DNA from: Oligoflexia bacterium
Lineage (GTDB): Bacteria > Bdellovibrionota_G > JANQFH01
Direction of reading: 5' to 3'
Length of the DNA: 64,000 bases
Assembly: GCA_028277945.1 (NCBI GenBank)
Contig: JANQFH010000008.1
Span: 195,442 to 259,441 of the forward strand
Part shown: positions 1 through 64,000 of the stretch, in pieces
How the letters are laid out: every line of letters begins with the position of its first letter
How positions within the stretch are numbered: the first letter of the stretch is position 1
Program-made: the position numbers and the translations under genes
The notes under the pieces: model-generated
The model's input: only the letters and a program-made list of their open reading frames with translations
Told to the model about the DNA's origin: nothing
Database searches by the model: none

Positions 1-83
1 GCTATAGTCTAAGCAATGAAAACTATGAGGACCTAGGGGGGCAGCTTCGCGACAAGATCGGCGATGCAAGCTGCCGACATTAG
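1..83 (+). CDS. 3' end of a secreted Cys-containing protein gene (5' part outside window); paralog of 8459..9051
   Basis: Frame 3 is open from the window edge to TAG 81-83: ..YSLSNENYEDLGGQLRDKIGDASCRH*. This aligns with LNDDNYDTLGDRIRTAIGDESCQKLEEIK* at 8962-9051. It occupies the same position, directly upstream of an MKRLW.. membrane-protein paralog. Confidence 0.45.
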   Translation, partial: YSLSNENYEDLGGQLRDKIGDASCRH

Positions 84-97
84 TAGAGAAGGTTGAT

Positions 98-481
98 ATG
101 AAAAGACTTTGGCGATACATAAAATTTGTTTTGAAGAGTCTCTTAATTCTTCTGGTCCTGGCAGGTCTGTTTGCTGGACTAGTGTTTTGGAGAACACCTA
201 TAGAGGATAGGCTTGTGGAAACTGTCGCACGTGAAAAGATAGCAGCCATTAAGCAATCCGTTGAGGAGAGAAGACAGGTCGGTTTACCGGAAGGCATTGT
301 TATTCAAGACGATGAGCCTGACGACACCAACGCCTTAGGTGGCTTTTGGGAATTTTGGTACGAGTGCGAACCGAGAGGGTCCCTGTTATTATACTTTGAG
401 GCGAGACGACGTATTCTTTTGTTTCCGTTGTTCAATAGGAAACAGGATATTAAGCTCATACGAGCGGCCTACGTTCCGTAA
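98..481 (+). CDS. small single-pass membrane protein, unknown function (paralog of 9048..9431)
   Basis: ORF track. N-terminal TM helix LLILLVLAGLFAGLVFW. Blocks shared with 9048-9431: MKRLW, VG(L/M)P(E/Q)G, FWY(E/D)C.P.G.LLL.F, LFNRK.D..LI. Confidence 0.6.
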   Translation: MKRLWRYIKFVLKSLLILLVLAGLFAGLVFWRTPIEDRLVETVAREKIAAIKQSVEERRQVGLPEGIVIQDDEPDDTNALGGFWEFWYECEPRGSLLLYFEARRRILLFPLFNRKQDIKLIRAAYVP

Positions 482-487
482 GTCCTG

Positions 488-2617
488 TCAAGAGCGCAGC
501 TGCGGGCCTGGTAGGCGGCTGTTGTCCTGGGTGCGCAGGGTGATCTTGTGCTGATCAAAGTACTCTAAAAAGGGTAGGGTGTACTTTCTTGAGGTGCGCG
601 TGAGCTGCTTAAACTCAGCCAGGCTCAGCATCTTGTTCTTATCAAAGTGATGTTGCAACTCAGTTCTGAGTTGGGCGATGGTTTCAGGGTGGGCATAGAA
701 CTCACCAGGTAGCCGCACCACCCGGTTTTCTCGCAGCAGCGACTTGATAAAACCAGCCGCCTTGGCCACAGGCACTTCCAACAGTTGTGCCAGCTCGCCA
801 ATATTGGGTGGGGTAAGCGCTGCCTTGGCAATAAGCGCTTCCATCTTTTCGGTGATCGAGGCGTTTGATGGCTGTGGCGCTGCTTGTTGGGCAAGTGGTG
901 GTGCCACTTTTTTGGAGGGCTCTTTGCCTTTGGTTTGATAGTCCTCGATCTCTTCGCCCACTAGCCTCAACCCACCATCGTCACTCTGTTGGATTTTTTT
1001 ATCCCTGTTGAGCTGCGTGAGCACACGTTTGAACACAGTTGTAGGCAGTGCCCGTCCCATCTTCACCCGCAGCGACTCTTGGTTCATGACTGGATCCTCA
1101 GGGTGGCTCTGTTGGTAGTGTTGCAACTCTGCAATGGCGCTGTCACACAGCTGCTGCAAACTGACCTCGCTTAGCAGTGGCGTTTGCCATTGTGCCGTCT
1201 CTGCCTGGTTGTCTTGCTGTTGCTTCTGCTTATGCTCCAGCGCTGCAACAATGCGCCCTTGCAGCAACTCCTCCTCCAGTGCCAAGGTAATGGTCTCCGG
1301 TGGGCGATCAAAGAAGCGCGCCAACTCTGCTATGGTACAACCGGCGCTGCCCGCACGTTGGATGAGCATCCCTGCAGCTACGGTTAGTTGCTCTTCATCA
1401 TCGATAAAATCTTGCAGTGTCTGCAGTTGTTGCCTCTGCCAACGACTACCGAGAAAACGTTTTTGCTCGTTGATCGGCACCAAGACTCTACCACCACCAA
1501 TGGTCGTCACCGGTGTTTGGCTACGCAGAATCACGGCATCGCCCAATTTCACAAAAACTGGCTCGTCTATTTTAATGAGCGCAAAGCTCTGCTCACCTGC
1601 CGGCAATTGTGGTTCAGCATAAAAACTCCGAAACAACAACCGCGCCCGGCTCTCAGCTGTGCCCCAGTGCAGTCGTACCCAGCTGTTGTGTTTGATGGCG
1701 TTGATATGGGGTAATGTCTTTATATGGACAAGCAATTGCGTGCTCGGTTGCACATTATCTGCAGTGGTAAGGCAGAACCCACGGTTGATTTCATGGGCAT
1801 CGGCGTGTTGCAGGTTGAGCGCCAAGCGCATGCCTGCCTCTCCCACCTGCAGCGGCTGCAGAAAAGACTCTATCTTACGTAGGGTAGTCTCCACCGCACC
1901 GGGAAAGAGTTGCAGCTTATCTCCCAGCCGCACTCTACCCCGGTAGCCGCTACCGGTGAGAACCGTACCAAAGCCTGGTTTAGAAAAGACCCGGTCCACA
2001 TAAAGGCGAAACGGCGCACTCAATCGGTGTGGCTTGGGTTTTGTTTTTGTGAGTTGTTGCAGTTGCTGCTTGAGTGCATCCACACCCTCACCGCTCACAG
2101 CACTGGTAGCAACAATCGGCGCCCCCTCCAGAGAGCTACCCTCTACCAACTTGGTAATCTCTTGGCGCCGCTGATCAATTAAGGTATGCCGTTCAGAGTC
2201 AGCCACACAGTCAATGCGGCTGATGGCAACCACCGCTTTATCAATGCCAAGCAGATTACAGATGTGCACATGCTCTACAGTCTGCGGCTGCACCCCTTGA
2301 TCTGCCGCCACCACCAACAGCAACAGATCCATGCCATAAGCACCGGCCACCATGTTCTTAATAAAGCGCTCATGTCCTGGCACATCGACAAATCCAAGCA
2401 GCCTGCCATCCTCCAGCGGCAGCGGCGCAAACCCCAGATCAATGCTAATACCGCGCTCCTTCTCCTGCGGCAGCTGATCGGTATCCGCACCCGTGAGCGC
2501 CTTAACCAGGGCACTCTTGCCATGATCAATGTGCCCCGCAGTACCGACAATCCACTGCTTCTTGAGCGTTGCTGCTTGCATAGCGGCAGTGATACTAATA
2601 ACCCATGCAATCGGCAA
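488..2617 (-). CDS. selB: selenocysteine-specific translation elongation factor SelB
   Basis: N-terminal GTPase region [48 protein letters not shown] is colinear with SelB. A long C-terminal extension is as expected for winged-helix SECIS-binding domains. The likely true start is M13 (MQAATLKK, about 2581), which removes the overlap with the divergent gene at 2605. Confidence 0.9.
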
Positions 2618-3144
2618 TGCTAAAGCTCCTCGTCCCCCTGCTATGGGCAGTCAGCCTCCTGCTGCCTACCTCAAAACTACTCGCCTACGAGGCCGATCCC
2701 TTTGATGAGTACAACATGGTCGAGTTTGCCAGTATGGGCCTGGGCACCATGCTCTTTGCCGGTGACTTTGCCGCCCCCTTCAAAGCGGGTGGCTCTGCCA
2801 ACATCAAGCTGGGTCTGCGTGTGGTTGGCCCCCTCCTCCTGGTGCCCACGGTAGGTGGGGCCATTGTTGGCCGTGAGGGGACCTCAGAGAAGGTCTACTC
2901 CTCCTATAGCCTGAGAGCTCGATTCCGCCTCACCCCCAAGCGCTTCCCCCTCAAACCCTACCTCGAGGCCGGCTTTGGCCTCATCACCATTATAGGTACG
3001 GACTTTCAGTGGCTCGCTGGCCTCGGCCTCGATATCCTCGTTTGGGGCTCTGGCAGCCTCGGCATTGAGACCTTCTTCCAACACGTCCCCGTTGAGGATG
3101 GCCTCATCGTCCCCATCCACTTAGCCTTCACCCGCTTTTTCTAG
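2605..3144 (+). CDS. small outer-membrane beta-barrel-like protein
   Basis: Signal peptide LLVPLLWAVSLLLPTSKLLA. Alternating Gly/aromatic-rich segments. C-terminal ..HLAFTRFF ends in Phe, as in OMP beta-signals. Confidence 0.5.
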   Translation: MQSAMLKLLVPLLWAVSLLLPTSKLLAYEADPFDEYNMVEFASMGLGTMLFAGDFAAPFKAGGSANIKLGLRVVGPLLLVPTVGGAIVGREGTSEKVYSSYSLRARFRLTPKRFPLKPYLEAGFGLITIIGTDFQWLAGLGLDILVWGSGSLGIETFFQHVPVEDGLIVPIHLAFTRFF

Positions 3145-3146
3145 CT

Positions 3147-3569
3147 CTAGTTCGCTAGCAGATCTCTCAAAATGGGTAGCGCTCTTTTTATTTGATCAAG
3201 TGTCGTCCAGGTTGGGTTGGCTGCTTTTGGAGATTCATAGCGTTGGTAGGCAGAGACATCTATACCTATTTTATCAGCAACCTTTTGTTGGGTGAGTTTG
3301 CTCTTAAGACGGCTCATCCGAACCAGCATTGCAATTTCCACCCTAGGATGAACCTTTATCCGCACAATATTTTTCCCTCGAACAGACTTCTTCGGCAGTG
3401 GAAAAATGTATTTGGAATCCTCTGGTTCACTTAGATAAAGATTGAGAACTTCTTCCATTCTTTCCTGCAGTTCCTTTTTGGTTTTAGCGTGTGTAAAACA
3501 GCCATCGAGCTCTAGTCCTTGAGCCCAATAGGCATTGCCTTCCTTATGAACTTTGAAATGATAGTGCAT
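3147..3569 (-). CDS. hicB: HicB-family antitoxin with C-terminal XRE-type HTH
   Basis: N-terminus MHYHFKVHKEGNAYWAQGLELDGCFTHAKTKKELQERMEEVL is HicB/UPF0150-like. C-terminal part LTQQKVADKIGIDVSAYQRYE is an HTH. It lies directly downstream of hicA. Confidence 0.8.
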   Translation of the reverse strand: MHYHFKVHKEGNAYWAQGLELDGCFTHAKTKKELQERMEEVLNLYLSEPEDSKYIFPLPKKSVRGKNIVRIKVHPRVEIAMLVRMSRLKSKLTQQKVADKIGIDVSAYQRYESPKAANPTWTTLDQIKRALPILRDLLAN

Positions 3570-3578
3570 GACGCTCTT

Positions 3579-3773
3579 CTATTTTCTCTTTAATCCTAGC
3601 TTTTTACGAATCGACATCTCAGTTCCCTTTGGCAAATCTTCGTTTGCATGTAATGGAATACTGACCGGTTTATGGCCTTCTTTTACAACAATGACATGAC
3701 TACCTGTCTGCCGATCCTTACGCCATCCCTCTTTTAGAGCCGCCCGCAATAGCTTCTTTCCACTTGTTGGCAT
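3579..3773 (-). CDS. hicA: HicA mRNA-interferase toxin
   Basis: 64 aa. GWRKDRQTGSHVIVVKEGHKPVSIPLHANEDLPKGTEMSIRKKLGL matches the HicA (YcfA-like) pattern GSH..(n)..P.H...L..GT...I. Confidence 0.85.
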   Translation of the reverse strand: MPTSGKKLLRAALKEGWRKDRQTGSHVIVVKEGHKPVSIPLHANEDLPKGTEMSIRKKLGLKRK

Positions 3774-3906
3774 TTATAGGCTATCCTCAATACTACAACT
3801 TCTATGCGGTAAAGTAAAGATACAATAATAAGTTATTGAAAATAATTTATAATATTTAACAACACAAACACAGTAAATAAGTGTACCAGCTGTTGATGTA
3901 AAGACA

Positions 3907-5727
3907 TCAAGTTTCTGTTATCGAAATCGGCACATAGCCAACGAGTTCTTTTGGGATGATGCCAACAGAGAGTTTGGCACATCGTTGCTGAAGAGGTTTT
4001 TCTTCATAACGATTGGTCACTAAGATACTCTTTTTGGCAATTCCGAGGCTTTCGATCAGGTCAAGACCGTTCTCTTGCTCTCCAGCAAGTTCATAGTCCA
4101 TGAGAAACAGCGACGACCCATTGTGTTCCAACTGTGAGCAGTCGACTTTAAAACTCTTGGCTGAGCGATAGTGCCGGATGTTCAAGTTCACTCCGTTCAA
4201 CTCCTGCTTAAAACGATAGTCCCATGTTTGGTGTACCGACTGGTCATCGTCAAGAACGATTGCATCCATCCCTTGACTCACCTGCAGGCTAGGTACGAAC
4301 CAGGAGGCCGGGGCGGTTCTCGGCAGCACAAGCGTCACGCAAGTACCCTGGCCAACCTCGGAGTCTATACTGAGATTGCCATTCCACGATTCAAGGGCCT
4401 TACGAGCCTGATAGAGACCAAGGCCCGAGCCTCCTTCTTTGTTATAGGTAAATCCGCGCTCACCGAGTTGGCTGAGCACATCTTTGGGAATGCCTTTACC
4501 ATTATCTCGAATAGTAATCCTGATCTTATCCTTGTCTGGAGGTTTATTATCGTTTTTACTAAGTCCAACTTCTATCAATCCTCCTTTGGGCATTGCCTCA
4601 ACGGCGTTGTTGACAAGGTTGGAGATGACTCGCTTAAAGGTCTTGGGGTCTATCTTGGAGAACAGTCCGTAACAGCTGGGTTCAAAGGTGTCCCGTATCT
4701 GCAAGTCTGTCCTCTCTTTAAACTGCATACGTTTTTCAGAGAGAACGCGACTGACAAGGCTGCTGAGTAGTACAGCCTCTCTTTGGCTGACCTCTGCTTT
4801 CTGGCTATCCATGGTGTCTTCTTTTCTTTTATTTAAATCATTGGCAACATCTCGAATTCTGTCGATAACACTGCGAATCAGCGTGCGTACCTGTTCAGGC
4901 AGATCAACGCAGATGTTGGTTACTGTGTCTAAGGCAGTCAAAGGAGATTGGATATCGTGTGCTACCTGTGTGGCGATCTCTCCCAAGGCCGCGTCCCGCT
5001 CCTTTTTCAAAAGCTCATGTTGCAGCTCGGTGATCTTTTCGCCTACCTCATTGATTGTCTTGTCTATCTCTTTTGATTCAGAGAAGAACAGTGGCGGCAC
5101 AGGTGGCGAGTCATGACGTCTGGCAAGGCCCTTGACGCGACTACGAATCGACAGGATTTCACTCCTAAAAATACGAAACTTTCTATGAGCAATGTAGGAG
5201 GATAGCAACAGTAGCACGGCAAGGGCGACTGTAGTGTAAAAAATAAACTTGTTTTGCAAAGAGCGTAGAAAACGGATGTCAGATACCAAAAATAGCCGCG
5301 CTTGAAGATGTTGTTTCCCGCCAACCATGGTGTGGAAGAAATCAGCCGTTTTATATATGAAGTCTTCGGAGTTTTGGTATTGATCTAGCCTGTTGCTTGA
5401 AAAGAAGCTGCATCCGGTATCGGTGCCGTTGCTGAATGCAAGGCACTGTTGCTCATTATCAAGCAAAAATGCCGCCTTGATATTGCTCAACCCTGAGAGC
5501 GTTTTGAAATACTCCTCTGCAGGCAGGTAGTCTGAATAACTCACCGATTTAGCGATAGCCCAGCGGGTCTGAGCAATAATGACGTCGAACTCCTTGAGGT
5601 AGTTGTCCTTTAGAATCTTCGGCACATAGTAAAAGGCAAGAAAGGCACCAAAGAGCAATAGCACAAGCTGACTACTTAAAATCCCAAGCAGGACTACCGT
5701 TGAAATCGATTGATGGTGCGGTTTCAT
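3907..5727 (-). CDS. hybrid sensor histidine kinase (cassette A)
   Basis: Two TM segments flank a periplasmic region of about 130 aa. H-box VAHDIQSPLTAL. N-box NLVNNAVEAM. G-boxes DNGKGIP and GGSGLGL. C-terminal receiver-like domain (IVLDDD .. LFLMDYEL .. ILVTNR .. IPK). Paralog of 22314-24110 and 35658-37532. Confidence 0.85.
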   Translation of the reverse strand: MKPHHQSISTVVLLGILSSQLVLLLFGAFLAFYYVPKILKDNYLKEFDVIIAQTRWAIAKSVSYSDYLPAEEYFKTLSGLSNIKAAFLLDNEQQCLAFSNGTDTGCSFFSSNRLDQYQNSEDFIYKTADFFHTMVGGKQHLQARLFLVSDIRFLRSLQNKFIFYTTVALAVLLLLSSYIAHRKFRIFRSEILSIRSRVKGLARRHDSPPVPPLFFSESKEIDKTINEVGEKITELQHELLKKERDAALGEIATQVAHDIQSPLTALDTVTNICVDLPEQVRTLIRSVIDRIRDVANDLNKRKEDTMDSQKAEVSQREAVLLSSLVSRVLSEKRMQFKERTDLQIRDTFEPSCYGLFSKIDPKTFKRVISNLVNNAVEAMPKGGLIEVGLSKNDNKPPDKDKIRITIRDNGKGIPKDVLSQLGERGFTYNKEGGSGLGLYQARKALESWNGNLSIDSEVGQGTCVTLVLPRTAPASWFVPSLQVSQGMDAIVLDDDQSVHQTWDYRFKQELNGVNLNIRHYRSAKSFKVDCSQLEHNGSSLFLMDYELAGEQENGLDLIESLGIAKKSILVTNRYEEKPLQQRCAKLSVGIIPKELVGYVPISITET

Positions 5728-5736
5728 TCTCCAAAC

Positions 5737-6675
5737 TCAAGAGATAGGGTGAAGCGCTGCATGTCGTGGTTGGCAAGCATAGCCCAGGCCCTGGGCACGC
5801 TTTTTGTTAATTTGAATCTCGTTCTCGGAAAAGAAGAGCTCTTGTAAACCATTGGAGAACGCCTGGCAGACAACTACGGAAAAAAATGGCAAGAGCTTTT
5901 GTTTGGTAAAGACAAATTCAACATGGATACGGCTTTTTCGCAGGCTATTCTCCAGCTCTCTAAGCGAGTGGTTTGGAAGGCTGGATTCATCAAGTTTCTT
6001 AATGTCATAGTCGGCTGGCGAAAAAGGCGGTATTTCTGTACTGCATACGGTCGGCACGACAAAGGGGAGAATATGCCAGAGGTTGCCACGGATATCTGTG
6101 GGTGGAGGGACATTGCGTGAGTCATAGAGGAGCAGAGCCTCTTTTAGTGCTTTATCCTTGGCTCTGGCCAGATCAAACGCCGCACCAAAACCGTAGCAAC
6201 GTTGTTTCTCAGCAGAAGCAATCTCAGTCATGACCACATGAATGGGAAGATCATGGGTGAGATAGAAGAGGCGAACGTTTTTGTCTTGGTTATGATCGAT
6301 TTCCCATAATACTTTGTTATAGAAGACGGATAGCAGAGCTTGATCGCGCTCAGCCAGTTCGATTAGCGCTGCTTGTCTTGCCTCATTACGGTTGAAGTGG
6401 CAACTCAGGCCGTTGGTGGTTGGCTTGACAGGTTTTGCGTAATAGTGATGTCGCTCCACACACTCCATCAGTGCCGTCAGTTGTGCCTGATAGGGATCTA
6501 AGGCGACACCCACGCCAGCTACCCGATCGTCTCGTCCCTGGGCGTAGACACGGTGCCAGGTGAGGTTGTTAAAGCGAATCTCTTTGTGGGCGAGCGTTTT
6601 GACGATTCCCTGCTGCTGTTTAAGAGTACCCGCAATAACGAGGTTAAGTCGAGCTCTCTGCAGCAGTTGTCCCAT
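5737..6675 (-). CDS. minimal YcaO-domain protein (cassette A)
   Basis: Two ExxER motifs in YcaO-like contexts: LTALMECVERH and TNGLSCHFNRNEARQAALIELAERDQALL. Paralog of 13582-14607. It is only 312 aa with no fused partner domain. Confidence 0.6.
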   Translation of the reverse strand: MGQLLQRARLNLVIAGTLKQQQGIVKTLAHKEIRFNNLTWHRVYAQGRDDRVAGVGVALDPYQAQLTALMECVERHHYYAKPVKPTTNGLSCHFNRNEARQAALIELAERDQALLSVFYNKVLWEIDHNQDKNVRLFYLTHDLPIHVVMTEIASAEKQRCYGFGAAFDLARAKDKALKEALLLYDSRNVPPPTDIRGNLWHILPFVVPTVCSTEIPPFSPADYDIKKLDESSLPNHSLRELENSLRKSRIHVEFVFTKQKLLPFFSVVVCQAFSNGLQELFFSENEIQINKKRAQGLGYACQPRHAALHPIS

Positions 6676-6688
6676 GGCCTACAGTGAG

Positions 6689-8248
6689 TCATGGAGTTGC
6701 CGGCAGAGCAGTTCTTGCCAGCCTCATATCCGCGAAATTGATGTTAAACTCCCACTCTGGCATGTGAGATAGATCGATTTTGGAGGAGGCATAAAAGGGT
6801 GTGGCCAGAAAATAGTAGGGAATAACAAAGCCCTCTTCTAGCATATAGCGGCTGATCTCTCTTGCCATTTGGATACGCTCTTTGGTGTTTCCTGTGGACC
6901 TGGTTGCTTCAATCATCTTATAGAGCCTGCCATCGTTAGGATCACGCACATAAAAGTCATCTGGACCAAAGTCTAGACGAAACACCAAACAAGGGTCTCC
7001 TGGTGGTATGGGTATAATACGGGACCCAAGATCAAAGCCTTGTCCCTGCAATCGGGCTTGTTTCATGGAACTACGAGATAGGGGGGTCATCTCAATTTGA
7101 AATCCATACGCTGAGAGATCATTGATTAATAATAGATCTCTCTTTGTTCTCTTATTCCAAACGTCTGGGTACATATATCTCAACGTCAAAGGCTCCTCTC
7201 TCAACCTGGCATAGATTGCTGTAAACTCTTTGGTCGCAGGTAGTGGGGCTTCAATGCGGCCACTAAAGCCGGGGGGAAAGAACTGATCAGAAGGAGCGTA
7301 AAGAAGTGAGTTACCGAATCTCTTGTGTTGGTGCTCTATGAGAGCTGCAGCAAAGGCAAGCCGTAGGGTTTTGTCCTTAAGGGGGCCTGTAATCGCATTG
7401 ACATAAACAATACGGCTCCAGTTACGTTTTGGTATAAACTGCTGAAAACGCTTTACCCTCTCTTGATCCTCTCGTTCTACTAGTCTATTGCGCTTATCTA
7501 AGAAGATGTCTGTTGTGCCTGCTAAAAGACGCTCCACAGCCTCCAAATCGTCACGCTCATAAACAATAACCGTCTGTGCTCTCTCGCCCCGTGGCTCAAA
7601 CCACTGCTCATGCCACTGCAACTTCACATAGTCCTTACGTTTCCACTCCACAAACTTGTAGGGTCCGCCTAACACAGGAAGCTTTTCTTTATGATAAGGC
7701 TCGTTCTCTGGATAGATCTTCCTCGGTACAACACCAGTACCTGGCATGGCTAGAATAAAGAGAAAGTACTCATAGGGGTTCGATAGGTTAAACTCCAAAG
7801 TGTGTTTGTCGATCATACGAATGGCTTTAGAATCTTTCTTTGGATCGACCCAATCAAAGAGCACGTACTCGGGCCAGTTAGTCTGTTTTCTCTTTAAGGA
7901 GAAGATAACATCTTCAACAGTGATAGGTGAGCCATCGTGAAAGAAGGCATCTTTTCTGATGGTGATCTCATAGCGTCTGCCACCATCATAAGAGCGCCAG
8001 CTCTGAGCTAACATGCCTATCAATGATTGGTCTTCGGCAATAGCAAAGAGGGTGATGGAGGTGCTGTTCAACATATACCAACCGCTGTTGGTCATATTTG
8101 CAGCTGGATCAAGAAAAGCTGGAAAATGATCCAGGTCCAACTTGATTGTGGAGCGGTCATCGCTTTGCAGCTGAGGCAGAGAACTGGCAAAACAGACAGC
8201 CGAAAGGAGTCCTAGGATGCCGACGGCTTTAAAAATCAATCTTTTCAA
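6689..8248 (-). CDS. periplasmic solute-binding protein, family 5 (OppA/DppA-like) (cassette A)
   Basis: Signal peptide GILGLLSAVCFASS. Family-5 signature region LAQSWRSYDGGRRYEITIRKDAFFHDGSPITVEDVIFSLKR. Length is about 520 aa. Confidence 0.85.
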   Translation of the reverse strand: MKRLIFKAVGILGLLSAVCFASSLPQLQSDDRSTIKLDLDHFPAFLDPAANMTNSGWYMLNSTSITLFAIAEDQSLIGMLAQSWRSYDGGRRYEITIRKDAFFHDGSPITVEDVIFSLKRKQTNWPEYVLFDWVDPKKDSKAIRMIDKHTLEFNLSNPYEYFLFILAMPGTGVVPRKIYPENEPYHKEKLPVLGGPYKFVEWKRKDYVKLQWHEQWFEPRGERAQTVIVYERDDLEAVERLLAGTTDIFLDKRNRLVEREDQERVKRFQQFIPKRNWSRIVYVNAITGPLKDKTLRLAFAAALIEHQHKRFGNSLLYAPSDQFFPPGFSGRIEAPLPATKEFTAIYARLREEPLTLRYMYPDVWNKRTKRDLLLINDLSAYGFQIEMTPLSRSSMKQARLQGQGFDLGSRIIPIPPGDPCLVFRLDFGPDDFYVRDPNDGRLYKMIEATRSTGNTKERIQMAREISRYMLEEGFVIPYYFLATPFYASSKIDLSHMPEWEFNINFADMRLARTALPATP

Positions 8249-8458
8249 GTTGTGTACTTCTAACTTAGGTTTTAGTGTTCTCTCTAATAATATGAAGAAC
8301 TTCTGTCAACGGGTACTTTTCATCAGCAACTCAACCAACACAAATGTGTTTCATTTTTAGACAAGTTGTTTCGTAAGACGACACTTAAATGATGGTTCAA
8401 TCTAGCTTCGAGAGCTTGACCCTGTCTATAAAATAAGCAATCATCCTGGGTTAAGAGT

Positions 8459-9051
8459 ATGAGGCGATGGTTTTATGAGCTAACCATATTCGGAACCATC
8501 CTTACCAGTTTGAATGCCTATGCAGTGAGTGAGGAGTGTGCGGCCTTTTTCCAGAACAACAACATTTATCCTGGTGCCGATTGTGAATTGTCGTGTGCAA
8601 CTTTGCCGACATCAATGGCTACGTTTGGTTGTCCCGCTCAGTGTCGCGAATACTGTCGTTCCCGGACATTAGCGACAGAACCCTCCAAATCGAATGAGCC
8701 TTTAGATAGCTTGCCAATGGATGAAGAAGAGCGTCGGCAGCGCCTTAAGGAGTTTGCTATAGAAGAGTTCAAGAGTGAAAACCGATGCAACGCCTTGGCC
8801 AATATTGTCGATGAAGCCTCCAGGCTCATTGGGAGTGAGGAGAACCCCTCAAAGACCATGCTTGAGGATCTTAAAGAGGTGCTAATTGGAGAAGGGCTTC
8901 ATGAAGGTCGAGGGAAGGGGCCATATTTTGCTGGTAATGTCTATGGCGCTTTGGTGACGTCCTGAATGATGACAACTATGACACATTAGGGGATAGGATC
9001 AGAACAGCGATTGGAGATGAGAGTTGTCAGAAACTAGAGGAAATCAAATGA
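8459..9051 (+). pseudogene. secreted Cys-rich protein, apparently frameshifted near its 3' end
   Basis: ORF 8459-8965 has a signal peptide and many Cys, and stops at TGA 8963-8965. Another frame is open from 8938 and encodes LNDDNYDTLGDRIRTAIGDESCQKLEEIK* (8962-9051). That sequence aligns with the C-terminus of the paralog at 1-83. Its stop overlaps the ATG of the next gene (ATGA at 9048-9051). Confidence 0.5.
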
Positions 9052-9431
9052 AAAGGCTTTGGAAGGTCGCCAAGGTATTACTCTTCATTTTCTTGTTCCT
9101 AGTCGTGGTGGGTTCAGGTTTTGTAGTCGCTCTGATTATGACTAAAGATCAGGAACTCAAGGTTGCTCAGGAGGCGGCCTATGAGGTAGTGACCTCCATT
9201 ATGTCCTCCAAAGATAGACAACGTGAAGTTGGAATGCCTCAAGGTGTGGAACTTATCGACACGGATCCGGAAGATATTGATATATTATTTAGAACTTGGC
9301 AGTTTTGGTACGATTGCAAGCCTGAGGGCGTGCTTTTGTTGGAGTTTTTTCCCAAACGGGGGATTTGGATTTTTCATTTGTTCAACAGGAAAAAAGACCT
9401 AGAACTGATTACAGCAAAATACATAAAGTGA
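9048..9431 (+). CDS. small single-pass membrane protein (paralog of 98..481)
   Basis: ATG at 9048 gives MKRLWKVAKVLLFIFLFLVVVG.., matching the start of the paralog. The track start at 9024 is a TTG extension. Confidence 0.6.
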   Translation: MKRLWKVAKVLLFIFLFLVVVGSGFVVALIMTKDQELKVAQEAAYEVVTSIMSSKDRQREVGMPQGVELIDTDPEDIDILFRTWQFWYDCKPEGVLLLEFFPKRGIWIFHLFNRKKDLELITAKYIK

Positions 9432-9716
9432 TGGCACTGAGCAAAAGAGACAAAAACAAGATTAAAAGCGTCTAGCTACCTATCTACCTCGTACAACCAT
9501 ATTCTTGGCAATTTTGGTGGAGAATTTCTGGCTTGATCACACCAACTTCAAATTTACTTAATAATTTTAGATGGTTATTATTAAATCTGTTATTCCGGCA
9601 AAAATATCGGCATATTTCTCTTAAAAAATAACTTCCCAAATTTATAACCATTTGTTATAAAATGTTATATATGAAAAATTCATCGGTAATAATACCGGCA
9701 TTTTCGACTTAAATCC

Positions 9717-10907
9717 ATGTCTCATCCAAAACCAGAGTCTCCAGCGCTTATGGAGCCGATGCTTCCGGCTGCAGGACAATCCTCGCAACTCGAGGATCTT
9801 GCTGTTGATCTCATTGCCAAGGGCAGTAGCTTTCACAGCCTTTTGCCCACGAACCTACAGACAGGCATTGCGGATCTGGTGCGCTCGATGAACTGCTATT
9901 ACAGCAATCTCATCGAAGATCATCACACCCACCCCCGCGACATTGATCGCGCTCTAGCAGATGATTTCTCTACTGAACCAAAAAAGAGAGCCTTACAATT
10001 GGAAGCCAAAGCGCACATTGAAGTACAACGCCTCATGGATCATGGAGGCATCCCCGCCAATCCAACGACGTCTACATTTATTACCTGGATCCACCGGAAG
10101 TTTTGTGAGCGTTTGCCCGACAATCTTCTATGGACTGAAAACCCTGACAGTGGAGAACGTCTTCGCATCCACGCAGGCAAGCTCAGACAAACTAATGTCA
10201 TAGTTGGTCGCCACCTTGCGCCTGAGGCAAAAAATCTCCACGCTTTTCTGGCTCGCTTTCAAGAGGCCTATGATCTACAGCGCCTTTCCAAAGTGCAACA
10301 GATCCTCGCAGTCGCTGCGTCACATCATCGGTTACTGTGGATCCACCCTTTTCTCGACGGCAACGGTAGGGTGGCACGTCTCTTCTCGCATGCGCTCTTG
10401 TTGCATCTGGGTATTGGCAGTTCCCTTTGGTCAGTATCACGCGGTCTAGCCCGTAGCGTCGACGACTATAAAAGCATGCTCATGCAGGCAGATCAGCTGC
10501 GCCGCAATGACCATGATGGTCGTGGTACGCTCTCCCAACAAGGGCTGATGGATTTTTGTGGCTTTTTCTTGGCCACATGTCTTGATCAAATTGAGTTCAT
10601 GCGCTCTCTGTTAGAACCTAAAGAGCTTCTAAATCGTGTTGCTGTTTATACCGAAGAAGAGATGCGTGCCAAGAGACTTCCAAAAGGGAGTCTGGCGCTA
10701 TTGCGACATGCCATACTGGTTGGCGAGATTGCGCGCCATGAGCTCTCTGGCATTACGGGTTACAAAGAACGTCAGGCTCGTAATGTATTAAAAGAACTAT
10801 TAGCTAAAAAACTCCTTTACTCAGCAACTCCACGTGGCCGCGTGCGTCTGGGTTTTCCTATTGAGGTGGTAGAGCGCTGGTTCCCAACCCTCTACCCTGG
10901 AGTCTAA
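9717..10907 (+). CDS. Fic family protein (AMPylase-type)
   Basis: Canonical Fic motif HPFLDGNGRVARLFSHALL. About 400 aa with a C-terminal wHTH-like tail. No adjacent small antitoxin gene seen. Confidence 0.9.
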   Translation: MSHPKPESPALMEPMLPAAGQSSQLEDLAVDLIAKGSSFHSLLPTNLQTGIADLVRSMNCYYSNLIEDHHTHPRDIDRALADDFSTEPKKRALQLEAKAHIEVQRLMDHGGIPANPTTSTFITWIHRKFCERLPDNLLWTENPDSGERLRIHAGKLRQTNVIVGRHLAPEAKNLHAFLARFQEAYDLQRLSKVQQILAVAASHHRLLWIHPFLDGNGRVARLFSHALLLHLGIGSSLWSVSRGLARSVDDYKSMLMQADQLRRNDHDGRGTLSQQGLMDFCGFFLATCLDQIEFMRSLLEPKELLNRVAVYTEEEMRAKRLPKGSLALLRHAILVGEIARHELSGITGYKERQARNVLKELLAKKLLYSATPRGRVRLGFPIEVVERWFPTLYPGV

Positions 10908-11045
10908 TAAGCGCTCTGTCACGATAACAAAAGGATAGACCACCCATAGTGTCCCCAGGGGCCGATTTGCAACTAGCCAGCGCATGCGATAGACTAGATC
11001 TAAGCTAAGACAACGAGATTTTTGAACATCTTCGCGGAGATACGC

Positions 11046-11987
11046 ATGCAACCAACCCCCCGTTTGTGGGTTTTGCCTCTCTTGATACTCTCTCTTCTAG
11101 CCAGTCCACTGATGGCCCAGGGGCCCGTAGAGGAGCTGGAGAAACAGCAAGAGGATACCCGTCTCTACCTTGAGACCATCGACATGCTCAAGGACAACTC
11201 CCTGGAAAATCAAATCAAAGGCTGGGAGAAGTTCCTCAAGGAGCATCCCGACAACTACTTTCGTGATGAGATCGAGGCCAACCTCGATAACATGAAGGCA
11301 CGCCAGGAGATCATTGCCAGAGAGCAGGAAGAGCAGGATTCTCGACGCTACTTTGCAACCGTGGAGCGGGCCGCAGACAAACCCGTAAGCGAGCAGATCC
11401 CTATCTGGGAGAAGTACCTCAAAGAGAACCCAGACTCACTCTTTGCCAACGAGGCACGCACCACCCTAAACCGCCTGCGTCTACAAGCAGGGCCTGCTGT
11501 GGCACCAGCCCAACAACCCCTGCCATCATCGCCACCCCCTCCAGCGCCCCTACCAACAGCTCCGCCAACCGTCGAGACCACCGCCAAAGATCTGACCCTG
11601 CAGGATGATGGGCTGCTCGATCCCAATCGCGCCCTCTTTCTCGCCTCCGTCCCAGGTCTCATTGTTCCAGGCCTTGGCCACTTTTATGCCGGCAACTATA
11701 CTATTGGCGGAGTCCTCGTCGGCCTACGCGTAGGTGGCTTAGCCCTCATGGGCTATGGTTTCTTTGATGAAAACCGCTTAGCGCTGATTATCCCCGGCAG
11801 CCTGGTGGCTGGCTTCTCCTACGTTCTCGATGTGGTCATGGCGCCCATCCAGGTACGCAACCGCAATCACAGCCTCGAGCCACTCCCACCCTTAGAGGGG
11901 AGCCAACTCAGACCTCTCGACCAAGATCACCCCTTCGCCAAGGCAGAGCAGGAGCTGCTCACCCTCACTGTGGGCTTCTCCTTTTAG
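11046..11987 (+). CDS. secreted repeat protein with Pro-rich linker and C-terminal membrane segments
   Basis: Start at MQPTPRLWVLPLLILSLLASPLMAQG (signal peptide). Duplicated W(E)K(F/Y)LKE(H/N)PD.. repeats. The linker PLPSSPPPPAPLPTAPP is followed by hydrophobic GLGHFYAGNYTIGGVLVGL. Confidence 0.55.
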   Translation: MQPTPRLWVLPLLILSLLASPLMAQGPVEELEKQQEDTRLYLETIDMLKDNSLENQIKGWEKFLKEHPDNYFRDEIEANLDNMKARQEIIAREQEEQDSRRYFATVERAADKPVSEQIPIWEKYLKENPDSLFANEARTTLNRLRLQAGPAVAPAQQPLPSSPPPPAPLPTAPPTVETTAKDLTLQDDGLLDPNRALFLASVPGLIVPGLGHFYAGNYTIGGVLVGLRVGGLALMGYGFFDENRLALIIPGSLVAGFSYVLDVVMAPIQVRNRNHSLEPLPPLEGSQLRPLDQDHPFAKAEQELLTLTVGFSF

Positions 11988-12329
11988 GCTGGATAAAACG
12001 GGACTTTGATCTAGTCTGACCTAAGGTTTCTGGCCCCATACTTGGAAGAGCCACGGCACACTCATAAGAGTGCGGGTATCCTGAGACAAAGTCTTTAAGG
12101 TTGTAACGATTGCAAGGATACTTCTTCATCGTGATATTTGTCGAACTCAAGCAAAGCCCTGCCTTCGCCCTGTAATCAAAACAAGTTGGTCGTATAGTGA
12201 CCATTTTGTTTCCATAAAAGACAATCAGCATTCTATCCAACGTTAGGATCAAGACAAAGTTAATCACTCCACTCCCTTCGTGAAGGCTAACAACTGATTA
12301 CTCTTCGGCTAATAATGGTCTGGCTTTCT

Positions 12330-12345
12330 TGGCACACAATTTGCT
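12330..12345 (+). promoter_or_regulatory. sigma-54 (-24/-12) type promoter upstream of short ORF 12393
   Basis: TGGCACacaatTTGCT. GG at 12331-12332 and GC at 12343-12344 are separated by 10 nt, matching TGGCAC-N5-TTGCW. It lies about 48 nt upstream of ATG 12393. Confidence 0.6.
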
Positions 12346-12392
12346 TTTTTTTAAGCCAGCCACGTCACCTTCAATTTGTTATGGGAGGAACT

Positions 12393-12515
12393 ATGAAGGA
12401 CGCAAAAAAGACAAAACGTCAACAGTCTAAGTCGTCAAAAAAAATCTTTTCCCCTATTAAGGACAAGCTGTTAGATACAGCTATGTCGACTATCACATAT
12501 GATGTAACTGGCTAA
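12393..12515 (+). CDS. candidate precursor/signal peptide, 40 aa (cassette D)
   Basis: MKDAKKTKRQQSKSSKKIFSPIKDKLLDTAMSTITYDVTG. RBS GGGAGG at 12383-12388, 4 nt before the ATG. A sigma-54-type promoter lies upstream. The HExxH gene starts 93 nt downstream on the same strand. Confidence 0.5.
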   Translation: MKDAKKTKRQQSKSSKKIFSPIKDKLLDTAMSTITYDVTG

Positions 12516-12608
12516 GTAGGCAACGAAAATAAGACAACGAAGCTAAGTATGGGAGTGGATGGTCTCTGCTCCCGTACCTTCAAGCCAGGCATATGAGAGA
12601 TCGATTTA

Positions 12609-13601
12609 ATGTGTTTAGAATATCATTCCGCCCCAGGAAAATTATCACCTTTTGTGCTTCGAAAAAATTTTCAAGGATATTTGGTTAAAAGCGCTATTTC
12701 CTACATTAATGAAGTTCAGTCGTCTTTAAAATTGGACCTCAACCACATAATATTAAAGTTATCCAGCCTAGATCAAAACCAGAAATTTTCCCCCTCTATC
12801 TATACAGGGTATCACATACTACAGTCAGCTTACGATAGTCAGAATAAAACCCTTGTGTTGGATGCCCTTCATTTCTTGGTTCAGTATTGCAATGATAAAG
12901 GTGGTAACAATAACATTGATTATTCAACTATACTTACAGAACCATATGAGAATCATTGTATAGACACTTTTCGAAAATCGAACCCTAAAGATGACTTCGG
13001 CGTGCCAGCTTTTGACGTTGTAGAAATGTTTCCAATACTGAATGTTAAAAAATATAAAATTCCTCCGTCTAGCCTTAAAAAGGCTGAAGAAATATTATCG
13101 CTGATTGATATGGATTTATGGAAAGAGTATCAAGCTTACGTTTCTATCTTAAAGATCTTCCAAGGAAAGAGTCTTCAAGGTGGAACAAGTCTCAACTGTT
13201 TTGGTACGGTATACCTGAGAATGCCTGAGGATTCCGAACATCCGGTACTCTACTTCCTGGAACATATTGTGCATGAAACCTCCCATTTGCATCTCTATGC
13301 ATTAGCCGGAGACAGAGACCTTGTTAGAAACGATTCAGCCTCTGTTTATGACTCGCCAATACGACACGACAAACGGCCCATTATTGGGGTATTTCACGCT
13401 ACGTTTGTTTTGGCTCGCTTAGTCCGTATATTTCAGCGCTACCTAAATCATTTTAGCAATGACTATCCAGAAGGAACTACCTTCTACAACAGAATAAGCA
13501 GAGACTTCAAAACCGGATACTCTATATTGAAAGAAAATTGTCTTTTTACAACGCTTGGGCGACAAATTTTTGATTCGTTAGATGATTGTACGAAAATTTG
13601 A
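12609..13601 (+). CDS. HExxH-motif protein (RiPP-associated HEXXH-domain type; possible peptide hydroxylase or peptidase) (cassette D)
   Basis: HIVHETSHLHLY is followed by KRPIIGVFHATFVLAR. The same two blocks occur in paralog 26946-27779 (HELGHHYL .. KRPLFGIYHAAFAEA). Confidence 0.6.
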   Translation: MCLEYHSAPGKLSPFVLRKNFQGYLVKSAISYINEVQSSLKLDLNHIILKLSSLDQNQKFSPSIYTGYHILQSAYDSQNKTLVLDALHFLVQYCNDKGGNNNIDYSTILTEPYENHCIDTFRKSNPKDDFGVPAFDVVEMFPILNVKKYKIPPSSLKKAEEILSLIDMDLWKEYQAYVSILKIFQGKSLQGGTSLNCFGTVYLRMPEDSEHPVLYFLEHIVHETSHLHLYALAGDRDLVRNDSASVYDSPIRHDKRPIIGVFHATFVLARLVRIFQRYLNHFSNDYPEGTTFYNRISRDFKTGYSILKENCLFTTLGRQIFDSLDDCTKI

Positions 13602-14607
13602 AAGGAACGACCCTCTTGGAAATACCGCGTTTGGCAAACTACCTATCAAAAAACTGGTACGTGCTGCAGTCTTCCCTGATCGCTTTTTTGTAGGCAAAGC
13701 AGGTATCAAGCTTGTCAATTGGCAAGGAAATAATCAGTACCTTTGTGGCTTCTCATGCAGCAGACAACCGGCTATTGCCGAAAATGTAGCTGTTTTCGAA
13801 CTCTGTGAACGCTTGACAGCAAAGTATGAATTTCAATCTTTTCTGGGCACGAATATGAATACTTTCAGAGCGTTTACCTGGCCCGATGGGAATCCAGCTA
13901 GAGTGACAAAATCTCAATTATTCCTTGGTCCAAATCCATTTTCCCAATTTGGACAAGAGGCAACTGGCCTAGGTTTTGGCCCTGATTATCATCAAGCATT
14001 AAATCACGCTATTCTTGAATTGTTGGAGAGGCACATCTGCGCAGGTCTTTGGTATGAAGCAAAATATAGGCTATGCAAGGCAATCGACAGAGTATCTTTA
14101 GACTCCTTTGACATTTTCTACTATACCCTCCACAGACCGAAGATACCATTTGTTCTAGCCATTATATACTCGAATGAACTTGAGGTGCTTTCAGTCGGCC
14201 ATGCAATAAGATCTACGTTTGAGGAGGCGAAGGAAAAATCCTACTCCGAAGCAGTGATGCTGTTAGATTGTGTTCTCCACAAGGATAACGGTATCTGTAC
14301 CAATTTAAGAACTAAAAATCGTTTGCTTTCTCAAAGAGGTCCCTTAGCAAAAGAACGATTCCAACAATTTAACGATCTGACAGTAAACGTGGCAGCAGCA
14401 AAAAATATCCTAAGCCGATATTTTTCAATATCTGAGATTACTGCGGCGGTGCTTGGCACTAATGACGATATCGAAATTATTCAACTTTTCCGGGATAGAA
14501 ACTTCTGGTCTCTACGAGCACTTTCGAAGAAGGTGGCTACCTTGGCAGAACGTCGACAATCGAATCGATATTCAGAAAAACAAAAGATTCTGGACCCTTA
14601 TTGCTAA
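13582..14607 (+). CDS. minimal YcaO-domain protein (cassette D)
   Basis: ExxER motifs VAVFELCERL and ATGLGFGPDYHQALNHAILELLERH. Overlaps the HExxH gene by 20 nt. Paralog of 5737-6675. Confidence 0.6.
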   Translation: MIVRKFERNDPLGNTAFGKLPIKKLVRAAVFPDRFFVGKAGIKLVNWQGNNQYLCGFSCSRQPAIAENVAVFELCERLTAKYEFQSFLGTNMNTFRAFTWPDGNPARVTKSQLFLGPNPFSQFGQEATGLGFGPDYHQALNHAILELLERHICAGLWYEAKYRLCKAIDRVSLDSFDIFYYTLHRPKIPFVLAIIYSNELEVLSVGHAIRSTFEEAKEKSYSEAVMLLDCVLHKDNGICTNLRTKNRLLSQRGPLAKERFQQFNDLTVNVAAAKNILSRYFSISEITAAVLGTNDDIEIIQLFRDRNFWSLRALSKKVATLAERRQSNRYSEKQKILDPYC

Positions 14608-14619
14608 GATCAGCATACA

Positions 14620-15888
14620 TTAGAGCTTGTCGGAAATAAGGCTATATCTTTTGGCCGTGCTCCACAACAACAGTGTTGAAGCAAGCCCCACAATGCCAGA
14701 AAGACCAATTAACTTGCCTATGGCTGGATCGGCTTTCATAAGTACAGTGAAGATTACCATGGACAGTATATACCCGACTCTGCCATAAGCCTGTCCTTTC
14801 GATATTGAGTAGGTAAACCGATCTTGGCTAAATTGTGACTGAATCTTGTTTGAAAACATTATAAGGGAAACACCGTACAGGATACCGATAATGATCATTA
14901 GGGCAATAAAGGAGTCTCGAGAAGTTCCTCCAGCAAGAATTAGTGTTAGACTTAGAGCTACAAGAAGAAGAATCAATTTATGAATACTACGGAAGTACAC
15001 TTGAAATGCATTTGGGAAGAGAGTAATTGCGGTTAATGCTAGGAGGAATCCAAAGTAGATAGACGATGGACCTGAAAGTATTCGTGTAATTCCAGAAAGA
15101 TGTTTTGATGCTGCTAGCGATTGCATAAGAATAAAGGCAACCGCTCCAAAAGCTAAATTTGTCAAAAATAGAAACTGATTGTTCCATTTTAGCCAATGGT
15201 CGTCTTTTAAATCTATGATACGTTGATTTGCATTGTTCTGAAAAACATCAACCGATACTTGTTGCATACTGGTTATCTTTTTCATAAAGGATAGTAAAAG
15301 GAAGAGTCCAAGTAGAGAAATAAGGTAGGTTATGGAGTTTACGATGCAGACGACAGACCATCCACTAGTTAGCAGCAACGCTGCGACTGAAGCACTTACC
15401 ATGTTTACTCCACGATTTGCAGCATTCGAGAACGCTAAAGCTCTAGGTAGAGGGAAAAAATTATTCCTATCCAGGAAGATAGGAATAATGGTGGTCAGTT
15501 GTCTTGTTATAAGTGATAATGTACGCATTACTATCATCAGAGCGAGAAATAAGCCGTAAAATAGGTGCCTTGGAAGATATGATATTAAGATAGGCAGAAT
15601 GGTCAGTCCCATTAGGATAAATTCGATACATAGGGCGTAAAAAATTCTATCCTTGATATTTATAATGCGATCAATGTATTTTCCAAGAAAGGGTGCTAAA
15701 CCAATTTGCAGTATGGCATCTGTAGAGAACAGAATCCCCGATAACAATATTCCCGAACTATCGTCAAGAAAGAGTGCAACTGCGAAGAAAAGTAAAAGGC
15801 TATCCCCAAGTTTGGAAATAATCGATAAAGAAAGATACCCCCAAATAGGCGCCTTTGTCATGTTGTGGATTGGCTTTTCTCTATCCAT
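14620..15888 (-). CDS. MFS-type transporter (cassette D)
   Basis: About 12 predicted hydrophobic helices. Loop LGKYIDRIINIKDRI is in the MFS motif-A position. The start is uncertain (15888 or M10 at 15861). Confidence 0.7.
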   Translation of the reverse strand: MDREKPIHNMTKAPIWGYLSLSIISKLGDSLLLFFAVALFLDDSSGILLSGILFSTDAILQIGLAPFLGKYIDRIINIKDRIFYALCIEFILMGLTILPILISYLPRHLFYGLFLALMIVMRTLSLITRQLTTIIPIFLDRNNFFPLPRALAFSNAANRGVNMVSASVAALLLTSGWSVVCIVNSITYLISLLGLFLLLSFMKKITSMQQVSVDVFQNNANQRIIDLKDDHWLKWNNQFLFLTNLAFGAVAFILMQSLAASKHLSGITRILSGPSSIYFGFLLALTAITLFPNAFQVYFRSIHKLILLLVALSLTLILAGGTSRDSFIALMIIIGILYGVSLIMFSNKIQSQFSQDRFTYSISKGQAYGRVGYILSMVIFTVLMKADPAIGKLIGLSGIVGLASTLLLWSTAKRYSLISDKL

Positions 15889-15902
15889 ATACTATCATCA
15901 AC

Positions 15903-16034
15903 AAGGCAAGAATTAGGCCAATAGGAATGTCCGGTATTCCAATGGGTTGTAGATAGGTAACGCTTAGGAACAGTATGTCTGATATAGGACGCTCTGTTCA
16001 CCCTGAAGACAGTTTGTTTGTATTGCGAACAATT
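15903..16034. repeat. about 130-nt conserved intergenic element, copy 1 (copy 2 at 28016..28146)
   Basis: Ungapped alignment by eye gives roughly 80% identity with 28016-28146. Best-conserved blocks are TTAGGCCAAT, GTCTGATATA and TGAAGACAGTTTGTTTGTATT.CGAACAAT. ORFs over the two copies lie on different strands, so the element is not coding. Confidence 0.7.
15905..15920 (-). promoter_or_regulatory. sigma-54-like -24/-12 motif inside repeat copy 1, facing MFS gene 14620..15888
   Basis: Minus strand TGGCCTaattcTTGCC. GG at 15919-15918 and GC at 15907-15906 are 10 nt apart. It is very close to ATG 15888, so the transcript would be nearly leaderless unless the start is M10. Confidence 0.35.
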
Positions 16035-16149
16035 GAGCCGTTGCCGGTCTGCCATCATGGAACCTCGCATCTGCCTTCAAGGTAAAGGTATACTCATCTC
16101 CTGCATCAGAGAGCAGCCCATTTTCTTGACCACAAACCAACGAACGCAT
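16033..16149 (-). pseudogene. 5' remnant of a family-5 solute-binding protein gene
   Basis: MRSLVCGQENGLLSDAGDEYTFTLKADARFHDGRPATAQ.. matches SSWKVSDAGDEYTFTLNSDARFHDGSPVTARD of 43334-44740. This includes a 31-nt identical run, gatgcaggagatgagtatacctttaccttga. Homology breaks at about 16034, where repeat copy 1 begins. Confidence 0.7.
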
Positions 16150-17643
16150 CTAGCGTACCCACAAGACAGATGTATCATGTCTCGTTAGATTGATACTTTC
16201 AGGAAGCATGCCCGCAGAAGCACGATCATCGTGTACCAGGGTCTCAATAGCTCGGCCATCCGCAGATTCACCATGAAAAGCAAAGTAGCCACACCAATAG
16301 CTTAGTGGATCTGCCATGGCATTCAAGTAGGAATAGACATCTATGAGTTCAGAACGTAGCTGAGCAATCTCCGTTTCTGTTTCTCCAAGACCAAAACTCA
16401 GTTCTTCGATAGTCTCTTCCAAGTCGTGAGATGACCGCAAGTCGCCGCTGAAGCAGGTCGCAATAGCAGAAAGTCTTTCCTTCTCTAACCGGCTCAGCTT
16501 TCCTTCGTCGTGAAGTACTTGAACTTTTTGTCTAAACTCCTGTGGATTTTTCTCGATTTCCTCTACAGTAAAACTAATCGACTCTCTCTTATTTTCCAAA
16601 ATTGACAGGCCTCTCAGCGCGTCGATCAGTGTATCTATGACTACTACATCCTCGCCTTTCAAATCCTTGCGAAATTTTTCGAGACTTTGGACAGCCAATT
16701 CGACTGTCGCAAGACTTTCTCTAAAGTAGCTCCCCAGGGCCCTTCGAACAGTCATAGCATCTCCTATTAAAGAGACGAGTTCTCTTGAAGAGTCAGCAAT
16801 AGCCTCTAATCTTCTCAACCTCTGGCCTATTTCCTGACAAGGTTCGAGCAAAATTTTTCTTCTAGCACCTACTCTCAATATCAAGAGAGGAACATGATAT
16901 GGCCGATAGAACATCACAACTTCTGATAGGTCTGTCCTCGACCGCTCATCATATGAGCCCGTAATCGGATGAGGGTAGTATCGCCCTCGAAAATAATTAT
17001 CCACCACTCTTCTAATCAGTTCCCCTTTGAGACGAATTTCCAAAATTCCAGGCTCATCGATTTCAAAAGCTAGTTGAACAAACTCTGGACCAAGTTCAAA
17101 TTGCCTACCCATATCTGCATTTCTGTACATACCCCTATCGGCAAACATAATAGGTTCGCTTAGGGCAAAGTGGGAAACCCCATAATAAGCTTCCCTTTTC
17201 CTATCCCATCTCTTCAAGCTCTTCCAGGTAGTTAGAATGGTCTTTGAGTTTAAACGAACATCAACGTTTACCTTTAATCCGTCTAAACTCCTTTCCAGAT
17301 CGGTTCTCTCACCTCGCCGTTCTTCAAAACTTGCTCCAACAAAATGTAGATCTAGCTCCAAGAGGTACGGCCCTGGGCGAATGATTTTCACTCCTGGGAA
17401 CCTTAGTTCTTTGTTGCCATCTATGATATCAGGATAGTCCGAAGATAGACTGGTAATAAATCTACCGTTTTCCATCCTCCCAAAGAGTCGAAAATTAGTA
17501 ATATCAGCGTAGCTTCCAATTCTAGGACCACGAACTCCATGATAAAAAGTATCTCCAGCCTCTGCAGCACGATCACATAGCGCTACTAGTGCAACCAGAG
17601 ACAATAGGAGCCAATGGTACTTTTGTGTCTTTAGAATTATCAT
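16150..17643 (-). CDS. secreted accessory protein 'Z' of toxin module 1 (paralog of 55970..57538)
   Basis: Signal peptide HWLLLSLVALVALCDRAAEA. The C-terminal helical half aligns with 55970-57538: EPCQEIGQRLRRLEAI vs EACTNLGDAENRLSWLETL, and EEIEKNPQEFRQKV vs AKIEKRPKAFRKTV. Confidence 0.7.
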   Translation of the reverse strand: MIILKTQKYHWLLLSLVALVALCDRAAEAGDTFYHGVRGPRIGSYADITNFRLFGRMENGRFITSLSSDYPDIIDGNKELRFPGVKIIRPGPYLLELDLHFVGASFEERRGERTDLERSLDGLKVNVDVRLNSKTILTTWKSLKRWDRKREAYYGVSHFALSEPIMFADRGMYRNADMGRQFELGPEFVQLAFEIDEPGILEIRLKGELIRRVVDNYFRGRYYPHPITGSYDERSRTDLSEVVMFYRPYHVPLLILRVGARRKILLEPCQEIGQRLRRLEAIADSSRELVSLIGDAMTVRRALGSYFRESLATVELAVQSLEKFRKDLKGEDVVVIDTLIDALRGLSILENKRESISFTVEEIEKNPQEFRQKVQVLHDEGKLSRLEKERLSAIATCFSGDLRSSHDLEETIEELSFGLGETETEIAQLRSELIDVYSYLNAMADPLSYWCGYFAFHGESADGRAIETLVHDDRASAGMLPESINLTRHDTSVLWVR

Positions 17644-17648
17644 GCTAT

Positions 17649-18392
17649 TCAGTCTTTTCGCGGTGAAAAAATTACGCCCCCAAGCGTTTCAAAAGGCCTT
17701 CCTATATCTACATCTACCTTCAATACATCGCGGGTCTTGATTCTTGCCCAAAGCGTAGTCGGATCCACACGCCTTTCCTCTTCCATCCAAAACTCGTACT
17801 CGCGAACGAAGAATGCTGGAGAGGTAATATCCGCATCAAAAGCGTTCGGATTAAGATAGTAAATTCTAGGTACCCTATGTTGATGGACCCAATCTATGTC
17901 AGGTTTCTCACTACGAGGCCACTTGTGTGTTTCATAGTTGACCTCATCCACACGTGTTCCGTCGTAGCGGCGACTGTGTTTGAATGTTGCCTTGAGCTTC
18001 CGATTCTCTAGTGCTGATTTTATAATTTTGACTTTCCCAACTCCTGCATAGTGAAAAAATAGAATTACAAGTGCCGTTCGGCCTGAATCGATGTCCTGTA
18101 GAAGTTTCTGAGGAAGAACGGAATCTCTAATTTTATCCGTACCTTCCCTACTTAGGAAGTCAAAAAACCAAATTAGGAAGTCTGATCGAACGAAAAAGAA
18201 AAGTCGATCACCAACGGGATCATGAAATACAAGCGGTTCTTTTATAATCTCCTCCGCCTCGTTCTCGGAAAGCTTCACTCGATGAAAATATTTTGATTCC
18301 TTAATCACTTTGTCCGATGGAAAGTAAGAATCAGCATACAACACTGGCGTCACCACTATAAGAACACTCAAACACAACGTAAAGCGATACAA
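17649..18392 (-). CDS. secreted protein, unknown function (toxin module 1)
   Basis: ORF track. Signal peptide FTLCLSVLIVVTPVLYA. I recognised no motif. Confidence 0.6.
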   Translation of the reverse strand: MYRFTLCLSVLIVVTPVLYADSYFPSDKVIKESKYFHRVKLSENEAEEIIKEPLVFHDPVGDRLFFFVRSDFLIWFFDFLSREGTDKIRDSVLPQKLLQDIDSGRTALVILFFHYAGVGKVKIIKSALENRKLKATFKHSRRYDGTRVDEVNYETHKWPRSEKPDIDWVHQHRVPRIYYLNPNAFDADITSPAFFVREYEFWMEEERRVDPTTLWARIKTRDVLKVDVDIGRPFETLGGVIFSPRKD

Positions 18393-18395
18393 CTT

Positions 18396-19142
18396 CTACT
18401 CTCCAAAACCCTTCACAAAAAACTTCTCATCGATCAACCGCAGACCCTCATAGACCTCATACTTGATCAAGGCACCCTTGGTATCGCGGTAGAGCCCTTT
18501 GCGCACTTGTCTTGGTTTTTTGTAAAGGCCCTCAACCTTGCTCAAAAAGGCTGCCAGTTCCTCTCTACTAAAAGGGCCATGCCGTTCCCAATCGAGCCAA
18601 TCAGGGCCAATGGAGACCACCACCGATAGCTCACGGCTGCCAGGTTTTACTCCACCAAAGAGCTTCTTTGCCATCCTCTGACTGCCAAGCGTCAGGAGGT
18701 GCCAGTTGCGGCTTTCAAAATGCTCTCGCTTGTTCTGCTGATCCATAAACATAAAATAGACGCCTTCGCTCCAGGAGCTACGATCCAGATTGACGCCTTT
18801 TTTGAAGCGCTCTAAAAATGTTTTTAAATCGGCAGGTTGATCATGCCAATGCCGTATGATCCTTTTGATAAAAGACCAGGTTGAGATGACAGACATGCCC
18901 TCCTCATCTTGCGACTGATCCAGAGAGTCGAGTTTTTCTAATTCATAACCTCTAAACAGTTCCGAACCTGTATCAGGCTCTGTTACCAGCAGCAGAGCAC
19001 CATCTTTAAGTTCCACAGTATCTCCAAACTCTATAGGTCTTTCGATATCCTCAGGAACTCCAGGGATATCAATCACTGTATCTCCCTGCTGTGCAAAGGG
19101 AGAGTCTGGATGGGGGGGTCGTTTTTCTCTCTCACGCATCAC
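18396..19142 (-). CDS. cytoplasmic protein, candidate immunity protein for the RES-domain toxin
   Basis: No signal peptide. Its start overlaps the toxin stop by 4 nt (19139-19142), the usual toxin-immunity coupling. No recognisable motif. Confidence 0.5.
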   Translation of the reverse strand: MMREREKRPPHPDSPFAQQGDTVIDIPGVPEDIERPIEFGDTVELKDGALLLVTEPDTGSELFRGYELEKLDSLDQSQDEEGMSVISTWSFIKRIIRHWHDQPADLKTFLERFKKGVNLDRSSWSEGVYFMFMDQQNKREHFESRNWHLLTLGSQRMAKKLFGGVKPGSRELSVVVSIGPDWLDWERHGPFSREELAAFLSKVEGLYKKPRQVRKGLYRDTKGALIKYEVYEGLRLIDEKFFVKGFGE

Positions 19143-20923
19143 TCTAGGGCCTCAAAAAGAACGACGTTAAAGCCATCTGGATTTCTTGCCGAGGGTACGA
19201 CAATACCACGATAGTGCAGCCGCGCCAATTCTCCTATTATTTGTGTTATTGAGTAATCCTCAGAGATCAAAGCTTCAGGAGCTATATTTAATAGCTCCCT
19301 GACACTTGGTTCATTAAGATCGAGCATGTTGTCGAGTGTGACATAGCGGCTTCTTGTTTCAATCACCCCCTTGACACCATGGGCTCGCATTTCCGCGGCG
19401 ATGGTCTGCCGATCGCCGCTCATGTAAAGCGCGCTTCTTCCCGGCGCTGAATAGCGATGGTTGGCGGCAATATTACCCTGCGGTATTTTCCACGAACCTG
19501 CTCGGTAAACATCACCTCTGTATTTACTTCCCTTGACAACACCTTGAACCAGCTTTTTGGTGGTATCAGGCCCCAAAGCTTGGCTCGCCCTTATCACCGC
19601 AGGCAGATGCTGCTGATCAAAGAGCTTTCTTGCCAAGCCACCACCACCGCGCCCTAGCAAACTGGTGGTCCCTCGGACCATGACCGTGCCTGACAGGACC
19701 ATAGGCACCATCATGGAGACAACTGTCTCTAAAGCCATCTCAAGCGGCAAGCTCGCCTCGACAACTCCAGTTGACGAATCCTCTTGTAGTGCCCACAAAT
19801 GGTAGTCTGCTGCCGCCATTTTGAGTGCTCCTGACAAGAACTCGCCGTCTCGGATATCTTGCACTCCCTCAATCATTAAATAGGCGGCATCTATAAGATG
19901 TGGCAGATCTGGCAGGGTTAAGGCATGATCGAGGGTAATCTCCACATGTTGCCAGATGTGTTGGGAGAGCCTCTCACCTAGATCGCGCTCTAACAGCGCC
20001 AACTCATCGAAGGTCTCAACACGGATGCGCGCCATGGAGCTGTCTGCTTCCAAATGGAGTCGACCTTTGGCCGTTGATTGAGCGCGTTCTGCTCGGTCAA
20101 TGAGTTCGTCTAATGTCTCCTGTATCCAGCGATGTCGTATGAGATCTCGCATGCTGCGAAGCTCGTGAACCCGCCGTGAGAATGCCGCGTAGCCATAGGC
20201 AACCACCTCCTTACTTGAAGCCCGTTCCACAGCCGCCAGGGCAACATCGGTGGAGGTGGCCGTGAGCCCCAGAAATAGTGGCAATCCATGTCTGTTTTCA
20301 GGAAGTGGCAACTGAGCTTGCTGTTGAAGTTGCACAAAAAGAGAGGAGTTGTGGATCATGTCACTAGCGGAACTGTGAGAAGCGAGATCGGAACCACCCC
20401 TTTCGTGGAGGGTGCGAATGTCGAGGCCGCTTGCAGATGATTCATCTCGAAGCTGATCATCTTGAGCTTGCTCTGCAGAGAGGCTTAGATGTTTGTTACT
20501 CTCTGCAACTGCAGTGTTGGCTTGAAGTAGGCTGAGGCCACGTTGCAACCCTGTAAGGTACTGAACTCTACGCCGAGCTTCCACATCACTGTGAGTCGGT
20601 GCTGAGCCTTCTTCATCCTCATCATCAAATCCACCGATCTCTCCTCTCGGGCTATCAAAGAAAGGGTCAAATCCTTCATCTTCTGTTTTGTCTTTGGGTT
20701 TTTGAGAGGAAACGATAACAATAGGCGTGTCAAAAACAATATGGACGTTGCCATCGGAGTCAACGGTCACATTTCCTGGCTCTGTGGTGTAGTCGTGCTC
20801 TCTTTCCTGAGCTGATTCAGTTTGTCCTGCATCATCTTGTGCAACAAGCTCTCTCTGCAACGGCGAAAAAAGACAAATCGTCGCGATCAATAAATAAAGC
20901 AGGCTTTTACATGAAATTTTCAT
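19139..20923 (-). CDS. Sec-signal polymorphic toxin with C-terminal RES domain
   Basis: Signal peptide LLYLLIATICLFSPL. The C-terminus NHRYSAPGRSALYMSGDRQTIAAEMRAH .. YRGIVVPSARNPDGFNVVLF fits the RES (Arg-Glu-Ser) pattern. Its overall build is similar to 52634-54766. Confidence 0.75.
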   Translation of the reverse strand: MKISCKSLLYLLIATICLFSPLQRELVAQDDAGQTESAQEREHDYTTEPGNVTVDSDGNVHIVFDTPIVIVSSQKPKDKTEDEGFDPFFDSPRGEIGGFDDEDEEGSAPTHSDVEARRRVQYLTGLQRGLSLLQANTAVAESNKHLSLSAEQAQDDQLRDESSASGLDIRTLHERGGSDLASHSSASDMIHNSSLFVQLQQQAQLPLPENRHGLPLFLGLTATSTDVALAAVERASSKEVVAYGYAAFSRRVHELRSMRDLIRHRWIQETLDELIDRAERAQSTAKGRLHLEADSSMARIRVETFDELALLERDLGERLSQHIWQHVEITLDHALTLPDLPHLIDAAYLMIEGVQDIRDGEFLSGALKMAAADYHLWALQEDSSTGVVEASLPLEMALETVVSMMVPMVLSGTVMVRGTTSLLGRGGGGLARKLFDQQHLPAVIRASQALGPDTTKKLVQGVVKGSKYRGDVYRAGSWKIPQGNIAANHRYSAPGRSALYMSGDRQTIAAEMRAHGVKGVIETRSRYVTLDNMLDLNEPSVRELLNIAPEALISEDYSITQIIGELARLHYRGIVVPSARNPDGFNVVLFEALE

Positions 20924-22077
20924 TTTGCCAGGCTCAGAATCAACTGTAATAGAAATGTGCCGTCCCCCTCCAAGGCTTTGGCGATCTCCAACAAGAGTTC
21001 AAGCTCTTTTGCCTTTTCAGTATCTCCTTGCGCCTTCAAAGCGCTGATTCTTTTCTCAGCCTCTGCAACTGGATTGAATCCCTTGACAATACCGGCAATT
21101 CTCTCGATATCCTCTTGACTATGAGCAACAAGTACTTCCAGGTCTCCTTTCAGCTCAGCATCGCTCAACTGTGGTAACACCTCCTCCCGGATCATGTGCG
21201 TTGCTGTAGACCACGTGAAAATGGCTTCTAATGCGGCAAAGAAATCTCGATTGACCAAAACCTCTTTTTGAACCTCAAGCTTCAACGAGGAGAAGAGATC
21301 GGAAATGTCGAAAAGAAAATCAATCCGTTGAAAATCAGCAAAGTATTGTTCCTTGAGCTCCTTATAAATCGCCGCTGACAGTTCAGCGGGTGCAGCGGCA
21401 AGATAGGAGGCAAGCTGATTGTCACTGCGATCGAGTTTTCGCAGCAGAACATCAACCGCCTGTACGAGCCTATCCCCAGTCTCCAAAGCTTCTTTAAAAC
21501 CAATAATGACCTTGCGGTCCTCTTCTCGAATCCGCCGTTCCACTTCCCGAAATCCTTCTAAGTAGAGAGGATCTAATCGGTTACCAGGCGGAGGTATCCG
21601 TTCATCGATGTCTTCTCGGGTTAGCTCTGGAATAACCGCTGATAGACCGGAAGTCGCCGACAGGGCGACCTGTCGAGAGCCTGCAAGCAGGTTTCTCGCT
21701 GCATCAATGTGCGAGCGGACTTGAAAGGCGAGCGACACAGCCTGACGTATCTCTTCTCTAGAGGATGCTGTTTTAACGGCGTTGACTTTGGCAAAGGGAG
21801 CCTCCAACCCTTCTTTGGTACGGCGAAATTCGTTAAGGGCAGCCGTTAGTCGACGCGTTGACCTCGAGGCCCTTGCATAAAGACCCCGATAGTGCTTATG
21901 CGCTGCGGTGCGTCCCTCACTCTTAACGGTAGCGCTCCTGGTCTGCTCGTATTTAAGCTGGAGACGCCGCAGCTCACCTTCCAGTTCCTCTACCGACTGC
22001 GCAAAGGCAGGTGAAAGAACAAAAAGCGAGATCAGCAACGATTTTAAGACCGACATGGGTAAGTATTTAAAGCACAT
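20920..22077 (-). CDS. secreted coiled-coil accessory protein 'X' of toxin module 1 (paralog of 54768..55964)
   Basis: Signal peptide ends ..SPAFAQSVEELEGE. The paralog has ..SLSQAQSVEEMARE. It is helical and charged throughout. Overlaps the toxin start by 4 nt. The likely start is MSVLKSLL (22056). Confidence 0.7.
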   Translation of the reverse strand: MCFKYLPMSVLKSLLISLFVLSPAFAQSVEELEGELRRLQLKYEQTRSATVKSEGRTAAHKHYRGLYARASRSTRRLTAALNEFRRTKEGLEAPFAKVNAVKTASSREEIRQAVSLAFQVRSHIDAARNLLAGSRQVALSATSGLSAVIPELTREDIDERIPPPGNRLDPLYLEGFREVERRIREEDRKVIIGFKEALETGDRLVQAVDVLLRKLDRSDNQLASYLAAAPAELSAAIYKELKEQYFADFQRIDFLFDISDLFSSLKLEVQKEVLVNRDFFAALEAIFTWSTATHMIREEVLPQLSDAELKGDLEVLVAHSQEDIERIAGIVKGFNPVAEAEKRISALKAQGDTEKAKELELLLEIAKALEGDGTFLLQLILSLAK

Positions 22078-22313
22078 TTAATGCCATCGAGCTGAGAGTT
22101 CAACTTTTTAAACAAAGTTCGTACCTTCTGAAACAAACTAGCCACCACAAGAACTGCTGCCACGCGTTTCAAGAACGACCACTTTGTCCATATAAGAAAC
22201 AAACCGTTCACGATCAAATCAGTCGTCGAAAAGCCTTCTTGTTCTTGGTGATGGCTACCGGGACGGTTCTGTGCACCAGCCCATCCGGTCCAGACTTCAC
22301 CGCTCTAAACTCT

Positions 22314-24110
22314 CTAACTCTGAGGCCGCAGGCCAATTGGAACGAGGCTAGCGAGACTTTTAGGAATACATTTCACACCAAGTCGAGCACAATTCATGAG
22401 GACAACCTCCTCTTCAAAATGGCTTGTCACAAGTATAGCCTGATCTTGAAGGTTGAGCTCTTCAATGAGATCGAGCCCGGTTTCCTTAAAGTTGAGAAGT
22501 TCATAGTCACACAGAAATAAAGCATTGTGTGTATCATTCTTCTCAACCCATGTTCTTATGGCGTCGGGTGTAGACAGATTGTCAAGTTTGATCCTATTTC
22601 CTCCTCCGTTGCGTAATGCATGAAATCGCTCTCGCCAAATCTGATGAATCGTAGGATCGTCGTCCAAGGTTACAATGCGGGAGTCTGGCGCAACTTCAAG
22701 TCTGGGTACAAACCAAGACGGAGGACTTTCTTTGGGTAAAAGCAGAGATATCTGAGTACCTTGTCCTTCCGTACTCTCAATTTTAAGCTCACCTCCCCAG
22801 CTTTCAGCGGCCACTTTTGCATGATAGACTCCAAGACCTAGACCACTATCCGTTCCCCCCTTTCCATAGGTCACTCCCTTTTGGCCCAGTTTTCCGAGAA
22901 TGTCCGGTGGTATTCCTGTCCCGTCGTCTTTTACATAGAGACACAATGTTGAATTATTATGTTGGAACAGGCCAATTTCGATGACACCCTCATCGGTCAT
23001 TGCTTCAACAGAGTTATTTACAAGATTTGAAATTACACGCTTAAGCTCAACAGCACTGACTTTGGCAAACAGTCCGTAGGATTTTTCATCCAATTTGGCC
23101 TCAATTCGGATTCCTGTTTTAGTTCGGAATTGACCCCGTTTTTCGCTGACGATACTTTCTATAATACTTGATATCAACCAAGTCCTTCTCATGGCTTGAT
23201 TGGGCCTCTCGTCATGTTGAGCCTGATGTATATTTCTGCCCAGCAAGTTGTTGGCGATATCTTTAATACGTTGGGACGCATTACGTATAAGAACGCGTTT
23301 CTCTTCCGGAATGTCTACAAGAGTGCCAGCCAAAAGATCCAATGCTGCTACAGGAGCTCGTATATCATGCGCGATTTGTTGAGCCACTTGGTAAACAGCT
23401 TCCGCCTTTTTTGTTTCGATCCTATATTGATTTGACTGAAGAGTTTGTTGCGCAAGTTTCCTAATGGAAGAGGTGAGAATAACAACTTCGGACAGATCAC
23501 CCTTGATATTTGGCTGATCAAGGAGTGAAAGATCTTCTAAGTTGCCACTTTCAGCTGTTTGACTAAGCGTGTGTAGCGGTGCTGAGATCCGATGTGCCAC
23601 TCTTTTTAGCATAAGGAAAGCTATAGCAGCGATAGTCATTAAGACAAATAGAGATACTCCCATAATCCGGTAGTATAGACCACGAATGATTCCGGTATTA
23701 AACCTCATACTAACCATAGCCGCTGGTTGTGTCTTTTCGTCGTCAAAATATACAGTGCGTTCAACGACAAATTTACTCGTCCTCGACACTTCTGCAGTTT
23801 CTGGTAAACTCTCGTAAATAACTTCTCCTCTTATGTTCGAAATAATAATGTTATCTATGGCCTCTTTTTTTATCAAGAGATTGCACTTTTCACGGATGCT
23901 GAGGTGAGAGCCGGTAAGAATTTCGTAGCGAATATTCTCGGAAAAGAGTTCTAAAATCATCTCATGTTTTGACGCAACTAAGTTATCGAAACTCTTGTTA
24001 ACCGCAAATAGAATTAGGATTCCCACAAGAATTAAACCCAATGATACTGTTATTGAAAAAGTTCTGAGTAAACTGGTGAATACAGTATGTTGACGTTTAG
24101 GCATTTCCAC
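22314..24110 (-). CDS. hybrid sensor histidine kinase (cassette B)
   Basis: Two TM segments. H-box IAHDIRAPVAAL. N-box NLVNNSVEAM. G-boxes DDGTGIP and GTDSGLGLG. C-terminal receiver-like domain (IVTLDDD .. LFLCDYEL .. ILVTSH .. IPK). Confidence 0.85.
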   Translation of the reverse strand: MEMPKRQHTVFTSLLRTFSITVSLGLILVGILILFAVNKSFDNLVASKHEMILELFSENIRYEILTGSHLSIREKCNLLIKKEAIDNIIISNIRGEVIYESLPETAEVSRTSKFVVERTVYFDDEKTQPAAMVSMRFNTGIIRGLYYRIMGVSLFVLMTIAAIAFLMLKRVAHRISAPLHTLSQTAESGNLEDLSLLDQPNIKGDLSEVVILTSSIRKLAQQTLQSNQYRIETKKAEAVYQVAQQIAHDIRAPVAALDLLAGTLVDIPEEKRVLIRNASQRIKDIANNLLGRNIHQAQHDERPNQAMRRTWLISSIIESIVSEKRGQFRTKTGIRIEAKLDEKSYGLFAKVSAVELKRVISNLVNNSVEAMTDEGVIEIGLFQHNNSTLCLYVKDDGTGIPPDILGKLGQKGVTYGKGGTDSGLGLGVYHAKVAAESWGGELKIESTEGQGTQISLLLPKESPPSWFVPRLEVAPDSRIVTLDDDPTIHQIWRERFHALRNGGGNRIKLDNLSTPDAIRTWVEKNDTHNALFLCDYELLNFKETGLDLIEELNLQDQAILVTSHFEEEVVLMNCARLGVKCIPKSLASLVPIGLRPQS

Positions 24111-25611
24111 CTAATCCTTTTCGGTGCAATTTCCATAATTCATGAAAAAATGTCTCTCCAAATTTTGGCATGTCTATTTGCTTTTTTAAGAGAATAGGAT
24201 AGTCAAAGGCCAGAATAGGGACAAAAAAATGTCTGCTTTCAAAATCTACCAGCTCTCTCTCGTACAGTTTTAGGCGTCGCAAGCGTTTTTTAGTAAACCG
24301 GATTGCCGAAATCCTATCCAAGAATTCTTTAACGGGAAATAATCTTTCAACGCCAAATAGCTTGCTCTGTAGAGGCCACAGGTAGCCATCTGGATCAGTT
24401 AGGCCTGCACCAAAAATAAAAGAGATCAGATCGAAATCCCCTGTCTTGTAGTAATTCAATAGCAGGGCCAAATCGACGATTCGAATATCCGGAACTAACC
24501 CTAGTCGTTCTAAAAGGGAGGAAACGCTATTGATGTGTTGCTGAGACATAAAACCTTTGTATACAACGACTCGAAATTTGTGGCCCTCAAGTTTCGGATA
24601 TTTTGTGACAAAGTTATCTTCAGTGATTTGGCTTTTTCTTGGTCCATAATAAGACATCGGAAGAGTACCCTCGGGAAGGAAGGTATGAAGAGATTTCTGG
24701 AAAGGCACTAGATTTTTCTTGATGGTGGATAGTGATGAAATAAGATAGCTTAAGTCGCGTCGTAGATTAGAGGACTTTAGATGGGCTCTATGTGTGTTAT
24801 ATAGGAAATGTAACACAAACACATTGTTGGGAAGAACCACATCAAAGCTGCTGCTATCAAGTTTGATTTTCGCAAGTTCATATGGGGCCACACCCAAAAA
24901 AACATCGAATTTGTTGGCCTCTATCAAGGTTCTTAAATCACTATAATCGTATCCTTCAACCACAAGTTTATAAATATTTTCGGAGGAAGTTCTTGGTTCA
25001 AAGCTCCAAGTTTTTCCTTTATTTGTTAGACTTGCAGTCATTAAACCGGAGCCGGTACAACAAAACGATTCTTTTTCGACAATGCCAAAAAGAGGATTGT
25101 TAAGAAGCTTTAGAAAAGGAGGATAGGGCCCCTTGAGATAAAATCTAATGTGTTGTTCGTCTATTGCCTCGACAGCATTGGTGCCTGCTTTGGTCTTGGG
25201 TTGCAGGGCAAGCTCCAAAATCGATCGTGAAGAAAAGTTTGATTCTAAAATTCTGAGAAATGAGTGCTCAACATCTTTGGCAGTGATTTTTCTTCCATTA
25301 TGAAAGCGTAGGTTAGGTTTTAGCTTAAAAGTGTATTCTCTGCCACTATCGTTTATGCTCCAACTTTCGGCTAGTTCAGACACAACAATACCTCTCTCAT
25401 TCAGGCGGACTAGACGCGAAAATACACAGGCGCTCATCATAAGGTGCGATACCGATACTATTTTCATTGGATCTAGAGTTTGTGGGAGAATGCTCACACC
25501 AATCTTTAGTTCATTGTAATTCGTCAGGTCTTTTGCCAGCAAATCAGTACTCAAAAAGCATATTAAGAATAGCACGGAGAAAATATTGAATTGTTTAGCA
25601 CTCTTTTTCAT
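24097..25611 (-). CDS. periplasmic solute-binding protein, family 5 (cassette B)
   Basis: Start taken at MKKSAKQFNIFSVLFLICFLSTDLLA (signal peptide), 6 nt after the MFS stop. Signature region LAESWSINDSGREYTFKLKPNLRFHNGRKITAKDVEHSF. The 3' end overlaps the HK start by 14 nt. Confidence 0.85.
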   Translation of the reverse strand: MKKSAKQFNIFSVLFLICFLSTDLLAKDLTNYNELKIGVSILPQTLDPMKIVSVSHLMMSACVFSRLVRLNERGIVVSELAESWSINDSGREYTFKLKPNLRFHNGRKITAKDVEHSFLRILESNFSSRSILELALQPKTKAGTNAVEAIDEQHIRFYLKGPYPPFLKLLNNPLFGIVEKESFCCTGSGLMTASLTNKGKTWSFEPRTSSENIYKLVVEGYDYSDLRTLIEANKFDVFLGVAPYELAKIKLDSSSFDVVLPNNVFVLHFLYNTHRAHLKSSNLRRDLSYLISSLSTIKKNLVPFQKSLHTFLPEGTLPMSYYGPRKSQITEDNFVTKYPKLEGHKFRVVVYKGFMSQQHINSVSSLLERLGLVPDIRIVDLALLLNYYKTGDFDLISFIFGAGLTDPDGYLWPLQSKLFGVERLFPVKEFLDRISAIRFTKKRLRRLKLYERELVDFESRHFFVPILAFDYPILLKKQIDMPKFGETFFHELWKLHRKGLGGNA

Positions 25612-25616
25612 TTGTG

Positions 25617-26933
25617 TTATGATCCTGACCGCACAGAGCTCTTTCGTTTTTGTTCGGATAATAAATAGACAGAAAAAATAGAAACAACACAGATGATACA
25701 CACTGTAATCATGGCCTCTTCAACAGAAGGAGCTCCATCTCTACATTTGCCTAGGTACCAGCTGTAGAAGCCGATACCTGCAAAAGCAGGCATATTCTGT
25801 AAACTTAGAGCTGTTGCCAATTCCTCATTGTCTACTACGGAGCATAGAAGGTTAGTTGCTAATGCGCCTGTGGCTCCGACCACAACATCAGCCATAACGG
25901 CGTATACTAAGATCATGAGGATTAGCATCGTAGGGTTTAGTGAGCTGAATGTACATAAAATATACAGACTGATTGTAGCAAGAAGAGTAAAGTGAATTAA
26001 GAGGTAATTATTTGTACTTAATCTTTTGCTCATCACTAGCCTTGGTAGTACATGTCCTCTTACAATCCATCCTATTCCACCATAAGCAAAGGTAAAGAGT
26101 CCCATGATAAACCACGAGAATAGGCCGTGGTCCGCATTTCCAAACTGTCTACCCAGAGTGATCGCAAAGTAGCCCGCGTTTACTGCAGCTAACATAAAGG
26201 CTGATAGCCGTAAATAAATCGCCTTTTTGGCGACCATACTTTGCCGTAACCTGCTGATTAGATTCGATGTGCTTGGTCTCCCCCCACTTATTGAAGTATC
26301 ACCATAAATACGAAAGTCCCTGAAAAGACGATAGAATCCTGCATACCATAGCAAAATACCGATGATCAGTGTGTGATGCACTCCAATGGTGTGATAGGTA
26401 ACAAAAAGTAAGACAAAAGCCAGCAGGATAACCAAGGCTGTGAGATATTTCCCGGCATGTTGGCTGAGAGTAAAACTTTGGCTGGCCATTTTCTCTGCTT
26501 CGTTATGTCCTTTTGATAACCTACGGATAGCATCCTGGTAGAAAGCCTCCACAGATCCTGAAATCAATGGCTTTGAAAATCCAACAATGACGCCATGTAT
26601 GATAAAAAGAAGCCGAGAAAAGGTGTTCGGCATGCTCGGGAAAAGGGCCACATAGATGCCACAGGTTCCAAGGAGAATAAGAAAACCGCCCAATAGTGCG
26701 CAAGGAATTCTACCAAAACGATCCGCAACGTATCCCATTGGAACTTCAAAAATCACATTCATCAGAAACTCAATGCCCGTAAGCAGAGCAACTGTATCAA
26801 GCGGTACGTTAGCCAGCACACCAGCAGTAATACGGAAAGTGATCGAAATGAAATGAGTTGATGCGAGGTTGAGAGCTCTAAATATACCTAAACTTTTAAC
26901 ACATGCTTGAGTTTGTGCGAGGGTTTGATCCAT
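25617..26933 (-). CDS. MFS transporter (cassette B)
   Basis: MFS motif A-like GYVADRFGRIPCALLGG. About 12 hydrophobic helices. Confidence 0.8.
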   Translation of the reverse strand: MDQTLAQTQACVKSLGIFRALNLASTHFISITFRITAGVLANVPLDTVALLTGIEFLMNVIFEVPMGYVADRFGRIPCALLGGFLILLGTCGIYVALFPSMPNTFSRLLFIIHGVIVGFSKPLISGSVEAFYQDAIRRLSKGHNEAEKMASQSFTLSQHAGKYLTALVILLAFVLLFVTYHTIGVHHTLIIGILLWYAGFYRLFRDFRIYGDTSISGGRPSTSNLISRLRQSMVAKKAIYLRLSAFMLAAVNAGYFAITLGRQFGNADHGLFSWFIMGLFTFAYGGIGWIVRGHVLPRLVMSKRLSTNNYLLIHFTLLATISLYILCTFSSLNPTMLILMILVYAVMADVVVGATGALATNLLCSVVDNEELATALSLQNMPAFAGIGFYSWYLGKCRDGAPSVEEAMITVCIICVVSIFSVYLLSEQKRKSSVRSGS

Positions 26934-26945
26934 TATGATCTCTAT

Positions 26946-27779
26946 TTACACTTCTATTCTCTCTCTGACACCTAGCATAAACAACTTAATGTCCTTATCG
27001 AATTCCAGAAGACCAGATTTTGTAATAGTAGTAAGATCCTTTATATACTTGTTCTTATAACAATCTAAAATACGACTGGAACTCTGCTTGATTAACTCTT
27101 CTATCGAGTGATTCGAATGTATCCGCAAACCAAGTTCCAGCATGGCCGCCTCAGCAAAGGCTGCATGATAGATACCGAACAGTGGCCTTTTCATGTTTCT
27201 CAAAGCTGATCGGTCTTCTTTTGCCCATGGATAGCGATTCACTGTGGCTTCACTTTTTGTTGCAAAGACAATAGTAAGGTAGTGATGGCCCAACTCGTGA
27301 GCTAGAATTTCTGCCCACTTCACAGGGTCATCACTATTCATTACATATTCAATAAGTCCAAAGACTTGGGGATCAGAGGCTGATTCGTGTTCAACACCTT
27401 GCCTGGGAAAACACATTCTTGGTTTGATAATTTGCTCAAATGCAAATAGTTTCTTCCATACTACTCCGATAATTGTTCTTGCTGCAGAGTATAGTGCTTC
27501 TTTTTCTGGATAGCGTTGCAGTGAAGAATCAAAAATAATGTTACTGCCAACTACGAACTTGCTACGTGCGATATCACGAGTTATTAGATTGCTAACTTGG
27601 TCAGTTGACAGACTAAACTTATCACGATTGAAATAGATCCAAGAGAGAGTTGATAAGCTCAATTCTCTATTAATGTCTATATTGCGGAATGCTGGTATGA
27701 GCTTAAGAGCTTGCATTCCCTGCTGTCTAAATTGACTAACGTATTTTTTTGTCAGATCAATTGAGAATATAGAAGGCAT
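26946..27779 (-). CDS. HExxH-motif protein (cassette B), paralog of 12609..13601
   Basis: ILAHELGHHYL, then KRPLFGIYHAAFAEAAM. Both blocks are shared with the cassette D protein. Confidence 0.6.
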   Translation of the reverse strand: MPSIFSIDLTKKYVSQFRQQGMQALKLIPAFRNIDINRELSLSTLSWIYFNRDKFSLSTDQVSNLITRDIARSKFVVGSNIIFDSSLQRYPEKEALYSAARTIIGVVWKKLFAFEQIIKPRMCFPRQGVEHESASDPQVFGLIEYVMNSDDPVKWAEILAHELGHHYLTIVFATKSEATVNRYPWAKEDRSALRNMKRPLFGIYHAAFAEAAMLELGLRIHSNHSIEELIKQSSSRILDCYKNKYIKDLTTITKSGLLEFDKDIKLFMLGVRERIEV

Positions 27780-27817
27780 TCATCATGCCAATTTTTTATT
27801 ACGTTTTAGTTGCCTCA

Positions 27818-27922
27818 CTACGACCCGGTAGGTATGCTAGCTAACTTAGCACCTAGCACACGGTGTGATTGAAAAGAGAAATTGAAGGAAACTGTCTTTT
27901 TACTTTCGTTGCTTTTTGCCAT
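27818..27922 (-). CDS. candidate precursor/signal peptide, 34 aa (cassette B); not in ORF track
   Basis: Minus-strand ATG at 27922-27920. Translation checked codon by codon: MAKSNESKKTVSFNFSFQSHRVLGAKLASIPTGS*. RBS AGGAG at 27934-27930, 7 nt before the ATG. The stop is 38 nt upstream of the HExxH start. Confidence 0.5.
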   Translation of the reverse strand: MAKSNESKKTVSFNFSFQSHRVLGAKLASIPTGS

Positions 27923-28015
27923 TTTCTAGCTCCTGGTTACAGATGGTTTGTAACTTGTTTGTAATTTTGTCAGTTACACATTATCTGGAATCGATAGCAA
28001 TTAATACCTTTTCAA

Positions 28016-28146
28016 AAGCAAGAGTTAGGCCAATGGGAATATCCAATATTTCAATACGTTGTAAATATATGATACTCGGAGACAGTGTGTCTGATATAAG
28101 ACATTCTGTTCACTATGAAGACAGTTTGTTTGTATTTCGAACAATA
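28016..28146. repeat. about 130-nt conserved intergenic element, copy 2
   Basis: See copy 1 (15903-16034). It lies upstream (minus-strand sense) of the cassette B operon. Confidence 0.7.
28017..28032 (-). promoter_or_regulatory. sigma-54-like -24/-12 motif inside repeat copy 2, facing cassette B operon
   Basis: Minus strand TGGCCTaactcTTGCT. GG at 28031-28030 and GC at 28019-18 are 10 nt apart. The -12 element is about 95 nt upstream of the short-ORF ATG at 27922. Confidence 0.5.
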
Positions 28147-28315
28147 GCCTCAGTAAGGATTGAGGTAGGTTAGGCTCCATTTTTTATTCCTAGGTAACCC
28201 ACTGAAAGTAAACAAAAGGTGCAGTTGACGCAACTTGGGTTGGCACCGATCTGATGCGGCGCGCCCTTATTTGATATATTCTTGTTATTTTCATATAGTT
28301 AGCGAACCTATCTTC

Positions 28316-28331
28316 TGGTACACTAGTTGCA
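28316..28331 (+). promoter_or_regulatory. sigma-54-type promoter upstream of pilin gene
   Basis: TGGTACactagTTGCA. GG at 28317-18 and GC at 28329-30 are 10 nt apart. It is immediately followed by a perfect 9-bp inverted repeat, AACTCCTAG(28331-39)..CTAGGAGTT(28351-59). About 170 nt upstream of ATG 28500. Confidence 0.5.
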
Positions 28332-28499
28332 ACTCCTAGAGAGTAGGGTACTAGGAGTTAATAGGGAACTAAAGTTACAAAAACCTCGGTATGAGGTTGC
28401 AATGTAACACGATAATGTATTAAAATTAAATTCTTAATTGAAAAAATAATACGTAACTTCTAGAGCTACGAACGTGTGTCATCAAAGGAGGGGGGCAAC

Positions 28500-29189
28500 A
28501 TGTTTCGCAACAAGGGTAGACGGTTTTCAAATAACGGCTTTTCTCTAACCGAGGTGATGATCTCGGTATCGATTGTTGGCATCCTCTCTGCTGTAGCCAT
28601 TCCTACGTATAAGAAACACTTCCGCCGCGCAAAAATCGCTGAGGCGCATCTGGGTTTGGCTGACCTACACAAATCCATGCAAGCGCACTTTCTCCAACAT
28701 CGTTGGTACAACGCCAATATAGATCAACTAACTAGTGACGCTAAGTTCACAGACTCAAAGTCACGGGCAATCTATGGGTTTAATGCAAACCAATATACTG
28801 GAGGTACATTCCCAACATGTAAAACCACCAACGAGGACTGCTTTACTACTCATGGGGAGGGTAATGATTTAAACGTAACTCCTGCGGATATCTTATTTGA
28901 ACGAGCCTGCCCCCAAGTGTCCTTCGGATCACTAGTAAAGTGTTCCTTTCCTATTCCGAGCTATGATCCTCGCAGCGGCGACCCTAAAGCCAGCGATTTT
29001 ACGTGGGGTCGACCAACCCGTTATGAAGCGCATGCAGTCATGGATATAGATAACGACGGCGAGTTGACAGTCTTTGGTGTTAATGAAACAGGTACGATTT
29101 TCCAGCTCTGTAATGATGGTGACAGTGTTGAAGTGGCTGGCAGTTATACTGGGGCACTTGCGGGAGATGTTATCTGTAGTAGACCCTAG
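28500..29189 (+). CDS. type IV pilin / pseudopilin-like protein
   Basis: Start at ATG 28500 behind AAGGAGGGGGG. Prepilin N-terminal motif ..NNGFSLTEVMISVSIVGILSAVAIPTY (G|FxLxE plus a hydrophobic helix). Confidence 0.8.
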   Translation: MFRNKGRRFSNNGFSLTEVMISVSIVGILSAVAIPTYKKHFRRAKIAEAHLGLADLHKSMQAHFLQHRWYNANIDQLTSDAKFTDSKSRAIYGFNANQYTGGTFPTCKTTNEDCFTTHGEGNDLNVTPADILFERACPQVSFGSLVKCSFPIPSYDPRSGDPKASDFTWGRPTRYEAHAVMDIDNDGELTVFGVNETGTIFQLCNDGDSVEVAGSYTGALAGDVICSRP

Positions 29190-29207
29190 TAGATCACCTT
29201 TAAGACT

Positions 29208-31196
29208 ATGCCCCGAAGATTTAACTATAACTTTTCTGGCTGGCTGAAGAAGTATTTCATTCCTCTTTTTATCTTCCTATTAAGCCTTACCACGGTCTTC
29301 AGCTTTTACCTTCTCAGTTCTCCCTCTGATCAAAAAACTGTCTTCAGCATTGTAGACCGCTCCCTCTACCACTCCTTTTTATTGCCAACAACTACCCAAG
29401 AGCTCTCTAGCAACGCCCCCATAACTATCGTCGCCATAGACGACGAAGATCTAGAGCGTTATGGCTCTTGGCCTTGGTCACGAGCGCTCTTAGCCAACGG
29501 TATCGAGGCGATTAATCGTTACGATCCAGCCCTGGTTGGGTTCTCTATCCTCATTGATCCTTTGCGCACGGTGGCCCCTTCAGAGAACGCAGCGCTATTC
29601 AAAGAACTCGCTGCCACTAAACACTTGGTTACTGCCTTTAACTTCAACTTCTCTCAACGCTTTCAAATAGGCACTGAAGAAGTCAGCTGGATCGCCAAGG
29701 CCGCTTTAGATGATCGACCAACTACAGAGGTCTCTGTCTTTCCCTATCAGCGTCCATTTAGCTTTCATGCTGCTGCACCTGAAGTCGTCAACGCCTCTGC
29801 CAACATGGGCTTTCTCAGCTACGCCAACTCTAAGGGACTTCTAGTCTACCCAACACTCTCTTACTTTGGCAGTCACTTCTACAAATCCTATCCGTTGGCA
29901 ATCGCGCAGAGTTTTAAACAGCAACAAACCCCAACAAAACTCTCCATCTTACGTAATAGAGAAGGTGTAGAGGGTTTGGAGTTTGGTAACCACACCCTGC
30001 CTACCCTTAACAACGGTACCATTCTATTGAGACCCTACAAGAAGCTCTCCCAAAGGAACGACCGTGCCTTTCCACAACTACGCTTTCGTGATCTTTTAGA
30101 AGGCAAAATACAACCGCACAAGTTGCGCGATAAGATCGTCCTGGTTGATCTAACTGCTTCAGGTTACTCACAGTCCTTCAACGTTCTCGATGGTGGTTTG
30201 GCCTCGAGACCAGTGATCCATGCCACTGCTGTGGCCAACCTGTTGCAAAACGACTTTATCCGTCGCGATGGGCGGGCCACGCTGCTAGAGACCCTATTGA
30301 TTCTCCTGGTAACCCTCTTGGTTTGGTGGTGCTCACGTAACCTCAAGGCAGTTACGGCAGTATTTGCCATCTGCCTTACGATTCCAGCTACCTTGCTCCT
30401 CATTGCATTAGCTGCGATCCACTTTGCCAACCTCTGGTTGCTGATCTCCTATCCATTAGCAGCACTGCTGATCTCCTTTCCCCTGCAGTTTGGCTACAAA
30501 CACTTTGTTGAAGATCGCCAGCGTCGCATAGTCGAGCGAGCACTCACAGGTTACACCTCAAAAACCGTGATGGACCGCTTGATTGAGAGAGGAGAGAGCT
30601 TTTTAACCTTAGGGGGTGAACGCCGTGATCTCACTATCTTGTTGTTCGATATCAAGGGTTTTACCCAACTATCCCACCGTCTGACCCCTGAAGAGACCTT
30701 TAAGCTGTTAAACCACATCTTTAAGCTTACGGATGAGATCATTATCGATCGCTTCAATGGAATGATTGATAAAAAGATGGGTGATGCTTGCATAGCTCTC
30801 TTTGGTCTTGATGGTGGCAAGGAGCATGCTCTGCATGCTGTGCAGGCAGCGCTGGCTATACAGGAGACTTTGTTTGAGCGCTTTGCTGAGCTCTCTCGCT
30901 TGGCTCACAAACAGGAGCTGGGTCCAGGTTGTATCCAGATCCGCGTTGGCATCACCACCGGTACCGTACTCCTTGGCAATGTCGGCTCTGAGCGACACAA
31001 GAACTTTACGGCCGTGGGTGAGATCGTCAACCAATGCCAACGCCTTGAGGCAGCTTGCAGTCTAGGTGAAGTGTTGATCAGTGAGGAGACCTACAGACGT
31101 TTAGGTGACCAAGTCAGGGTTGAGAAGAAGCAAGCACCCGGCAAACGAGAGGAAGAGTCTTATCTCGCTTACCGGGTACTGGGTTTAGCACATTAA
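29208..31196 (+). CDS. CHASE2 sensor domain-containing class III adenylate/guanylate cyclase
   Basis: N-terminal TM segment, then ITIVAIDDEDLERYGSWPWSRALLA (CHASE2-like). This is followed by three or more TM helices and a cyclase core RDLTILLFDIKGFTQLS .. KKMGDACIALFG .. RVGITTGTVLLGNVGS. Confidence 0.85.
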   Translation: MPRRFNYNFSGWLKKYFIPLFIFLLSLTTVFSFYLLSSPSDQKTVFSIVDRSLYHSFLLPTTTQELSSNAPITIVAIDDEDLERYGSWPWSRALLANGIEAINRYDPALVGFSILIDPLRTVAPSENAALFKELAATKHLVTAFNFNFSQRFQIGTEEVSWIAKAALDDRPTTEVSVFPYQRPFSFHAAAPEVVNASANMGFLSYANSKGLLVYPTLSYFGSHFYKSYPLAIAQSFKQQQTPTKLSILRNREGVEGLEFGNHTLPTLNNGTILLRPYKKLSQRNDRAFPQLRFRDLLEGKIQPHKLRDKIVLVDLTASGYSQSFNVLDGGLASRPVIHATAVANLLQNDFIRRDGRATLLETLLILLVTLLVWWCSRNLKAVTAVFAICLTIPATLLLIALAAIHFANLWLLISYPLAALLISFPLQFGYKHFVEDRQRRIVERALTGYTSKTVMDRLIERGESFLTLGGERRDLTILLFDIKGFTQLSHRLTPEETFKLLNHIFKLTDEIIIDRFNGMIDKKMGDACIALFGLDGGKEHALHAVQAALAIQETLFERFAELSRLAHKQELGPGCIQIRVGITTGTVLLGNVGSERHKNFTAVGEIVNQCQRLEAACSLGEVLISEETYRRLGDQVRVEKKQAPGKREEESYLAYRVLGLAH

Positions 31197-33940
31197 GGCA
31201 AATTGGGATCAATTGTAAACGTTCCCTGGGTGGTCTCCTCTAAGCCATTGTCATACAAGACCGTGGCGCTGACGTTAATTGGTTGGTCCTGCGCGGTGAT
31301 AGGTTGCGACACGTCACCAATAAGAGCACGGTTGTAGAGTTTAACGGTATGGGGTGAATTGGGCTGCAACATACCCTGGGTACCATCACCCCAATCAATG
31401 TTGACGCTGACAATATCAAGCGTTGGGTTAAGCAGTTCAGACATACTTGCATCCACAAAGAGCCACATTGGGTCTTTAAAAGGCACGGCTGAAGCGCGTA
31501 GGACAAAACCATTCTGAGGTGTTGATGGAGGAGGATCATCCGGTGGCTTGATCATTGCTTTGGTCACGAGGTAGCCAGGGCCACGTTTTCCATCGGCCAG
31601 GGAGTTTAATTCTAGGATGACCGTATCGCTGTCTGTGGCTGCATCCAGAGGTATAGTAACAGTGACTCCTTGTAGCTCGGTGTTTTTGTAGGTGTTGACA
31701 ACGGTTTCAATAGTACCGGTGGTGTCCAGCTTGATAATGGTGAGTGTGTCTTGATTGCCGGTATCGTCAAAGAAGAAGCGAGTTAGGTTATCAAAGGTGA
31801 GCATCATGCCCCCTGCAGCTGCAGCTCCAACCACGGTCTTTTTCTGTCTGAATTTATCCACCAAATCAGGGTAGGGACGTGGGGATTCAAGGTTGGACCC
31901 ATCATCTGCTGATTCAACAAAGCCTGGTGGGTTGGTAAAGCTGCCAACGCCTCGGGAAGCAAAGGCCTGTTGGATATCTTGGCTGTGCAGGCCACCAAAC
32001 ATCAGTTGATCAGTTGCTTGTAAGATGGTGGGAACATCGGGCAATCCATCCAATGAGGTGAAGCTAGCAACAGATTCTTGCATGATTAGGTAGGCTAAAT
32101 CGCCACGCATTTTGCTCCATTCCCAACCGGCAGAAGAACAAATCCGACTATCTTCGTGTTTTTCGCCAACAATGTCATCAGGAAAGGTAAGGGTGTTGTC
32201 GACGTTGCGGATGAACTGGAAACCAAAGTTCTTTGCATAGTACGGAGCAATTTCCGGGAATTTCAACATCAACGCAGAGTTTAGATCAGCAAAGCACTCG
32301 TCAATCAGCTCGTTGGCCGGGCCGCCAGTAAACGGGTAAATACCACCACCACGTACATGGTTAGCCCAGTGCTGCCACTCATGATATCCTACACTAGCGT
32401 CCCTCGATCCTTCAAACGAAGGACCGGCATCAAAGATTACCTTGCCAGTAATCGAATCATAAAAGTTTCCGAATGCACTCAAATTGATAGCCTCTGCTAG
32501 AGCGGCTCCTGGTAGGCCTGGGGGGTGGTCTAGAGGACCTGAGAATAAGTCGTCTAAGCTGAGGAGCTCAAAGGCATGTCCTTGGTCTGTGAGCCAACCG
32601 AGCACATTCACTTCAAGAGCGTGCAGTTTGTCAAGCGGAGAGCCAGCAGTCAAATAGCCGGTAAAATCGAGATCAGCTTCAAAAGCACGTTCAAACGGAG
32701 GCTCAACGATCGTTTTGACAAAATTGTTTTGTAGAAAACCCGTACCATCCACAAAGATCGGCTTGCCAAAATGAGTATGGTCTCCATCGGGATCTTGAAC
32801 ATCACCAATACCCACAGCCGCTATCAAAGGATTTTTCACTCCAAGAATGTCGCCATTTTCTGCATCAAAATATACTATCCGCTTGGTTTCTCTGTAGACT
32901 CGTTTACCATCATCGAGAGTTCTAGAATAGGCAAAGTCTGCATGTCTGCCGTTGTCTACGAAGTGTCCCTCTACCACAGCCTTGTCAACCACCTTGGGTG
33001 TAGTCTGAGCGGCATCTTTTTCTATTATGGCTCTGCCATCGTGAAGGATATTAGTATTAGCAACCTTGTCGGCATTGTAGGTAGTCTCTACGAGAATGCC
33101 CTTATCCATAATCTCGATGGATTCAATTTCCATCACGACGCCAACGGTTTTTGGAACACGTCTAGAGGTGTAATAGGTCTCTAACACATCGAGCTGTGCG
33201 CCTTGCCATCTGCTAATAATCTCTCGTTCACTCAACCACTCACTCGAGTCGACTGTTTCCTCAGGACGCGGGTTATCAAGCATTTGTATGGCTACTTGGG
33301 TAAGCGTGCCGGCGTTGGCTTGCCCGCTACCAACCAATTCAGTAGATCTCTGTCCACTAAAGAGATTTCCACCTGAGCTTTTTACCAAGGGTAGGGCCTT
33401 TTGCTCTCCTGGCTGTAGTGCCAATCGTTCAACGATCAACTTGGCGATCTCTTCAGGATCTTCTGGCTTCTCTATAGGAGGCTCATAGGCTGAGAAGAGC
33501 ACCTTCACCAGGCCACCAAAGACTGGCAGCTCTCCTAGCTTTTGTTTAAAGATAACCACGGTTGTGCGCTTTCCAGGCACGATTGTGGGGTCTTCTAGCT
33601 CATCGACACTTATTTCTAGCTCGGCGGCATTAGCCCGCAGAAACTCTAGGGCAAAGTCTTCGTAGTCTTCATTACTGTAGTGACTCTGACTACCCAATTG
33701 GTTGGCTAACGAGTGCCCTCGGATACCATAGACACGCTTAATACGGGTATAGTTAGGGTGGTTGGTATTTTCTTGCCAGGTCTCACCACTATATAATTGA
33801 TAGTAGCGAAGATCTTCAGAAGGCGCTGCAACCAGTTGTTGCTGGGTGACGACTCCCAAGAAAAGCAGTGGCAGGAGCAAACTCCCTGCCTTGACTAGAA
33901 AAGTTCTAGGACGACTGAGGCTCATGTCACTATCCTCCAT
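31193..33940 (-). CDS. large secreted metalloprotease-like protein (propeptide-like N-terminus, HExxH, C-terminal PKD-like domain)
   Basis: Signal peptide. FTP-propeptide-like ALEFLRANAAELEI..TTVVIFKQKLGELPVFGGLVKV. HExxH in GYHEWQHWANH. C-terminal IDWGDGTQG resembles a PKD repeat. Confidence 0.5.
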   Translation of the reverse strand: MEDSDMSLSRPRTFLVKAGSLLLPLLFLGVVTQQQLVAAPSEDLRYYQLYSGETWQENTNHPNYTRIKRVYGIRGHSLANQLGSQSHYSNEDYEDFALEFLRANAAELEISVDELEDPTIVPGKRTTVVIFKQKLGELPVFGGLVKVLFSAYEPPIEKPEDPEEIAKLIVERLALQPGEQKALPLVKSSGGNLFSGQRSTELVGSGQANAGTLTQVAIQMLDNPRPEETVDSSEWLSEREIISRWQGAQLDVLETYYTSRRVPKTVGVVMEIESIEIMDKGILVETTYNADKVANTNILHDGRAIIEKDAAQTTPKVVDKAVVEGHFVDNGRHADFAYSRTLDDGKRVYRETKRIVYFDAENGDILGVKNPLIAAVGIGDVQDPDGDHTHFGKPIFVDGTGFLQNNFVKTIVEPPFERAFEADLDFTGYLTAGSPLDKLHALEVNVLGWLTDQGHAFELLSLDDLFSGPLDHPPGLPGAALAEAINLSAFGNFYDSITGKVIFDAGPSFEGSRDASVGYHEWQHWANHVRGGGIYPFTGGPANELIDECFADLNSALMLKFPEIAPYYAKNFGFQFIRNVDNTLTFPDDIVGEKHEDSRICSSAGWEWSKMRGDLAYLIMQESVASFTSLDGLPDVPTILQATDQLMFGGLHSQDIQQAFASRGVGSFTNPPGFVESADDGSNLESPRPYPDLVDKFRQKKTVVGAAAAGGMMLTFDNLTRFFFDDTGNQDTLTIIKLDTTGTIETVVNTYKNTELQGVTVTIPLDAATDSDTVILELNSLADGKRGPGYLVTKAMIKPPDDPPPSTPQNGFVLRASAVPFKDPMWLFVDASMSELLNPTLDIVSVNIDWGDGTQGMLQPNSPHTVKLYNRALIGDVSQPITAQDQPINVSATVLYDNGLEETTQGTFTIDPNLP

Positions 33941-34453
33941 GCAGATTCACATTCTGTTCGCGCTATTGGGTTGCTCCCCACAACCATCACCACAACTTTG
34001 CGAACCTTACACCCGGTCGTGACTCTATTTAGTCTAGGTTGGCTATTGCTCTACAAGCCACACGACTGTCATCCCTCCTAAGTTGATGTCGAACAAACGA
34101 TGCGTTGTTGACAGCTTCGTGTCCACACCGGGATGAGTGCCCGTCTTTGGTACCCCCCAAAATGACGCACACTCGCCAGGGTGCTTAGCCCGCTTACTTA
34201 GTACACTTTGACCCACTTTGTCAATCCTGAAGACCTAACCCACTGTTTTTAAACAAAAATATTCAGAAAGCCACTATTGTTATCATCACGGTGACAAAGC
34301 TTATACCACACGGTATCAAAGTCTTAATTGATAGAGTGCCAGTAGAGTAGAGTAAGGAATAAAGCGTCTCTCGATCTCTTATCATCACGAGAGAAGAAAG
34401 AGGGCCTCCACTAATATAGATTTCGGAAATTGGTCTATTAAAAAGTGTGACTT

Positions 34454-35638
34454 ATGAATAAAGAAAAGACGATTAAGAGCTCTCTTTTCAATGGATTTTC
34501 TCTCCAGGCCTTTATCTCCTCCACTCCAAGCATTGTGACGGTTGCGATTATTCCATTTATCGTTAAACACCTCGGTTTAGCATATATATGGATCGGAGTT
34601 ATTTTTTTTCTATTACGAGTGGGTCTAATAAGCGGTCGGTTTATCGGTCCGTTCTTTCTAAAATGGCTAAAACCACATTACCTCTGTGCTATTTTTGAGC
34701 TAAAGAATTTTTTCTTGATTACCATTATCTGGTTTTATTTCGACAGGATACCTTCTTCCCTCTTTGCTATTCTTTGGCTGCTAAAAGGAATCATCATTGG
34801 AGCCATATCAACCCTGGTATTTTCTTGGCTGCGTCATCTATCCGACGTCAGTAAGACCAAGCGAACGTTAATTACGGTTATGGCTATTATACAGTCTAGC
34901 TATGGTGTAGCAGGAGTTATCATTCTTACTACAACTCCTGATATAAATCTTATCAAGAATATCTTGTTAATTGATGCGCTGTCATCCTGTGTAGGACTAG
35001 TTACATTTTTGAATCTTAGGCGTTTTCGGGCTAAGGACACAGGTCGTGGAAACGCATTCTCCATATTTAAATTTCCATTTCTCAATAGAGAACGCGTCAT
35101 TCTTCTTATTGTGGATATTTTGGTAGCGGCAGGTCTTGGCGGTGCAAATATTCTACTAGTGAAGTATGGTGAAATGTACTTTTCTACCATAGGCGGATAT
35201 GGCACGACGCTTGTCGTATATGCGATAGCTTTTCTAATCGTTGGCTTTCTATTTAATATAGAACAGTCAGATACAGATCTCATTATTCGTAGACTGACGA
35301 TGCTTTGCGTGCCTCTAATGTGGGCAGGGTTGGTTGTTTTGGCTATCGCATCAGATAAGTCTTTGTTAGGTATTGCTGGATTTTCACTAGTCTATTTAAA
35401 CTTACCTATTTTCTTTTTAAGAATACAGGCGAAATGGTTCACGTTAAGTACCCCTGAAGAAGCGGCTAAGATATTCGCTTACAGAAGTTTACTTGTAGAT
35501 GTTGTTAGTGCTGTCGGTGAAGTGGTCTACGGTAGTATTAAAGAAGATATTCTGATAAGAATTACTCTCTTAACTCTTGCTATTATTCTTGGAATTGCTT
35601 TCCGAAATATGATCTTTCCTCACACACAACAATCATGA
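34454..35638 (+). CDS. polytopic membrane protein, MFS-like transporter (convergent with cassette C)
   Basis: 10-12 hydrophobic helices over 394 aa. MFS motifs are weak, so the family assignment is tentative. Confidence 0.5.
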   Translation: MNKEKTIKSSLFNGFSLQAFISSTPSIVTVAIIPFIVKHLGLAYIWIGVIFFLLRVGLISGRFIGPFFLKWLKPHYLCAIFELKNFFLITIIWFYFDRIPSSLFAILWLLKGIIIGAISTLVFSWLRHLSDVSKTKRTLITVMAIIQSSYGVAGVIILTTTPDINLIKNILLIDALSSCVGLVTFLNLRRFRAKDTGRGNAFSIFKFPFLNRERVILLIVDILVAAGLGGANILLVKYGEMYFSTIGGYGTTLVVYAIAFLIVGFLFNIEQSDTDLIIRRLTMLCVPLMWAGLVVLAIASDKSLLGIAGFSLVYLNLPIFFLRIQAKWFTLSTPEEAAKIFAYRSLLVDVVSAVGEVVYGSIKEDILIRITLLTLAIILGIAFRNMIFPHTQQS

Positions 35639-35657
35639 AGAATGAGCTTTGTATAGC

Positions 35658-37532
35658 CTAGGCACTATATCTCGCCAGTGATGATTGATTGTTCAATTCG
35701 GGCATTACTAGTAGCGGCACAGTATTCGCCAGCATTTTAGGTAGTAATTTCACTTTCCACTTAGTACATAATTCTTGAATTTCCATTTCTTCAAAGCGAG
35801 AAGTTACAAGTATTGATTGTTGCTCCAGCCTGTATTCCTTGATCAAATCCAATCCGGTTTTTTTACTTCCTAGCAATTCATAGTCAAAAAGATAAATTGA
35901 TGGTCCCTGTTCTTTATGTTGTGCTAGATAGCTTGATGCATCGGTATAATTAGACAAATCAACTTGATTAATGGAATGTAGATATTTCAGCGGGCCAAGC
36001 CGGTTTGTCCACACGTGGTGGATAAATATATCGTCGTCAAGTACTACAAAGTCACTATTTGGCTTTATATGAATTTTTGGAACATACCAATTTGGTGGAG
36101 GAGCCTTGGGAACTATCATCTTCACATTCGTTCCCATGTTTTGCCGTGAGTCTATTGTTAGTTCTCCATGCCAACGTCCTAAGGAGCTCTTCGCATAGTA
36201 TAAGCCTAGTCCTAATCCATGTTTCTTGTTAGCAGTCACACCTCTCTCTGTCGCTTTTTTAAGCAGTTCCTCTGACATGCCGCATCCATTATCCGAGACT
36301 TCAATACAAAAATTGTCTCCGGAACAATTGCATAGTCGTATACTAACTTCACCATTATTTGGAATAGCTTCCACGGCGTTATTAATAAGGTTCGAGAGAA
36401 TTCTTTTGAACTCGACAATCTCGACCTTCGCAAAGATACTATAGGCTTCTTCCGTAAAAACTGTATTAATCTTTATATCCTTACGTCCTGAAAACTGAAT
36501 CCTCTTTTCGGACACAAGAGTTTCTATAAGCACGGCGATCTGCTGAGTACTTACACGTTCGAAGTGAGTGTTGTCTAAATGGCGGGCATCCTGATCTGAG
36601 TAATAGGTATTGTCATTCCAAAGTAGCTGACGATGCTTTTCTACTAAGCTATTAGCAATATCCTGAATACGTGTGGCCGCTTGTCGCAAAAGAACACGTT
36701 GTTCTTCAGGGATATCACTAGAAGACTTGCCCAACATCTGCAAAGCAGTCAACGGTGATCTGATATCATGGGCCACTCTTGAGGCAATCTCGCCCATTGC
36801 GGCCTTCTTTGTTGCTCGTACTAGAACAGCTTGGGCTGTTTCTAATTCTTTTACCAATTTTCGAGTATTTTTGTATAATTCATTAATCTCCTTTATGTTT
36901 GAAAATCGTACTTCTTGAGAATTCTCAAATAGAGACCTTAGTCCATGTTGCGAAAGTCGTCTAGATAGATGCACTATCGGCCAAGTAATTTTTTTTCCTA
37001 TAACCCCTCCTATCCAGACGAATATAATAAATAGGGAAACAAGGGCTATTACGAGCACTACTAACGCTCGATAAACAGATCGTGATAATAGTTGTTGTGA
37101 AAAAACAATCTGGATCGTTGCTGCCATTTCTTTGCTAGTTTGATCAAAGTAGACATGAGAGGTAATAACTTCAGTTGAGGAGATTCCCTCACGTTTGGTG
37201 GTACTGCAGATTGAAAAATTTTGACTGTCAACAACACTTATACCCAAAATTGACCGGTCACGTAAAAGTATTTTACATTTTCTGTAGACTTCCGCATGGG
37301 CTCCTATAAGAAGACTGTGGCTTATGTCCTCGGTAAAGATGTTTACGATAGATTGGAACTTTGCTTGAAGCTCCTCCTCTGCACTCTTCTTTATCAAGTA
37401 GAGTGCCAATGCCCCACTAAGTACGACAGTTGCCGCCGTTATGACGGCTGAGGGAACGAACATAGCCCTGCCTAATGTCCACCTAAATCTCATTGTCTTT
37501 AGCCCACTGTAGTCGGTAGAGAGGAAAGTCAA
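35658..37532 (-). CDS. hybrid sensor histidine kinase (cassette C)
   Basis: Two TM segments. H-box VAHDIRSPLTAL. N-box NLINNAVEAI. G-boxes DNGCGM and HGLGLGL. Receiver-like C-terminus (FVVLDDD .. IYLFDYEL .. ILVTSR .. LPK). The start could be MRFRW (37493). Confidence 0.85.
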   Translation of the reverse strand: MTFLSTDYSGLKTMRFRWTLGRAMFVPSAVITAATVVLSGALALYLIKKSAEEELQAKFQSIVNIFTEDISHSLLIGAHAEVYRKCKILLRDRSILGISVVDSQNFSICSTTKREGISSTEVITSHVYFDQTSKEMAATIQIVFSQQLLSRSVYRALVVLVIALVSLFIIFVWIGGVIGKKITWPIVHLSRRLSQHGLRSLFENSQEVRFSNIKEINELYKNTRKLVKELETAQAVLVRATKKAAMGEIASRVAHDIRSPLTALQMLGKSSSDIPEEQRVLLRQAATRIQDIANSLVEKHRQLLWNDNTYYSDQDARHLDNTHFERVSTQQIAVLIETLVSEKRIQFSGRKDIKINTVFTEEAYSIFAKVEIVEFKRILSNLINNAVEAIPNNGEVSIRLCNCSGDNFCIEVSDNGCGMSEELLKKATERGVTANKKHGLGLGLYYAKSSLGRWHGELTIDSRQNMGTNVKMIVPKAPPPNWYVPKIHIKPNSDFVVLDDDIFIHHVWTNRLGPLKYLHSINQVDLSNYTDASSYLAQHKEQGPSIYLFDYELLGSKKTGLDLIKEYRLEQQSILVTSRFEEMEIQELCTKWKVKLLPKMLANTVPLLVMPELNNQSSLARYSA

Positions 37533-39042
37533 ATTGGTAGCGTTTTTCCGGGACTTTAATATGTTTGTGGTAAATTACCGGAGTATAAAGATGAAATAAT
37601 GGAACGATAAATGACTTTTCCTCAAACTCAATCATTAGATCAGTGTATTTTTCTAATCTCCGTATACGGTCAGATATGAAACTGATTTCATCAGCACCCT
37701 TTAAAAGCTTCGTTGTGGGGAAATTGCCAAATTGGATTGGATTTTTGGCTCGAAACAAGTCTAGGAAGCCATCTGGGTCTGGTATGACTCCAAAATAACC
37801 TACCATAATCAAATCGTAATCTTTGCTTTTTAGAAGAGGTATAACCTCTTCAATATTTTTGAACTCTATAATCGGGATCATACCTACGTTGGTCAACACT
37901 TCACTGATAGCCTTACCTACAGGTATGTTTAAATATTCTTTCCTCAAAACTATTCTAAGCTTTTTATGTTTTACTTTATTTTTCCAGAGCTTTTTGAAAC
38001 TGATCGGACTCATACGGCGAAAGTCACGTTCGTAGTATCTTCTTAGAAGAACGCCATGTGGTAAAAAATGCTTCTGATGGTCTATAAAGAAACCGGGTTT
38101 CTCTATCTGGGAAACTCGAGTTTTTATTAGCGCCGCAATATCTCTTCTAAAACTTTCATTACTTAGTGCTGGATTGTCAGTGTTTGTATATAGATGTAGG
38201 ATGCCCAGTCCTCCTAGACGGAGTAACTGATAATTATTTGGTAGTGTTCCCGGTTGTAATCCTGGATCAGCAAAGCCTAATGCGAAGTCAATCGAGTCAT
38301 TCCGTAATTGTGATAGTAGTTGATTTGCGCTTTCTACCCGTCGAAACGAAAGCCTGGATATATGGCTATCATTGGGAACGAACGGAACCATCTGCAGACG
38401 ATTTGGCAGTTGTACTGAGTCCAGAGAAAAAGAGCCAGACCCCACTACCTGAGAAGAACTACCAGAGGACTTTTTAGTTACACCGTAACCAGGTACTGCT
38501 AACAATTCTAACAGATACGGATACGGACGCTTGAGGCTTAGAATAATCGTGTGCTGATTCGGAGTGATAATTCCCGATGGTATTTGTCCATCTTTCAGGT
38601 TTTCGGCACCTACCACGATACGACCTAGATAGCTGGATATTTGCGTCATACTACCTTGCCATAAATGGCGTGACAGACTAAAGGCGATATCTTTACTCGT
38701 AATGAGCGCACCATCATGGAACCGAGCATGACGATCCAGATGAAAGCTATAACGTCTTCCATCTGAAGATATCTTCCAGCGCCTTGCAAGATCAGCTGTA
38801 ATACGATTTTCTTTGTCTAACTTTACTAGAGTGCGTAAGTATGGTCTAAGAAGGTCAGAATGTACGTAATGCCACGCATCTATTGGATCCAGAGAGCTGG
38901 GCAAAATAGGCAACGCTATCTCAAAGCTGTTGGTTGTCTTACGGTACTTCTGTTTAGATGATGCTGCATAAGTATGAAAGACAAATGAAAATAAAAGAAA
39001 GTGCAACAGGCACGCCTTCATCAAAATGTGAATGAGTTTCAC
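37483..39042 (-). CDS. periplasmic solute-binding protein, family 5 (cassette C)
   Basis: Signal peptide LLHFLLFSFVFHTYA. Signature region LARRWKISSDGRRYSFHLDRHARFHDGALITSKDIAFSLSR. The 3' end overlaps the HK ORF. Confidence 0.85.
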   Translation of the reverse strand: MKLIHILMKACLLHFLLFSFVFHTYAASSKQKYRKTTNSFEIALPILPSSLDPIDAWHYVHSDLLRPYLRTLVKLDKENRITADLARRWKISSDGRRYSFHLDRHARFHDGALITSKDIAFSLSRHLWQGSMTQISSYLGRIVVGAENLKDGQIPSGIITPNQHTIILSLKRPYPYLLELLAVPGYGVTKKSSGSSSQVVGSGSFSLDSVQLPNRLQMVPFVPNDSHISRLSFRRVESANQLLSQLRNDSIDFALGFADPGLQPGTLPNNYQLLRLGGLGILHLYTNTDNPALSNESFRRDIAALIKTRVSQIEKPGFFIDHQKHFLPHGVLLRRYYERDFRRMSPISFKKLWKNKVKHKKLRIVLRKEYLNIPVGKAISEVLTNVGMIPIIEFKNIEEVIPLLKSKDYDLIMVGYFGVIPDPDGFLDLFRAKNPIQFGNFPTTKLLKGADEISFISDRIRRLEKYTDLMIEFEEKSFIVPLFHLYTPVIYHKHIKVPEKRYQFDFPLYRLQWAKDNEI

Positions 39043-40130
39043 TGCGTACTCCGGTCACAGTAGATCTCAATATCATTCTGTTTTATCAGTATATGTTTTT
39101 GTGTATACGTTACTTCTACGCCTTTATGGTGTGCTTTGTAATCATATCTATAATGACCATCGAAATATCGGCATATTTGTAACGGCCCTGATTTTTTTAG
39201 TAGGTCTGTCACCCCCAATTGTAGAGGATTTTTATTTCCCGAACGTGATGACGAGGCCATCTCCTGAAACGGATGCAATTTTGAATCAATTCGCTTAGGT
39301 ACATTAGGATGAGCGTAATAAAATATTTCTCTGTCACCGCACTTCCTAAAGTAATAGGGAATGTCACCTCGTTCTAATTGTTCTAGCTCACTAGGTAGAA
39401 ATTCGTTCCCGTTTAAATTATTCGCCTTCTTTGTCAAGAAGGAATGATAATCTCTTGTAGACCGAGGAATGACCCGAATCGGATTTTGCATGAATCCATC
39501 AATGGAAGCAAAAAGATTCGCTGTGAGTTCTGTTACTGATGAGAGAAAGTTCAATGCGTCAAAAAAACCAAAGCAAATTGCAGCAACGCCACTGTGGGAT
39601 CTATCCAACTCTCGAAAGTTATTTAATAGGTGGGAGAGTCCTGAATCTTCAAATGTCAATGCAGGGGAAGGTATGAGTGCTGTTTCAGAGAGAAGTGTGT
39701 GATCTTCAAAGATACATTCTATATCGATAGGGCTGAATATGATACTGCCAGCAGAAGTCTTGCCAAGCAATACATTGGCACGGTGCAGATCTCCAATTCC
39801 GAACCAAGTAATAAGTGCGATGGTACGGCCAATATCTTCTAATACTTCTAAATCTAGATCTTTGGAAATGAGAGGTTTAAGTAGGAGTTCCTCTACTCTG
39901 CCAAAACATTTTTCACCAGGAGATGACATTTCGACATATAGTTTTGGTAAAGATCTTCCTGGGTATACAAATCCCCTTTTCTTAGCTTCAGATTCTAATA
40001 AAGATGTTAAGGGACTTAATCGAGATAAGAAGAGGTATTCCCAAAATACAGTTCTAGGCTTGCAAATCCTTTGGGTACCATCACGACAAACTCGCTGTCC
40101 AAAATTGTGAGGGTCGCCTAACGGTTGCAT
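39039..40130 (-). CDS. stand-alone kinase-like protein resembling the LanM N-terminal (DUF4135-type) domain
   Basis: WFGIGDLHRANVLLGKTSAGSIIFSPIDIECIF contains a D-x-H-x-x-N catalytic-loop pattern followed by (I)D.E. As I recall, this is how class II lanthipeptide synthetase kinase domains read. No LanC-like cyclase domain is attached. Overlaps the SBP start by 4 nt. Confidence 0.45.
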   Translation of the reverse strand: MQPLGDPHNFGQRVCRDGTQRICKPRTVFWEYLFLSRLSPLTSLLESEAKKRGFVYPGRSLPKLYVEMSSPGEKCFGRVEELLLKPLISKDLDLEVLEDIGRTIALITWFGIGDLHRANVLLGKTSAGSIIFSPIDIECIFEDHTLLSETALIPSPALTFEDSGLSHLLNNFRELDRSHSGVAAICFGFFDALNFLSSVTELTANLFASIDGFMQNPIRVIPRSTRDYHSFLTKKANNLNGNEFLPSELEQLERGDIPYYFRKCGDREIFYYAHPNVPKRIDSKLHPFQEMASSSRSGNKNPLQLGVTDLLKKSGPLQICRYFDGHYRYDYKAHHKGVEVTYTQKHILIKQNDIEIYCDRSTQ

Positions 40131-40174
40131 ATGCCTCCCATCAGTCTATGCGGGTAGAGAAAGGGGAGGCTTAC

Positions 40175-40258
40175 CTAGATCCCTACAGTCACGCCACGTA
40201 TTACGACAATCTTCTCCAATTTATCTAAATCTATGTATTCTCGTCTTCTTTTTTTCAT
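40175..40258 (-). CDS. candidate precursor/signal peptide, 27 aa (cassette C); not in ORF track
   Basis: Minus-strand ATG at 40258-40256. Translation checked codon by codon: MKKRRREYIDLDKLEKIVVIRGVTVGI*. RBS AGGAG at 40269-40265, 6 nt before the ATG. The stop is 44 nt upstream of the kinase-like gene. Confidence 0.45.
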   Translation of the reverse strand: MKKRRREYIDLDKLEKIVVIRGVTVGI

Positions 40259-40350
40259 GATTTACTCCTATTTAGGTTATATCCACCAATTTTTCAAGCT
40301 CTTATTTGATATCCTTAAAGCTTAGGATGCACCCTATCCTAATTTATTTC

Positions 40351-40367
40351 TGCAAGGAACGTGCTAA
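40351..40367 (-). promoter_or_regulatory. near-consensus sigma-54-like motif (AG instead of GG at -24) upstream of short ORF 40258
   Basis: Minus strand TAGCACgttccTTGCA versus consensus TGGCAC-N5-TTGCA. About 93 nt upstream of the ATG, similar to the cassette B spacing. The G-to-A change in the normally invariant GG lowers confidence. Confidence 0.3.
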
Positions 40368-40413
40368 CAAAAAAGTTAATGATTTTAAAAGATTGGGTTC
40401 TTCAGGAAAGAGT

Positions 40414-40434
40414 ATTGTTGGTTTTTGCAACAAT
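40414..40434. promoter_or_regulatory. 7-bp-arm palindrome, candidate activator/repressor site upstream of cassette C
   Basis: ATTGTTGgtttttgCAACAAT. It lies about 50-60 nt upstream (minus sense) of the sigma-54-like motif. A second palindrome, TTAGGATgcaccctATCCTAA, is at 40322-40342. Confidence 0.3.
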
Positions 40435-40904
40435 CTAGTGCATAAAACGACAAATTGTATCTCTTACGACCAAGGTTAATAAAAGTTAATAGTGATTGAA
40501 GGGGAGGATTAGTTGTGGAGTGTTAACCCTTGGATGATATTAGACGAATTTTGAAAATCGGTCTTAATCTATTGATAAAAAAGAAACTTTTTGGGAAATT
40601 GGGGTTGATTGCCGACTGACCCAACAAAATACTACAGAAGTCTTAATGTGACAGACGTAACACATGATTCATTTCAGATGCTTATGTTGTAGTGCAGAGT
40701 GTATAGAATTTTCTCAACAAGAAGGCATATATCCTGGGAAAGGCTGCTGGTTATGGGATGTGGCCTTGCCTACTGGTATGGCGACTTACAACACTTACTC
40801 TTTTGTTAATTTCCGTAGGACTAAGAGTGGTTGCGAGGCTGGTGTACAGCATTCTCCCTATTTCAGTGGAGGGCTTGTTTTCAGAGTTTAAACACCTAGT
40901 TCGC

Positions 40905-41050
40905 TATGAGGCTTTCCATAAACTGGTAGCCTTCGGCAATTGCAGCATCGGTAATTTGGTCCTTCAAACTGTCAACACTTCTCCGTCCCCAAGCACATGA
41001 AGTGTGTTGAACTTGAAATAGGTCTGCTACCTAAGCGAATGCTTTCCTAC
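40905..41050 (-). pseudogene. 3' remnant of a paralog of gene 44960..46414
   Basis: Minus-strand translation ..LFQVQHTSCAWGRRSVDSLKDQITDAAIAEGYQFMESLIAN* aligns with ..FLFSKSPECWAKNATGLKDQITDAAITEGRQFMESLIVN* of the 484-aa protein. An in-frame stop lies further upstream. Confidence 0.65.
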
Positions 41051-41116
41051 ATTCCTATTGAAGTAGTTGGGCATAAATTACGTTAGTGGTTTTAACAAAT
41101 ACTAGTTAAGGTCTTG

Positions 41117-42331
41117 ATGTTTAGATTCTATTTCAACTCTTTTCGAGGTTTACCCAGGGCGGGAGTGTTGCTTTCATTGGCTGCATTGATAAACCGTCTT
41201 GGAAGTGTGGTGTTGTTTTTCTTTGCGATCTATTTAACGAAAAATAATTGGAGCGTATTTGATATTGGGAAGGTTCTATCAGCCTATAGTTTTGGCTATG
41301 CAGGTGGGGCTTATCTTGGTGGTCGTCTTAGTGATCGTTATGATAGCCGTTTTATACTTATAATTACACTAATGGGTTCTGGCTTATGTTTCTTCGGACT
41401 TTCTATAGCGGATTCTTTTACACCTGTTATTCTTTTACTTTCTATGGCTGGCATTTTGGAAGGTGCCTTTAAACCAGCATACAATGTTACAATGACCCGA
41501 TGTTGTACCCAGGACGAGTGGTCACGTGCTTATGCACTGTATATGACCACGACTTATTTAGGAGGAGCTATAGCTTCAATGGCAGGTGGATTTTTGTCCA
41601 AATGGAACTTTAGCTACATTTTTTATTTTGATGGTGTAACGTGTATCATTGCAGCGGTTTTTGTGTGTATTGTTTTCGATCGGCTAACCCGTTCAGTGGA
41701 AGCAGAGAAAGAGCAAATCACCGATGAGTTCAGTCTATCTAAAAATACACCTCCATCTTCTCTAGTTATTTGGATAATTTTTGTATCCATGTTTTTTGTC
41801 TATCTTGTTGATCAACAGGAGTCTGGAAGCTATATGATTCATATTACAAAACAGTATGGTATTGATACTCACCAGGTAGGTATGTTGATTGCTTTTGGCT
41901 GTGTACTTATGGCACTGACCACTGTACCTTTGACTCAGTTTTTCAAACGCATTCCGGATTTTATCGCGATGACTTTAGGATCTTTGATTCTTTGCCTGTC
42001 CTTTGGTCTTTTGAATCAGGGTGATAGTTTTGCCTTTCTTTTCTTGTTGATGGCTATGTGGTCCTTGGGCAGCATCATATCATTTCCGACCGTAGTGAGC
42101 CTCATTGGTAAGTACTCAACAAAGGAAAGGGTTGGACATAACATGGGAATTTACCATTTCATCTCTGGCTTAAGCAGAATCGTCGCGCCCTCTCTTGGTA
42201 CCTATGTCTATCAAAACTTGGGTCCGAATATCTTGTGGAGTGCTTGCACTGCTATTGGTGTTTTCAGTGGTGTATCCTTCCTTCTCATTTATCGTTTTAG
42301 TTTAAGGTCAATTCACTCCAGAGAAGCATGA
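41117..42331 (+). CDS. MFS transporter (cassette E)
   Basis: ATG at 41117. MFS motif-A-like LGGRLSDRYDSRFILII. 12 hydrophobic helices. Its stop overlaps the next start (ATGA). Confidence 0.8.
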   Translation: MFRFYFNSFRGLPRAGVLLSLAALINRLGSVVLFFFAIYLTKNNWSVFDIGKVLSAYSFGYAGGAYLGGRLSDRYDSRFILIITLMGSGLCFFGLSIADSFTPVILLLSMAGILEGAFKPAYNVTMTRCCTQDEWSRAYALYMTTTYLGGAIASMAGGFLSKWNFSYIFYFDGVTCIIAAVFVCIVFDRLTRSVEAEKEQITDEFSLSKNTPPSSLVIWIIFVSMFFVYLVDQQESGSYMIHITKQYGIDTHQVGMLIAFGCVLMALTTVPLTQFFKRIPDFIAMTLGSLILCLSFGLLNQGDSFAFLFLLMAMWSLGSIISFPTVVSLIGKYSTKERVGHNMGIYHFISGLSRIVAPSLGTYVYQNLGPNILWSACTAIGVFSGVSFLLIYRFSLRSIHSREA

Positions 42332-43131
42332 AACTGATCGAAAGAGATGTAGCTTTAATCAACCATGAATATTACATCGATGGAATTGCTGGCAGTCAGT
42401 ATACATCGAGACAGGTGTTTACGTGCCGAGGTAAACTATTTGTTGTGATTGATGAATTGTGTGTCGATAAGTTACATGATATAGCGGTTAACTACGTTGG
42501 CCAATATAGTACTAAGAGTATAGTGTGTCTTTGCTCACATTTACGTGTTAGACAAATTAGTGAAATGTGGGAAAAGACAAGTTCAAAATTCTATTCGTGG
42601 TTTGGTTTTACGTTTGATCCGGCATTGTCCCGGTTCGACTTTGCTTACTCGAAAAGTGCACTAGAGGGATTCGACGTATCGGTCGGTATGCCAATTAGTA
42701 AGGTTGAAAAGGAAACACTGTTAAAATTGTGGCAAAAACACTATATTGAAAAGGTTCTCCTAGGTTATCCGGAGAAAATAAGGCATCGTTATCTTGAAGA
42801 ATTTCAACAAAGATTGGGTTCTGATAATGAAAATCGGCATACCATAGTTCGGCAGGATAGTGAGATTGTGGCCCATCAGATGCTACGAAGACTTTTTACG
42901 GAGCAAAGAAACTGTTGGGATAAAGAGTTGCACTTTTGGGTCGATGGACAGCTGAATAAGTCGATTCGACGAGAAATTCATCGACGGTTTTGGTATGAAG
43001 TACATGAGGCATCGAGAAAACATATGGTGCTTGGTGGTGTTGCGAGTAATAATATATCGAGTATCAAACATCTCATTAAAAATGGTGGCCGATTACTTTT
43101 TATTCAATACATAGGGTTATCGTCTTACTAG
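42328..43131 (+). CDS. cytoplasmic protein of unknown function, translationally coupled to the MFS gene (cassette E)
   Basis: ORF track. No signal peptide and no motif I can name with confidence. The C-terminal half is vaguely acyltransferase-like (..LGGVASNNISSIKHLIKNGGRL..). Confidence 0.55.
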   Translation: MKLIERDVALINHEYYIDGIAGSQYTSRQVFTCRGKLFVVIDELCVDKLHDIAVNYVGQYSTKSIVCLCSHLRVRQISEMWEKTSSKFYSWFGFTFDPALSRFDFAYSKSALEGFDVSVGMPISKVEKETLLKLWQKHYIEKVLLGYPEKIRHRYLEEFQQRLGSDNENRHTIVRQDSEIVAHQMLRRLFTEQRNCWDKELHFWVDGQLNKSIRREIHRRFWYEVHEASRKHMVLGGVASNNISSIKHLIKNGGRLLFIQYIGLSSY

Positions 43132-43254
43132 TGGTCTGACATATCTTGGTTGTCACCCTACAAACTACACATAGATTGTGTCAAAATTGAACAGTTTGTT
43201 TGAAATGGAGACAGTAACAAACCAAGTAAAAACTAACTGATTTTATGCCTGTGT

Positions 43255-43343
43255 AACCTTGACGGATTTAAGCGATCAGGGTAAGCATTTATAATTAGAC
43301 GAGATTATAAATGAGCTTAGAAAGGGAAGCGCAATGCGGAGTT
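43255..43343 (+). repeat. about 90-nt repeat, copy 1 (copy 2 at 47261..47352)
   Basis: The shared ends AACCTTGACGGATTTAA and GATTATAAAT.AGCTT.GAAAGG.AA..GCAATGCGGAGTT flank a diverged middle. The repeat includes the ATG (MRS..) of the SBP ORF. Confidence 0.6.
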
Positions 43344-44740
43344 CAAAAATTGGTATGACAAACGTTCCAAGTGACCTTGATCCATTGAAGGCACGATATG
43401 CTTACGACCTGATGATGAACGCATGCGTTTTTTCGCGACTTGTACAGCTTGATGGTAATGGTCAGGTGGTGTCAGAGCTTGCGTCCAGTTGGAAGGTTAG
43501 TGATGCAGGAGATGAGTATACCTTTACCTTGAATTCGGACGCGAGATTTCATGATGGGTCACCAGTAACAGCTCGAGATGTTGTCTATACCTTCGAAAGG
43601 ATCTTGAAGTCAGATCGGCCACCTGCTTCGATTCTTCGTCTAGCATTAGATCCTTCCTTTCGTTCGGATGAGGATTGTCCGGTAAAGGCAGTGAACGATC
43701 GTCAGGTCAAATTTCATTTACCTGGTGCGTACCCGCCATTTCTGTCTCTGCTTTGTAATCCTGTTTTTGGAATAGTTGCTCAGGATAGTGATGGTAAGAT
43801 TGGCTCTGGTCCAATGGTGCTGGAGGCTGACGAGCATAGTAAGACATTGAAGTTTAAACCCTTCCAGGAAGGCGCCGGTCTCGGCGAGTTTTATGTAAAG
43901 CAGATCTCCCGTGACAGCTTACCGGAAGTTATTGCCGAAGATGAACTAGATCTGATTTTTGGGCTCAATTCAATAGATTTTCAGAACGTAATCCGCATAG
44001 ACCCATACAAGGTCGTCAGAGGCCATGATTCGTTTGTCGCTCACTTTTTATGCAATACCAAAAGTCCAGTACTAGATTCTTTAGAGAGGCGACGTAATCT
44101 AAGCTATTTGATCAATTCGCTTTCAGATGAAGTGAGCAATTTAGCAGAATATCAAAAACCGCTGAAAAGTTTTCTACCAAGTGGGTTGTTGTCGCCATCT
44201 TATTACCAGAGAGCAACATCGCCTGTATCCGAGGATGCCTTTAGTGCAAAAAACAGCCAATTCAAAGCCCAACCGCTGCGTATCGTGGTTCAGAAAGGTA
44301 TTTTTTCTCAGAGTTATATGAGTGCGCTAGGTTCTCTAATAGAAAGGCTAGGTATGGTACCTGATATTCAACTAGTGGATTCAGACGCATTATGGAACCG
44401 CTATGCAAAGGATGATTATGATCTTATATCTTTTAGTTACAGTTTGGCGATTCCCGACGATCCAGATGGCTACCTATGGCCCTTCGACAATAAGGAGCTC
44501 GGCATTGATAATCGGTTTCCTATGAGCTCTTTTCTTCAGAAGATTGAAAAGGTCCGTTTTACGTCGAACCAGAAAGAGAGACTCGAGCTCTATGAACGTG
44601 AGTTCAAGCAGTTTGAACAGGAACATTACTTTATTCCAGTGCTTCAACATGACCATCTTATTGCTTTTAAAAACCGGAGCGAAATACCGACTTTAAAGCC
44701 TACATTCCTTTATCGATTGTCTGATTTTATCAGACCTTAG
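43334..44740 (+). CDS. family-5 solute-binding protein lacking a signal peptide (possibly truncated/inactive) (cassette E)
   Basis: It aligns with the cassette B SBP from ..LKIGVSILPQTLDPMK (here MRSSKIGMTNVPSDLDPLK) onward, so the leader peptide is missing. The new 5' end is supplied by the 90-nt repeat. The rest is intact (..ASSWKVSDAGDEYTFTLNSDARFHDGSPVTARDVVYTFER..). Confidence 0.75.
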   Translation: MRSSKIGMTNVPSDLDPLKARYAYDLMMNACVFSRLVQLDGNGQVVSELASSWKVSDAGDEYTFTLNSDARFHDGSPVTARDVVYTFERILKSDRPPASILRLALDPSFRSDEDCPVKAVNDRQVKFHLPGAYPPFLSLLCNPVFGIVAQDSDGKIGSGPMVLEADEHSKTLKFKPFQEGAGLGEFYVKQISRDSLPEVIAEDELDLIFGLNSIDFQNVIRIDPYKVVRGHDSFVAHFLCNTKSPVLDSLERRRNLSYLINSLSDEVSNLAEYQKPLKSFLPSGLLSPSYYQRATSPVSEDAFSAKNSQFKAQPLRIVVQKGIFSQSYMSALGSLIERLGMVPDIQLVDSDALWNRYAKDDYDLISFSYSLAIPDDPDGYLWPFDNKELGIDNRFPMSSFLQKIEKVRFTSNQKERLELYEREFKQFEQEHYFIPVLQHDHLIAFKNRSEIPTLKPTFLYRLSDFIRP

Positions 44741-44824
44741 CCTAGATCCGGACACAGACATATTTTTTAACGAATTTATTATGGTTCATTTCGTGTAATA
44801 GTGTGTTCGATCCGAGTGTGTACC

Positions 44825-44959
44825 CTAGGCTTTTTCAAGAATGAGTTTGGTTTTGAGCCGAAAGGGCTCTAGCAGTATATCCAGGGTACCCCGTTTCAGG
44901 CGGCGACGTCCTTTAAGAAAGGCGGAGATGTTTGCTGGCGTTGCATGGGCAAGTAAAGC
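44825..44959 (-). pseudogene. possible C-terminal remnant of an XRE-type HTH gene
   Basis: ALLAHATPANISAFLKGRRRLKRGTLDILLEPFRLKTKLILEKA* resembles the recognition-helix end of XRE antitoxins (..NIS.FL.G.R.L....L..LL..L.L). It has no start codon and begins right after the stop of 44960-46414. Confidence 0.3.
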
Positions 44960-46414
44960 CTAATTCACTATTAGGCTCTCCATAAACTGGCGGCCTTCGG
45001 TAATTGCCGCATCGGTAATTTGATCCTTTAAACCTGTGGCATTCTTTGCCCAACACTCAGGGCTTTTTGAGAATAGGAATCGCTGCTGGTTGGCCTTGAA
45101 CCCATATTGGTGTCCGCCACCTCTGCCGCGCTGGGCGTGACCGTTGTAAGAGGTACAATAAGACATCTCTGCCCATTCTAAATCCTCTCGTCTCGCTTTC
45201 AAAACCAATGCCGGACAATCATCAAACCATTTCAACACGGCATCTGCCTGTTCACTACATTTAAGCAAAAGACCAGAGATAACATCCATAAAAGCCATTC
45301 CTGCCATACACTGACCTACACTCAACTTTTGCGGCCTATGAATATGCCGATGCATCCAATGCCAAACAGGCATTAAAGAAGAGTGTAATCCATTTACCAG
45401 TTCATGCATATAGGCTCGTTCGTATTGTACTACCGGATCTTCAGAATTGATTGATCCGATCAAAAATTCTTCTTTAATCTTTATCTTCATCTCTCCATTG
45501 TTTTCAAAAACCCATTTTTCAAACATCTCGTCTATAGCCGAACGGATCATCAGCATTACAAAATCCCATGCTGAACCACTAAGATAATGCCTTACAAAAT
45601 CGTGCCCCGTACCTGTCGCCTCCTCATCACTCCAGTTTGGCGGTAGTTTTTTTGGCACTGCTCTGATAATTCGATCTTGCTTCAGCGTAATATGCAATGG
45701 CTTGATATAAGGGGTGTCTCCAGGACCTTTTGCTCTAGATAAATCACCCAACTTAGTTCGCTCAAACCGAGTATCAGACACCTTACTTGCTGGCGTTGCC
45801 ACTGAAATCAGCATCATGATACCTTTAAAGCCTCCGTTATCACCCTCGAACATCACCTTTTCATAAGCCTCATTTGAAAAGAAATTCCCTTGTGAGTGAC
45901 TGACTGTTAATGTATTGTAACCTTCCTCCAGTGATTTTCGATAAGCCGCTACTTGTTCAGCAATGTCAGCTCTTCTTTGTCTGTTCACAAATTCGTCAAA
46001 TAACCCCCTAATCGACTTAGAGATGTTCACCAAAAAATCCGGCGCTAGGTGCTGCTGGGAGAACAGACGAAACATGCTCCCTGAATCTAAGACAACGTTT
46101 TTTCTACGCAGATCGTCCCGCTTTTGATCCATTGCCTCGGCAATCTGCAGCAAAACTGTTTGATCGGTGTTGAACGCGATGTTCGGCTCAGCGTCTCGTA
46201 CTAGCCCTTCCACACCTCTCAAAACACGCATTTTCTCCCAAAGCTGAGTCCAAGATTTTTGTGCCTCCTCAAAAGAGGTAAACATTCCATTTGCGAAATA
46301 TAATCTCGATTTCCTCCAACACTCACCTGCACCATAACCTACCTCAGCCACAGTCAGCAGAACGACAAGGATCCCTAGAGCAATGTTCAAATTTCTACTT
46401 GTGTTCAAATTCAC
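44960..46414 (-). CDS. membrane-anchored/secreted protein with SHSQG nucleophile-elbow-like motif (putative alpha/beta-hydrolase or lipase-type effector)
   Basis: N-terminal anchor LNIALGILVVLLTVAEV. The motif LTVSHSQGNFF resembles GxSxG hydrolase elbows. The function is a weak guess. Confidence 0.55.
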   Translation of the reverse strand: MNLNTSRNLNIALGILVVLLTVAEVGYGAGECWRKSRLYFANGMFTSFEEAQKSWTQLWEKMRVLRGVEGLVRDAEPNIAFNTDQTVLLQIAEAMDQKRDDLRRKNVVLDSGSMFRLFSQQHLAPDFLVNISKSIRGLFDEFVNRQRRADIAEQVAAYRKSLEEGYNTLTVSHSQGNFFSNEAYEKVMFEGDNGGFKGIMMLISVATPASKVSDTRFERTKLGDLSRAKGPGDTPYIKPLHITLKQDRIIRAVPKKLPPNWSDEEATGTGHDFVRHYLSGSAWDFVMLMIRSAIDEMFEKWVFENNGEMKIKIKEEFLIGSINSEDPVVQYERAYMHELVNGLHSSLMPVWHWMHRHIHRPQKLSVGQCMAGMAFMDVISGLLLKCSEQADAVLKWFDDCPALVLKARREDLEWAEMSYCTSYNGHAQRGRGGGHQYGFKANQQRFLFSKSPECWAKNATGLKDQITDAAITEGRQFMESLIVN

Positions 46415-46898
46415 AAGGATCTACCTTTGGATCATGCCCGCCAAGCATCTTCCCTGAAAGCTTACCGTTGAACTCTATATAACGCCTCGCTCTTGCTCGT
46501 GTGTTCACTACGAGATCTTCGATTACCTCACCAGCCTCCCCAGCATAAGCCTCCAAATCTACCTTGGCAAAACAAAGCGATGCTCTCGTAATCTGTCCTG
46601 CCACTACCTCAGCGTCTAAGTCGTTTTTAAGGGCATTCTGTAGGGCCTTTGCCTGTTGTCGCATCGCCATCTGTACCATTCTATCTCCGGCATACTCCCT
46701 CTCAATGAGGGCTTCCACGTCATCTCGCACGCCGTCTTGGTTTTTATCTACCCCCTCAATTGTCTCGTCTTCTGCTTTCTTACTACAGGGCCCACATCCA
46801 GCTCCCACCAGGCTTCCTAAGGTAAGACTAAGCAGCAGGACAAAAGAGGCACCGGTCATACGGATTGTCTTCAGAATCAACAACCATAAATTCATCAT
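46395..46898 (-). CDS. small lipoprotein-like protein upstream of and overlapping 44960..46414
   Basis: Signal sequence with SLVGAGC (lipobox-like) followed by an acidic helical region. A 20-nt overlap with the next gene suggests a functional pair. Confidence 0.5.
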   Translation of the reverse strand: MMNLWLLILKTIRMTGASFVLLLSLTLGSLVGAGCGPCSKKAEDETIEGVDKNQDGVRDDVEALIEREYAGDRMVQMAMRQQAKALQNALKNDLDAEVVAGQITRASLCFAKVDLEAYAGEAGEVIEDLVVNTRARARRYIEFNGKLSGKMLGGHDPKVDPCEFEHK

Positions 46899-47260
46899 CT
46901 CTATTCTCCTTCTTTAGTTACTACGATTGCGGAAAGTTGTTCTGTTTCCTTAATAACGCAAGAATCGTGCCTATACAGGGTCATATAGGCAATCTCATGA
47001 TTCGGGTTTCTGATGTATCTGATAAAACAAAGATGGATGAAGGAAAATGAAACAACCTGACGTTAATCCAAGCAATATGTATGAAAAGAAAACAACAGCG
47101 TGTATGTCATGCTTGGAGTCTTTTCACTCGGTATAAGTAAAAGAGCCTCGACAGAAACGACGTGGATATGTTTGTGCTGAGTCAATTGTTATTTGCGCAT
47201 CTCCGGATCTGATGAAACAGCGACAAACTGAAAGAAGAACTGACCAACTTTACCATTTAT

Positions 47261-47352
47261 AACCTTGACGGATTTAATCAGTCAAGGTAGTCAATGAACT
47301 AGGATTAGTAGGATTATAAATAAGCTTGGAAAGGAAATTGCAATGCGGAGTT
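47261..47352 (+). repeat. about 90-nt repeat, copy 2
   Basis: See 43255-43343. Here the shared ATG (47343) opens only a 16-codon ORF, MRSLMLQFIGRKYVSR*. Confidence 0.6.
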
Positions 47353-47379
47353 TAATGTTGCAGTTTATAGGAAGAAAGT

Positions 47380-47748
47380 ATGTCAGCCGTTAAAATTACA
47401 GCAAATTTATTTTCGCTGTACTTTGTAATAGTGCCTTTCAGCAATGCAGCAAACTGGTCACTCGTAGAGAAGATTGACCCAAGCACAACGGCTCAGACCA
47501 AACGTGAATTAACCGACAGCGAGTATTCGTATATTTCTGGTAAATTCAAATGCACTGTTTTAGCACCAGAGAAAGACTCAAATAAAAAACGTGGGTGGTT
47601 TAGAACTATTAAGTGTAAAAATGGCGATCTAGTATTTGAAGATACTGCTTCTTGTGGCGGTATACATGGAGAATTCGGTATTGTCGGGGTTAAAGTTACC
47701 TATAAAGGTGAAACTTTTCAGCCATTGCTAGTTTGTCAGGCAAAATAG
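47380..47748 (+). CDS. small secreted Cys-containing protein, unknown function
   Basis: Signal peptide LFSLYFVIVPFSNA. Five Cys in the mature part. Confidence 0.55.
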   Translation: MSAVKITANLFSLYFVIVPFSNAANWSLVEKIDPSTTAQTKRELTDSEYSYISGKFKCTVLAPEKDSNKKRGWFRTIKCKNGDLVFEDTASCGGIHGEFGIVGVKVTYKGETFQPLLVCQAK

Positions 47749-47975
47749 TTTCATCGCCTAAAATGGCCTAGTCAAGAAAAGCGTTTACAGGTTGTGAAAA
47801 GAGAAGGCCCTCTTATTTCAATGAGGCCGAATTTATCCGCGATATAAATTAGTTGTACAATGGAAACGCATAAGGAACCAGGGCATTCTAGATTTCTCCG
47901 CCCGTCTAAAACCGTGTATATCTGGTATGTAACATCAATAATGCATGATATTGGTCGAAGAAAAGGTTAACATGC

Positions 47976-49151
47976 GTGGATAGGTTAATGAGCGGAAGCT
48001 TGGTCCGTGTCTATGTTGTCCGATTTTGTGCTTCAAGCATTGAAGGGATCGTAGCCGTAATCACGATTACAGCCTTCATCAGAGCGACGGGATCAGTTAG
48101 TGCGGCAAACCTTCTCAATTCCATATTTTGGCTGACGTTATTTTTTGCAGAGCTGCCAACTGGCTATCTAACAGATAAGTGGGGTGGTAAAAGAGCGCTA
48201 GGTATTAGCTTAACTCTACGGGCTATTGGGTTTTTAATTTTCTACCTTGCTGGAGGCTCTTGGATTCTGCTTATAGTAGGCTGTATATTAACAGGCGTCG
48301 CTGTAACTTTCCTAAGTGGAACCTTTGAGCTACAAGTAAAGCAAATTCAAAAAGAGGCACAGACACAAGAGCTAGCCGGAGATTCCTCAAAGACCGTCAT
48401 TTCTTATCTACATTTTTCTCACTATCTGGGCCTATGTACCGGGTCACTTCTCGTAACACTTTGGCTGCTTAAAATGGAGATACAGACAGCATGGCTATTG
48501 TCGGCTTGTCTATCATTTATTGCGCTCGGTATCTTATCCTTTACCTGGGATTCTCTTAAGCCTGCTTATGATAAGGGTCCTTTTATTCATTTCAAAGAAG
48601 CTGTCTCGAAAGTTATTAATGAGCAGAAAGTTCGGAGCCTATTTGTATATCAATTTATCTTTGTACTTTTTTCGATATCGTTTCTAACGAACTGGGTAGT
48701 GATTTTTGTCCCAAGACTAGACAATACGCCGATTCAGCTCGGCGTATTAACGGTGGTTTTTTCTATGCTGATTAGTTTTTTTGTATGGACGTGGAAGTAC
48801 CTAGAGATACTTAAAAGATTAACTATACCTTATGTTTTCATTGGATTTTCTATATCGCAAGTGCTCGCATGCAGCGATGTTATGGTGTTTAGATTTCTTG
48901 GCGGATTAGGTGCCTTATTTTTCTTTGCTGGCTGCCAGATAGGCATCCGGCATGCAATATTTTCATCTATTTCGTCCTCGAAAGCGGGAGCTATCTTGTC
49001 GCTATTTAGTTTGCAGGAAAATTTTTCTGGTTGGGTTGGTTTACTTTCATTGGCATTCTTTCTGAAGCTCTATTCAGTTGAGGTATCCTGGATAGCCTCA
49101 GGAGCCTGCATGGTTGCTGCAGTTGGCTTTTATTCATTCCATCGACGTTGA
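47976..49151 (+). CDS. MFS transporter
   Basis: Motif-A-like GYLTDKWGGKRALGISL. About 11-12 hydrophobic helices. The start is either GTG 47976 or ATG 47988. Confidence 0.75.
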   Translation: MDRLMSGSLVRVYVVRFCASSIEGIVAVITITAFIRATGSVSAANLLNSIFWLTLFFAELPTGYLTDKWGGKRALGISLTLRAIGFLIFYLAGGSWILLIVGCILTGVAVTFLSGTFELQVKQIQKEAQTQELAGDSSKTVISYLHFSHYLGLCTGSLLVTLWLLKMEIQTAWLLSACLSFIALGILSFTWDSLKPAYDKGPFIHFKEAVSKVINEQKVRSLFVYQFIFVLFSISFLTNWVVIFVPRLDNTPIQLGVLTVVFSMLISFFVWTWKYLEILKRLTIPYVFIGFSISQVLACSDVMVFRFLGGLGALFFFAGCQIGIRHAIFSSISSSKAGAILSLFSLQENFSGWVGLLSLAFFLKLYSVEVSWIASGACMVAAVGFYSFHRR

Positions 49152-49213
49152 AAGGACCGGTTAATAGCTACGGTCATATTGCACTTTCAGCTTCTATGAT
49201 CTATTAAGTCGAA

Positions 49214-50011
49214 ATGGCAAGAAAGTCGGTCTACACAAAGGAGTGGTGGAACGCCGCATTTCAAGGAGGTGTCTATCCTCTTACGCAACTGGCGGCCTTA
49301 AAGGATCAAGTGGGGTTAACGCGAAGAGAGGTTCAGGGTATTAAAAAACTGTTGAATCTTCCAAAAGGGTCAAAGATCTTGGATTTAGGATGCGGAGTCG
49401 GACGACACTCGCTAGGTCTTGCAAGACATTCATATGATGTAACCGGAGTTGACATCTCGAATACGTTCCTTAGATATGCACGAGCGAGAGCTAGAAAAAT
49501 GAAACTGCAAGTCAATTTTATACGAAAAGATATGCGACTCCTATCTTTCAAGGGTCAATTTGATGCAGCTATAAATATTTTTACCAGCTTCGGATACTTT
49601 CCGCAAAAGTCTGATGATCTCCGCGTTGCTAGAAAAGTCTGTAAATGCCTTAAGCCAGGCGGTAAATTTCTTCTAGAGATCTTCAACGGTACAAAAATTC
49701 AAAAACTCCTGGTTAATGCCAATAGCAATAGAGAACCCGTCCGCCGCTGGTATGAATTTGCAGATAGGAGTCTGCTGTTAGAGCATCCAAGCTACTCCAA
49801 GCGTCTCGGGGGGACAGTCACGAGGTGGATTTATATCACTAAGGGAAAACGAAAAGAAGTGACTTCGTTCACCAGAGCGTATTCTAAGAGCAGTTTAGTC
49901 CATTTGCTGAAAAATGCAGGATTCAGACAGGTGACAGTTTATGGAGACCTGGAATGTTCACGTTACTATCCGCATAAATCTAACCGCCTAGTAGCAGTAG
50001 CAACGAAGTAG
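49214..50011 (+). CDS. class I SAM-dependent methyltransferase
   Basis: Motif I ILDLGCGVGRHS. Post-I acidic residue in VTGVDIS. Motif II-like FDAAINIFTSFGYF. Confidence 0.85.
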   Translation: MARKSVYTKEWWNAAFQGGVYPLTQLAALKDQVGLTRREVQGIKKLLNLPKGSKILDLGCGVGRHSLGLARHSYDVTGVDISNTFLRYARARARKMKLQVNFIRKDMRLLSFKGQFDAAINIFTSFGYFPQKSDDLRVARKVCKCLKPGGKFLLEIFNGTKIQKLLVNANSNREPVRRWYEFADRSLLLEHPSYSKRLGGTVTRWIYITKGKRKEVTSFTRAYSKSSLVHLLKNAGFRQVTVYGDLECSRYYPHKSNRLVAVATK

Positions 50012-50306
50012 AGGATGACGGGGGAAAACTAGCAGTCGATCGACAATTTGGAAACCCTATTCCGGATTTTGAGGATATACTAAATGGAAGATTTTGAGAC
50101 ATTGACTCCGCAAATAAATCCTATGGGCGCTATTCGTCCTGTATCCTACGACCAACGGTTGAGGAGGCTGTACGCCGCTATCCTGAGAGTGTCACAATGC
50201 AAAAACTCGTTCAGGCGTTAAAAGCTGCTACTCCGTTCCCCACGCCAGTTCCTAAAAATTAAATCGCTATTCACTGCTTCGGTTGGTGGCAACGCATTAG
50301 GGAAAA

Positions 50307-50425
50307 AATTCCCGATCGGTAATAAATAGGCCTCAAATCTGTCTTATTTGATATAAAATTCCCGATCAGGAATAATTTTCTTGATTTCAGTCTAGGTGTA
50401 GATTAATATTCCCGTACGGGAATAT
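50307..50425. promoter_or_regulatory. three palindromic operator-like sites upstream of hipBA
   Basis: ATTCCCGATCGGTAAT (50308-23), ATTCCCGATCAGGAAT (50358-73) and the perfect 20-mer ATATTCCCGTACGGGAATAT (50406-25), which overlaps the hipB ATG. The site centres are exactly 50 bp apart. Confidence 0.6.
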
Positions 50426-50654
50426 GAAACAGGCAGCAGCACAGATTGGTCATTTAGTGAAAAAGACCCGTAAAAGTCTAGGTGTCACCCAGAAGGAGTT
50501 GGCGCTGACCTCGGGTACAGGTCTGCGCTTCATCATTGAGCTGGAGAAGGGCAAACCGACCTGTCAACTAGCCAAGGTGCTGACGGTTCTACATACGCTG
50601 GGCATCAAGCTTGAGCTAACGGCGCCAGCCACTGCAAGAGATGACGGCAAATGA
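50424..50654 (+). CDS. hipB: HipB-like XRE-family antitoxin/repressor
   Basis: HTH LGVTQKELALTSGTGLRFIIELEKGKPTCQLAKVLTVLHTLGIKLEL. Overlaps hipA by 4 nt. Confidence 0.8.
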   Translation: MKQAAAQIGHLVKKTRKSLGVTQKELALTSGTGLRFIIELEKGKPTCQLAKVLTVLHTLGIKLELTAPATARDDGK

Positions 50655-51907
50655 GCAAGACTCTTGATGTTTATTTGTACCGCCACCTGGTTGGCTGCCT
50701 CATACAGGATGAGCATGGTCTGATGGTATTTGATTATGCAGAGAACTGGCTAGAGAATCCCAACGCAATTCCTCTATCGTGTTCGCTACCGCTAAGAAAA
50801 GAGCGCTTCTCGTTTAAGGAATGCCGAGGATTTTTTACCGGCGTCCTACCAGAAGAAAGTAAACGAGAGGTGATTGCGCGCATTTTTGGAATTAGTGCAC
50901 GCAATGACTTTGCCATGCTTGAGCAAATTGGCGGTGAGTGCGCTGGAGCAGTTACTTTCATTCCCACTGGTCAATTGTTGCCGGAGCGTGACGAGCACTA
51001 CCGTGAGGTTTCCAACCAAGAGTTGGCGGAAGTTCTTCGAACACTACCAACTCGGCCCCTTTTGGCGGGAGAAGAGGGCGTCCGTCTATCGCTAGCAGGT
51101 GCACAGGACAAAATTGCTGTTCGTATGGATGGCGATAGAATCTCCATTCCGCTTGGAGACTCTCCCAGCACACACATCCTGAAGCCCGACATCGAGCGTT
51201 TCCAAGGGGTGGTTTTCAACGAGGCGCTCTGTATGCAATTGGCGGCCTCTATCGGCCTACCAACGGCGAATGTACAAACCCGCAGCGTTGAAGGCATCGA
51301 TTATCTTTTGATTGAACGCTATGACCGAGTGGTTCATATGACGTCCGATGGTCAGGCAAAGCTTCAACGTCTGCATCAGGAGGATTTTTGTCAGGCACTC
51401 GGTATTCCATCCGAGATGAAGTACCAGAGCGAGGGAGGGCCATCTCTCAAACAGTGCTTTAGCTTACTGCGAGAAGTTTCCAGCGCACCGGTGATCGACC
51501 TACAGCATCTTCTAGATGCCGTTATTTTTAATCTGCTGATTGGCAATCACGATGCGCATGCAAAGAACTTTTCATTTTTGTATGGAGATGGGACATCAGT
51601 AGAGCGGGGGACAAGACTTGCACCTCTGTATGATCTGATCAGCACCGTCTATTACCCAGAACTATCCAAGAAGATGGCCATGAAAATTGGTGGTGAGTAT
51701 GCTGCAGACAAAATCTTCCCAAGACATTTTGAGAGACTTGCCGAAGAGGCTGCCTTAGCCAAGCCGATGGTCAAGAAACGTATACCGGAGGTAGCTGAAT
51801 CCCTGATACACAGTCTAAGCAGCTTAACTACTGAAGAGTCGGTAGCAAAGGGTGTCACTCAAACTATACAAAAGCAGGCTGAATTGGTTCTGGAACGATT
51901 CAGATAA
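50651..51907 (+). CDS. hipA: HipA-family serine/threonine kinase toxin
   Basis: LSLAGAQDKIAV and LIGNHDAHAKNFSF are HipA catalytic motifs. 418 aa. Confidence 0.9.
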   Translation: MSKTLDVYLYRHLVGCLIQDEHGLMVFDYAENWLENPNAIPLSCSLPLRKERFSFKECRGFFTGVLPEESKREVIARIFGISARNDFAMLEQIGGECAGAVTFIPTGQLLPERDEHYREVSNQELAEVLRTLPTRPLLAGEEGVRLSLAGAQDKIAVRMDGDRISIPLGDSPSTHILKPDIERFQGVVFNEALCMQLAASIGLPTANVQTRSVEGIDYLLIERYDRVVHMTSDGQAKLQRLHQEDFCQALGIPSEMKYQSEGGPSLKQCFSLLREVSSAPVIDLQHLLDAVIFNLLIGNHDAHAKNFSFLYGDGTSVERGTRLAPLYDLISTVYYPELSKKMAMKIGGEYAADKIFPRHFERLAEEAALAKPMVKKRIPEVAESLIHSLSSLTTEESVAKGVTQTIQKQAELVLERFR

Positions 51908-51913
51908 GGTTAG

Positions 51914-52268
51914 TTATTTCCCCCATCCGATATATTTCTTGTAACCTTTTTCTAAATTTATAATTTCAAAGACATCACCATCAAATGTTGAGCACTGCAA
52001 TTTTTTTCCATTACATCCAAGATTGGCGTAGTTAATTTCTGGCTGGTGTCTGGATGGCGGTGCTAGGGTCCACATTTCTTTACCGTTTAGATCGAACGCT
52101 CGGATGTTTTGTGGGTCTCTGGATTCAAAGAGAAAGACGATGAGTTTATCAGCTAGGTAGGCTGTTTGATACATTCCCACAATGCTTTGGGATTGGTACA
52201 GGCTTGAGGTTATCAGTTTTTATCTCTATGTTATCGCCGTTAGTAATAAAATATATTGAATTGAGCAT
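51914..52268 (-). pseudogene. second, frameshifted copy of the TNT-toxin immunity candidate
   Basis: The 3' part (51914-52180, ..LIVFLFESRDPQNIRAFDLNGKEMW..FEIINLEKGYKKYIGWGK) and a 5' part in another frame (ATG 52268: MLNSIYFITNGDNIEIKTDNLKPVPIPKHCGN..) together align along the intact 121-aa paralog. The frames switch near 52172-52185. Confidence 0.5.
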
Positions 52269-52292
52269 TCTGAGTTTGCCAAACAACGTTGA

Positions 52293-52658
52293 TTACTTAC
52301 CCCATCTTTTTTTAAAACCTTTTTCTAGGTTTATGATCTCGAATACATCGCACTCCACTGTAGCGCATAGCAGACTGTTTTCATATTCCCATAGATTGAC
52401 GTAGTAGACCTCCGGTCTATATCTAGATGCCTTTGTTAGTGCCCATAATTCATTGCCATGGAGATCAAAAGCACGGATATTCTGTGGGTCTTTGGATCTA
52501 AAAAGTACAATAATGATGTTATCGATCAGATATCCTACTGTAATCTTCCCATATGTTTTAGGAAGGAGTATGGATTTGTGATTGTCTACTTTTATTTCTA
52601 TTCTATTGTCTCTTTCTAGAAGTTTTTGTAATTTCACCATATTATTGGTTCGCTCCAT
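52293..52658 (-). CDS. cytoplasmic protein, candidate immunity protein for the TNT-like toxin
   Basis: No signal peptide. It overlaps the toxin 3' end. A tandem paralog lies downstream. Confidence 0.55.
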   Translation of the reverse strand: MERTNNMVKLQKLLERDNRIEIKVDNHKSILLPKTYGKITVGYLIDNIIIVLFRSKDPQNIRAFDLHGNELWALTKASRYRPEVYYVNLWEYENSLLCATVECDVFEIINLEKGFKKRWGK

Positions 52659-54766
52659 GCTTCAACCGATGATTCTAGAGGTTCATCAATCAATTCCCAT
52701 TGAATGCCTCCACCCGGAGTACCGAATTCATCAACTTTGTCGACGATTCCCTTTCTTAGAACAGTACTCGTAGGGACACGAACTTCGACCATGAAGGTCA
52801 TACTATTATTTGGAGGAAGAGAATATAAATCCCTTACAACACTTTTACTCAGAGTTCGAGGATCAACTTCCATTAACCATGGCCCCATTTTGTCAGAATT
52901 ATCTCCAAACACTCGATAGAAGATTTTTGTTTCTTTTAGTTCTATTGTTTCAACAATCTGATTTGGGGCATAGGGCCTGATACCTTTGGCATATTTCCAA
53001 TAGCTGTCAACCGCACCGGCGGTCTGTTTGCCAGGAAGAGCAGCTTTTGCCAGTTTGGTCCAGGTCGAGGCTTGTGTGAGCTCTTCTGGGGTTATCTGGT
53101 CCTTTTGTACGGCGCGGAAGCCGCGAAGGGAGAGGAGGACAGGACGTTTTTTGACGAAGGCTTCTACGGTCTCTGGGCCCAGCTCTGCGACCACCGTGGC
53201 GAATCCGGCGCTGGCCTGCTTTTCTCCGGAAATGGCCATCTTTAGGGCGATGGCTTGGGTATAGGGGCCGAGACGGGGCAGGGTATCGACAAGAACGCCA
53301 GACTGTAATGCCTTTGCCATCCTGGCGTGGTGGATTTTGGCGAGGGGGATGCCAACTTTACTCAAGACAACGCGTAATGATTGGACGCCGATGGCTCTGG
53401 CAAGACCGCCGATGGTATTAACGCCGAGGCTGCCGAGTGCCAGGACCGTTTCCCCAGCTATCCCTGGGGCAGTGATGGCGTCACGATCCACAAAGCCATC
53501 GGTGAGATACTTGGCGATGGCTGCTGCGGTTGCTGCTCGCAGGTAGTCGCCTTGGGAGAGGGCCTCTTGGCTACTGCGGATCTGCTCCTGCAGTAGGGCA
53601 GGTGAGTACGGTTGGTTGTAAGGGGTGATCTTACCGGCAACCACCTGCTGGTTGTAAAGGGCAGCACGGATCAGGGTGTTGAACACGGCACTTTCGGCTG
53701 CTGCATCGATCTCCGCCAGTCCTTCGTGCAGAGTGCGTTCAAAATCGTAACTGCGGAGAATTCCCGCCAGTCCTGAACGGAGTGTGGCGAGTTTCGTGCG
53801 CATGCTTTCAAAAAGCTCACGGGTTGCCAGCATCGAGGCATGCAAGTTGGGATCTTCAATCAGATCGGCAACAGCCTCGATGGTAAGCAGATGCAGATCA
53901 ACAGCTTCGGTGAGCTCTAAGACAAGATACTCGTCGTTGACACGAATGGCCTCCTCGACTTTGGCTCCTAGAGGCGCGTACGCAGCTGCCAGGGACTGTT
54001 TGAGTGGGTCTCTGAGAAGAGAGAGAGGATTTTGAAAGACATCATGGAAGATCTGTTCAGGGTTCCAGAGATTTTCTAGATCCACCTCCTGCATGGCTTC
54101 TTCAATGAGCTCTCTGTGGGTGGCACGGGCCATGTTTGCTACTGCCTTGTCCCCCTCTAAGGTATCGAGGCCGACGACAATGGTGTTTTCACTCAAGTGG
54201 CTCCATTTGAGATTTGCCTGTTGATGAAAGCGCTGGTAAAGCGCTTGCATCCGGGGGATTAAGGATTGTTGTTCGTAACCTTTCCACTGTTGGTGTTTGA
54301 TGCGGATCACTTCTGAATTGGGACGAACAGTGTGCAATGGCTCAGGTCTTTTAGGTGGCTCTCTAGGATCGACCTCACCAGGATGAGGTCTGTCCCAGTG
54401 AAAGGGATCGAAGTCATTAAAATGATCATGACCGTTGCTGTTGGGAAGGTCGTCTTCAGCATACTGTTCATCGACCGGATGAGGTCGTTCTGTCGGGTTT
54501 TTTGGGGATTCGTTCTTTACGGGAAATTCAACATCACGCTCCATCGTGACGGTGATTTTTCCTGTTTTAGGATCTATATAAACTCCAGGATAACCTCCAG
54601 GCATGATGTCTTTAGGCGCGTGGTTATTTCCTGGTTTTTCGACCTCGCTCCCATTGCCATCACCGCCGCCTGTTTCCTGAGCGCTAGCTGATAAATCAAC
54701 AGCTGATGTGGCCATGATATAGAGAGTCAACAAGAAGGTGATAAATCTCTTCAGAGAGTCCTTCAT
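52634..54766 (-). CDS. Sec-signal polymorphic toxin with C-terminal TNT-like (NAD+ glycohydrolase family) domain
   Basis: Signal peptide FLLTLYIMATSAVDLSASA. The C-terminus FYRVFGDNSDKMGPWLM..RDLYSLPPNNS..FMVEVRVPTSTVLRKGIVDKVDEFGTPGGGIQWEL resembles the TNT-domain pattern as I recall it (R.G...G.f .. LP .. y.V.. .. fg.pGGG.Q). Confidence 0.6.
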   Translation of the reverse strand: MKDSLKRFITFLLTLYIMATSAVDLSASAQETGGGDGNGSEVEKPGNNHAPKDIMPGGYPGVYIDPKTGKITVTMERDVEFPVKNESPKNPTERPHPVDEQYAEDDLPNSNGHDHFNDFDPFHWDRPHPGEVDPREPPKRPEPLHTVRPNSEVIRIKHQQWKGYEQQSLIPRMQALYQRFHQQANLKWSHLSENTIVVGLDTLEGDKAVANMARATHRELIEEAMQEVDLENLWNPEQIFHDVFQNPLSLLRDPLKQSLAAAYAPLGAKVEEAIRVNDEYLVLELTEAVDLHLLTIEAVADLIEDPNLHASMLATRELFESMRTKLATLRSGLAGILRSYDFERTLHEGLAEIDAAAESAVFNTLIRAALYNQQVVAGKITPYNQPYSPALLQEQIRSSQEALSQGDYLRAATAAAIAKYLTDGFVDRDAITAPGIAGETVLALGSLGVNTIGGLARAIGVQSLRVVLSKVGIPLAKIHHARMAKALQSGVLVDTLPRLGPYTQAIALKMAISGEKQASAGFATVVAELGPETVEAFVKKRPVLLSLRGFRAVQKDQITPEELTQASTWTKLAKAALPGKQTAGAVDSYWKYAKGIRPYAPNQIVETIELKETKIFYRVFGDNSDKMGPWLMEVDPRTLSKSVVRDLYSLPPNNSMTFMVEVRVPTSTVLRKGIVDKVDEFGTPGGGIQWELIDEPLESSVEAWSEPIIW

Positions 54767-54767
54767 G

Positions 54768-55964
54768 TTAATCTTCTTCTAGTTTGTTGAGAGCTAGTTC
54801 CGCGAACGCGGCATATGTGCCATGGCTGTCTTCGTTAGCGATTTCTGCGTAGAGTAGAAGTGCCTTTGCCTGTTCAAGCTCTGCTGGCAGGACTCTGCCG
54901 CTCTTTTCTAGCTTGCGGATACGCTTTTGGATCCAATAGGAAGGTGGATTCTTTGTGACCAGGCGTCGGTATTTTTTGACCTTTGCTGTCCATTCAACGG
55001 CCAGCTCTTTTGCCTTTTTCGCCTCTTTTTCGCGCAAATCAAGCGACAGTAGGGCATTAAGGAGGATGAGAGAACCTGTTTGCAGGACTTCTAACCTTCG
55101 TAGGGCCTCAAAGTAACGGTAGTGCAGGAGTAAAGCATCTTGAAACTGTTGCTCCAGCTCCACCAATACATTCTCGGCATCGTAGTAGGCGTCAAGACTG
55201 ACTTCTGCATGAGCCAGCCTCTCCTGAAAATCCTTGTACATACCATGGGCTAAAACTTCGGAGGTGTGGTCGAGGTATTTCTCCAAAGTTTCGCCATACT
55301 GCTCGAAAATGCGCCCATAAGCTTGCTCGACTTGTGGCAATGGTTGCCTGAGCTTTTCGCAGTAATCCACCAGAGGGGAGAAACCATGTGATTTGAGCCA
55401 AGAGATTGCACCTGCAAGGGATGGCTTGTAGCCGTATTGCAGATCTTGTGAATATTCGGGAGGAATGGCATCTACAAGTCGGTCGGCGTTGGTTTCGAGG
55501 ACGATGCGACACTGTGCTTCCATGGACGATAACGACCTACGGTATCGTTCCAAGGCCGTGGTGGCTTTATGTTCTTCCTCGGCAAACCCAAAAGCCGCCG
55601 TATGGAGCTTTTGTGTCCACTGCTTTGCCTCTTCAGCCCCTAGACTCTCAACCTCCGGAGGTTGTATTACTTGGACATTCTCAGCAGCTACAGCAATGGT
55701 CCTGAATGCAGACTTCATCACCTCACGATGTTTGACCCCTTGTAGATATGCCCCATTCAAGAAATCGTAGGCTTGCAGGCGGGCCTTTTCATGGACTATC
55801 TTGCGTTTTAGCTCATCTTTTTGCGTCTCAATTTCTCTCCTCTCACGTGCCATTTCTTCGACAGATTGTGCCTGACTAAGAGAAGGAAGTGAGACAAACA
55901 ACAAAAGTAAAAGAGGAAGATTGAACAGGTTTGTCATAACAACGTTACTTTTAATCGCCCTCAA
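54768..55964 (-). CDS. secreted coiled-coil accessory protein 'X' of toxin module 2
   Basis: The signal peptide ends SLSQAQSVEEM. It is helical and charged. Paralog of 20920-22077. It lies immediately upstream of the toxin with a 1-nt gap. Confidence 0.7.
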   Translation of the reverse strand: MRAIKSNVVMTNLFNLPLLLLLFVSLPSLSQAQSVEEMARERREIETQKDELKRKIVHEKARLQAYDFLNGAYLQGVKHREVMKSAFRTIAVAAENVQVIQPPEVESLGAEEAKQWTQKLHTAAFGFAEEEHKATTALERYRRSLSSMEAQCRIVLETNADRLVDAIPPEYSQDLQYGYKPSLAGAISWLKSHGFSPLVDYCEKLRQPLPQVEQAYGRIFEQYGETLEKYLDHTSEVLAHGMYKDFQERLAHAEVSLDAYYDAENVLVELEQQFQDALLLHYRYFEALRRLEVLQTGSLILLNALLSLDLREKEAKKAKELAVEWTAKVKKYRRLVTKNPPSYWIQKRIRKLEKSGRVLPAELEQAKALLLYAEIANEDSHGTYAAFAELALNKLEED

Positions 55965-55969
55965 TAGTG

Positions 55970-57538
55970 CTAATAGCGGCGTCCTACTTGGTCTCCATAT
56001 CTATCTAGTATAGGAGTTTGCGTCCTGTACTTTTTATCGCCTTCGATAGCCCCAATAGCGGCGTCCTCCTTGGCCTCCATACACTTTGTATAGAGCAGAT
56101 CGCGTCCTGTATCTTTTAAGGCGCGAATAAACTTTTGCAGGTGTTTGGTTTCATCTTGCACTTCAAAACTCTTGGAAATCAGCATGGCATGCAGCTCTGT
56201 TAAGCGAGTGAATGCTCTGCCTATCTCGTCTTCCGGGCCGACTGTATCTGTAGGTTCCTGCATAAGGCTGTAAACGGCGATCAGGCGCTCATAGTCGCTT
56301 AGCGACAATTCTTCGTCTTCATAGAGCTCTTCTACTGTCTTCCGAAACGCTTTCGGGCGCTTCTCGATCTTAGCTAGCGTCCATTCCTGCAGATTCCCTA
56401 CTTTTTTGAGTAACAACAGCCCTTCGAGTGTTGCGGCTGTAAGTTCTAACTCTTGGAAGGTATCGTCGTACTCCTCATCGTTTATAGCGCGGAGACGATC
56501 GATGATTCTTTTTAGCGAGGATTCGGATTTCTTGAAATAGGCTTTGAATATCCTGCGTGCCTCAAAATTGACCATTAACGCTCTTTCAAGATCTTCTTTG
56601 TCTGATTTAATTAGCGTTTCGAGCCAACTCAGGCGATTTTCTGCATCACCAAGGTTTGTGCAAGCTTCGAGCACAGAGTCTTCATAAACAAGGAGATCGT
56701 AACCAACGAGGTTAAGGGAGTAACTACGAAGCATCCCAACAGGCATTTTTATCTTTATTGTTGTGTTTCCCAGCAGGTCTAACTGCTGTCTCATGCTGGA
56801 CCTTGCTGTGTAGGTCCATCGCTGTGGTCCTCTTTCTTGACACCAAAATCCGTCTTTAGGATTATGATGGTGTGCGTGACGCCCATTTAAATTGCAGTAA
56901 CACCAGCCACTGTCACCCGTGTAGGTGGGTTTTCCATAGCGCCAATGATCCTCGGGAAAGACGATTTCAACACGGTGCATACGGTATAGAGAGTTTAACT
57001 TGCTTAAAGGGGTGTCACCGAGAAATGCATTGGTCGTCTGTTCGGTGCGAAATTTATTCCAGTCTATGACTGCGAGTGGAAGAGGAAAGTTTTCAATATC
57101 ATACCTCTTATAAGATGCTGGAGGATCTAACGCAGACGAGAAAGGTCGATAGCTGACGGTTGTTTGGGGAAATGGATATTTGTATTTAAACAGTGTTTCG
57201 TCATTTTGTTTATAATAGAGCTTAAAATAGACGTTGCTTCCTAAGAGCTGCTGCTCCAGCTCTCTATGTACTTCGGAATCATCAATTCCTTCGCCTTTCG
57301 CACCCATCTTGCCAAATAGCCGAACTTTGTAGGTGGCGGGATAGAGATATGATTCTCTTTCGTCAATATCCTCAAAATCTGAAAGGAATAATCCCAAGGA
57401 AGGAAGGCCTTGCTTCATCGCATAGCTGTTAACGTAGTAAATTTCACTCTTAGCCCAGGAGATTGGTGGAAAAATAATTAGGACCATGGTTAGAAGCAGA
57501 AAATATAGCCAGGGGATATGTGTTACTCGGTTTGACAT
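55970..57538 (-). CDS. secreted accessory protein 'Z' of toxin module 2
   Basis: Signal or anchor sequence WLYFLLLTMVLIIFPPISWA. The C-terminal helical half is homologous to 16150-17643. Confidence 0.7.
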   Translation of the reverse strand: MSNRVTHIPWLYFLLLTMVLIIFPPISWAKSEIYYVNSYAMKQGLPSLGLFLSDFEDIDERESYLYPATYKVRLFGKMGAKGEGIDDSEVHRELEQQLLGSNVYFKLYYKQNDETLFKYKYPFPQTTVSYRPFSSALDPPASYKRYDIENFPLPLAVIDWNKFRTEQTTNAFLGDTPLSKLNSLYRMHRVEIVFPEDHWRYGKPTYTGDSGWCYCNLNGRHAHHHNPKDGFWCQERGPQRWTYTARSSMRQQLDLLGNTTIKIKMPVGMLRSYSLNLVGYDLLVYEDSVLEACTNLGDAENRLSWLETLIKSDKEDLERALMVNFEARRIFKAYFKKSESSLKRIIDRLRAINDEEYDDTFQELELTAATLEGLLLLKKVGNLQEWTLAKIEKRPKAFRKTVEELYEDEELSLSDYERLIAVYSLMQEPTDTVGPEDEIGRAFTRLTELHAMLISKSFEVQDETKHLQKFIRALKDTGRDLLYTKCMEAKEDAAIGAIEGDKKYRTQTPILDRYGDQVGRRY

Positions 57539-57840
57539 GTGGCACTTTCCATGTGCAAAGAAAATGCCACTGTCATTTCGAAACGCCGATCTCTGCTAAA
57601 TTACAACAGAGATGTTCATTGAAAATTGAAGCTTAAGATCTATGCATATTTTTTTCAGTTGTTGGTTCCTCGTACAGGCTATTGCATATCTGGGCAACTT
57701 GTCTCTTCAGCAGGCAATGACAGATGGGAGAATCACTGAAAGGTGGACGGGATCGGCTGTTCATGTCTAACCTTATGATATAACAGGGATAAACGACTAA
57801 ACTGCAAGGCACAGGAGTTGCAAAAGTTAGATCAAAGAAC

Positions 57841-57886
57841 TTGACGGAGCCCCAAAAAGTATATACTATTAAATATATACTATAAT
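57841..57886 (+). promoter_or_regulatory. putative vapBC promoter with direct-repeat operator
   Basis: TTGACG (57841-46), 17 nt, TACTAT (57864-69). The 12-nt direct repeat TATATACTAT(T/A)A occurs at 57860-71 and 57874-85. The first copy lies within the palindrome AGTATATACT. Confidence 0.35.
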
Positions 57887-57904
57887 CTCGTCCTGAGTAA
57901 GGTG

Positions 57905-58138
57905 ATGAAACAAGCGAAGCTATTTAAGAACGGTCAGAGTCAGGCGGTGAGACTGCCGAAGGAATTTCGTTTTAAGGGGAATCGGGTATTTATTCGTCGG
58001 ATTGGGAATGCTGTGGTACTTCTTCCTGAAGATCAGCCATGGCAACCACTGTTAGAAAGCCTGGAACACTTTTCAGATGATTTTATGCAGCAACGTCGTC
58101 AGCCTTCCTCGCAAGAGAGAGATCTCTCTTTTGACTGA
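57905..58138 (+). CDS. vapB: VapB-type (AbrB/SpoVT fold) antitoxin
   Basis: MKQAKLFKNGQSQAVRLPKEFRFKGNRVFIRRIGNAVVLLP is the typical AbrB-like antitoxin N-terminus. Its stop overlaps the vapC start. Confidence 0.8.
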   Translation: MKQAKLFKNGQSQAVRLPKEFRFKGNRVFIRRIGNAVVLLPEDQPWQPLLESLEHFSDDFMQQRRQPSSQERDLSFD

Positions 58139-58536
58139 TGTATCTTCTTGATACCAACATTTGTATTTATATTATCCGAAAAAAACCGAAGAAAGTATTA
58201 AACCAACTGCAGTCTATATCTCCTACTGAGATTGGCATCTCTGCTGTGACCCTTGGCGAGTTGCAGTATGGTGTTGAAAATAGTAAACAGCCGACAAAAA
58301 ATCAAGAGGCGCTGAATTATTTTTTGGCACCATTAGAAATCTATCTGTTCGGTGTGGAAGCAGCTCAGATGTATGGTAAGGTACGTGCTGATCTCGAGAC
58401 CAGAGGCAAGACCATTGGGCCGTTTGATACGATGATTGGGGCACACGCTTTGGCATTAGGGGCGATTTTGGTTACAAATAATACTAGGGAGTTTTCGCGG
58501 ATTAAGAGTCTATCTGTCGAAAACTGGACTCGGTAG
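58138..58536 (+). CDS. vapC: PIN-domain ribonuclease toxin VapC
   Basis: MYLLDTNICIYII.. (first acidic residue), then ..SAVTLGELQYG.. and ..VTNNTREFSRI. 132 aa. Confidence 0.85.
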   Translation: MYLLDTNICIYIIRKKPKKVLNQLQSISPTEIGISAVTLGELQYGVENSKQPTKNQEALNYFLAPLEIYLFGVEAAQMYGKVRADLETRGKTIGPFDTMIGAHALALGAILVTNNTREFSRIKSLSVENWTR

Positions 58537-58591
58537 ACTCTTCAACCCTTGTGATGCACCGCATCTAGAGTCTGGGAATCTGCTGCAACGC

Positions 58592-60259
58592 CTACCGTAA
58601 CATATCTTCGACCTGGGCATAGAGGTCATCGCCGCGCAGGTCCTTAGCTGCTATGGTGCCCTCTTTATCAATCACGAAAACCCGGGGGTAGGAGCGTACG
58701 CAGTAAAGGGTGCGGATATTATGTGTTGCATCGTGGAGCTGTGTCCAGTCCATAGTGAACCTGCCGGAGTCAAGAAAACGTTTAAGATCGGCCAAACTAT
58801 TGTCAGTAGAAACTGAAACCAATGCAAACTCGTTTGAGTCGCCAAAAGCTTGGTGCAGTTTAATAAGGTTTGGTAACTCGTTGATGCAGGGAGGGCAGGT
58901 GGTGTACCAAAAATCAAGTACCACGACCTTGCCTTTGAGGTGTTCTAATTCAATTGGATTGTTGTCCAAATCTTTTATGTTGCCGCCAAAACCAAAGTCT
59001 GGCGCTGGTTTGCCTACTACCAAGTGGTCTAATTCCGTGAGCATTCTCTCACAGTAAGACAGGTCTCTACTGTTTGGAAAGTGCTCGATCATGAGGTTGC
59101 AGTATTCTCTTGCTGTATCGAGATGGCCGGTTTTCTCGGCATGGTATGCAAACGCGTAGAGGAGGAATGGACCGGTATAGGAGTTGGTGCGCACATCCAT
59201 ATTGTTGGTGGCTAGGGTTTGCTCGATGCTTGTACTCAGGGCGATGTCGATGGCCTCCAACCAGGTTTTATCGTCGTCTCGCTTAGAGATCTCTTCTTCA
59301 CTATCGTCCATAATGCGGGCGAGGGATAGTGCTCGCCTTGCATCCATGCCAACCTCTGGTGCTGTGGGGTGGTTGGTGGCGAGATCTTCGAAGTGCTGTA
59401 ACCATTTTAGGGTGGCCACCTCTGGGTCGATCCATTCTACGTCTGTTTCCGGGCCTCGATACGGTCTCCGTAATTTGAAAAGAATAGTGAGAAGATCGAA
59501 GTAAATCTGGGATTGAATGCGTGGTGCTCTGTGGGTCTCTAGCATTGCTTCAAAGTACGGTAGCCACTCTTCTTGCGCCTTCTGTCGATCCCGCTGGCTA
59601 CGAAGATAGTCGCGTCTTTGGAGTGCATAGTGGATTGCTGAAGCACTCGACGTTGTCGGATGCCCATCTAGGCTAGCCCTTAATGCATCTACGAGTTTTT
59701 GCGACCTACCGCTGACTGCAGCCCACTTTAGTGCTGTTACAGCAAGGTTGCCGACCGCTTCGTCTTCGGGTCTTTGCTCGAGCATGGTGAGGTAGAGCTC
59801 TACTGCCTTGGCTAAATAGGCAGCAGGTTCTTGGGCTTGATGGGCTGCACGTTGGTAGGCAGCTAGCAGATCGTGCTGCATCTCAGGTATGCGTGCCTGG
59901 TTTTCTTCTGCTGCGAGGGCTTTTTCCAAGCGGCCGAGCCAGTCGGGATAAAAATCTGCGGGCTCTTCGGGCACATCCTTAACCGAACCTGTTTTGATGG
60001 CCGCTTCAAAGCGTTGCATGGCGATGGCATCGTCGCTGAGATCGATGGTTGCTGCTAGGCCATGGCGTTGGCGTTGTTCTAAGCGCCAGCGGATAAAAGC
60101 TTTTTGACGGTCCTTTTTTATCCTATGCCAAGTTGCTTCAGTAACGGTAAAAGTAGCGGAAAAATCTTGTTCGAACCTCTCATACCCCTGCTGAGCGTAA
60201 CTATTAGAGATTATTAGGCTAGAGACAATGATGGCAAGGATGGTGCGGTGTAGAGACAT
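58592..60259 (-). CDS. secreted TlpA-like thiol-disulfide oxidoreductase with long helical-repeat N-terminal region
   Basis: Signal peptide. C-terminal redoxin GKVVVLDFWYTTCPPCINELPNL (CxxC). Confidence 0.75.
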   Translation of the reverse strand: MSLHRTILAIIVSSLIISNSYAQQGYERFEQDFSATFTVTEATWHRIKKDRQKAFIRWRLEQRQRHGLAATIDLSDDAIAMQRFEAAIKTGSVKDVPEEPADFYPDWLGRLEKALAAEENQARIPEMQHDLLAAYQRAAHQAQEPAAYLAKAVELYLTMLEQRPEDEAVGNLAVTALKWAAVSGRSQKLVDALRASLDGHPTTSSASAIHYALQRRDYLRSQRDRQKAQEEWLPYFEAMLETHRAPRIQSQIYFDLLTILFKLRRPYRGPETDVEWIDPEVATLKWLQHFEDLATNHPTAPEVGMDARRALSLARIMDDSEEEISKRDDDKTWLEAIDIALSTSIEQTLATNNMDVRTNSYTGPFLLYAFAYHAEKTGHLDTAREYCNLMIEHFPNSRDLSYCERMLTELDHLVVGKPAPDFGFGGNIKDLDNNPIELEHLKGKVVVLDFWYTTCPPCINELPNLIKLHQAFGDSNEFALVSVSTDNSLADLKRFLDSGRFTMDWTQLHDATHNIRTLYCVRSYPRVFVIDKEGTIAAKDLRGDDLYAQVEDMLR

Positions 60260-60390
60260 GGGCTCTCCTTTTTCGATGCATTACTGAGCCCATAACTGAT
60301 TTCTGCCAATTTAGCAATGGCGTCAAATGGCTTTGCGAGAGCTCTGATATTGTTCATACAAACACTCACTTATAGTATATTTCAGAGACT

Positions 60391-61332
60391 ATGGTCTGCC
60401 GTTGGGTCTTGTTGGGAGTACTGTTTGCTAGCGTTTCTGGCTATGGCAACTCCTTAGAGTACCATCCGGTGACGCCGGGTAAGGTGTGGTGGATTGTGGC
60501 GCCGGATGAGAAGATACCCCGGTTTGATCCTTCGGGCTTGGTGAAATACCAAGGCCAGTGGCTGGTGGTGAGCGATCGGACGGCTTACAACGATATCTAC
60601 AAACTTACTGAAGTGGGACGGTCTAAGCTGCAAGCAGAGACATTTTTACAACTACAGTTGCCAGCAAGCCAATCCAAAGGCCAACCCAAGCATCGTCAAG
60701 ACTTTGAAGGCATTACCTATTGTCATGGGCGTTTCTATATCGTCGAAGAGATAACCAACTCACTGTTGACGGTGGAGCTGTCTGGAAAGACTACAGTACA
60801 ACCCTTGGATCTGGTTTCTATCCATAAGGAGAGATCCCAGGCTCCAGCTACGGGTACTAGCCGTGGTGGCTTGGAAGGTGTTAGCTGCGATGCCCACAAG
60901 CAGCAACTCTATGTGGCCAACGAGCGGCAGTTCCGTATGATCTACGTGTTAAAACTTGGTATGGCTAAACCCTTTGACTTTTTTGATGTGCCAGCTGGTT
61001 GGGATTCACCAAGATGGGAGGGGCGGTTTGATGTCTTTCCTGACTATACGGGTCTGCACTTTGCGGATGGCTTTCTCTATGCGCTACAACGTAGCGACCA
61101 TCAGATCTTAAAGATTGATCCAAAGAAGAAACGTCTGGTCGCTGTACTCAAGTACGATTTGGATGAGAGGACGATCTACCGCTGGAAAAAGCCCTTTGGC
61201 ATGGCGGAAGGACTCTATGTGGATAAAGAGAAGATCTATCTGTTGCTGGATAACAATGGTGTCGGGCGAAGAAAGAAGCGCAGAGATATCTCAGCGAGCT
61301 TGGTCGAACTCGCACGTCCACAGGGATTTTAG
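60391..61332 (+). CDS. secreted beta-propeller-like protein (possibly SdiA-regulated/YjiK-type)
   Basis: Signal peptide. Repeated ..GLEG(V/I).. and FEGITY.. blocks. The family assignment is tentative. Confidence 0.5.
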   Translation: MVCRWVLLGVLFASVSGYGNSLEYHPVTPGKVWWIVAPDEKIPRFDPSGLVKYQGQWLVVSDRTAYNDIYKLTEVGRSKLQAETFLQLQLPASQSKGQPKHRQDFEGITYCHGRFYIVEEITNSLLTVELSGKTTVQPLDLVSIHKERSQAPATGTSRGGLEGVSCDAHKQQLYVANERQFRMIYVLKLGMAKPFDFFDVPAGWDSPRWEGRFDVFPDYTGLHFADGFLYALQRSDHQILKIDPKKKRLVAVLKYDLDERTIYRWKKPFGMAEGLYVDKEKIYLLLDNNGVGRRKKRRDISASLVELARPQGF

Positions 61333-61337
61333 CGATT

Positions 61338-61832
61338 TTAGTTTGCCAGCTGTTCTAGGGAAGCCTTAAGCTTTTTGTTGAGGCGATCGCCACGATACTG
61401 AATTCTGCCATGCTGATCAACCAGAATGATGGTTGGGGTGGCGTTTACTTTAAAGAGTTCTGCAAGCTCTATATTGGAGTCGATGAGGTTGGGGTAGGGG
61501 AGTGAGGTCTTATTAATAAATGCCTGTGCCTTGGCAACTTTAATGTCAACGCTGATGCCAACGATATCGACCTTGGTGTGGAGTTGCTCATAGAGCTTTA
61601 GAAGCTCAGCGATTTCATAGTGGCAGGACTGGCACCAACTGGCCCAAAAGAGCAACAGTGTTGGTTTTTGGCGGCTGGCTGGATCAAACTGCCACGGCTG
61701 ACCACCCAGCGTTTGCGCGGTGAAGCTTGGGGCTAACGCTGTAGCAGGAGTAGGATTGGTTTTACCGAGAGCAAACGTGGCGACGACGCTGCTTAAGACA
61801 ACCAACAACAGAATGGGCTTTGCTGTGTGCAT
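61338..61832 (-). CDS. periplasmic TlpA/ResA-like thioredoxin-fold protein
   Basis: Signal peptide. PTLLLFWASWCQSCHYEIAEL (WCxxC). Confidence 0.8.
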   Translation of the reverse strand: MHTAKPILLLVVLSSVVATFALGKTNPTPATALAPSFTAQTLGGQPWQFDPASRQKPTLLLFWASWCQSCHYEIAELLKLYEQLHTKVDIVGISVDIKVAKAQAFINKTSLPYPNLIDSNIELAELFKVNATPTIILVDQHGRIQYRGDRLNKKLKASLEQLAN

Positions 61833-61895
61833 GAGGAAAATGTAACCTACCGAGTTTGAGTTGACAAATGACCTTTATATAGTCATAGTATAGTC

Positions 61896-62183
61896 ATGAA
61901 AAGGTCATCAGCACTACCCAAAAAATCTATTAATATCGCAAGCTTAAAGGCAGAGTTGGCGAAGTATCTGCGCTTGGTTAAAGCTGGAGAGGAGGTTGTG
62001 GTGTTGGAGCATAGGATGCCGATTGCCAAGATTATCCCGTTTGCGACCGATAGCACGCTCGAGTCTATTCAGCCTAAAGGGAACTTTGCCGCCAAGGTGG
62101 CTAAATTAAAGATTCCGCCGCTAAAGAGGAGAACTGGTGTTGATTCCCTCAAGCTTCTTTTGGCCGAACGTGGTCAGCGCTGA
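61896..62183 (+). CDS. Phd/YefM-like antitoxin
   Basis: INIASLKAELAKYLRLVKAGEEVVVLEHRMPIAKIIP is the typical antitoxin N-terminus. Its stop overlaps the PIN gene start. Confidence 0.7.
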   Translation: MKRSSALPKKSINIASLKAELAKYLRLVKAGEEVVVLEHRMPIAKIIPFATDSTLESIQPKGNFAAKVAKLKIPPLKRRTGVDSLKLLLAERGQR

Positions 62184-62596
62184 TGTTAGCCTACGTGGAT
62201 TCGTCTGTACTACTGCGCATTGTTCTTGCGGAACCTCACGCCCTAAAAGAGTTCAGAGAGATCAACTTTGCGGTCTCTAGTGAGTTGATTCGGGTTGAGT
62301 GTTTAAGAACGATGGATCGTTATAGAGTGCAAGCGTCTCTGTCGGAGGAGGAGTACCTATCTCGTGTTGGTCTTGTGCACGACCTTCTTGCTGAGTTTGA
62401 ATTGATTAAAATTTCATCCATGGTTTTGAACCGAGCCTGTCATCCCTTTCCCGTCAGGCTAGGAACCTTGGATGCTATCCATCTTTCAAGCTGCCTATTG
62501 TATGGAGAGAGGGCCGAACAAGAGATCACCCTCTGCTCCCATGACGAAAGCTTAAAAAGAGCAGCGCGATCTCTTGGACTAGCTGTGCTTGGTTAG
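62183..62596 (+). CDS. vapC: PIN-domain toxin (VapC-like)
   Basis: MLAYVDSSVLLRIVL.. then ..LGTLDAIHLSS.. and ..LCSHDESL (PIN acidic residues). Confidence 0.8.
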   Translation: MLAYVDSSVLLRIVLAEPHALKEFREINFAVSSELIRVECLRTMDRYRVQASLSEEEYLSRVGLVHDLLAEFELIKISSMVLNRACHPFPVRLGTLDAIHLSSCLLYGERAEQEITLCSHDESLKRAARSLGLAVLG

Positions 62597-62768
62597 ACCA
62601 CATACCTTCAGGCCAAAAAACAAATAATTTCAAATAGTTATTTTATATTCTGGTTTAAACAGAGGTCAGCTTTCCATATTTGTATAAATTTAGAAACTAT
62701 ACTTGCCAAATTTGTACAAATACAGCGCACTGATGTGGTCACACTGTTGGAGTTTCTGACCTGATGGG

Positions 62769-63206
62769 TTAGCGCTCGAGCCAGGCGGCAACGATGCCCA
62801 TGCAGGTGACGGCAATGGTGTCGAAAATGATCTGTTTGAAAACAAGCATGCCTGGTGTGGGCTGAACGGCGTAGTAGATGAGATAGACCGGAATGATGGC
62901 GATCAAGGCGACGGCGATGCCGTAGCGCAGACCCTGACCGAGCCACGGTTTGTTTGCTTTACCCTGACGGTAAATCCAGACAAAGCCAAAGCTGAAGAGG
63001 ATGTGCGCGAGCAGCATAAAGTGGAAGTAGTTTTGTGAGTCTTCGGGAGTGCGAAAGAGCTCTGGCAGGGTGGCGTAGGTGCCTCCTAAGAGAGCGCCGT
63101 GGACGACAAAACCAAACACCATGGAGAGAACAAAAACAGCCAGTGCAGCTAGGAAGAACTTCTTATCCATGTCCATGATGGTAATGTGATTGAGGGGCTT
63201 AATCAA
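62769..63206 (-). CDS. four-helix integral membrane protein, unknown function
   Basis: ORF track. It is hydrophobic throughout. The likely start is MDMDKKFF (about 63176). Confidence 0.6.
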   Translation of the reverse strand: MIKPLNHITIMDMDKKFFLAALAVFVLSMVFGFVVHGALLGGTYATLPELFRTPEDSQNYFHFMLLAHILFSFGFVWIYRQGKANKPWLGQGLRYGIAVALIAIIPVYLIYYAVQPTPGMLVFKQIIFDTIAVTCMGIVAAWLER

Positions 63207-63367
63207 TGCTTTTCAGCTGGGACATCGATGCCCCTGATATCCAAGCCTTGAAGCAGATTTATCGAGAGTGCCGGTTTGCTTTCGTGAAATAACCACTTGA
63301 AATCTATGAAATATCTGGCAGGATGCAGACAGAGCGGGTGGCATATTCGTTGCTTCACTAGGTCCTG

Positions 63368-64000
63368 ATGAGAAGCCAAAGCCAAAGAGCTCAGCTAGGT
63401 ATTGGTTCACAGACACTGCGGTCATGGTCGTTGCTTGTGGCCTGGATTTTTTTGGTGGCCATGGCTGTCTGCGAGCCACTCTTTGCCCAGATCCCAAGAG
63501 AAAAAGCTCCTCTAACGACACCGCAGCTGCACGGACAAGTCGATGAGGAAGACGCAGAGGCACTCTATGATCTGCTTGTCTTTCTGCATCATGGCGACAT
63601 GGATGCTATTCTAAACTACCTCAAAGAAGAAAAGAACATTAAGACCAAGGAAGATGATGAGCCCCTTAGTAAGAAGCTCATCGTCTATCTCTACTTTTAC
63701 TTTGGCCTGATGGATCCAGATTATGAAGGAACGATTTATTTACGTCCAGTGGAAGGGAGGAGTGGCGCTGAAAGACCAGACTTGGTTTTCAGAAGAGACC
63801 GTGCTGATGGGGCGCACCTGTTTTTCAGGCCTAATGCGGACGATCGGCTTTTTCTGACAGAGCTCGATGAGGCTTATGCTGAACAGAAGACAAACCCGCA
63901 GGTCTCTTTGGATTCACCTGCGCCGTCCTCTTCTCTAACAACCGAGAGCGCTCACCTGACTCGCCTAATTGTTAATTTTAATAACACCCTGTTCGAACAG
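63368..64000 (+). CDS. secreted protein, unknown function (3' end outside window); not in ORF track
   Basis: ATG at 63368 opens a frame that stays open to the window edge: MRSQSQRAQLGIGSQTLRSWSLLVAWIFLVAMAVCEPLFAQIPREKAP.. (signal peptide). It was probably omitted from the track because it has no stop. Confidence 0.5.
   Translation, partial: MRSQSQRAQLGIGSQTLRSWSLLVAWIFLVAMAVCEPLFAQIPREKAPLTTPQLHGQVDEEDAEALYDLLVFLHHGDMDAILNYLKEEKNIKTKEDDEPLSKKLIVYLYFYFGLMDPDYEGTIYLRPVEGRSGAERPDLVFRRDRADGAHLFFRPNADDRLFLTELDEAYAEQKTNPQVSLDSPAPSSSLTTESAHLTRLIVNFNNTLFEQ

Follow-up and report, generated by a model that had tools for sequence, protein, structure and literature searches.

Short open reading frames at the heads of RiPP-type enzyme operons in an Oligoflexia bacterium: candidate precursor genes of modified signalling peptides

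Three short open reading frames (ORFs) in a 64,000-nt stretch of DNA from an Oligoflexia bacterium (the window) probably are precursor-peptide genes. Their products would be matured by enzymes of the same operon, exported and, where the operon encodes an SBP_bac_5 protein (SBP) and a histidine kinase (HK), sensed by this pair. The ORFs, further referred to as pep1, pep2 and pep3, most likely encode modified signalling peptides, given that each heads an operon with a peptide-modifying enzyme and that two of these operons also contain genes for an SBP and a sensor kinase. As judged from sequence conservation, pep3 certainly represents a real gene family. For pep1 and pep2, which are presumably translated, position is the only support as precursor genes. 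The three ORFs are as follows.

12393..12515, forward strand: pep1, candidate precursor peptide of 40 aa; GGAGG at 12384-12388, ATG 4 nt later; translation MKDAKKTKRQQSKSSKKIFSPIKDKLLDTAMSTITYDVTG
27818..27922, reverse strand: pep2, candidate precursor peptide of 34 aa; AGGAG at 27934-27930, ATG 7 nt later; translation MAKSNESKKTVSFNFSFQSHRVLGAKLASIPTGS
40175..40258, reverse strand: pep3, precursor peptide of 27 aa; AGGAG at 40269-40265, ATG 6 nt later; translation MKKRRREYIDLDKLEKIVVIRGVTVGI

The coordinates and translations, re-derived from the DNA, are exactly those given by the first-pass annotation. So are the spacing of 38-93 nt to the first tailoring gene on the same strand (gaps of 93, 38 and 44 nt for pep1, pep2 and pep3, respectively) and the GGAGG-type ribosome-binding sites at 4-7 nt (GGAGG+4, AGGAG+7 and AGGAG+6). 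The downstream genes are indeed of the RiPP type: two encode TIGR04267 enzymes, and one, a DUF4135/LanM-dehydratase-like protein.

The claim that this layout is not due to chance holds for the co-location and does not hold for the SD alone. The window contains 38 sites formed by a 5-mer SD and an ATG, compared to 32.8±5.7 in simulated sequences, and four of them are intergenic, approximately the number expected by chance; hence the SD was discarded as statistical evidence. The same frequency favors the explanation that pep1, pep2 or both are chance ORFs of 5' leaders, that the HExxH enzymes downstream have substrates encoded elsewhere or none, and that only pep3 is real. We consider this rather unlikely. 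By a rough estimate, ORFs of 27 or more codons that start with an ATG behind an SD in the 250 nt before a gene are expected at about 0.02 per gene, yet such ORFs precede all three operons led by RiPP-type enzymes; on this basis, three ORFs at three heads have a chance of ~1e-5, and three at five module heads, of 1e-4. No other intergenic ATG ORF of at least 20 aa in the window has a 5-mer SD.

The peptides had also been described as sharing a Lys/Arg-rich start and a Thr-Gly-containing tail. In a background of 378 ATG ORFs of 20-60 aa from all frames, at least three Lys/Arg among residues 2-10 occur in 10.8%, and T.?G within the last six residues, in 2.4%; both features together are found in three ORFs, namely pep1, pep2 and pep3. 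The rarity of this combination argues against chance ORFs, and is suggestive only, since the features were picked after the fact. The basic start is not conserved among pep3 relatives. The tail is a real tendency of the pep3 family and rare in the background; a shared recognition tail for the paralogous SBPs is therefore conceivable, and a C-terminal Thr-x-Gly/Ser may serve as a common handle for paralogous binding proteins. No homology was detected among pep1, pep2 and pep3. Promoter and terminator scans were of little help, weak promoter-like sites being found before pep1 and pep2, and none before pep3. Known RNA elements were rejected as an explanation, with no Rfam match in the window.

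The strongest case is that of pep3 (codon-usage score 0.085). A hidden Markov model (HMM) built solely from ORFs at the same position in 10 other genomes was compared with 2,534 segments of the window; pep3 was the top match (E=8.3e-6), the next one having E=1.9. Among 57,728 segments of 160 loci, significant matches (E up to 4e-5) were found only directly upstream of the enzyme gene. The next match (E=0.15) is in an independently found locus, L152, where the small ORF stays with the enzyme although the latter is divergent from the SBP-HK pair; the few others all have E>5. The order of small ORF, mini-LanM enzyme of ~350 aa, SBP_bac_5 and hybrid histidine kinase is retained in 13 of 13 loci of the Bdellovibrionota type. 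In the low-GC loci, both the enzyme-SBP-HK order and the upstream ORF are present in 11 of 11. Members from the 13 loci share the motif I-D-L-[DK]-x-L-E followed, after 7-10 residues, by a Thr/Ser-containing tail in which Thr/Ser and subsequent small residues are conserved (VTVGI, TVGTF, GITSG, TITSG, TVSSG). The N-termini vary, some being Sec signal peptides and others short and non-basic; five loci encode longer members, proteins of roughly 90-125 aa that carry a Sec signal peptide. Cys is absent from pep3 and, in the alignment, from the tail in 12 of 13 family members. Relatives occur across predatory Bdellovibrionota. No description of the family was found in the open-access papers searched.

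The remaining genes of the pep3 operon, and the adjoining gene on the opposite strand, are listed below.

39039..40130, reverse strand: stand-alone mini-LanM of 363 aa; PF13575 (DUF4135), 39.7 bits at the cut-off of 29
37483..39042, reverse strand: periplasmic SBP_bac_5 with a signal peptide; PF00496, E=3.2e-31
35658..37532, reverse strand: membrane hybrid histidine kinase; 34% identity to the 22314-24110 kinase
34454..35638, forward strand: protein of 394 aa, candidate exporter of the pep3 product; largely hydrophobic, multi-pass membrane by eye

The mini-LanM enzyme corresponds to the kinase/dehydratase core of class II lanthipeptide synthetases without the cyclase domain. Its profile match to LicM2 (E=4.9e-7) spans the GDxH, KPR, DxHxxN, DxE and DIPYF motifs. 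In mini-LanM, GDPH, K24, D114/H116/N119 and D136 show little or no variation, and they align to LicM2; their counterparts in CylM are D252/H254, K274, D347/H349/N352 and D364 (PMC4550811). R219 and T225 reproduce the R-x5-T spacing of CylM R506/T512, the equivalence being by spacing only. In a confident AF2 model (pLDDT 88.8), the predicted fold is that of LanM-type lipid-kinase-like enzymes: the best Foldseek matches are CylM (1.5e-6) and LicM2 (2.8e-6), the only PDB matches with E<0.001, followed by PI3K-type kinases.

Thus the pep3 enzyme has in common with LanM (CylM, 5DZT; LicM2, 6ST5) the modelled fold, the GDxH/KPR/DxHxxN/DxE motifs and, by spacing, R-x5-T (PMC4550811), as well as an adjoining small precursor gene. 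It differs in its length of 363 aa, with neither the N-terminal capping region nor the LanC-like cyclase; pep3 has no double-glycine leader, and there is no LanT transporter. Membership in class II lanthipeptides was rejected: TIGR03897 scores 27.4 bits at the cut-off of 304, the match is confined to the DUF4135 core, the LanC-like cyclase is missing, and no lanthionine can form on pep3 because it has no Cys. Another likeness is phospeptin (EmbA/EmbM) from 'Ca. Eudoremicrobium', where the sole maturase is homologous to the LanM dehydration domain and the product is linear, ringless and modified at Ser/Thr (PMC9259500, PMC10235938). In both cases a precursor is accompanied by a sole maturase resembling this domain, EmbM being compared by its published description only. 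EmbM is reported to have changed catalytic-site residues, and the phospeptin product retains phosphates (PMC9259500); in contrast, the putative elimination residues are conserved in the pep3 enzyme. Neither an SBP nor an HK is reported for phospeptin.

The stand-alone mini-LanM family comprises about 390 clusters. It is not everywhere tied to these peptides, since the homologues from Polyangia have no such peptide, no SBP and no HK; in about 33 of 44 Polyangia loci, the enzyme adjoins a DTW-domain gene. This would fit peptides that are secreted unmodified, with the mini-LanM kinase acting on another substrate, a protein or a small molecule. We regard such an arrangement as very unlikely, considering the adjacency of peptide and enzyme in 13 of 13 Bdellovibrionota-type loci, the conserved Thr/Ser in the peptide tail, and the fact that the characterised relatives, LanM and EmbM, all act on peptides (PMC4550811, PMC9259500).

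The evidence for pep1 and pep2 is of a different kind. The pep1 operon and its surroundings contain the following genes.

12559..12609, forward strand: upstream ORF of 16 aa; GGGAG SD; TAATG overlap between its stop and the start codon of the HExxH gene
12609..13601, forward strand: aKG-HExxH-type peptide hydroxylase; TIGR04267, 66.4 bits at the cut-off of 40; HETSH at residue 222
13582..14607, forward strand: short YcaO-domain protein of 341 aa; PF02624, 37.2 bits at the cut-off of 25.7; overlaps the end of the HExxH gene
14620..15888, reverse strand: MFS transporter, candidate exporter, convergent with the pep1 operon; PF07690, E=2e-5, under the curated cut-off

The codon-usage score of pep1 (0.051) is in the gene-like range, which argues against a chance ORF. 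Upstream, its frame has no stop codon as far as an ATG at 12315 (66 aa), a start without an SD. An exact-sequence look-up of pep1 yielded nothing on record, and no homologues were detected, including by single-sequence searches over 160 loci; NCBIfam models matched none of the three peptides. Homologues of the HExxH protein have 37, 36, 26 and 40% identity to it, and a small ORF occupies the position equivalent to pep1 in three of the three loci containing them (L002, L003 and L004). Homology of these ORFs to pep1 was rejected (p of 0.01-0.03 for local scores after shuffling), because they were not the top phmmer or blastp matches. The presence of small ORFs before the enzyme thus speaks against chance ORFs, and the lack of significant similarity, for them.

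The overlap of the 16-aa ORF with the HExxH start means that translational coupling may be used at the pep1 operon. Together with the short gaps to the next gene, it is in line with the small ORFs being regulatory leader peptides that tune the downstream operon and whose products have no function. This explanation is highly improbable: a specific amino-acid motif has persisted in the pep3 family in spite of deep divergence, its members in five loci are longer proteins with Sec signals, and the ORF follows the enzyme rather than the SBP-HK pair in L152.

The pep2 operon continues with four genes.

26946..27779, reverse strand: aKG-HExxH-type peptide hydroxylase; TIGR04267, 43.6 bits at the cut-off of 40; HELGH at residue 161
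25617..26933, reverse strand: MFS transporter, candidate exporter of the pep2 product; PF07690, E=5.7e-7, under the curated cut-off
24097..25701, reverse strand: periplasmic SBP_bac_5 with a signal peptide; PF00496, E=1.9e-31; the probable true start is the ATG at ~25611
22314..24110, reverse strand: membrane hybrid histidine kinase (HisKA-HATPase-REC by Pfam)

The two HExxH proteins are 28% identical over 121 aa (E=2e-8). The codon-usage score of pep2 (-0.030) is ambiguous, as 33% of non-coding ORFs reach this value, and no homologues were found by single-sequence searches over the 160 loci; both facts are consistent with a chance ORF. The homologue search for the HExxH enzyme of this operon returned only the protein itself and no orthologous locus. 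An analogous operon, with a small ORF at the head and HExxH, SBP and HK genes, is present in L088, and it argues for a precursor gene. Conservation of the reading frame, proposed by the first-pass annotation as a check, was observed for pep3 (13 loci), while no homologues were found for pep1 and pep2.

The HExxH enzymes have studied relatives: IPR026337/TIGR04267 proteins (ChlH, BpmH, PflC/PosC) act on adjacent RiPP precursors, and the pfl cluster resembles the pep1 and pep2 loci in having the HExxH motif, an adjoining small ORF and a transporter (PMC12636437). Unlike in the known aKG-HExxH systems, poly-Gln/ARMD and cyclophane motifs are missing from pep1 and pep2; the pep1 operon has a short YcaO partner, and the pep2 operon, an SBP and an HK. 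The YcaO protein is not of the SagD type (TIGR03604, 19.9 bits at the cut-off of 219), and neither an E1-like/Ocin-ThiF partner nor a dehydrogenase gene of azol(in)e/TOMM systems was found. With the score far below the cut-off and the partner genes absent, TOMM (SagD-type) membership of this operon was rejected.

The enzymes thus differ between the three operons (HExxH and YcaO, HExxH, mini-LanM). The pep3 HMM scores neither pep1 nor pep2, and these were rejected as distant members of the pep3 family, the single-sequence searches in the 160 loci also being empty. The suggestion of one shared family or processing step is not supported by these data. The suggestion of a leader plus core fared better and is the best reading of all three peptides, with conservation behind it for pep3.

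Sensing is suggested by the SBP-HK pairs. The window contains four SBP and three HK paralogues, and no ABC permease genes. Two further modules are related to the operons described above and have no small ORF.

3907..8248, reverse strand: SBP_bac_5 (6689-8248), YcaO (5737-6675) and hybrid HK (3907-5727)
41114..44740, forward strand: MFS (41114-42331), protein of 267 aa (42328-43131) and SBP_bac_5 (43334-44740)

A precursor ORF was sought for both modules, in the former case upstream of 8248, and none was found. One guess is that the pep1 product has its receptor in the first one. In the second one, no function is assigned to the 267-aa protein, a relative of which is encoded next to an HK in L141; the SBP is 42% identical to that of the pep2 operon. 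The SBP_bac_5 gene lies directly upstream of the HK gene in the pep2 and pep3 operons and in 11 of 11 genome loci, with no permease or ATPase genes. Alignment of the kinase family shows invariant H248, DDD483-485, D535, T562 and K584. In 11 metagenome loci with readable neighbours, the SBP-HK pair adjoins radical SAM, B12-radical SAM, YcaO, ATP-grasp or HExxH genes; in several of these loci (L088, L089, L094, L114, L133 and L140), small ORFs could also be read, frequently ones encoding a signal peptide. SBPs mostly cluster by the type of the adjoining maturase; the SBP of the pep3 operon belongs to the clade formed by those of mini-LanM modules. The wider pattern is therefore one of paralogous SBP-HK pairs beside interchangeable RiPP-type enzymes (mini-LanM, HExxH, YcaO, radical SAM, ATP-grasp) and an accompanying small ORF in each case, the receptor pair being the most conserved part of the cassette and the maturases being swapped.

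This conservation bears on the possibility that the peptides are antimicrobial or predation RiPPs, with SBP-HK autoinducing their production, as in the case of NisK and nisin, or sensing prey peptides. The enzyme classes are typical of antimicrobial RiPPs, module relatives are found in predatory Bdellovibrionota, and lantibiotic autoinduction via kinases is established. We nevertheless consider an antimicrobial role unlikely: the Pfam scan found no immunity, ABC-exporter or leader-protease genes in the modules, the core of pep3 is tiny, with one modifiable Thr, and the receptor pair is retained while the maturases change.

The preferred reading, modified peptides acting as signals, has parallels in known systems. 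In AgrD/AgrB/AgrC, ComX/ComQ/ComP and nisin-NisK, the gene of a small precursor is likewise clustered with those of its dedicated modifying enzyme and of a histidine kinase that acts as the receptor. The logic is common, while no component is known to be homologous, and here the host is Gram-negative and sensing would proceed via a separate periplasmic binding protein; none of the window proteins scanned matched an AgrB-type or ComQ-type Pfam family. CBP-ChiS and LuxP-LuxQ are similar, from the genes alone, in that the gene of a periplasmic binding protein lies beside that of a membrane hybrid kinase and ABC permease genes are absent, and in Vibrio the SBP_bac_5 protein CBP controls the hybrid kinase ChiS (PMC8050422). 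However, those systems respond to chitin oligosaccharides and AI-2, whereas the ligand proposed here is a peptide that the same operon encodes and matures.

We propose that the precursors are each translated by means of a separate SD, from the first gene of the operon in which the maturase is encoded. The I-D-L-D-K-L-E segment of pep3 would be bound by the cytoplasmic, ATP-dependent mini-LanM, which would phosphorylate the conserved C-terminal Thr24, probably with subsequent dehydration. The putative chemistry for pep1 is hydroxylation by the aKG-HExxH enzyme followed by modification of the Ser/Thr/Asp-rich tail by YcaO, and for pep2, hydroxylation by the second HExxH enzyme. The products would leave the cell via MFS or another membrane protein, and those of relatives with longer precursors, via Sec. 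There is no signal peptide in pep3 and no exporter gene in its operon; the candidate exporter at 34454-35638 matches no Pfam family, and its homologues in L006 and L063 adjoin pep3-type modules. Once in the periplasm, the mature peptide would be the ligand of the SBP_bac_5 of its own operon, and the loaded SBP would switch the adjacent hybrid kinase, resulting in a self-made modified-peptide signal of autocrine or quorum type.

More tentatively, the window may be a hotspot of undescribed Gram-negative cassettes consisting of a precursor, a swappable maturase, an optional exporter, and an SBP_bac_5 and hybrid HK sensing the cassette's own peptide. Together they could constitute a modular multi-channel autoinducer system present in Bdellovibrionota and other phyla. 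In the open-access literature searched, no description of cassettes combining RiPP, SBP and HK genes was found for Bdellovibrionota or Gram-negatives. Peptide autoinducers sensed by histidine kinases are textbook knowledge in Gram-positives and rare in Gram-negatives. The key gene of each cassette is missed by gene callers. A pep3-type cassette is carried by a cultured bacterium, Fluviispira multicolorata 33A1-SZDP (NZ_WFLN01000005.1, locus L063), and hence the idea is directly testable. If true, it would provide the first function for the clusters of stand-alone mini-LanM enzymes, would mean that RiPP maturases are swapped onto a conserved receptor pair, and would equip predatory Bdellovibrionota, and other lineages as well, with several peptide channels that are private and differ chemically.

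Three short ORFs, each upstream of a gene for a putative peptide-modifying enzyme, were located in the window:

12393-12515 (+), pep1, MKDAKKTKRQQSKSSKKIFSPIKDKLLDTAMSTITYDVTG
27922-27818 (−), pep2, MAKSNESKKTVSFNFSFQSHRVLGAKLASIPTGS
40258-40175 (−), pep3, MKKRRREYIDLDKLEKIVVIRGVTVGI

The coordinates given by the first-pass annotation matched exactly when the window was re-read. The ribosome-binding sites reported at 4–7 nt were recovered as 5-mer Shine-Dalgarno (SD) sequences 4 nt (pep1), 7 nt (pep2) and 6 nt (pep3) before the ATG, and the 38–93 nt to the first tailoring gene as gaps of 93, 38 and 44 nt, respectively, between the ORF end and the next same-strand gene. No other intergenic ATG ORF of 20 aa or more in the window has a 5-mer SD. 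Taken alone, the SD is weak evidence for real ORFs: the whole window contains 38 SD+ATG sites vs 32.8±5.7 in simulated sequence, and the four intergenic ones are close to the chance expectation. From the SD+ATG densities, about 0.02 SD-led ORFs of at least 27 codons are expected per gene within 250 nt upstream, yet one is present at 3/3 RiPP-enzyme-led operons of the window. Hence this placement is not chance, as had been proposed. That the three are regulatory upstream ORFs only is extremely improbable; no known RNA elements were found in the window (Rfam).

Ahead of its start, the pep1 frame continues without a stop from an ATG at 12315 (12315-12515 (+)), which would yield a 66-aa product with a hydrophobic N-terminus; this ATG lacks an SD, and a promoter-like site overlaps it. 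Between pep1 and the HExxH gene there is a 16-aa ORF (MVSAPVPSSQAYERSI, 12559-12609 (+), GGGAG SD) whose TAA stop overlaps the ATG of the HExxH gene (TAATG), which suggests translational coupling.

The protein encoded after pep1 (330 aa, motif HETSH) scores 66.4 bits with TIGR04267, the NCBIfam 'aKG-HExxH-type peptide beta-hydroxylase' model (cut-off 40 bits). The next gene overlaps the HExxH gene and encodes a 341-aa YcaO protein; a convergent MFS transporter lies beyond it. The protein encoded after pep2 also passes TIGR04267 (43.6 bits); it has the motif HELGH, shares 28% identity with the pep1 enzyme and is followed by an MFS transporter, an SBP_bac_5 periplasmic binding protein (SBP) with a signal peptide and a membrane histidine kinase (HK). 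The 363-aa protein after pep3 matches Pfam DUF4135, the domain responsible for dehydration in class II lanthipeptide synthetases; a further SBP_bac_5 protein and then a further kinase follow. Between the pep2 and pep3 operons the kinases are 34% and the SBPs 27% identical. Two more modules in the window are made up of such genes but have no small ORF:

3907-8248 (−), SBP_bac_5-YcaO-hybrid HK, none upstream
41114-44740 (+), MFS, 267-aa protein, SBP_bac_5

The gene order of the former recurs in metagenome loci L094, L140 and L146, with a small signal-peptide ORF ahead of the SBP gene in L094 and L140. The 267-aa protein of the latter has no family match; a relative of it is encoded next to a kinase in L141, and the protein may represent another, unknown type of maturase. 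The SBP of this module is 42% identical to that of the pep2 operon. Three paralogous kinases (22314-24110, 35658-37532 and 3907-5727, all (−)) have the HisKA-HATPase-REC architecture. In a 12-member alignment they keep the phospho-acceptor His, and since the full C-terminal receiver signature (DDD, D535, T562, K584) is kept as well, they are hybrid; no Hpt or response-regulator gene was seen in the window. The window also lacks ABC permease and ATPase genes, and its SBPs are therefore not importer components.

Elsewhere in the window, toxin-antitoxin genes (3147-3773 (−), 50651-51907 (+), 58138-58536 (+), 62016-62596 (+)) include HicA (64 aa, shorter than the 100-aa minimum of the initial ORF list) with an HTH partner, HipA and two PIN-domain toxins; a 55-aa SD-bearing ORF (62016-62183) preceding the second PIN toxin is likely its antitoxin. 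A string of five genes without family matches occupies 16150-22077 (−). One of its products, of 594 aa, carries a RES domain at the C-terminus and matches MbnB/MNIO below threshold; another, of 497 aa (16150-17643), has a 27%-identical paralogue at 55970-57538 (−).

Evidence from relatives is strongest for pep3. A word-indexed protein search returned 24 relatives of its enzyme, and a genome scan, 134 loci encoding such relatives in Bdellovibrionota and Polyangia. In 11/11 low-GC Bdellovibrionota loci (Bdellovibrionales, Bacteriovoracaceae, Pseudobdellovibrionaceae, Oligoflexia and the isolate Fluviispira multicolorata) the order is enzyme, SBP_bac_5, hybrid HK, an ORF ends shortly upstream of the enzyme gene, and its last ~25 residues align with pep3. 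Common to them are the motif [FY]-x-I-D-L-[DK]-x-L-E, a spacer of 7–10 residues and a C-terminal Thr/Ser with small residues after it. With an HMM built from ten of these foreign upstream ORFs, pep3 left out, pep3 was the best of 2,534 stop-to-stop window segments (E=8.3e-6; runner-up 1.9). Among 57,728 segments of 160 fetched loci, the family HMM gave significant matches (E up to 4e-5) to these upstream ORFs only. The next match (E=0.15) was an independent find on metagenome contig L152, an ORF (MKTIQIDLDTLEITAENTESGVSSA, GGAG SD) that immediately precedes a divergently placed enzyme gene; all other matches, few in number, had E above 5. These alignments place pep3 in a conserved family, and it is very probably a real precursor. 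In cultured F. multicolorata 33A1-SZDP (NZ_WFLN01000005.1, L063 9773-9991), the pep3-type precursor has a perfect tandem repeat of 24 nt, in 5.9 copies, encoding the leader motif MDLDKLE(C) six times, then a single tail IKSFKFFGTVL.

The first-pass annotation had also pointed to a Lys/Arg-rich start and a Thr-Gly end. Among 378 ATG ORFs of 20–60 aa in all frames of the window, only pep1, pep2 and pep3 combine at least three K/R in residues 2–10 with T.?G in the last six; 2.4% of the 378 have such a tail, whatever their start. As the criteria were picked after the peptides were seen, this result is suggestive only. Five pep3-family members (L007, L009, L030, L044, L055; ~90–125 aa) have an N-terminal Sec-type signal peptide and the others are short, like pep3, so the Lys/Arg-rich start is not a family feature.

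The pep3 enzyme and its homologues are referred to as mini-LanM. Their profile matches the solved LanM LicM2 (E=4.9e-7) over the blocks LGDxH...KPR, DxHxxN...DxE and DIPYF, which by spacing correspond to CylM D252/H254, K274, D347/H349/N352 and D364. Mutagenesis assigned these CylM residues to phosphorylation, and D252/H254 to phosphate elimination (PMC4550811). R219 is invariant and T225 nearly so; their R-x5-T spacing is that of the CylM elimination residues R506/T512, to which they may be equivalent. The structure, predicted with confidence (AlphaFold, pLDDT 88.8, pTM 0.91), resembles only CylM and LicM2 in the PDB at E<0.001, with PI3K-type kinases next. A lanthipeptide system was ruled out for pep3, because mini-LanM lacks a cyclase domain and falls far short of the LanM model, and pep3 has no Cys. 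The nearest described analogue is EmbM, likewise a lone LanM-dehydratase-like maturase, which phosphorylates a linear peptide in the phospeptin pathway (PMC9259500). An exhaustive profile search (E≤1e-30) gave 387 clusters at 50% identity, and all 150 among the matches listed have 257–407 aa, which indicates a sizeable stand-alone family; a published DUF4135 survey left out sequences <500 aa (PMC10676384). Neither an SBP nor an HK accompanies the Polyangia homologues, no pep3-like ORF was detected with them, and in about 33/44 loci a DTW-domain gene follows, so the enzyme family has at least one other context. These high-GC loci lie within L008-L084 (e.g. L020 11210-11890, L061 11354-12067).

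Direct support for pep1 and pep2 is thin. The aKG-HExxH enzymes are established RiPP maturases that beta-hydroxylate Asp, His, Gln or Asn and cleave peptides oxidatively at the C-terminus, with precursors and transporters encoded alongside (PMC12636437); pep1 and pep2 are therefore credible substrates. The pep1 enzyme has only four homologues (26–40% identity). A small ORF lies just upstream in 3/3 fetched loci, and two of these ORFs were predicted as genes in the depositors' own annotation; none is significantly similar to pep1. The pep2 enzyme has zero homologues at the sensitivity of the search used. Metagenome locus L088, with a small ORF (...MMKKSYDFEKIRQQKL...EYTD), two methyltransferases, an HExxH enzyme, SBP and HK, is a supporting analogue of the pep2 operon type. 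Codon-usage log-odds are gene-like for pep1 (0.051) and pep3 (0.085), and lie between the coding and non-coding distributions for pep2 (−0.030). We consider pep1 probably a real precursor, and for pep2 the balance tips slightly the same way; that one or both are chance ORFs is unlikely. The proposed leader-plus-core layout is supported for pep3 by its conserved motif and tail; pep1 and pep2, for which the searches gave no significant homologues, may share it.

A kinase-alignment scan of metagenomes returned 80 loci. In 11/11 loci with SBP_bac_5 before the kinase and readable neighbours, a RiPP-class enzyme is in the same gene string:

L089, L114, L133, radical SAM
L090, B12-radical SAM, methyltransferase and MFS
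L094, L100, L140, L144, L146, YcaO
L154, ATP-grasp
L088, HExxH

Several of these loci contain small ORFs, frequently with a signal peptide. Visibly similar ones of ~57–60 aa, with signal peptides, separate the radical SAM gene from the SBP-HK pair in L089 (1340-1740, MKKRIKHYCLLVLTVLPIAAVSFAA...) and L114 (1690-2010, MGKAFKRFCLMLLAVLPIASVSFAA...); L114 also carries a CAAX-type protease. Secretion of the peptides without modification is very improbable. In a distance tree the SBPs mostly cluster by neighbouring maturase type, and a single group unites the 12 mini-LanM-type SBPs with those of the pep2 operon and the 41114-44740 module.

In the simplest reading, the peptide would be matured in the cytoplasm, exported via MFS, the 34454-35638 membrane protein (recurrent in L006 and L063) or Sec, and bound by the SBP of its own operon, which would switch the hybrid kinase. 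Control of a hybrid kinase by an SBP_bac_5 protein has a precedent in Vibrio, the CBP-ChiS chitin sensor (PMC8050422). We infer the translation of pep1 and pep2 and, for all three peptides, the chemistry, the export and the ligand-receptor relation. The kinases might instead serve autoinduction of antimicrobial RiPPs, which is unlikely.

The first reading of the three ORFs is partly supported. Small precursor genes before RiPP enzymes are already known. Within the literature searched, the pep3 peptide family, a stand-alone mini-LanM in this role and the recurrent pairing of interchangeable RiPP maturases with SBP_bac_5 and a hybrid kinase appear to be new.

Follow-up and report, generated by a model that had tools for sequence, protein, structure and literature searches.

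The window (the whole stretch of DNA that was analysed, 64,000 nucleotides) carries two copies of a 131-nt non-coding repeat, each lying upstream of, and in the same orientation as, a gene on the minus strand (Table 1). Copy 1 precedes an MFS transporter gene arranged tail-to-tail with a neighbouring HExxH-YcaO operon; NCBI places the start of this gene at 15861, 27 nt farther in than the first ATG, resulting in a protein of 413 aa, as compared with up to 422 aa if the ATG at 15888 is used. Copy 2 precedes an operon that begins with a 34-aa ORF preceded by an AGGAG ribosome-binding site and continues with genes for an aKG-HExxH peptide hydroxylase, a second MFS transporter, an SBP_bac_5 protein and a histidine kinase. 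The 34-aa ORF had no family match in a profile search of the Pfam/NCBIfam type and, from its place in the operon, would be a putative precursor peptide. The region as a whole is a peptide-modification and peptide-sensing gene island. Copy 2 is located in a 550-nt divergent intergenic region, and the Logan assembly of the same strain has no gene call overlapping it. The two MFS proteins downstream of the copies show no detectable similarity to each other (E = 2.2), and self-BLASTN of both neighbourhoods revealed nothing shared beyond the element. Because the downstream genes are unrelated and the paralogous cassette proteins of the island are only 28% (HExxH) and 42% (SBP) identical, the repeated module is either far younger than the cassettes in which it resides or under far stronger constraint.

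Table 1. Features of the two repeat copies and their surroundings (positions within the window).
Feature	Coordinates	Strand	Basis or remark
MFS transporter gene downstream of copy 1	14620-15888	-	Pfam MFS_1; ATG at 15888
Copy 1, sequence with predicted enhancer, spacer and -24/-12 promoter	15903-16033	-	80.2% ungapped identity to copy 2
Sigma-54-type -24/-12 element of copy 1, TGGCCTAATTCTTGC	15906-15920	-	matches TGGC-N7-TTGC
Proximal unit of copy 1, AGACATACTGTTC	15968-15980	-	motif search; 3' half-site weakened
Middle unit of copy 1, GAACAGAGCGTCC	15987-15999	-	motif search; 3' half-site degenerate
Distal unit of copy 1, AAACAAACTGTCT	16007-16019	-	motif search; identical to copy 2
SBP_bac_5 remnant, residues ~55-81 (27 codons)	16035-16113	-	nucleotide identity, tblastn, NikA-type SBP models
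Histidine kinase, copy 2 operon	22314-24110	-	Pfam
SBP_bac_5, copy 2 operon	24097-25701	-	Pfam
MFS transporter, copy 2 operon	25617-26933	-	Pfam
aKG-HExxH peptide hydroxylase, copy 2 operon	26946-27779	-	TIGR04267 above cut-off
34-aa ORF, first gene downstream of copy 2	27818-27922	-	ORF with AGGAG ribosome-binding site
Copy 2, true intergenic region	28015-28145	-	alignment, BLASTN, nhmmer
Sigma-54-type -24/-12 element of copy 2, TGGCCTAACTCTTGC	28018-28032	-	matches TGGC-N7-TTGC
Proximal unit of copy 2, AGACACACTGTCT	28080-28092	-	perfect palindrome AGACA-N3-TGTCT; centre ~-80
Middle unit of copy 2, GAACAGAATGTCT	28099-28111	-	centre ~-99
Distal unit of copy 2, AAACAAACTGTCT	28119-28131	-	centre ~-119

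The two copies align without gaps and are identical at 105 of 131 positions (80.2%), a match that self-BLASTN scores at E = 5e-29; with a profile built from both copies, nhmmer recovers copy 1 at E = 6e-44. The first-pass annotation had recognized two ungapped copies at ~80% identity, which the alignment bears out, except that the interval of copy 2 is one base off the 28016-28146 originally given, and every conserved block that it had named was found in both copies. Neither mismatch searches for the promoter and core blocks nor the nhmmer profile run with its filters off detected a third copy within the 64-kb window; the next-best nhmmer match there was the palindrome of the element itself on the opposite strand (E = 0.047). 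The edges of the repeat are sharp, with the identity of the 50-nt flanks on either side falling to 32-34%, that is, to the random level, and the homology ends only a few bases past the TTGC of the -12 box. Within the repeat, identity reaches 87% in the promoter block and 86% in the upstream block but drops to 67% in the spacer. Conservation peaks in a 30-nt block with 29 identical positions, located 85-114 nt upstream of the GG of the -24 box, in agreement with the ~90-115 nt given at first reading. The conservation had been described as blocky, a pattern of slight statistical weight, with permutation tests yielding p ~0.03-0.16 depending on the statistic, that is, marginal to weakly significant. 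The repeat comprises only two homologous copies, so that conservation of a motif between them does not count as independent evidence for its function.

Each copy terminates in TGGCCTAAYTCTTGC, which has the -24/-12 spacing of sigma-54 promoters. Read 5' to 3' on the minus strand, this end of the element is TGGCCTAA(T/C)TCTTGC, corresponding to GG-N10-GC, and the GG and GC doublets at the fixed spacing of TGGCAC-N5-TTGC are present in both copies. Around GG and GC, the copies share 19 of 21 positions (ATTGGCCTAAYTCTTGCYTTG), and 8 (copy 1) or 9 (copy 2) of the 12 positions of the extended consensus TGGCACG-N4-TTGCW are matched, as counted by hand from the sequence. The -24 box is TGGCCT, compared with the consensus TGGCAC, with CAC replaced by CCT. 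Setting the C of the GC at -12, transcription is predicted to start at ~15894 (copy 1) and ~28006 (copy 2). In copy 1, the GC of the -12 box is 18 nt from the MFS start if translation begins at 15888 and 45 nt if it begins at 15861, and the resulting mRNA would be nearly leaderless unless the latter start is used; in copy 2, the -24/-12 promoter is 96 nt upstream of the 34-aa ORF. The pattern TGGC-N7-TTGC is overrepresented in the window (9 occurrences versus 2.6 expected), a number reached in none of 100 shuffles. A near-consensus instance, TGGCACACAATTTGC at 12330, immediately precedes a 40-aa ORF that has a GGGAGGA site and is followed by genes for an aKG-HExxH hydroxylase and a YcaO protein; another, TGGCATTTTCTTTGC at 57569-57555, is 17 nt before an ATG; and clear TGGCAC/TGGCAT-N-TTGC motifs are found at other cassettes of the window. 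Given the excess of TGGC-N7-TTGC and the near-consensus motif before the 12330 operon, it seems that the cassettes of this island typically have sigma-54-like promoters. Pfam scans of window ORFs of 150 aa or more, which covered all ORFs large enough for a bEBP, detected no Sigma54_activat, rpoN or other regulator gene. We infer the sigma-54 dependence of the promoter from its base sequence.

The upstream 66 nt of each copy accommodate three tandem 13-nt dyad units of the form RRACA-N3-TGTCT, whose starts are separated by 20 and 19 bp and whose centres fall at approximately -119, -99 and -80 from the predicted transcription start. Seven units of this type occur in the window, compared with ~0.5 expected from an estimate based on base frequencies, and six of the seven belong to the two copies; the palindromic nature of the units is also picked up by the nhmmer profile, which matches its own opposite strand. 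Dyad or repeated sites placed ~80-150 bp upstream of the promoter are the geometry of an upstream activating sequence (UAS), and the three units show it, suggesting that they are candidate binding sites for an activator and that this half of the element might function as an enhancer. A TGTTC half-site is present 19 bp farther upstream, at the edge of homology, with its partner half absent; this may be what the breakpoint left of a fourth dyad unit, although that is speculative. Between the units and the promoter lies a spacer of 47 nt, 57-70% A+T and 67% identical between the copies, in which an IHF consensus with one mismatch (TATCATATATTTA) is present in copy 2 only, copy 1 having none at up to one mismatch.

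On its distal side, copy 1 adjoins the remnant of an SBP_bac_5 gene. Positions 16035-16108 match 43501-43574 in reverse complement at 84% identity, and the translated remnant (16113-16033) aligns at 78% identity with residues 55-81 of the SBP whose gene occupies 43334-44740 (tblastn, E = 9e-9). The remnant is contained in a 61-aa ORF that matches NikA-type SBP models, begins right where the upstream 497-aa gene ends in its stop codon and runs from 16149 into the element. As the first-pass annotation had noted, copy 1 abuts the breakpoint of the truncated gene: the SBP homology ends within 1 nt of the element. The further claim that the element had replaced the body of the SBP gene proved an over-reading. 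Residues 82-468 of the SBP are absent around the remnant and the portion before residue 55 is largely gone as well; with both sides of the remnant truncated and its closest relative 27 kb away, more than one rearrangement is required. A single tandem duplication as the origin of the junction was ruled out, given that the remnant resembles the SBP at 43334 (84% at the nucleotide level) more closely than that of the copy 2 operon; with the nearest SBP 27 kb away and the sequence past the -12 box unrelated, at least two events are needed. The distal junction carries GGCT, a 4-nt microhomology present in both partners, which is weakly consistent with illegitimate recombination. Other debris in the island includes another truncated SBP start, at 47345, as well as further short repeats.

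Beyond the window, the element and its associated genes have almost no counterparts in the collections searched. The 19-nt core yielded 21 matches among GTDB representative genomes, all at unrelated loci, of Bacteroidota and others, with background flank identity, the source genome evidently not being a representative; a gapped dyad-plus-promoter pattern produced one chance match inside a high-GC ORF in JGI metagenomes; and viral contigs, plasmids and phages contained no match to the element. In word-seeded searches against 5.8 billion proteins, the HExxH and MFS proteins retrieved only themselves, and the SBP retrieved itself and two SBPs at 27% identity, one of which (L024) belongs to a DUF4135-SBP-kinase cassette that contains neither a sigma-54 motif nor the element. 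The only other contigs with these genes originate from one sequencing run, SRR20820740 (Logan L001 and L025), represent the same strain and are 100% identical to the window; this assembly is unbroken across copy 2 and breaks inside the SBP remnant by copy 1. No orthologous promoter was found in any collection searched, so that there is no phylogenetic footprint, and the lineage is essentially unsampled in databases.

We favour, with a probability of about 0.6, the reading that the element is a complete sigma-54-dependent enhancer-promoter module copied before two unrelated gene sets. Under this reading, the three dyads would be the sites of an enhancer-binding activator, the A+T-rich spacer would allow the DNA to loop, and TGGCC-N6-CTTGC would be the -24/-12 promoter. 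A response regulator of the NtrC family, for which one of the island's SBP-coupled histidine kinases is the probable phosphodonor, would assemble on the three sites, loop to the sigma-54 holoenzyme and open the promoter. Copy 2 would then switch on the putative precursor peptide, the hydroxylase, the MFS exporter and the SBP/kinase sensor, an auto-induction layout, and copy 1 would subject another MFS transporter, unrelated to the first, to the same signal. We infer that one activator co-regulates both gene sets. Copy 2, in which all three TGTCT half-sites are intact and the intergenic setting is normal, appears to be the source, whereas copy 1, with its two weakened sites and adjoining gene debris, is probably derived, the promoter module alone having perhaps been copied or retained through illegitimate recombination. 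A UAS-plus-promoter module had been proposed for this repeat at the outset; the strand and position of both copies and the three phased dyads where an enhancer would be expected support that view, but the atypical -24 box and the lack of a bEBP or rpoN gene in the window weaken it. Likewise, the proposed sharing of the module between cassettes by recombination is consistent with homology that extends from a gene breakpoint to just past the -12 box between unrelated flanking genes, but the path must have been more complex than one exchange.

A duplicated promoter region need not be of the sigma-54 type. The units might instead bind a response regulator of another family (for example, of the LytTR, OmpR or NarL type), much as in promoters of peptide quorum sensing, with a sigma-70 promoter located in the spacer and TGGCC...TTGC serving as a conserved leader or operator. 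The units are indeed also readable as direct repeats phased at ~20 bp and containing ACAGTT/ACAGTG, which we take to resemble LytTR-type sites (the AgrA/ComE consensus), and the spacer includes a weak -35/-10 pair, TTTACA-16-GATATT in copy 2 (9 of 12 positions), which aligns with TCTACA-16-GACATT in copy 1; the departure of the -24 box from the sigma-54 consensus and the window being free of a bEBP gene are also compatible with such a scheme. These sigma-70 candidates are poor, however, with each hexamer substituted between the copies and none reported in copy 1 by a promoter scan, whereas the GG/GC block is better conserved and retains the exact sigma-54 spacing. The end of homology just past the -12 box fits a final promoter element and not a leader, the other cassettes have clear motifs of the sigma-54 type, and a gene for a LytTR or other regulator is equally absent from the window, which together render a sigma-70 arrangement unlikely. 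We consider it quite unlikely that the repeat is a functionless leftover, that is, intergenic DNA carried along in rearrangements of the island and not yet decayed, with the motifs of copy 1 inert. The abundance of debris (the SBP remnant, the truncated SBP start at 47345 and the short repeats), the two degraded units of copy 1 and the marginal significance of the blockiness all speak for such a relic; yet copy 1 occupies exactly the position and orientation of a promoter for an intact MFS gene that has no other obvious promoter, and its -24/-12 block and distal unit are fully preserved while the spacer fell to 67%.

The remaining alternatives, two of which (a small mobile element and an sRNA) had been raised in the first-pass annotation, fare worse. 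A MITE-like, non-autonomous mobile element or a generic genomic repeat with promoter-like motifs would account for the sharp boundaries, the unrelated flanks and the adjoining broken genes, and the copy count is that of the 64-kb window. But the element has no terminal inverted repeats, the flanking bases differ with no visible target-site duplication, only two copies, at 80% identity, are present in the 64 kb, and Pfam scans of the window ORFs detected no transposase domain; the empty searches of plasmids, phages, viral contigs, GTDB representative genomes and JGI metagenomes and the continuity of the Logan assembly of the same strain across copy 2 further argue against this reading, which we regard as very improbable. 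Hardly any probability attaches to the possibility that the element encodes a small RNA or is contained in a cis-acting RNA leader. Both copies can form an imperfect hairpin, GAACAG...CTGTYC, for which two sequences are too few to assess covariation, and its one stem substitution breaks a pair in copy 1 and is not compensatory. The RNA-structure check suggested at first reading returned folds no more stable than shuffled sequences (z-scores of +0.56, -1.10, -0.82 and -0.95 for two strands of two copies). Across the window, no Rfam family passed the gathering threshold, and around the copies a search at E values up to 10 gave nothing meaningful, the sole match, narK (18.6 bits, E = 0.41, cut-off 43.2), being due to chance. 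Scans identified no bracketing promoter or terminator common to both copies and, if the sigma-54 promoter is real, the element would lie upstream of the start and would not be transcribed from it. Similarly negligible is the chance that a short peptide with Cys residues (LF-A/E-IQTNCL..EQ.VLYQT.C), such as a second precursor peptide, is encoded in the conserved upstream half. A frame on the operon strand is open in both copies, as a 51-aa ORF in copy 2 (28180-28025) with GGA 7 nt ahead of the ATG at 28180 and fused to the SBP remnant in copy 1, and its product would have two Cys residues in a neighbourhood that contains a YcaO gene. The substitutions nevertheless bear no coding signature (one of ~8 changed codons is synonymous, and 2 of ~10 base changes fall at third positions), and amino-acid identity is similar in every frame, the nucleotide identity being 86%. 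Moreover, none of the frames stays open across the two copies to a common end: in this one, copy 1 reaches a stop after ...YCS, whereas copy 2 continues for 17 residues into the -24 box; Pfam and NCBIfam returned no match and the Logan annotation has no gene there.

Seen as an enhancer-promoter module, the element can be compared with several characterized systems. NorR recognizes GT-N7-AC, in contrast to the RRACA-N3-TGTCT of the module, whose gene content is also unrelated, and no NorR-like protein was identified. In architecture, however, the closest parallel may be the NorR-dependent norVW promoter of Escherichia coli, which combines three enhancer sites with a sigma-54 promoter (PMC2831303): here, too, three dyad-symmetric predicted sites precede a -24/-12 element, a number that corresponds to three dimers per bEBP hexamer, and an activator might assemble on the module as NorR does at norVW, three dimers forming one hexamer (PMC2831303). 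The module also resembles sigma-54 promoters of the NtrC/glnAp2 type in the placement of the predicted sites 80-120 bp upstream, in its A+T-rich, less constrained spacer and in the likely input from a histidine kinase, but differs from them in its TGGCCT -24 box and in having an IHF-like site in one copy only. The auto-induced peptide-signal operons of Firmicutes, such as agr P2/P3 and com/blp, rely on LytTR repeats and regulators and on sigma-70 promoters. The likeness to these operons would be one of logic only, by analogy: a promoter with phased repeats placed before a small-peptide gene, genes for maturation and export, and a sensor kinase, with a second copy recruiting another gene. The module, in contrast, has a -24/-12 motif, and the sensor consists of an SBP_bac_5 protein and a kinase.

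With regard to its duplication, the pair fits the doublet class of putative mobile promoters, described under the term promoter propagation by Matus-Garcia, Nijveen and van Passel (2012) (PMC3488235) as sequences of more than 50 nt and at least 80% identity with non-homologous genes both upstream and downstream. The pair studied here, a family of two, is 131 nt long, 80.2% identical and flanked by non-homologous neighbours on both sides. Two-copy families were credited to homologous or non-homologous recombination, not transposition (PMC3488235). The published doublets average ~92% identity, compared with 80% here, and were sought in a frame of 50-150 nt (PMC3488235); copy 1 is within ~150 nt of its translation start, whereas copy 2 falls outside this frame, its distance being 93-223 nt to the 34-aa ORF and 236-366 nt to the first gene of the Logan annotation. 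Unlike these doublets, the module can be dissected into a predicted sigma-54 core promoter and three candidate activator sites.

If the module reading is right, this locus would represent a clean natural case of a whole enhancer-dependent promoter being reused before unrelated genes, with three activator sites, spacer and core promoter all within 131 nt. As such, it would be a tidy but ordinary instance of promoter reuse that reveals no new kind of element or mechanism. A more far-reaching view, possible but doubtful in our estimation, is that the island is a hypervariable array of peptide-signal cassettes, each of which may consist of a small ORF, an HExxH/YcaO maturase, an MFS exporter and an SBP-coupled kinase, and that these cassettes shuffle self-contained sigma-54 enhancer-promoter modules in an essentially unsampled lineage. 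Were this true, copying a 131-nt module would suffice to enrol a foreign exporter in an existing auto-induction circuit, and promoter shuffling would be a routine route for rewiring peptide-signal circuits. The module reading itself predicts a small regulon, namely the peptide operon of copy 2 and the MFS gene downstream of copy 1, and the three RRACA-N3-TGTCT units ~20 bp apart provide a defined putative binding motif with which to find the cognate activator in a lineage without close database relatives. Separately, single dyad-type units occur elsewhere in the window at 8359, 22197 and 43189, and two AGACA/TGTCT half-sites, compared with 0.22 expected, are present upstream of the 12330 promoter, a suggestive count on which we base no claim.

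Four SBP_bac_5 genes lie in the window (within 3907-8248, 22314-25701, 35658-39042 and 43334-44740), and in three of the four cases the gene is directly followed by a HisKA/HATPase kinase of ~600 aa, with variable linkage of the cassettes to genes for YcaO, DUF4135 (lanthionine-synthetase-like), aKG-HExxH peptide hydroxylase (HExxH) and MFS proteins. Together these loci make up a series of paralogous cassettes for peptide sensing and peptide modification; no response regulator was found in the window. The array is flanked by toxin genes of the Fic/DOC and HipA types (9717-10907, 50651-51907), consistent with a variable accessory island. A 594-aa protein (19139-20923) combines a RES domain with a weakly matching MbnB/TglH/MNIO-like region, an unusual fusion.

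The genes downstream of the near-consensus sigma-54 motif on the forward strand resemble a RiPP-type operon. This operon is convergent with the MFS gene that would be under the control of copy 1, one of the two copies of a 131-nt repeat read as a sigma-54 enhancer-promoter module. The 34-aa ORF downstream of copy 2, for which no family match was found, is likely a precursor peptide for the neighbouring HExxH enzyme.

Selected motifs, ORFs and genes (window positions)
Feature	Position	Strand	Remarks
Sigma-54 motif TGGCACACAATTTGC	12330-12344	+	Sequence motif; near-consensus
40-aa ORF, Lys/Ser-rich	12393-12515	+	RBS GGGAGGA; downstream of the sigma-54 motif
aKG-HExxH peptide hydroxylase	12609-13601	+	Next after the 40-aa ORF
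YcaO protein	13582-14607	+	After the hydroxylase
594-aa protein	19139-20923	-	C-terminal RES (toxin-type) domain; weak MbnB/TglH/MNIO-like match
34-aa ORF MAKSNESKKTVSFNFSFQSHRVLGAKLASIPTGS	27818-27922	-	Uncalled; AGGAG site; first gene downstream of copy 2

Gene debris is also present within the array. The SBP gene at 43334 has its 5' region duplicated together with its initial four codons (MRS.): 43254-43346 and 47260-47355 share ~86% identity. In the duplicate, the reading frame that starts at 47345 is lost after ~16 codons, so the window holds two truncated copies of SBP gene sequence, counting the remnant beside copy 1, which again points to frequent rearrangement. A possible gene remnant is marked by a 75-nt direct repeat (40895-40969 and 44959-45033, 87% identity): one copy lies at the 3' end of the ORF at 44960-46414 (minus strand), the other in intergenic DNA that precedes the MFS gene at 41114. 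The same strain has also been assembled independently from short reads (Logan, SRR20820740); two contigs of that assembly are 100% identical to the window, and it breaks at 16079-16105, inside the SBP gene remnant beside copy 1 and outside the 131-nt element.

Intergenic regions of other cassettes, as well as the leader that follows copy 2, contain isolated RRACR-N3-TGTYY units or ACAAAC repeats (8359-8371, 22197-22209, 43189-43225 and 27945-27975); these statistically no more than suggestive matches may represent related operator half-sites. Two minus-strand sigma-54-like motifs, 57555-57569 and 15906-15920, are each followed just 17-18 nt downstream by an ATG (57538 and 15888, respectively), which, if these starts are real, would imply nearly leaderless mRNAs.

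Follow-up and report, generated by a model that had tools for sequence, protein, structure and literature searches.

A candidate Sec-dependent toxin-immunity locus with a C-terminal RES domain in an Oligoflexia bacterium

A five-gene operon (module 1) in the 64,000-nucleotide stretch of Oligoflexia bacterium DNA that was analysed, here called the window, is probably a Sec-dependent polymorphic toxin-immunity locus. Its presumed toxin, g594, consists of a signal peptide, an acidic disordered region, a helical region, a hydrophobic glycine-rich stretch and a RES domain. In the mechanism that we favour, g594 would carry a cleavable signal peptide and be exported whole via Sec. Its lineage-specific N-terminal region and the co-translated products g385, g247 and g497 might aid exit from the producer or entry into the target cell, for which MafA provides a precedent. 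Inside the target cell the RES domain would destroy NAD+ in the manner of MbcT, Res and NatT, or would ADP-ribosylate a target like ParT. The translationally coupled cytoplasmic product g248 would bind and block this domain in the producing cell and in its kin. A RES domain in a secreted polymorphic toxin is an already known kind of weapon. Since such weapons have been catalogued since 2012, module 1 adds one more example and not a new type.

The five open reading frames of module 1 are unbroken and tightly coupled, with spacings of -4, -4 (or -1), +3 and +5 nt (Table 1). The stop codon of g385 overlaps the start of g594 as ATGA, g247 begins 3 nt past g248, and g497 begins 5 nt past g247. For the junction of g594 and g248, a 4-nt overlap had been described, which holds with the GTG start of g248 (GTGA); with the ATG start that was chosen in the public gene call, the junction reads TGATG and the overlap is a single nucleotide. 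All elements described in the original prediction were found in place, with matches far beyond chance. It was silent on the three other secreted orphans of the operon and on the second module in the window. Judged by hydrophobicity and sequence inspection, four of the five products are secreted, and g248 is the sole one that carries no signal peptide. A promoter and terminator scan, which performed no better than on shuffled sequence, gave no minus-strand promoter upstream of g385. PADLOC and NCBIfam searches of the five proteins returned nothing meaningful, and PADLOC matched no defence family in the operon.

Table 1. Features of the two modules, in positions of the window
Feature	Positions	Strand	Basis or remark
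Module 1, five-gene operon	16150..22077	-	ORFs fill the whole interval
g385, secreted helix-rich accessory protein 'A'	20920..22077	-	ORF, hydrophobic N-terminus, overlap
g594, toxin precursor	19139..20923	-	ORF, Pfam, AlphaFold2, fold search
g594 signal-peptide-like N-terminus, residues 1-28	20840..20923	-	Sequence, hydrophobicity
g594 orphan helical region, residues 111-384	19772..20593	-	AlphaFold2; low-confidence gap 165-236
g594 hydrophobic segment, residues 392-417	19673..19750	-	Followed by Gly-rich GRGGGGLARKL
g594 RES C-terminal toxin domain, residues 458-594	19142..19552	-	R474, R490, Y500, E511, S578 conserved across the subfamily
g248, immunity candidate	18396..19142	-	GTG start 19142 or ATG start 19139
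g247, secreted orphan	17649..18392	-	ORF, hydrophobicity
g497, secreted accessory protein 'D'	16150..17643	-	ORF, hydrophobicity
Module 2	51914..57538	-	Paralogous to module 1
g522	55970..57538	-	Module 2
g398	54768..55964	-	Module 2
g710, toxin with a different C-terminus	52634..54766	-	Module 2
g121	52293..52658	-	Module 2
g88	51914..52180	-	Module 2; 55%-identical copy of g121

RES enzymes are potent NAD+-destroying toxins, and work on them has dealt almost wholly with intracellular toxin-antitoxin pairs. Profile search and structure prediction show that the C-terminus of g594 is an intact RES-fold domain. The RES family PF08808 (COG5654) matched residues 482-591 with 47.0 bits against a curated cut-off of 23.2 (E=3.6e-12), so that the RES assignment first made by eye was borne out by HMMER. 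The AlphaFold2 model of the domain, which is of very high confidence, has the RES/ADP-ribosyltransferase-like fold. Among 48 sequences R490, Y500 and E511 are invariant and R474 is nearly invariant, and all residues conserved in the subfamily are intact in g594. The spacing of R474, R490, Y500 and E511 (16, 10 and 11 residues) is close to that of R27, R47, Y58 and E69 in MbcT (20, 11 and 11), where R27, R47 and Y58 are essential (PMC6436930). The four g594 residues may correspond to the active-site Arg, Arg, Tyr and Glu of MbcT, a mapping that is partly inferential because it relies on the spacing of the residues and on those published for MbcT.

To place this domain among its relatives, g594 was compared with 1.84 billion representative proteins by HMMER. 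Every one of the 238 matches covered the C-terminal part of g594 alone, from residue 371 onward and mostly over residues 445-594, in proteins of 89 to 4517 aa. Among the relatives listed, the RES domain lies at most 20 residues from the C-terminus in 148 of 149, and in 97 of them at least 100 residues precede it. Sampled carriers included ESPR-TPS-haemagglutinin, prePAAR-PAAR-Rhs, Rhs and LysM proteins as well as proteins with a signal peptide. The RES domain is thus shared by proteins whose N-terminal delivery regions are unrelated, as is characteristic of polymorphic toxins. Because it stands at the extreme C-terminus in nearly all listed relatives and is found on TPS/haemagglutinin, PAAR/prePAAR-Rhs and Rhs carriers, these searches identify the g594 RES subfamily as a C-terminal warhead of Rhs, PAAR and TPS toxins. 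The earlier proposal that the domain serves as an exported polymorphic-toxin warhead is supported by this pattern. Additionally, a RES pattern scan of genome contigs gave matches in four unrelated metagenome-assembled genomes.

The warheads of Rhs/PAAR (T6SS) and CdiA/TPS (T5SS) toxins with the same RES subtype are 33-48% identical to that of g594, and Tfe2 of P. fluorescens F113 is a predicted Rhs-RES effector (PMC7970981). In contrast to these carriers, g594 has no PAAR, RHS, DUF6531, TPS or haemagglutinin-repeat region. A Pfam search at E<=1 detected none of these and no LXG/WXG domain, in agreement with the earlier remark that no T5, T6, T7 or Rhs delivery marker is visible, and RES was the only Pfam domain found in the protein. 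Outer-membrane secretion machinery was not identified, which we counted against the toxin-immunity reading.

Toxins with RES warheads were catalogued by Zhang, de Souza, Anantharaman, Iyer and Aravind in 2012 (Biol Direct 7:18; PMC3482391), who listed Tox-RES with Sec ('T2SS'), T5SS and T6SS delivery and guessed that RES is an RNase. In their scheme the Sec class is marked by a signal peptide only, and the Tox-RES immunity family is Imm51, encoded directly downstream (PMC3482391). Like Tox-RES, g594 carries a C-terminal PF08808 warhead on a secreted protein, in a group with varied N-terminal delivery regions, and, having a signal peptide but no domain of a dedicated secretion system, it falls into the Sec-dependent class. 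Unlike in Tox-RES, Imm51 is not matched by g248 (no match at E<=1), and both the accessory genes and the N-terminal part of g594 are orphans. Work after the study of 2012 has assigned NAD+ degradation or ADP-ribosylation to RES. The toxins of Xre-RES pairs (MbcTA, ParST, ResT-Xre, NatRT) are cytoplasmic proteins of about 150-250 aa with an Xre-DUF2384 partner, whereas g594 has 594 residues and a signal peptide. The NCBIfam model Res_ParT_toxin scored 13.5 bits on g594, below its cut-off of 110. No DUF2384-like or HTH partner was found in the window: Pfam gave no match, and an HMM of DUF2384-like immunity proteins, run on the six-frame translation, gave a best E of 0.31 that lay elsewhere. The locus therefore has neither the adjacent Xre/DUF2384 antitoxin nor the small stand-alone cytoplasmic toxin of a type II Xre-RES pair.

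The downstream partner, g248, has no hydrophobic N-terminus, as expected from the earlier description of a protein that lacks a signal peptide. A search of 5.8 billion proteins found nothing outside the source genome, Pfam, NCBIfam, PADLOC and PDB gave no match, and the single-sequence AlphaFold2 model (pLDDT 36) was unusable. This lack of a detectable relative, domain or confident structure was counted against the toxin-immunity reading. The toxin gene is directly followed, in 21 of 25 related loci, by a small gene that encodes no signal peptide, often with a 4-nt overlap, and the junction of g594 and g248 is of the same kind. These downstream genes encode small Xre_MbcA_ParS_C-like proteins in 14 loci, members of a 94-aa family in 5 and members of a 155-aa family in 2. 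At 248 aa, g248 is two to three times the size of these proteins and belongs to none of the three families. Searching all ten module proteins against the ORFs of 24 related loci with phmmer also found nothing. Some related loci (L007 and L011) have no downstream gene on the same strand. Since it is unrelated to the immunity families of the closest RES relatives, g248 is a candidate immunity protein on purely positional grounds, namely its position, the overlap and the missing signal peptide.

The size of g248, its place outside the immunity families of related RES toxins, the loci that have no same-strand downstream gene and the secretion of four of the five operon products would also suit a different function. 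In this case, g594 would be a secreted effector against prey or eukaryotic cells, or would be released by vesicles or lysis, with g248 as an export chaperone or an unrelated member of the operon and with self-protection by unfolded export. We consider this rather unlikely. The overlap of the toxin gene with g248 is typical of toxin-immunity pairs in related loci, and in module 2 the small downstream gene is duplicated, which is a typical pattern for immunity genes. Moreover, NAD+ is cytoplasmic, so that a cytoplasmic protector is expected.

For the toxin-immunity reading, the RES domain has to leave the producer. The N-terminus of g594 begins with MKISCK, followed by a 13-residue hydrophobic core and by ELVA and QDD at the inferred cleavage site. 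By hydrophobicity and inspection, the n, h and c regions of the signal peptide that had been claimed are present, and a canonical lipobox is absent. The long helical N-terminal region of the earlier description was recovered by AlphaFold2 as helices at 111-164 and 237-384 (pLDDT 63-83). This helical region has zero homologues in 1.84 billion representative proteins, and full-length g594 was found among 5.8 billion proteins in the source genome only. A ClyA- or colicin-like pore-forming module in the N-terminal region is unsupported, because the fold search matched only generic helical bundles (BAR domains, designed proteins). The hydrophobic glycine-rich stretch, which had also been recognised before, is followed by RGTTSLLGRGGGGLARKL and has a Kyte-Doolittle mean of 1.68 and a model pLDDT of 41-55. 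When it was compared with the pre-RES segments of relatives in search of a conserved cassette, no significant independent similarity (E>1) was observed and the resemblance was compositional only.

One could read this stretch as a stop-transfer anchor, in which case the helical N-terminal region would be periplasmic and the RES domain would stay in the cytoplasm of the producer, checked by g248. The locus would then be an envelope-triggered toxin-antitoxin or abortive-infection device and not a weapon. A Kyte-Doolittle mean of this size is borderline for a membrane helix, and the flanks follow the positive-inside rule (E389, E395 and E399 before, R417, R425, R432 and K433 after). Additionally, a cytoplasmic partner protein fits such a layout naturally, and toxin-antitoxin modules (HipA, Fic) are plentiful in the window. 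The positive, stop-transfer-like C-terminal flank was counted against the toxin-immunity reading. However, a rough Hessa-scale sum of +5.0 sets the stretch well apart from genuine membrane helices in the window (-5.4 to +1.8), its uncharged core has just 17 residues and contains a proline, and model confidence is low at this site. Furthermore, the RES subfamily is overwhelmingly a warhead of secreted toxins, by a crude hydrophobicity screen a membrane-grade segment before the RES domain is missing in most relatives of the signal-peptide type, and a PADLOC defence family match is absent. We therefore regard an anchored cytoplasmic toxin as improbable. Since true membrane helices in the window score much better than this stretch, export of the RES domain is probable. 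That the locus is a decayed or inactive remnant, with a non-working RES domain in an operon of envelope proteins of unrelated function, would agree with the orphan status of all partners, but is very improbable given the intact conserved residues, the very high confidence of the domain model and the five uninterrupted, tightly coupled reading frames.

The accessory proteins connect module 1 to module 2. The accessory protein g385 has a signal peptide (PAFA before and QSVEE after the cleavage site), looks all-helical and has no match in Pfam, NCBIfam or PDB. Its paralogue in module 2 is g398 (BLASTP E=3e-5, 20% identity over 359 aa), and a profile of the g385 and g398 alignment found, in 5.8 billion proteins, the window's own genome only. 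The C-terminal helical part of g497, a protein with no family or PDB match, is paralogous to g522 (BLASTP E=4e-10), and g247 weakly resembles the N-terminal end of g522 (E=0.001 in a single-pair BLASTP). Paralogy between the modules is limited to these flanking accessory genes and does not include the toxin N-termini: g594 and g710 show no significant N-terminal similarity and hence no constant N-terminus, and a PDB sequence search of g710 returned nothing. The dissimilarity of the two toxin N-termini, unlike the constant N-terminus of classic polymorphic toxins, was counted against the toxin-immunity reading. An 'ETV...GGLAR' motif shared by g594 and g710 is too short to be taken as evidence. 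In three unrelated metagenomic loci (L006, L008 and L009), large helical proteins that are secreted or lipoproteins precede signal-peptide RES toxins. These loci hint that helpers of this sort may be general, if fast-evolving.

The two modules behave like a small lineage-specific polymorphic toxin system, and a known arrangement in Neisseria is of similar design. There, MafA is required for the secretion of the Sec-exported MafB (PMC7738311). The mafA-mafB-mafI loci share with our modules the order of secreted accessory, signal-peptide toxin and immunity gene (in module 1 the candidate g248), the presence of several modules, and toxins whose N-terminus is lineage-specific and whose C-terminus varies (PMC7738311; PMC3482391). 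On the other hand, the MafB N-terminal domain (DUF1020) and MafA homologues were absent from g594 and g385 (Pfam, E<=1) and from g710 and g398 (E<=0.1); Pfam gave only RES on g594 and scattered sub-threshold matches on these four proteins. MafA is an outer-membrane lipoprotein, whereas neither g385 nor g398 has a lipobox cysteine, and, unlike Maf toxins, g594 and g710 share no recognisable N-terminal domain. The resemblance to Maf is one of design and not of membership. A delivery role of the accessory proteins would be an analogy, because they have no homologues outside the source genome. It is possible, if doubtful, that both modules form an undescribed Sec-dependent multi-protein delivery system, in which 'A' (g385/g398) and 'D' (g497/g522, perhaps also g247) serve as carriers or translocators of exchangeable toxins that differ in their warheads, like MafA and MafB in function and unrelated to them in sequence, and that g248 founds a new, unusually large RES immunity family.

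In the literature searched, no experimental test of a Sec-only RES toxin was found. The use of RES as a secreted weapon was predicted in 2012, and module 1 offers a compact test case, with a toxin that has no known injection machinery, an immunity candidate outside the known families and accessory proteins that are repeated in module 2. If it behaves as expected, module 1 would add another example to a known category. It could also show how a toxin with nothing but a signal peptide gets out of one cell and into the next, a question that the largest class of polymorphic toxins raises.

The RES domain that the original prediction had placed at the C-terminus of g594, the toxin precursor of module 1, was recovered by Pfam at residues 482-591 (E=3.6e-12, 47 bits against a cut-off of 23.2), and Pfam found no further significant domain in this protein. 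When 1.84 billion representative proteins were scanned by HMMER with g594, 238 matches at E<=0.001 were obtained, in proteins of 89 to 4517 aa. All of them were confined to the C-terminal part, with start points between residues 371 and 522; the first 370 residues had no match in this set. Among the 149 relatives listed, the RES profile match ends at most 20 residues from the C-terminus in 148, and the domain is preceded by at least 100 residues in 97 and by at least 300 in 48. The architecture of six long carriers was read by Pfam: ESPR, TPS and haemagglutinin repeats in P0143, prePAAR, PAAR, DUF6531 and RHS in P0137, DUF6531 and RHS in P0150 and P0066, haemagglutinin repeats in P0056, and LysM in P0113. 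These C-terminal-only matches, the terminal position and the varied carriers indicate that the RES subtype of g594 behaves as a polymorphic-toxin cassette, which supports its predicted use as a warhead. Tox-RES (PF08808) was catalogued by Zhang et al. 2012 with T2SS, T5SS and T6SS delivery, ‘T2SS’ meaning Sec with a signal peptide only, with RHS and filamentous-haemagglutinin repeats as carriers and Imm51 as immunity protein (PMC3482391). A Rhs-RES T6SS effector has been predicted in P. fluorescens (PMC7970981).

Module 1 consists of five minus-strand ORFs packed head-to-tail. A Sec signal-peptide-like N-terminus (positive charge followed by a hydrophobic core) is present in g594 and its three secreted partners g385, g247 and g497, leaving the immunity candidate g248 as the sole cytoplasmic product. 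The g385/g594 junction is an ATGA overlap and the g594/g248 junction a GTGA overlap, or TGATG if the ATG start of the public gene call is correct. Both the overlap and the missing hydrophobic N-terminus of g248 are as originally described. Gaps of 3 nt and 5 nt separate g248 from g247 and g247 from g497. On the opposite strand at g248, no competing ORF of at least 80 aa was found. Translation of g248 is predicted to be coupled to the toxin gene. The G+C content of module 1 (window 16000-22000) is 0.45-0.50, a mild hint of foreign origin, since both flanks (14-16 kb and 22-26 kb) have about 0.40-0.43; values over the whole window range from 0.39 to 0.53.

Positions of the two modules and of neighbouring features in the window
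Feature	Position	Strand	Basis
Module 1	16150..22077	-	ORF
g385	22077..20920	-	ORF
g594	20923..19139	-	ORF
g248	19142..18396	-	ORF
g247	18392..17649	-	ORF
g497	17643..16150	-	ORF
Module 2	51914..57538	-	all-against-all BLAST within window
C-terminus of g710	52634-52900		
SBP_bac_5/histidine kinase cassettes	3907-8248, 22314-25701, 35658-40130		
Conflict-type genes	9717-10907, 13582-14607, 50424-51907, 57902-58536		
SelB	488-2617		

An AlphaFold2 model of g594, built on a 48-sequence alignment, gave a pLDDT of 94-98 for residues 445-594 and of 63-83 for helices 111-164 and 237-384. Residues 29-109 and 165-236 were modelled with low confidence and are probably disordered. R490, Y500, E511 and S578 are invariant throughout the subfamily and R474 is nearly so, with a spacing near that of R27, R47, Y58 and E69 of MbcT, whose toxicity requires R27, R47 and Y58 (PMC6436930). 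By this spacing, we infer that the conserved residues correspond to those of MbcT. The RES-fold domain of g594 is intact and comes from the warhead subfamily. Ahead of it, a hydrophobic helix (394-410, pLDDT 41-55) lies within the stretch 392-416, LPLEMALETVVSMMVPMVLSGTVMV. The Kyte-Doolittle mean of this stretch, 1.68, is borderline for a membrane helix, and acidic residues ahead and basic residues behind would fit a stop-transfer anchor that leaves the RES domain in the cytoplasm of the producer. However, on the position-independent Hessa scale (a rough sum across 19-residue windows) the stretch reaches +5.0, compared to -5.4 to +1.8 for the transmembrane helices of MFS transporters, histidine kinases and the CHASE2 protein encoded in the window. 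In addition, its uncharged core spans just 17 residues, including a proline, and most signal-peptide-type relatives lack a comparable segment before the RES domain in a crude hydrophobicity screen. We therefore regard an anchor as rather improbable and favour export of the whole of g594, RES domain included. On the same rough scale the analogous stretch of g710, the module 2 toxin, sums to +5.3. The g594 stretch by itself showed no significant similarity to the relatives.

A search of 5.8 billion sequences with g248 recovered nothing but the identical protein, no match was obtained in Pfam (Imm51 included), NCBIfam, PADLOC or PDB, and the structure model was unusable. To learn which gene normally follows this RES subtype, we collected 25 related loci. 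In 14 of them (L002-L006, L008, L010, L014-L020) the product of the following gene has 70-90 aa, duplicated to 181 aa in L006, and carries the motif DLP.W...W..P.PALGG.S. An HMM from the first seven loci of this family finds seven independent ones (E=1e-10 to 1e-23). Xre_MbcA_ParS_C, the domain by which RES antitoxins bind their toxins, was matched in Pfam by five of six tested members, always below the threshold (at most 23.2 bits against a cut-off of 24.5). The family resembles a stand-alone Xre_MbcA_ParS_C (DUF2384) protein without HTH and is usual behind RES on Rhs and other carriers. DUF2384 was entered by Zhang et al. 2012 for toxin-antitoxin systems only (PMC3482391). Downstream families of 94-96 aa and 155 aa were found in five (L022-L025, L028) and two loci (L021, L026), respectively; in the remaining four, the toxin gene is followed by some other gene or by none on the same strand. 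Given these unrelated families, this RES warhead can evidently be paired with several immunity families. g248 is unlike any of the three, and the DUF2384-like HMM has no match anywhere within the window. As downstream genes in the related loci frequently share 4 nt with the end of the toxin gene, as at g594/g248, its position argues for g248 as an immunity candidate.

Two of the secreted partners of g594 have paralogues in module 2, which comprises g522, g398, g710, g121 and g88. The alignment of g385 with g398 covers nearly all of g385 (20% identity, E=3e-5), and both mature proteins would start with QSVEE given the predicted signal-peptide cleavage. g497 and g522 share an alignment of 134 residues (27% identity, E=4e-10). 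Between g247 and the N-terminus of g522 there is a weak single-pair similarity (E=0.001). g710 shares the layout of g594 (signal peptide, acidic low-complexity, helical and hydrophobic Gly-rich stretches, C-terminal domain), with no sequence similarity to it and no family match at its C-terminus. Within the C-terminal ~150 residues lies FGTPGGGIQWEL, which we read as reminiscent of the GGGxQ motif found in NAD+ glycohydrolases of the TNT/Tne type; Pfam and PDB sequence searches gave no support for this reading. The 3′ end of g710 is overlapped by g121, to which g88 is 55% identical, and a duplicated small downstream gene is common in immunity loci.

No homologue of the accessory proteins was found beyond their own genome. 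Large secreted or lipoprotein helix-rich proteins, echoing g385/g398, are encoded upstream of signal-peptide RES toxins in three unrelated loci (L006 2153-5825, L008 284-2143, L009 789-3049), overlapping the toxin gene in L006 and L008; they have no detectable homology to the accessory proteins of the window. Among known designs, the Neisseria Maf system comes closest; there, upstream mafA encodes an outer-membrane protein needed for secretion of Sec-exported MafB and mafI follows (PMC7738311, PMC3482391). Pfam gave no Maf-related family for g594, g385, g710 or g398, and neither g385 nor g398 carries a lipobox, so the likeness lies in the design and not in the protein families.

The window contains three cassettes that each pair an SBP_bac_5 solute-binding protein with a histidine kinase; in one of them YcaO lies between the two genes, and one adjoins a DUF4135 (LanM-like) protein. 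The second lies directly upstream of module 1 on the same strand, with no promoter-like site found in between; these cassettes may regulate the toxin operon by sensing peptides. Scattered conflict-type genes include a Fic protein, a second YcaO, a HipB-like/HipA pair and, adjoining module 2, an AbrB-like/PIN (VapBC-like) pair; Pfam identified HipA, Fic and YcaO, and VapBC and HipB were read from the sequence only. The selenocysteine elongation factor SelB, the only broadly conserved marker noticed, shows that the organism uses selenoproteins.

We propose that g594 would be exported whole via Sec and that its secreted partners would aid its release or entry into targets. In the target cytoplasm the RES domain would attack NAD+ or act by ADP-ribosylation, and g248 would neutralise the toxin. 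RES as a secreted polymorphic toxin is an already published idea, and g594 belongs to the Sec-dependent class of Tox-RES; the orphan immunity candidate and the lineage-specific accessory genes of module 1 are the points that may be worth testing.
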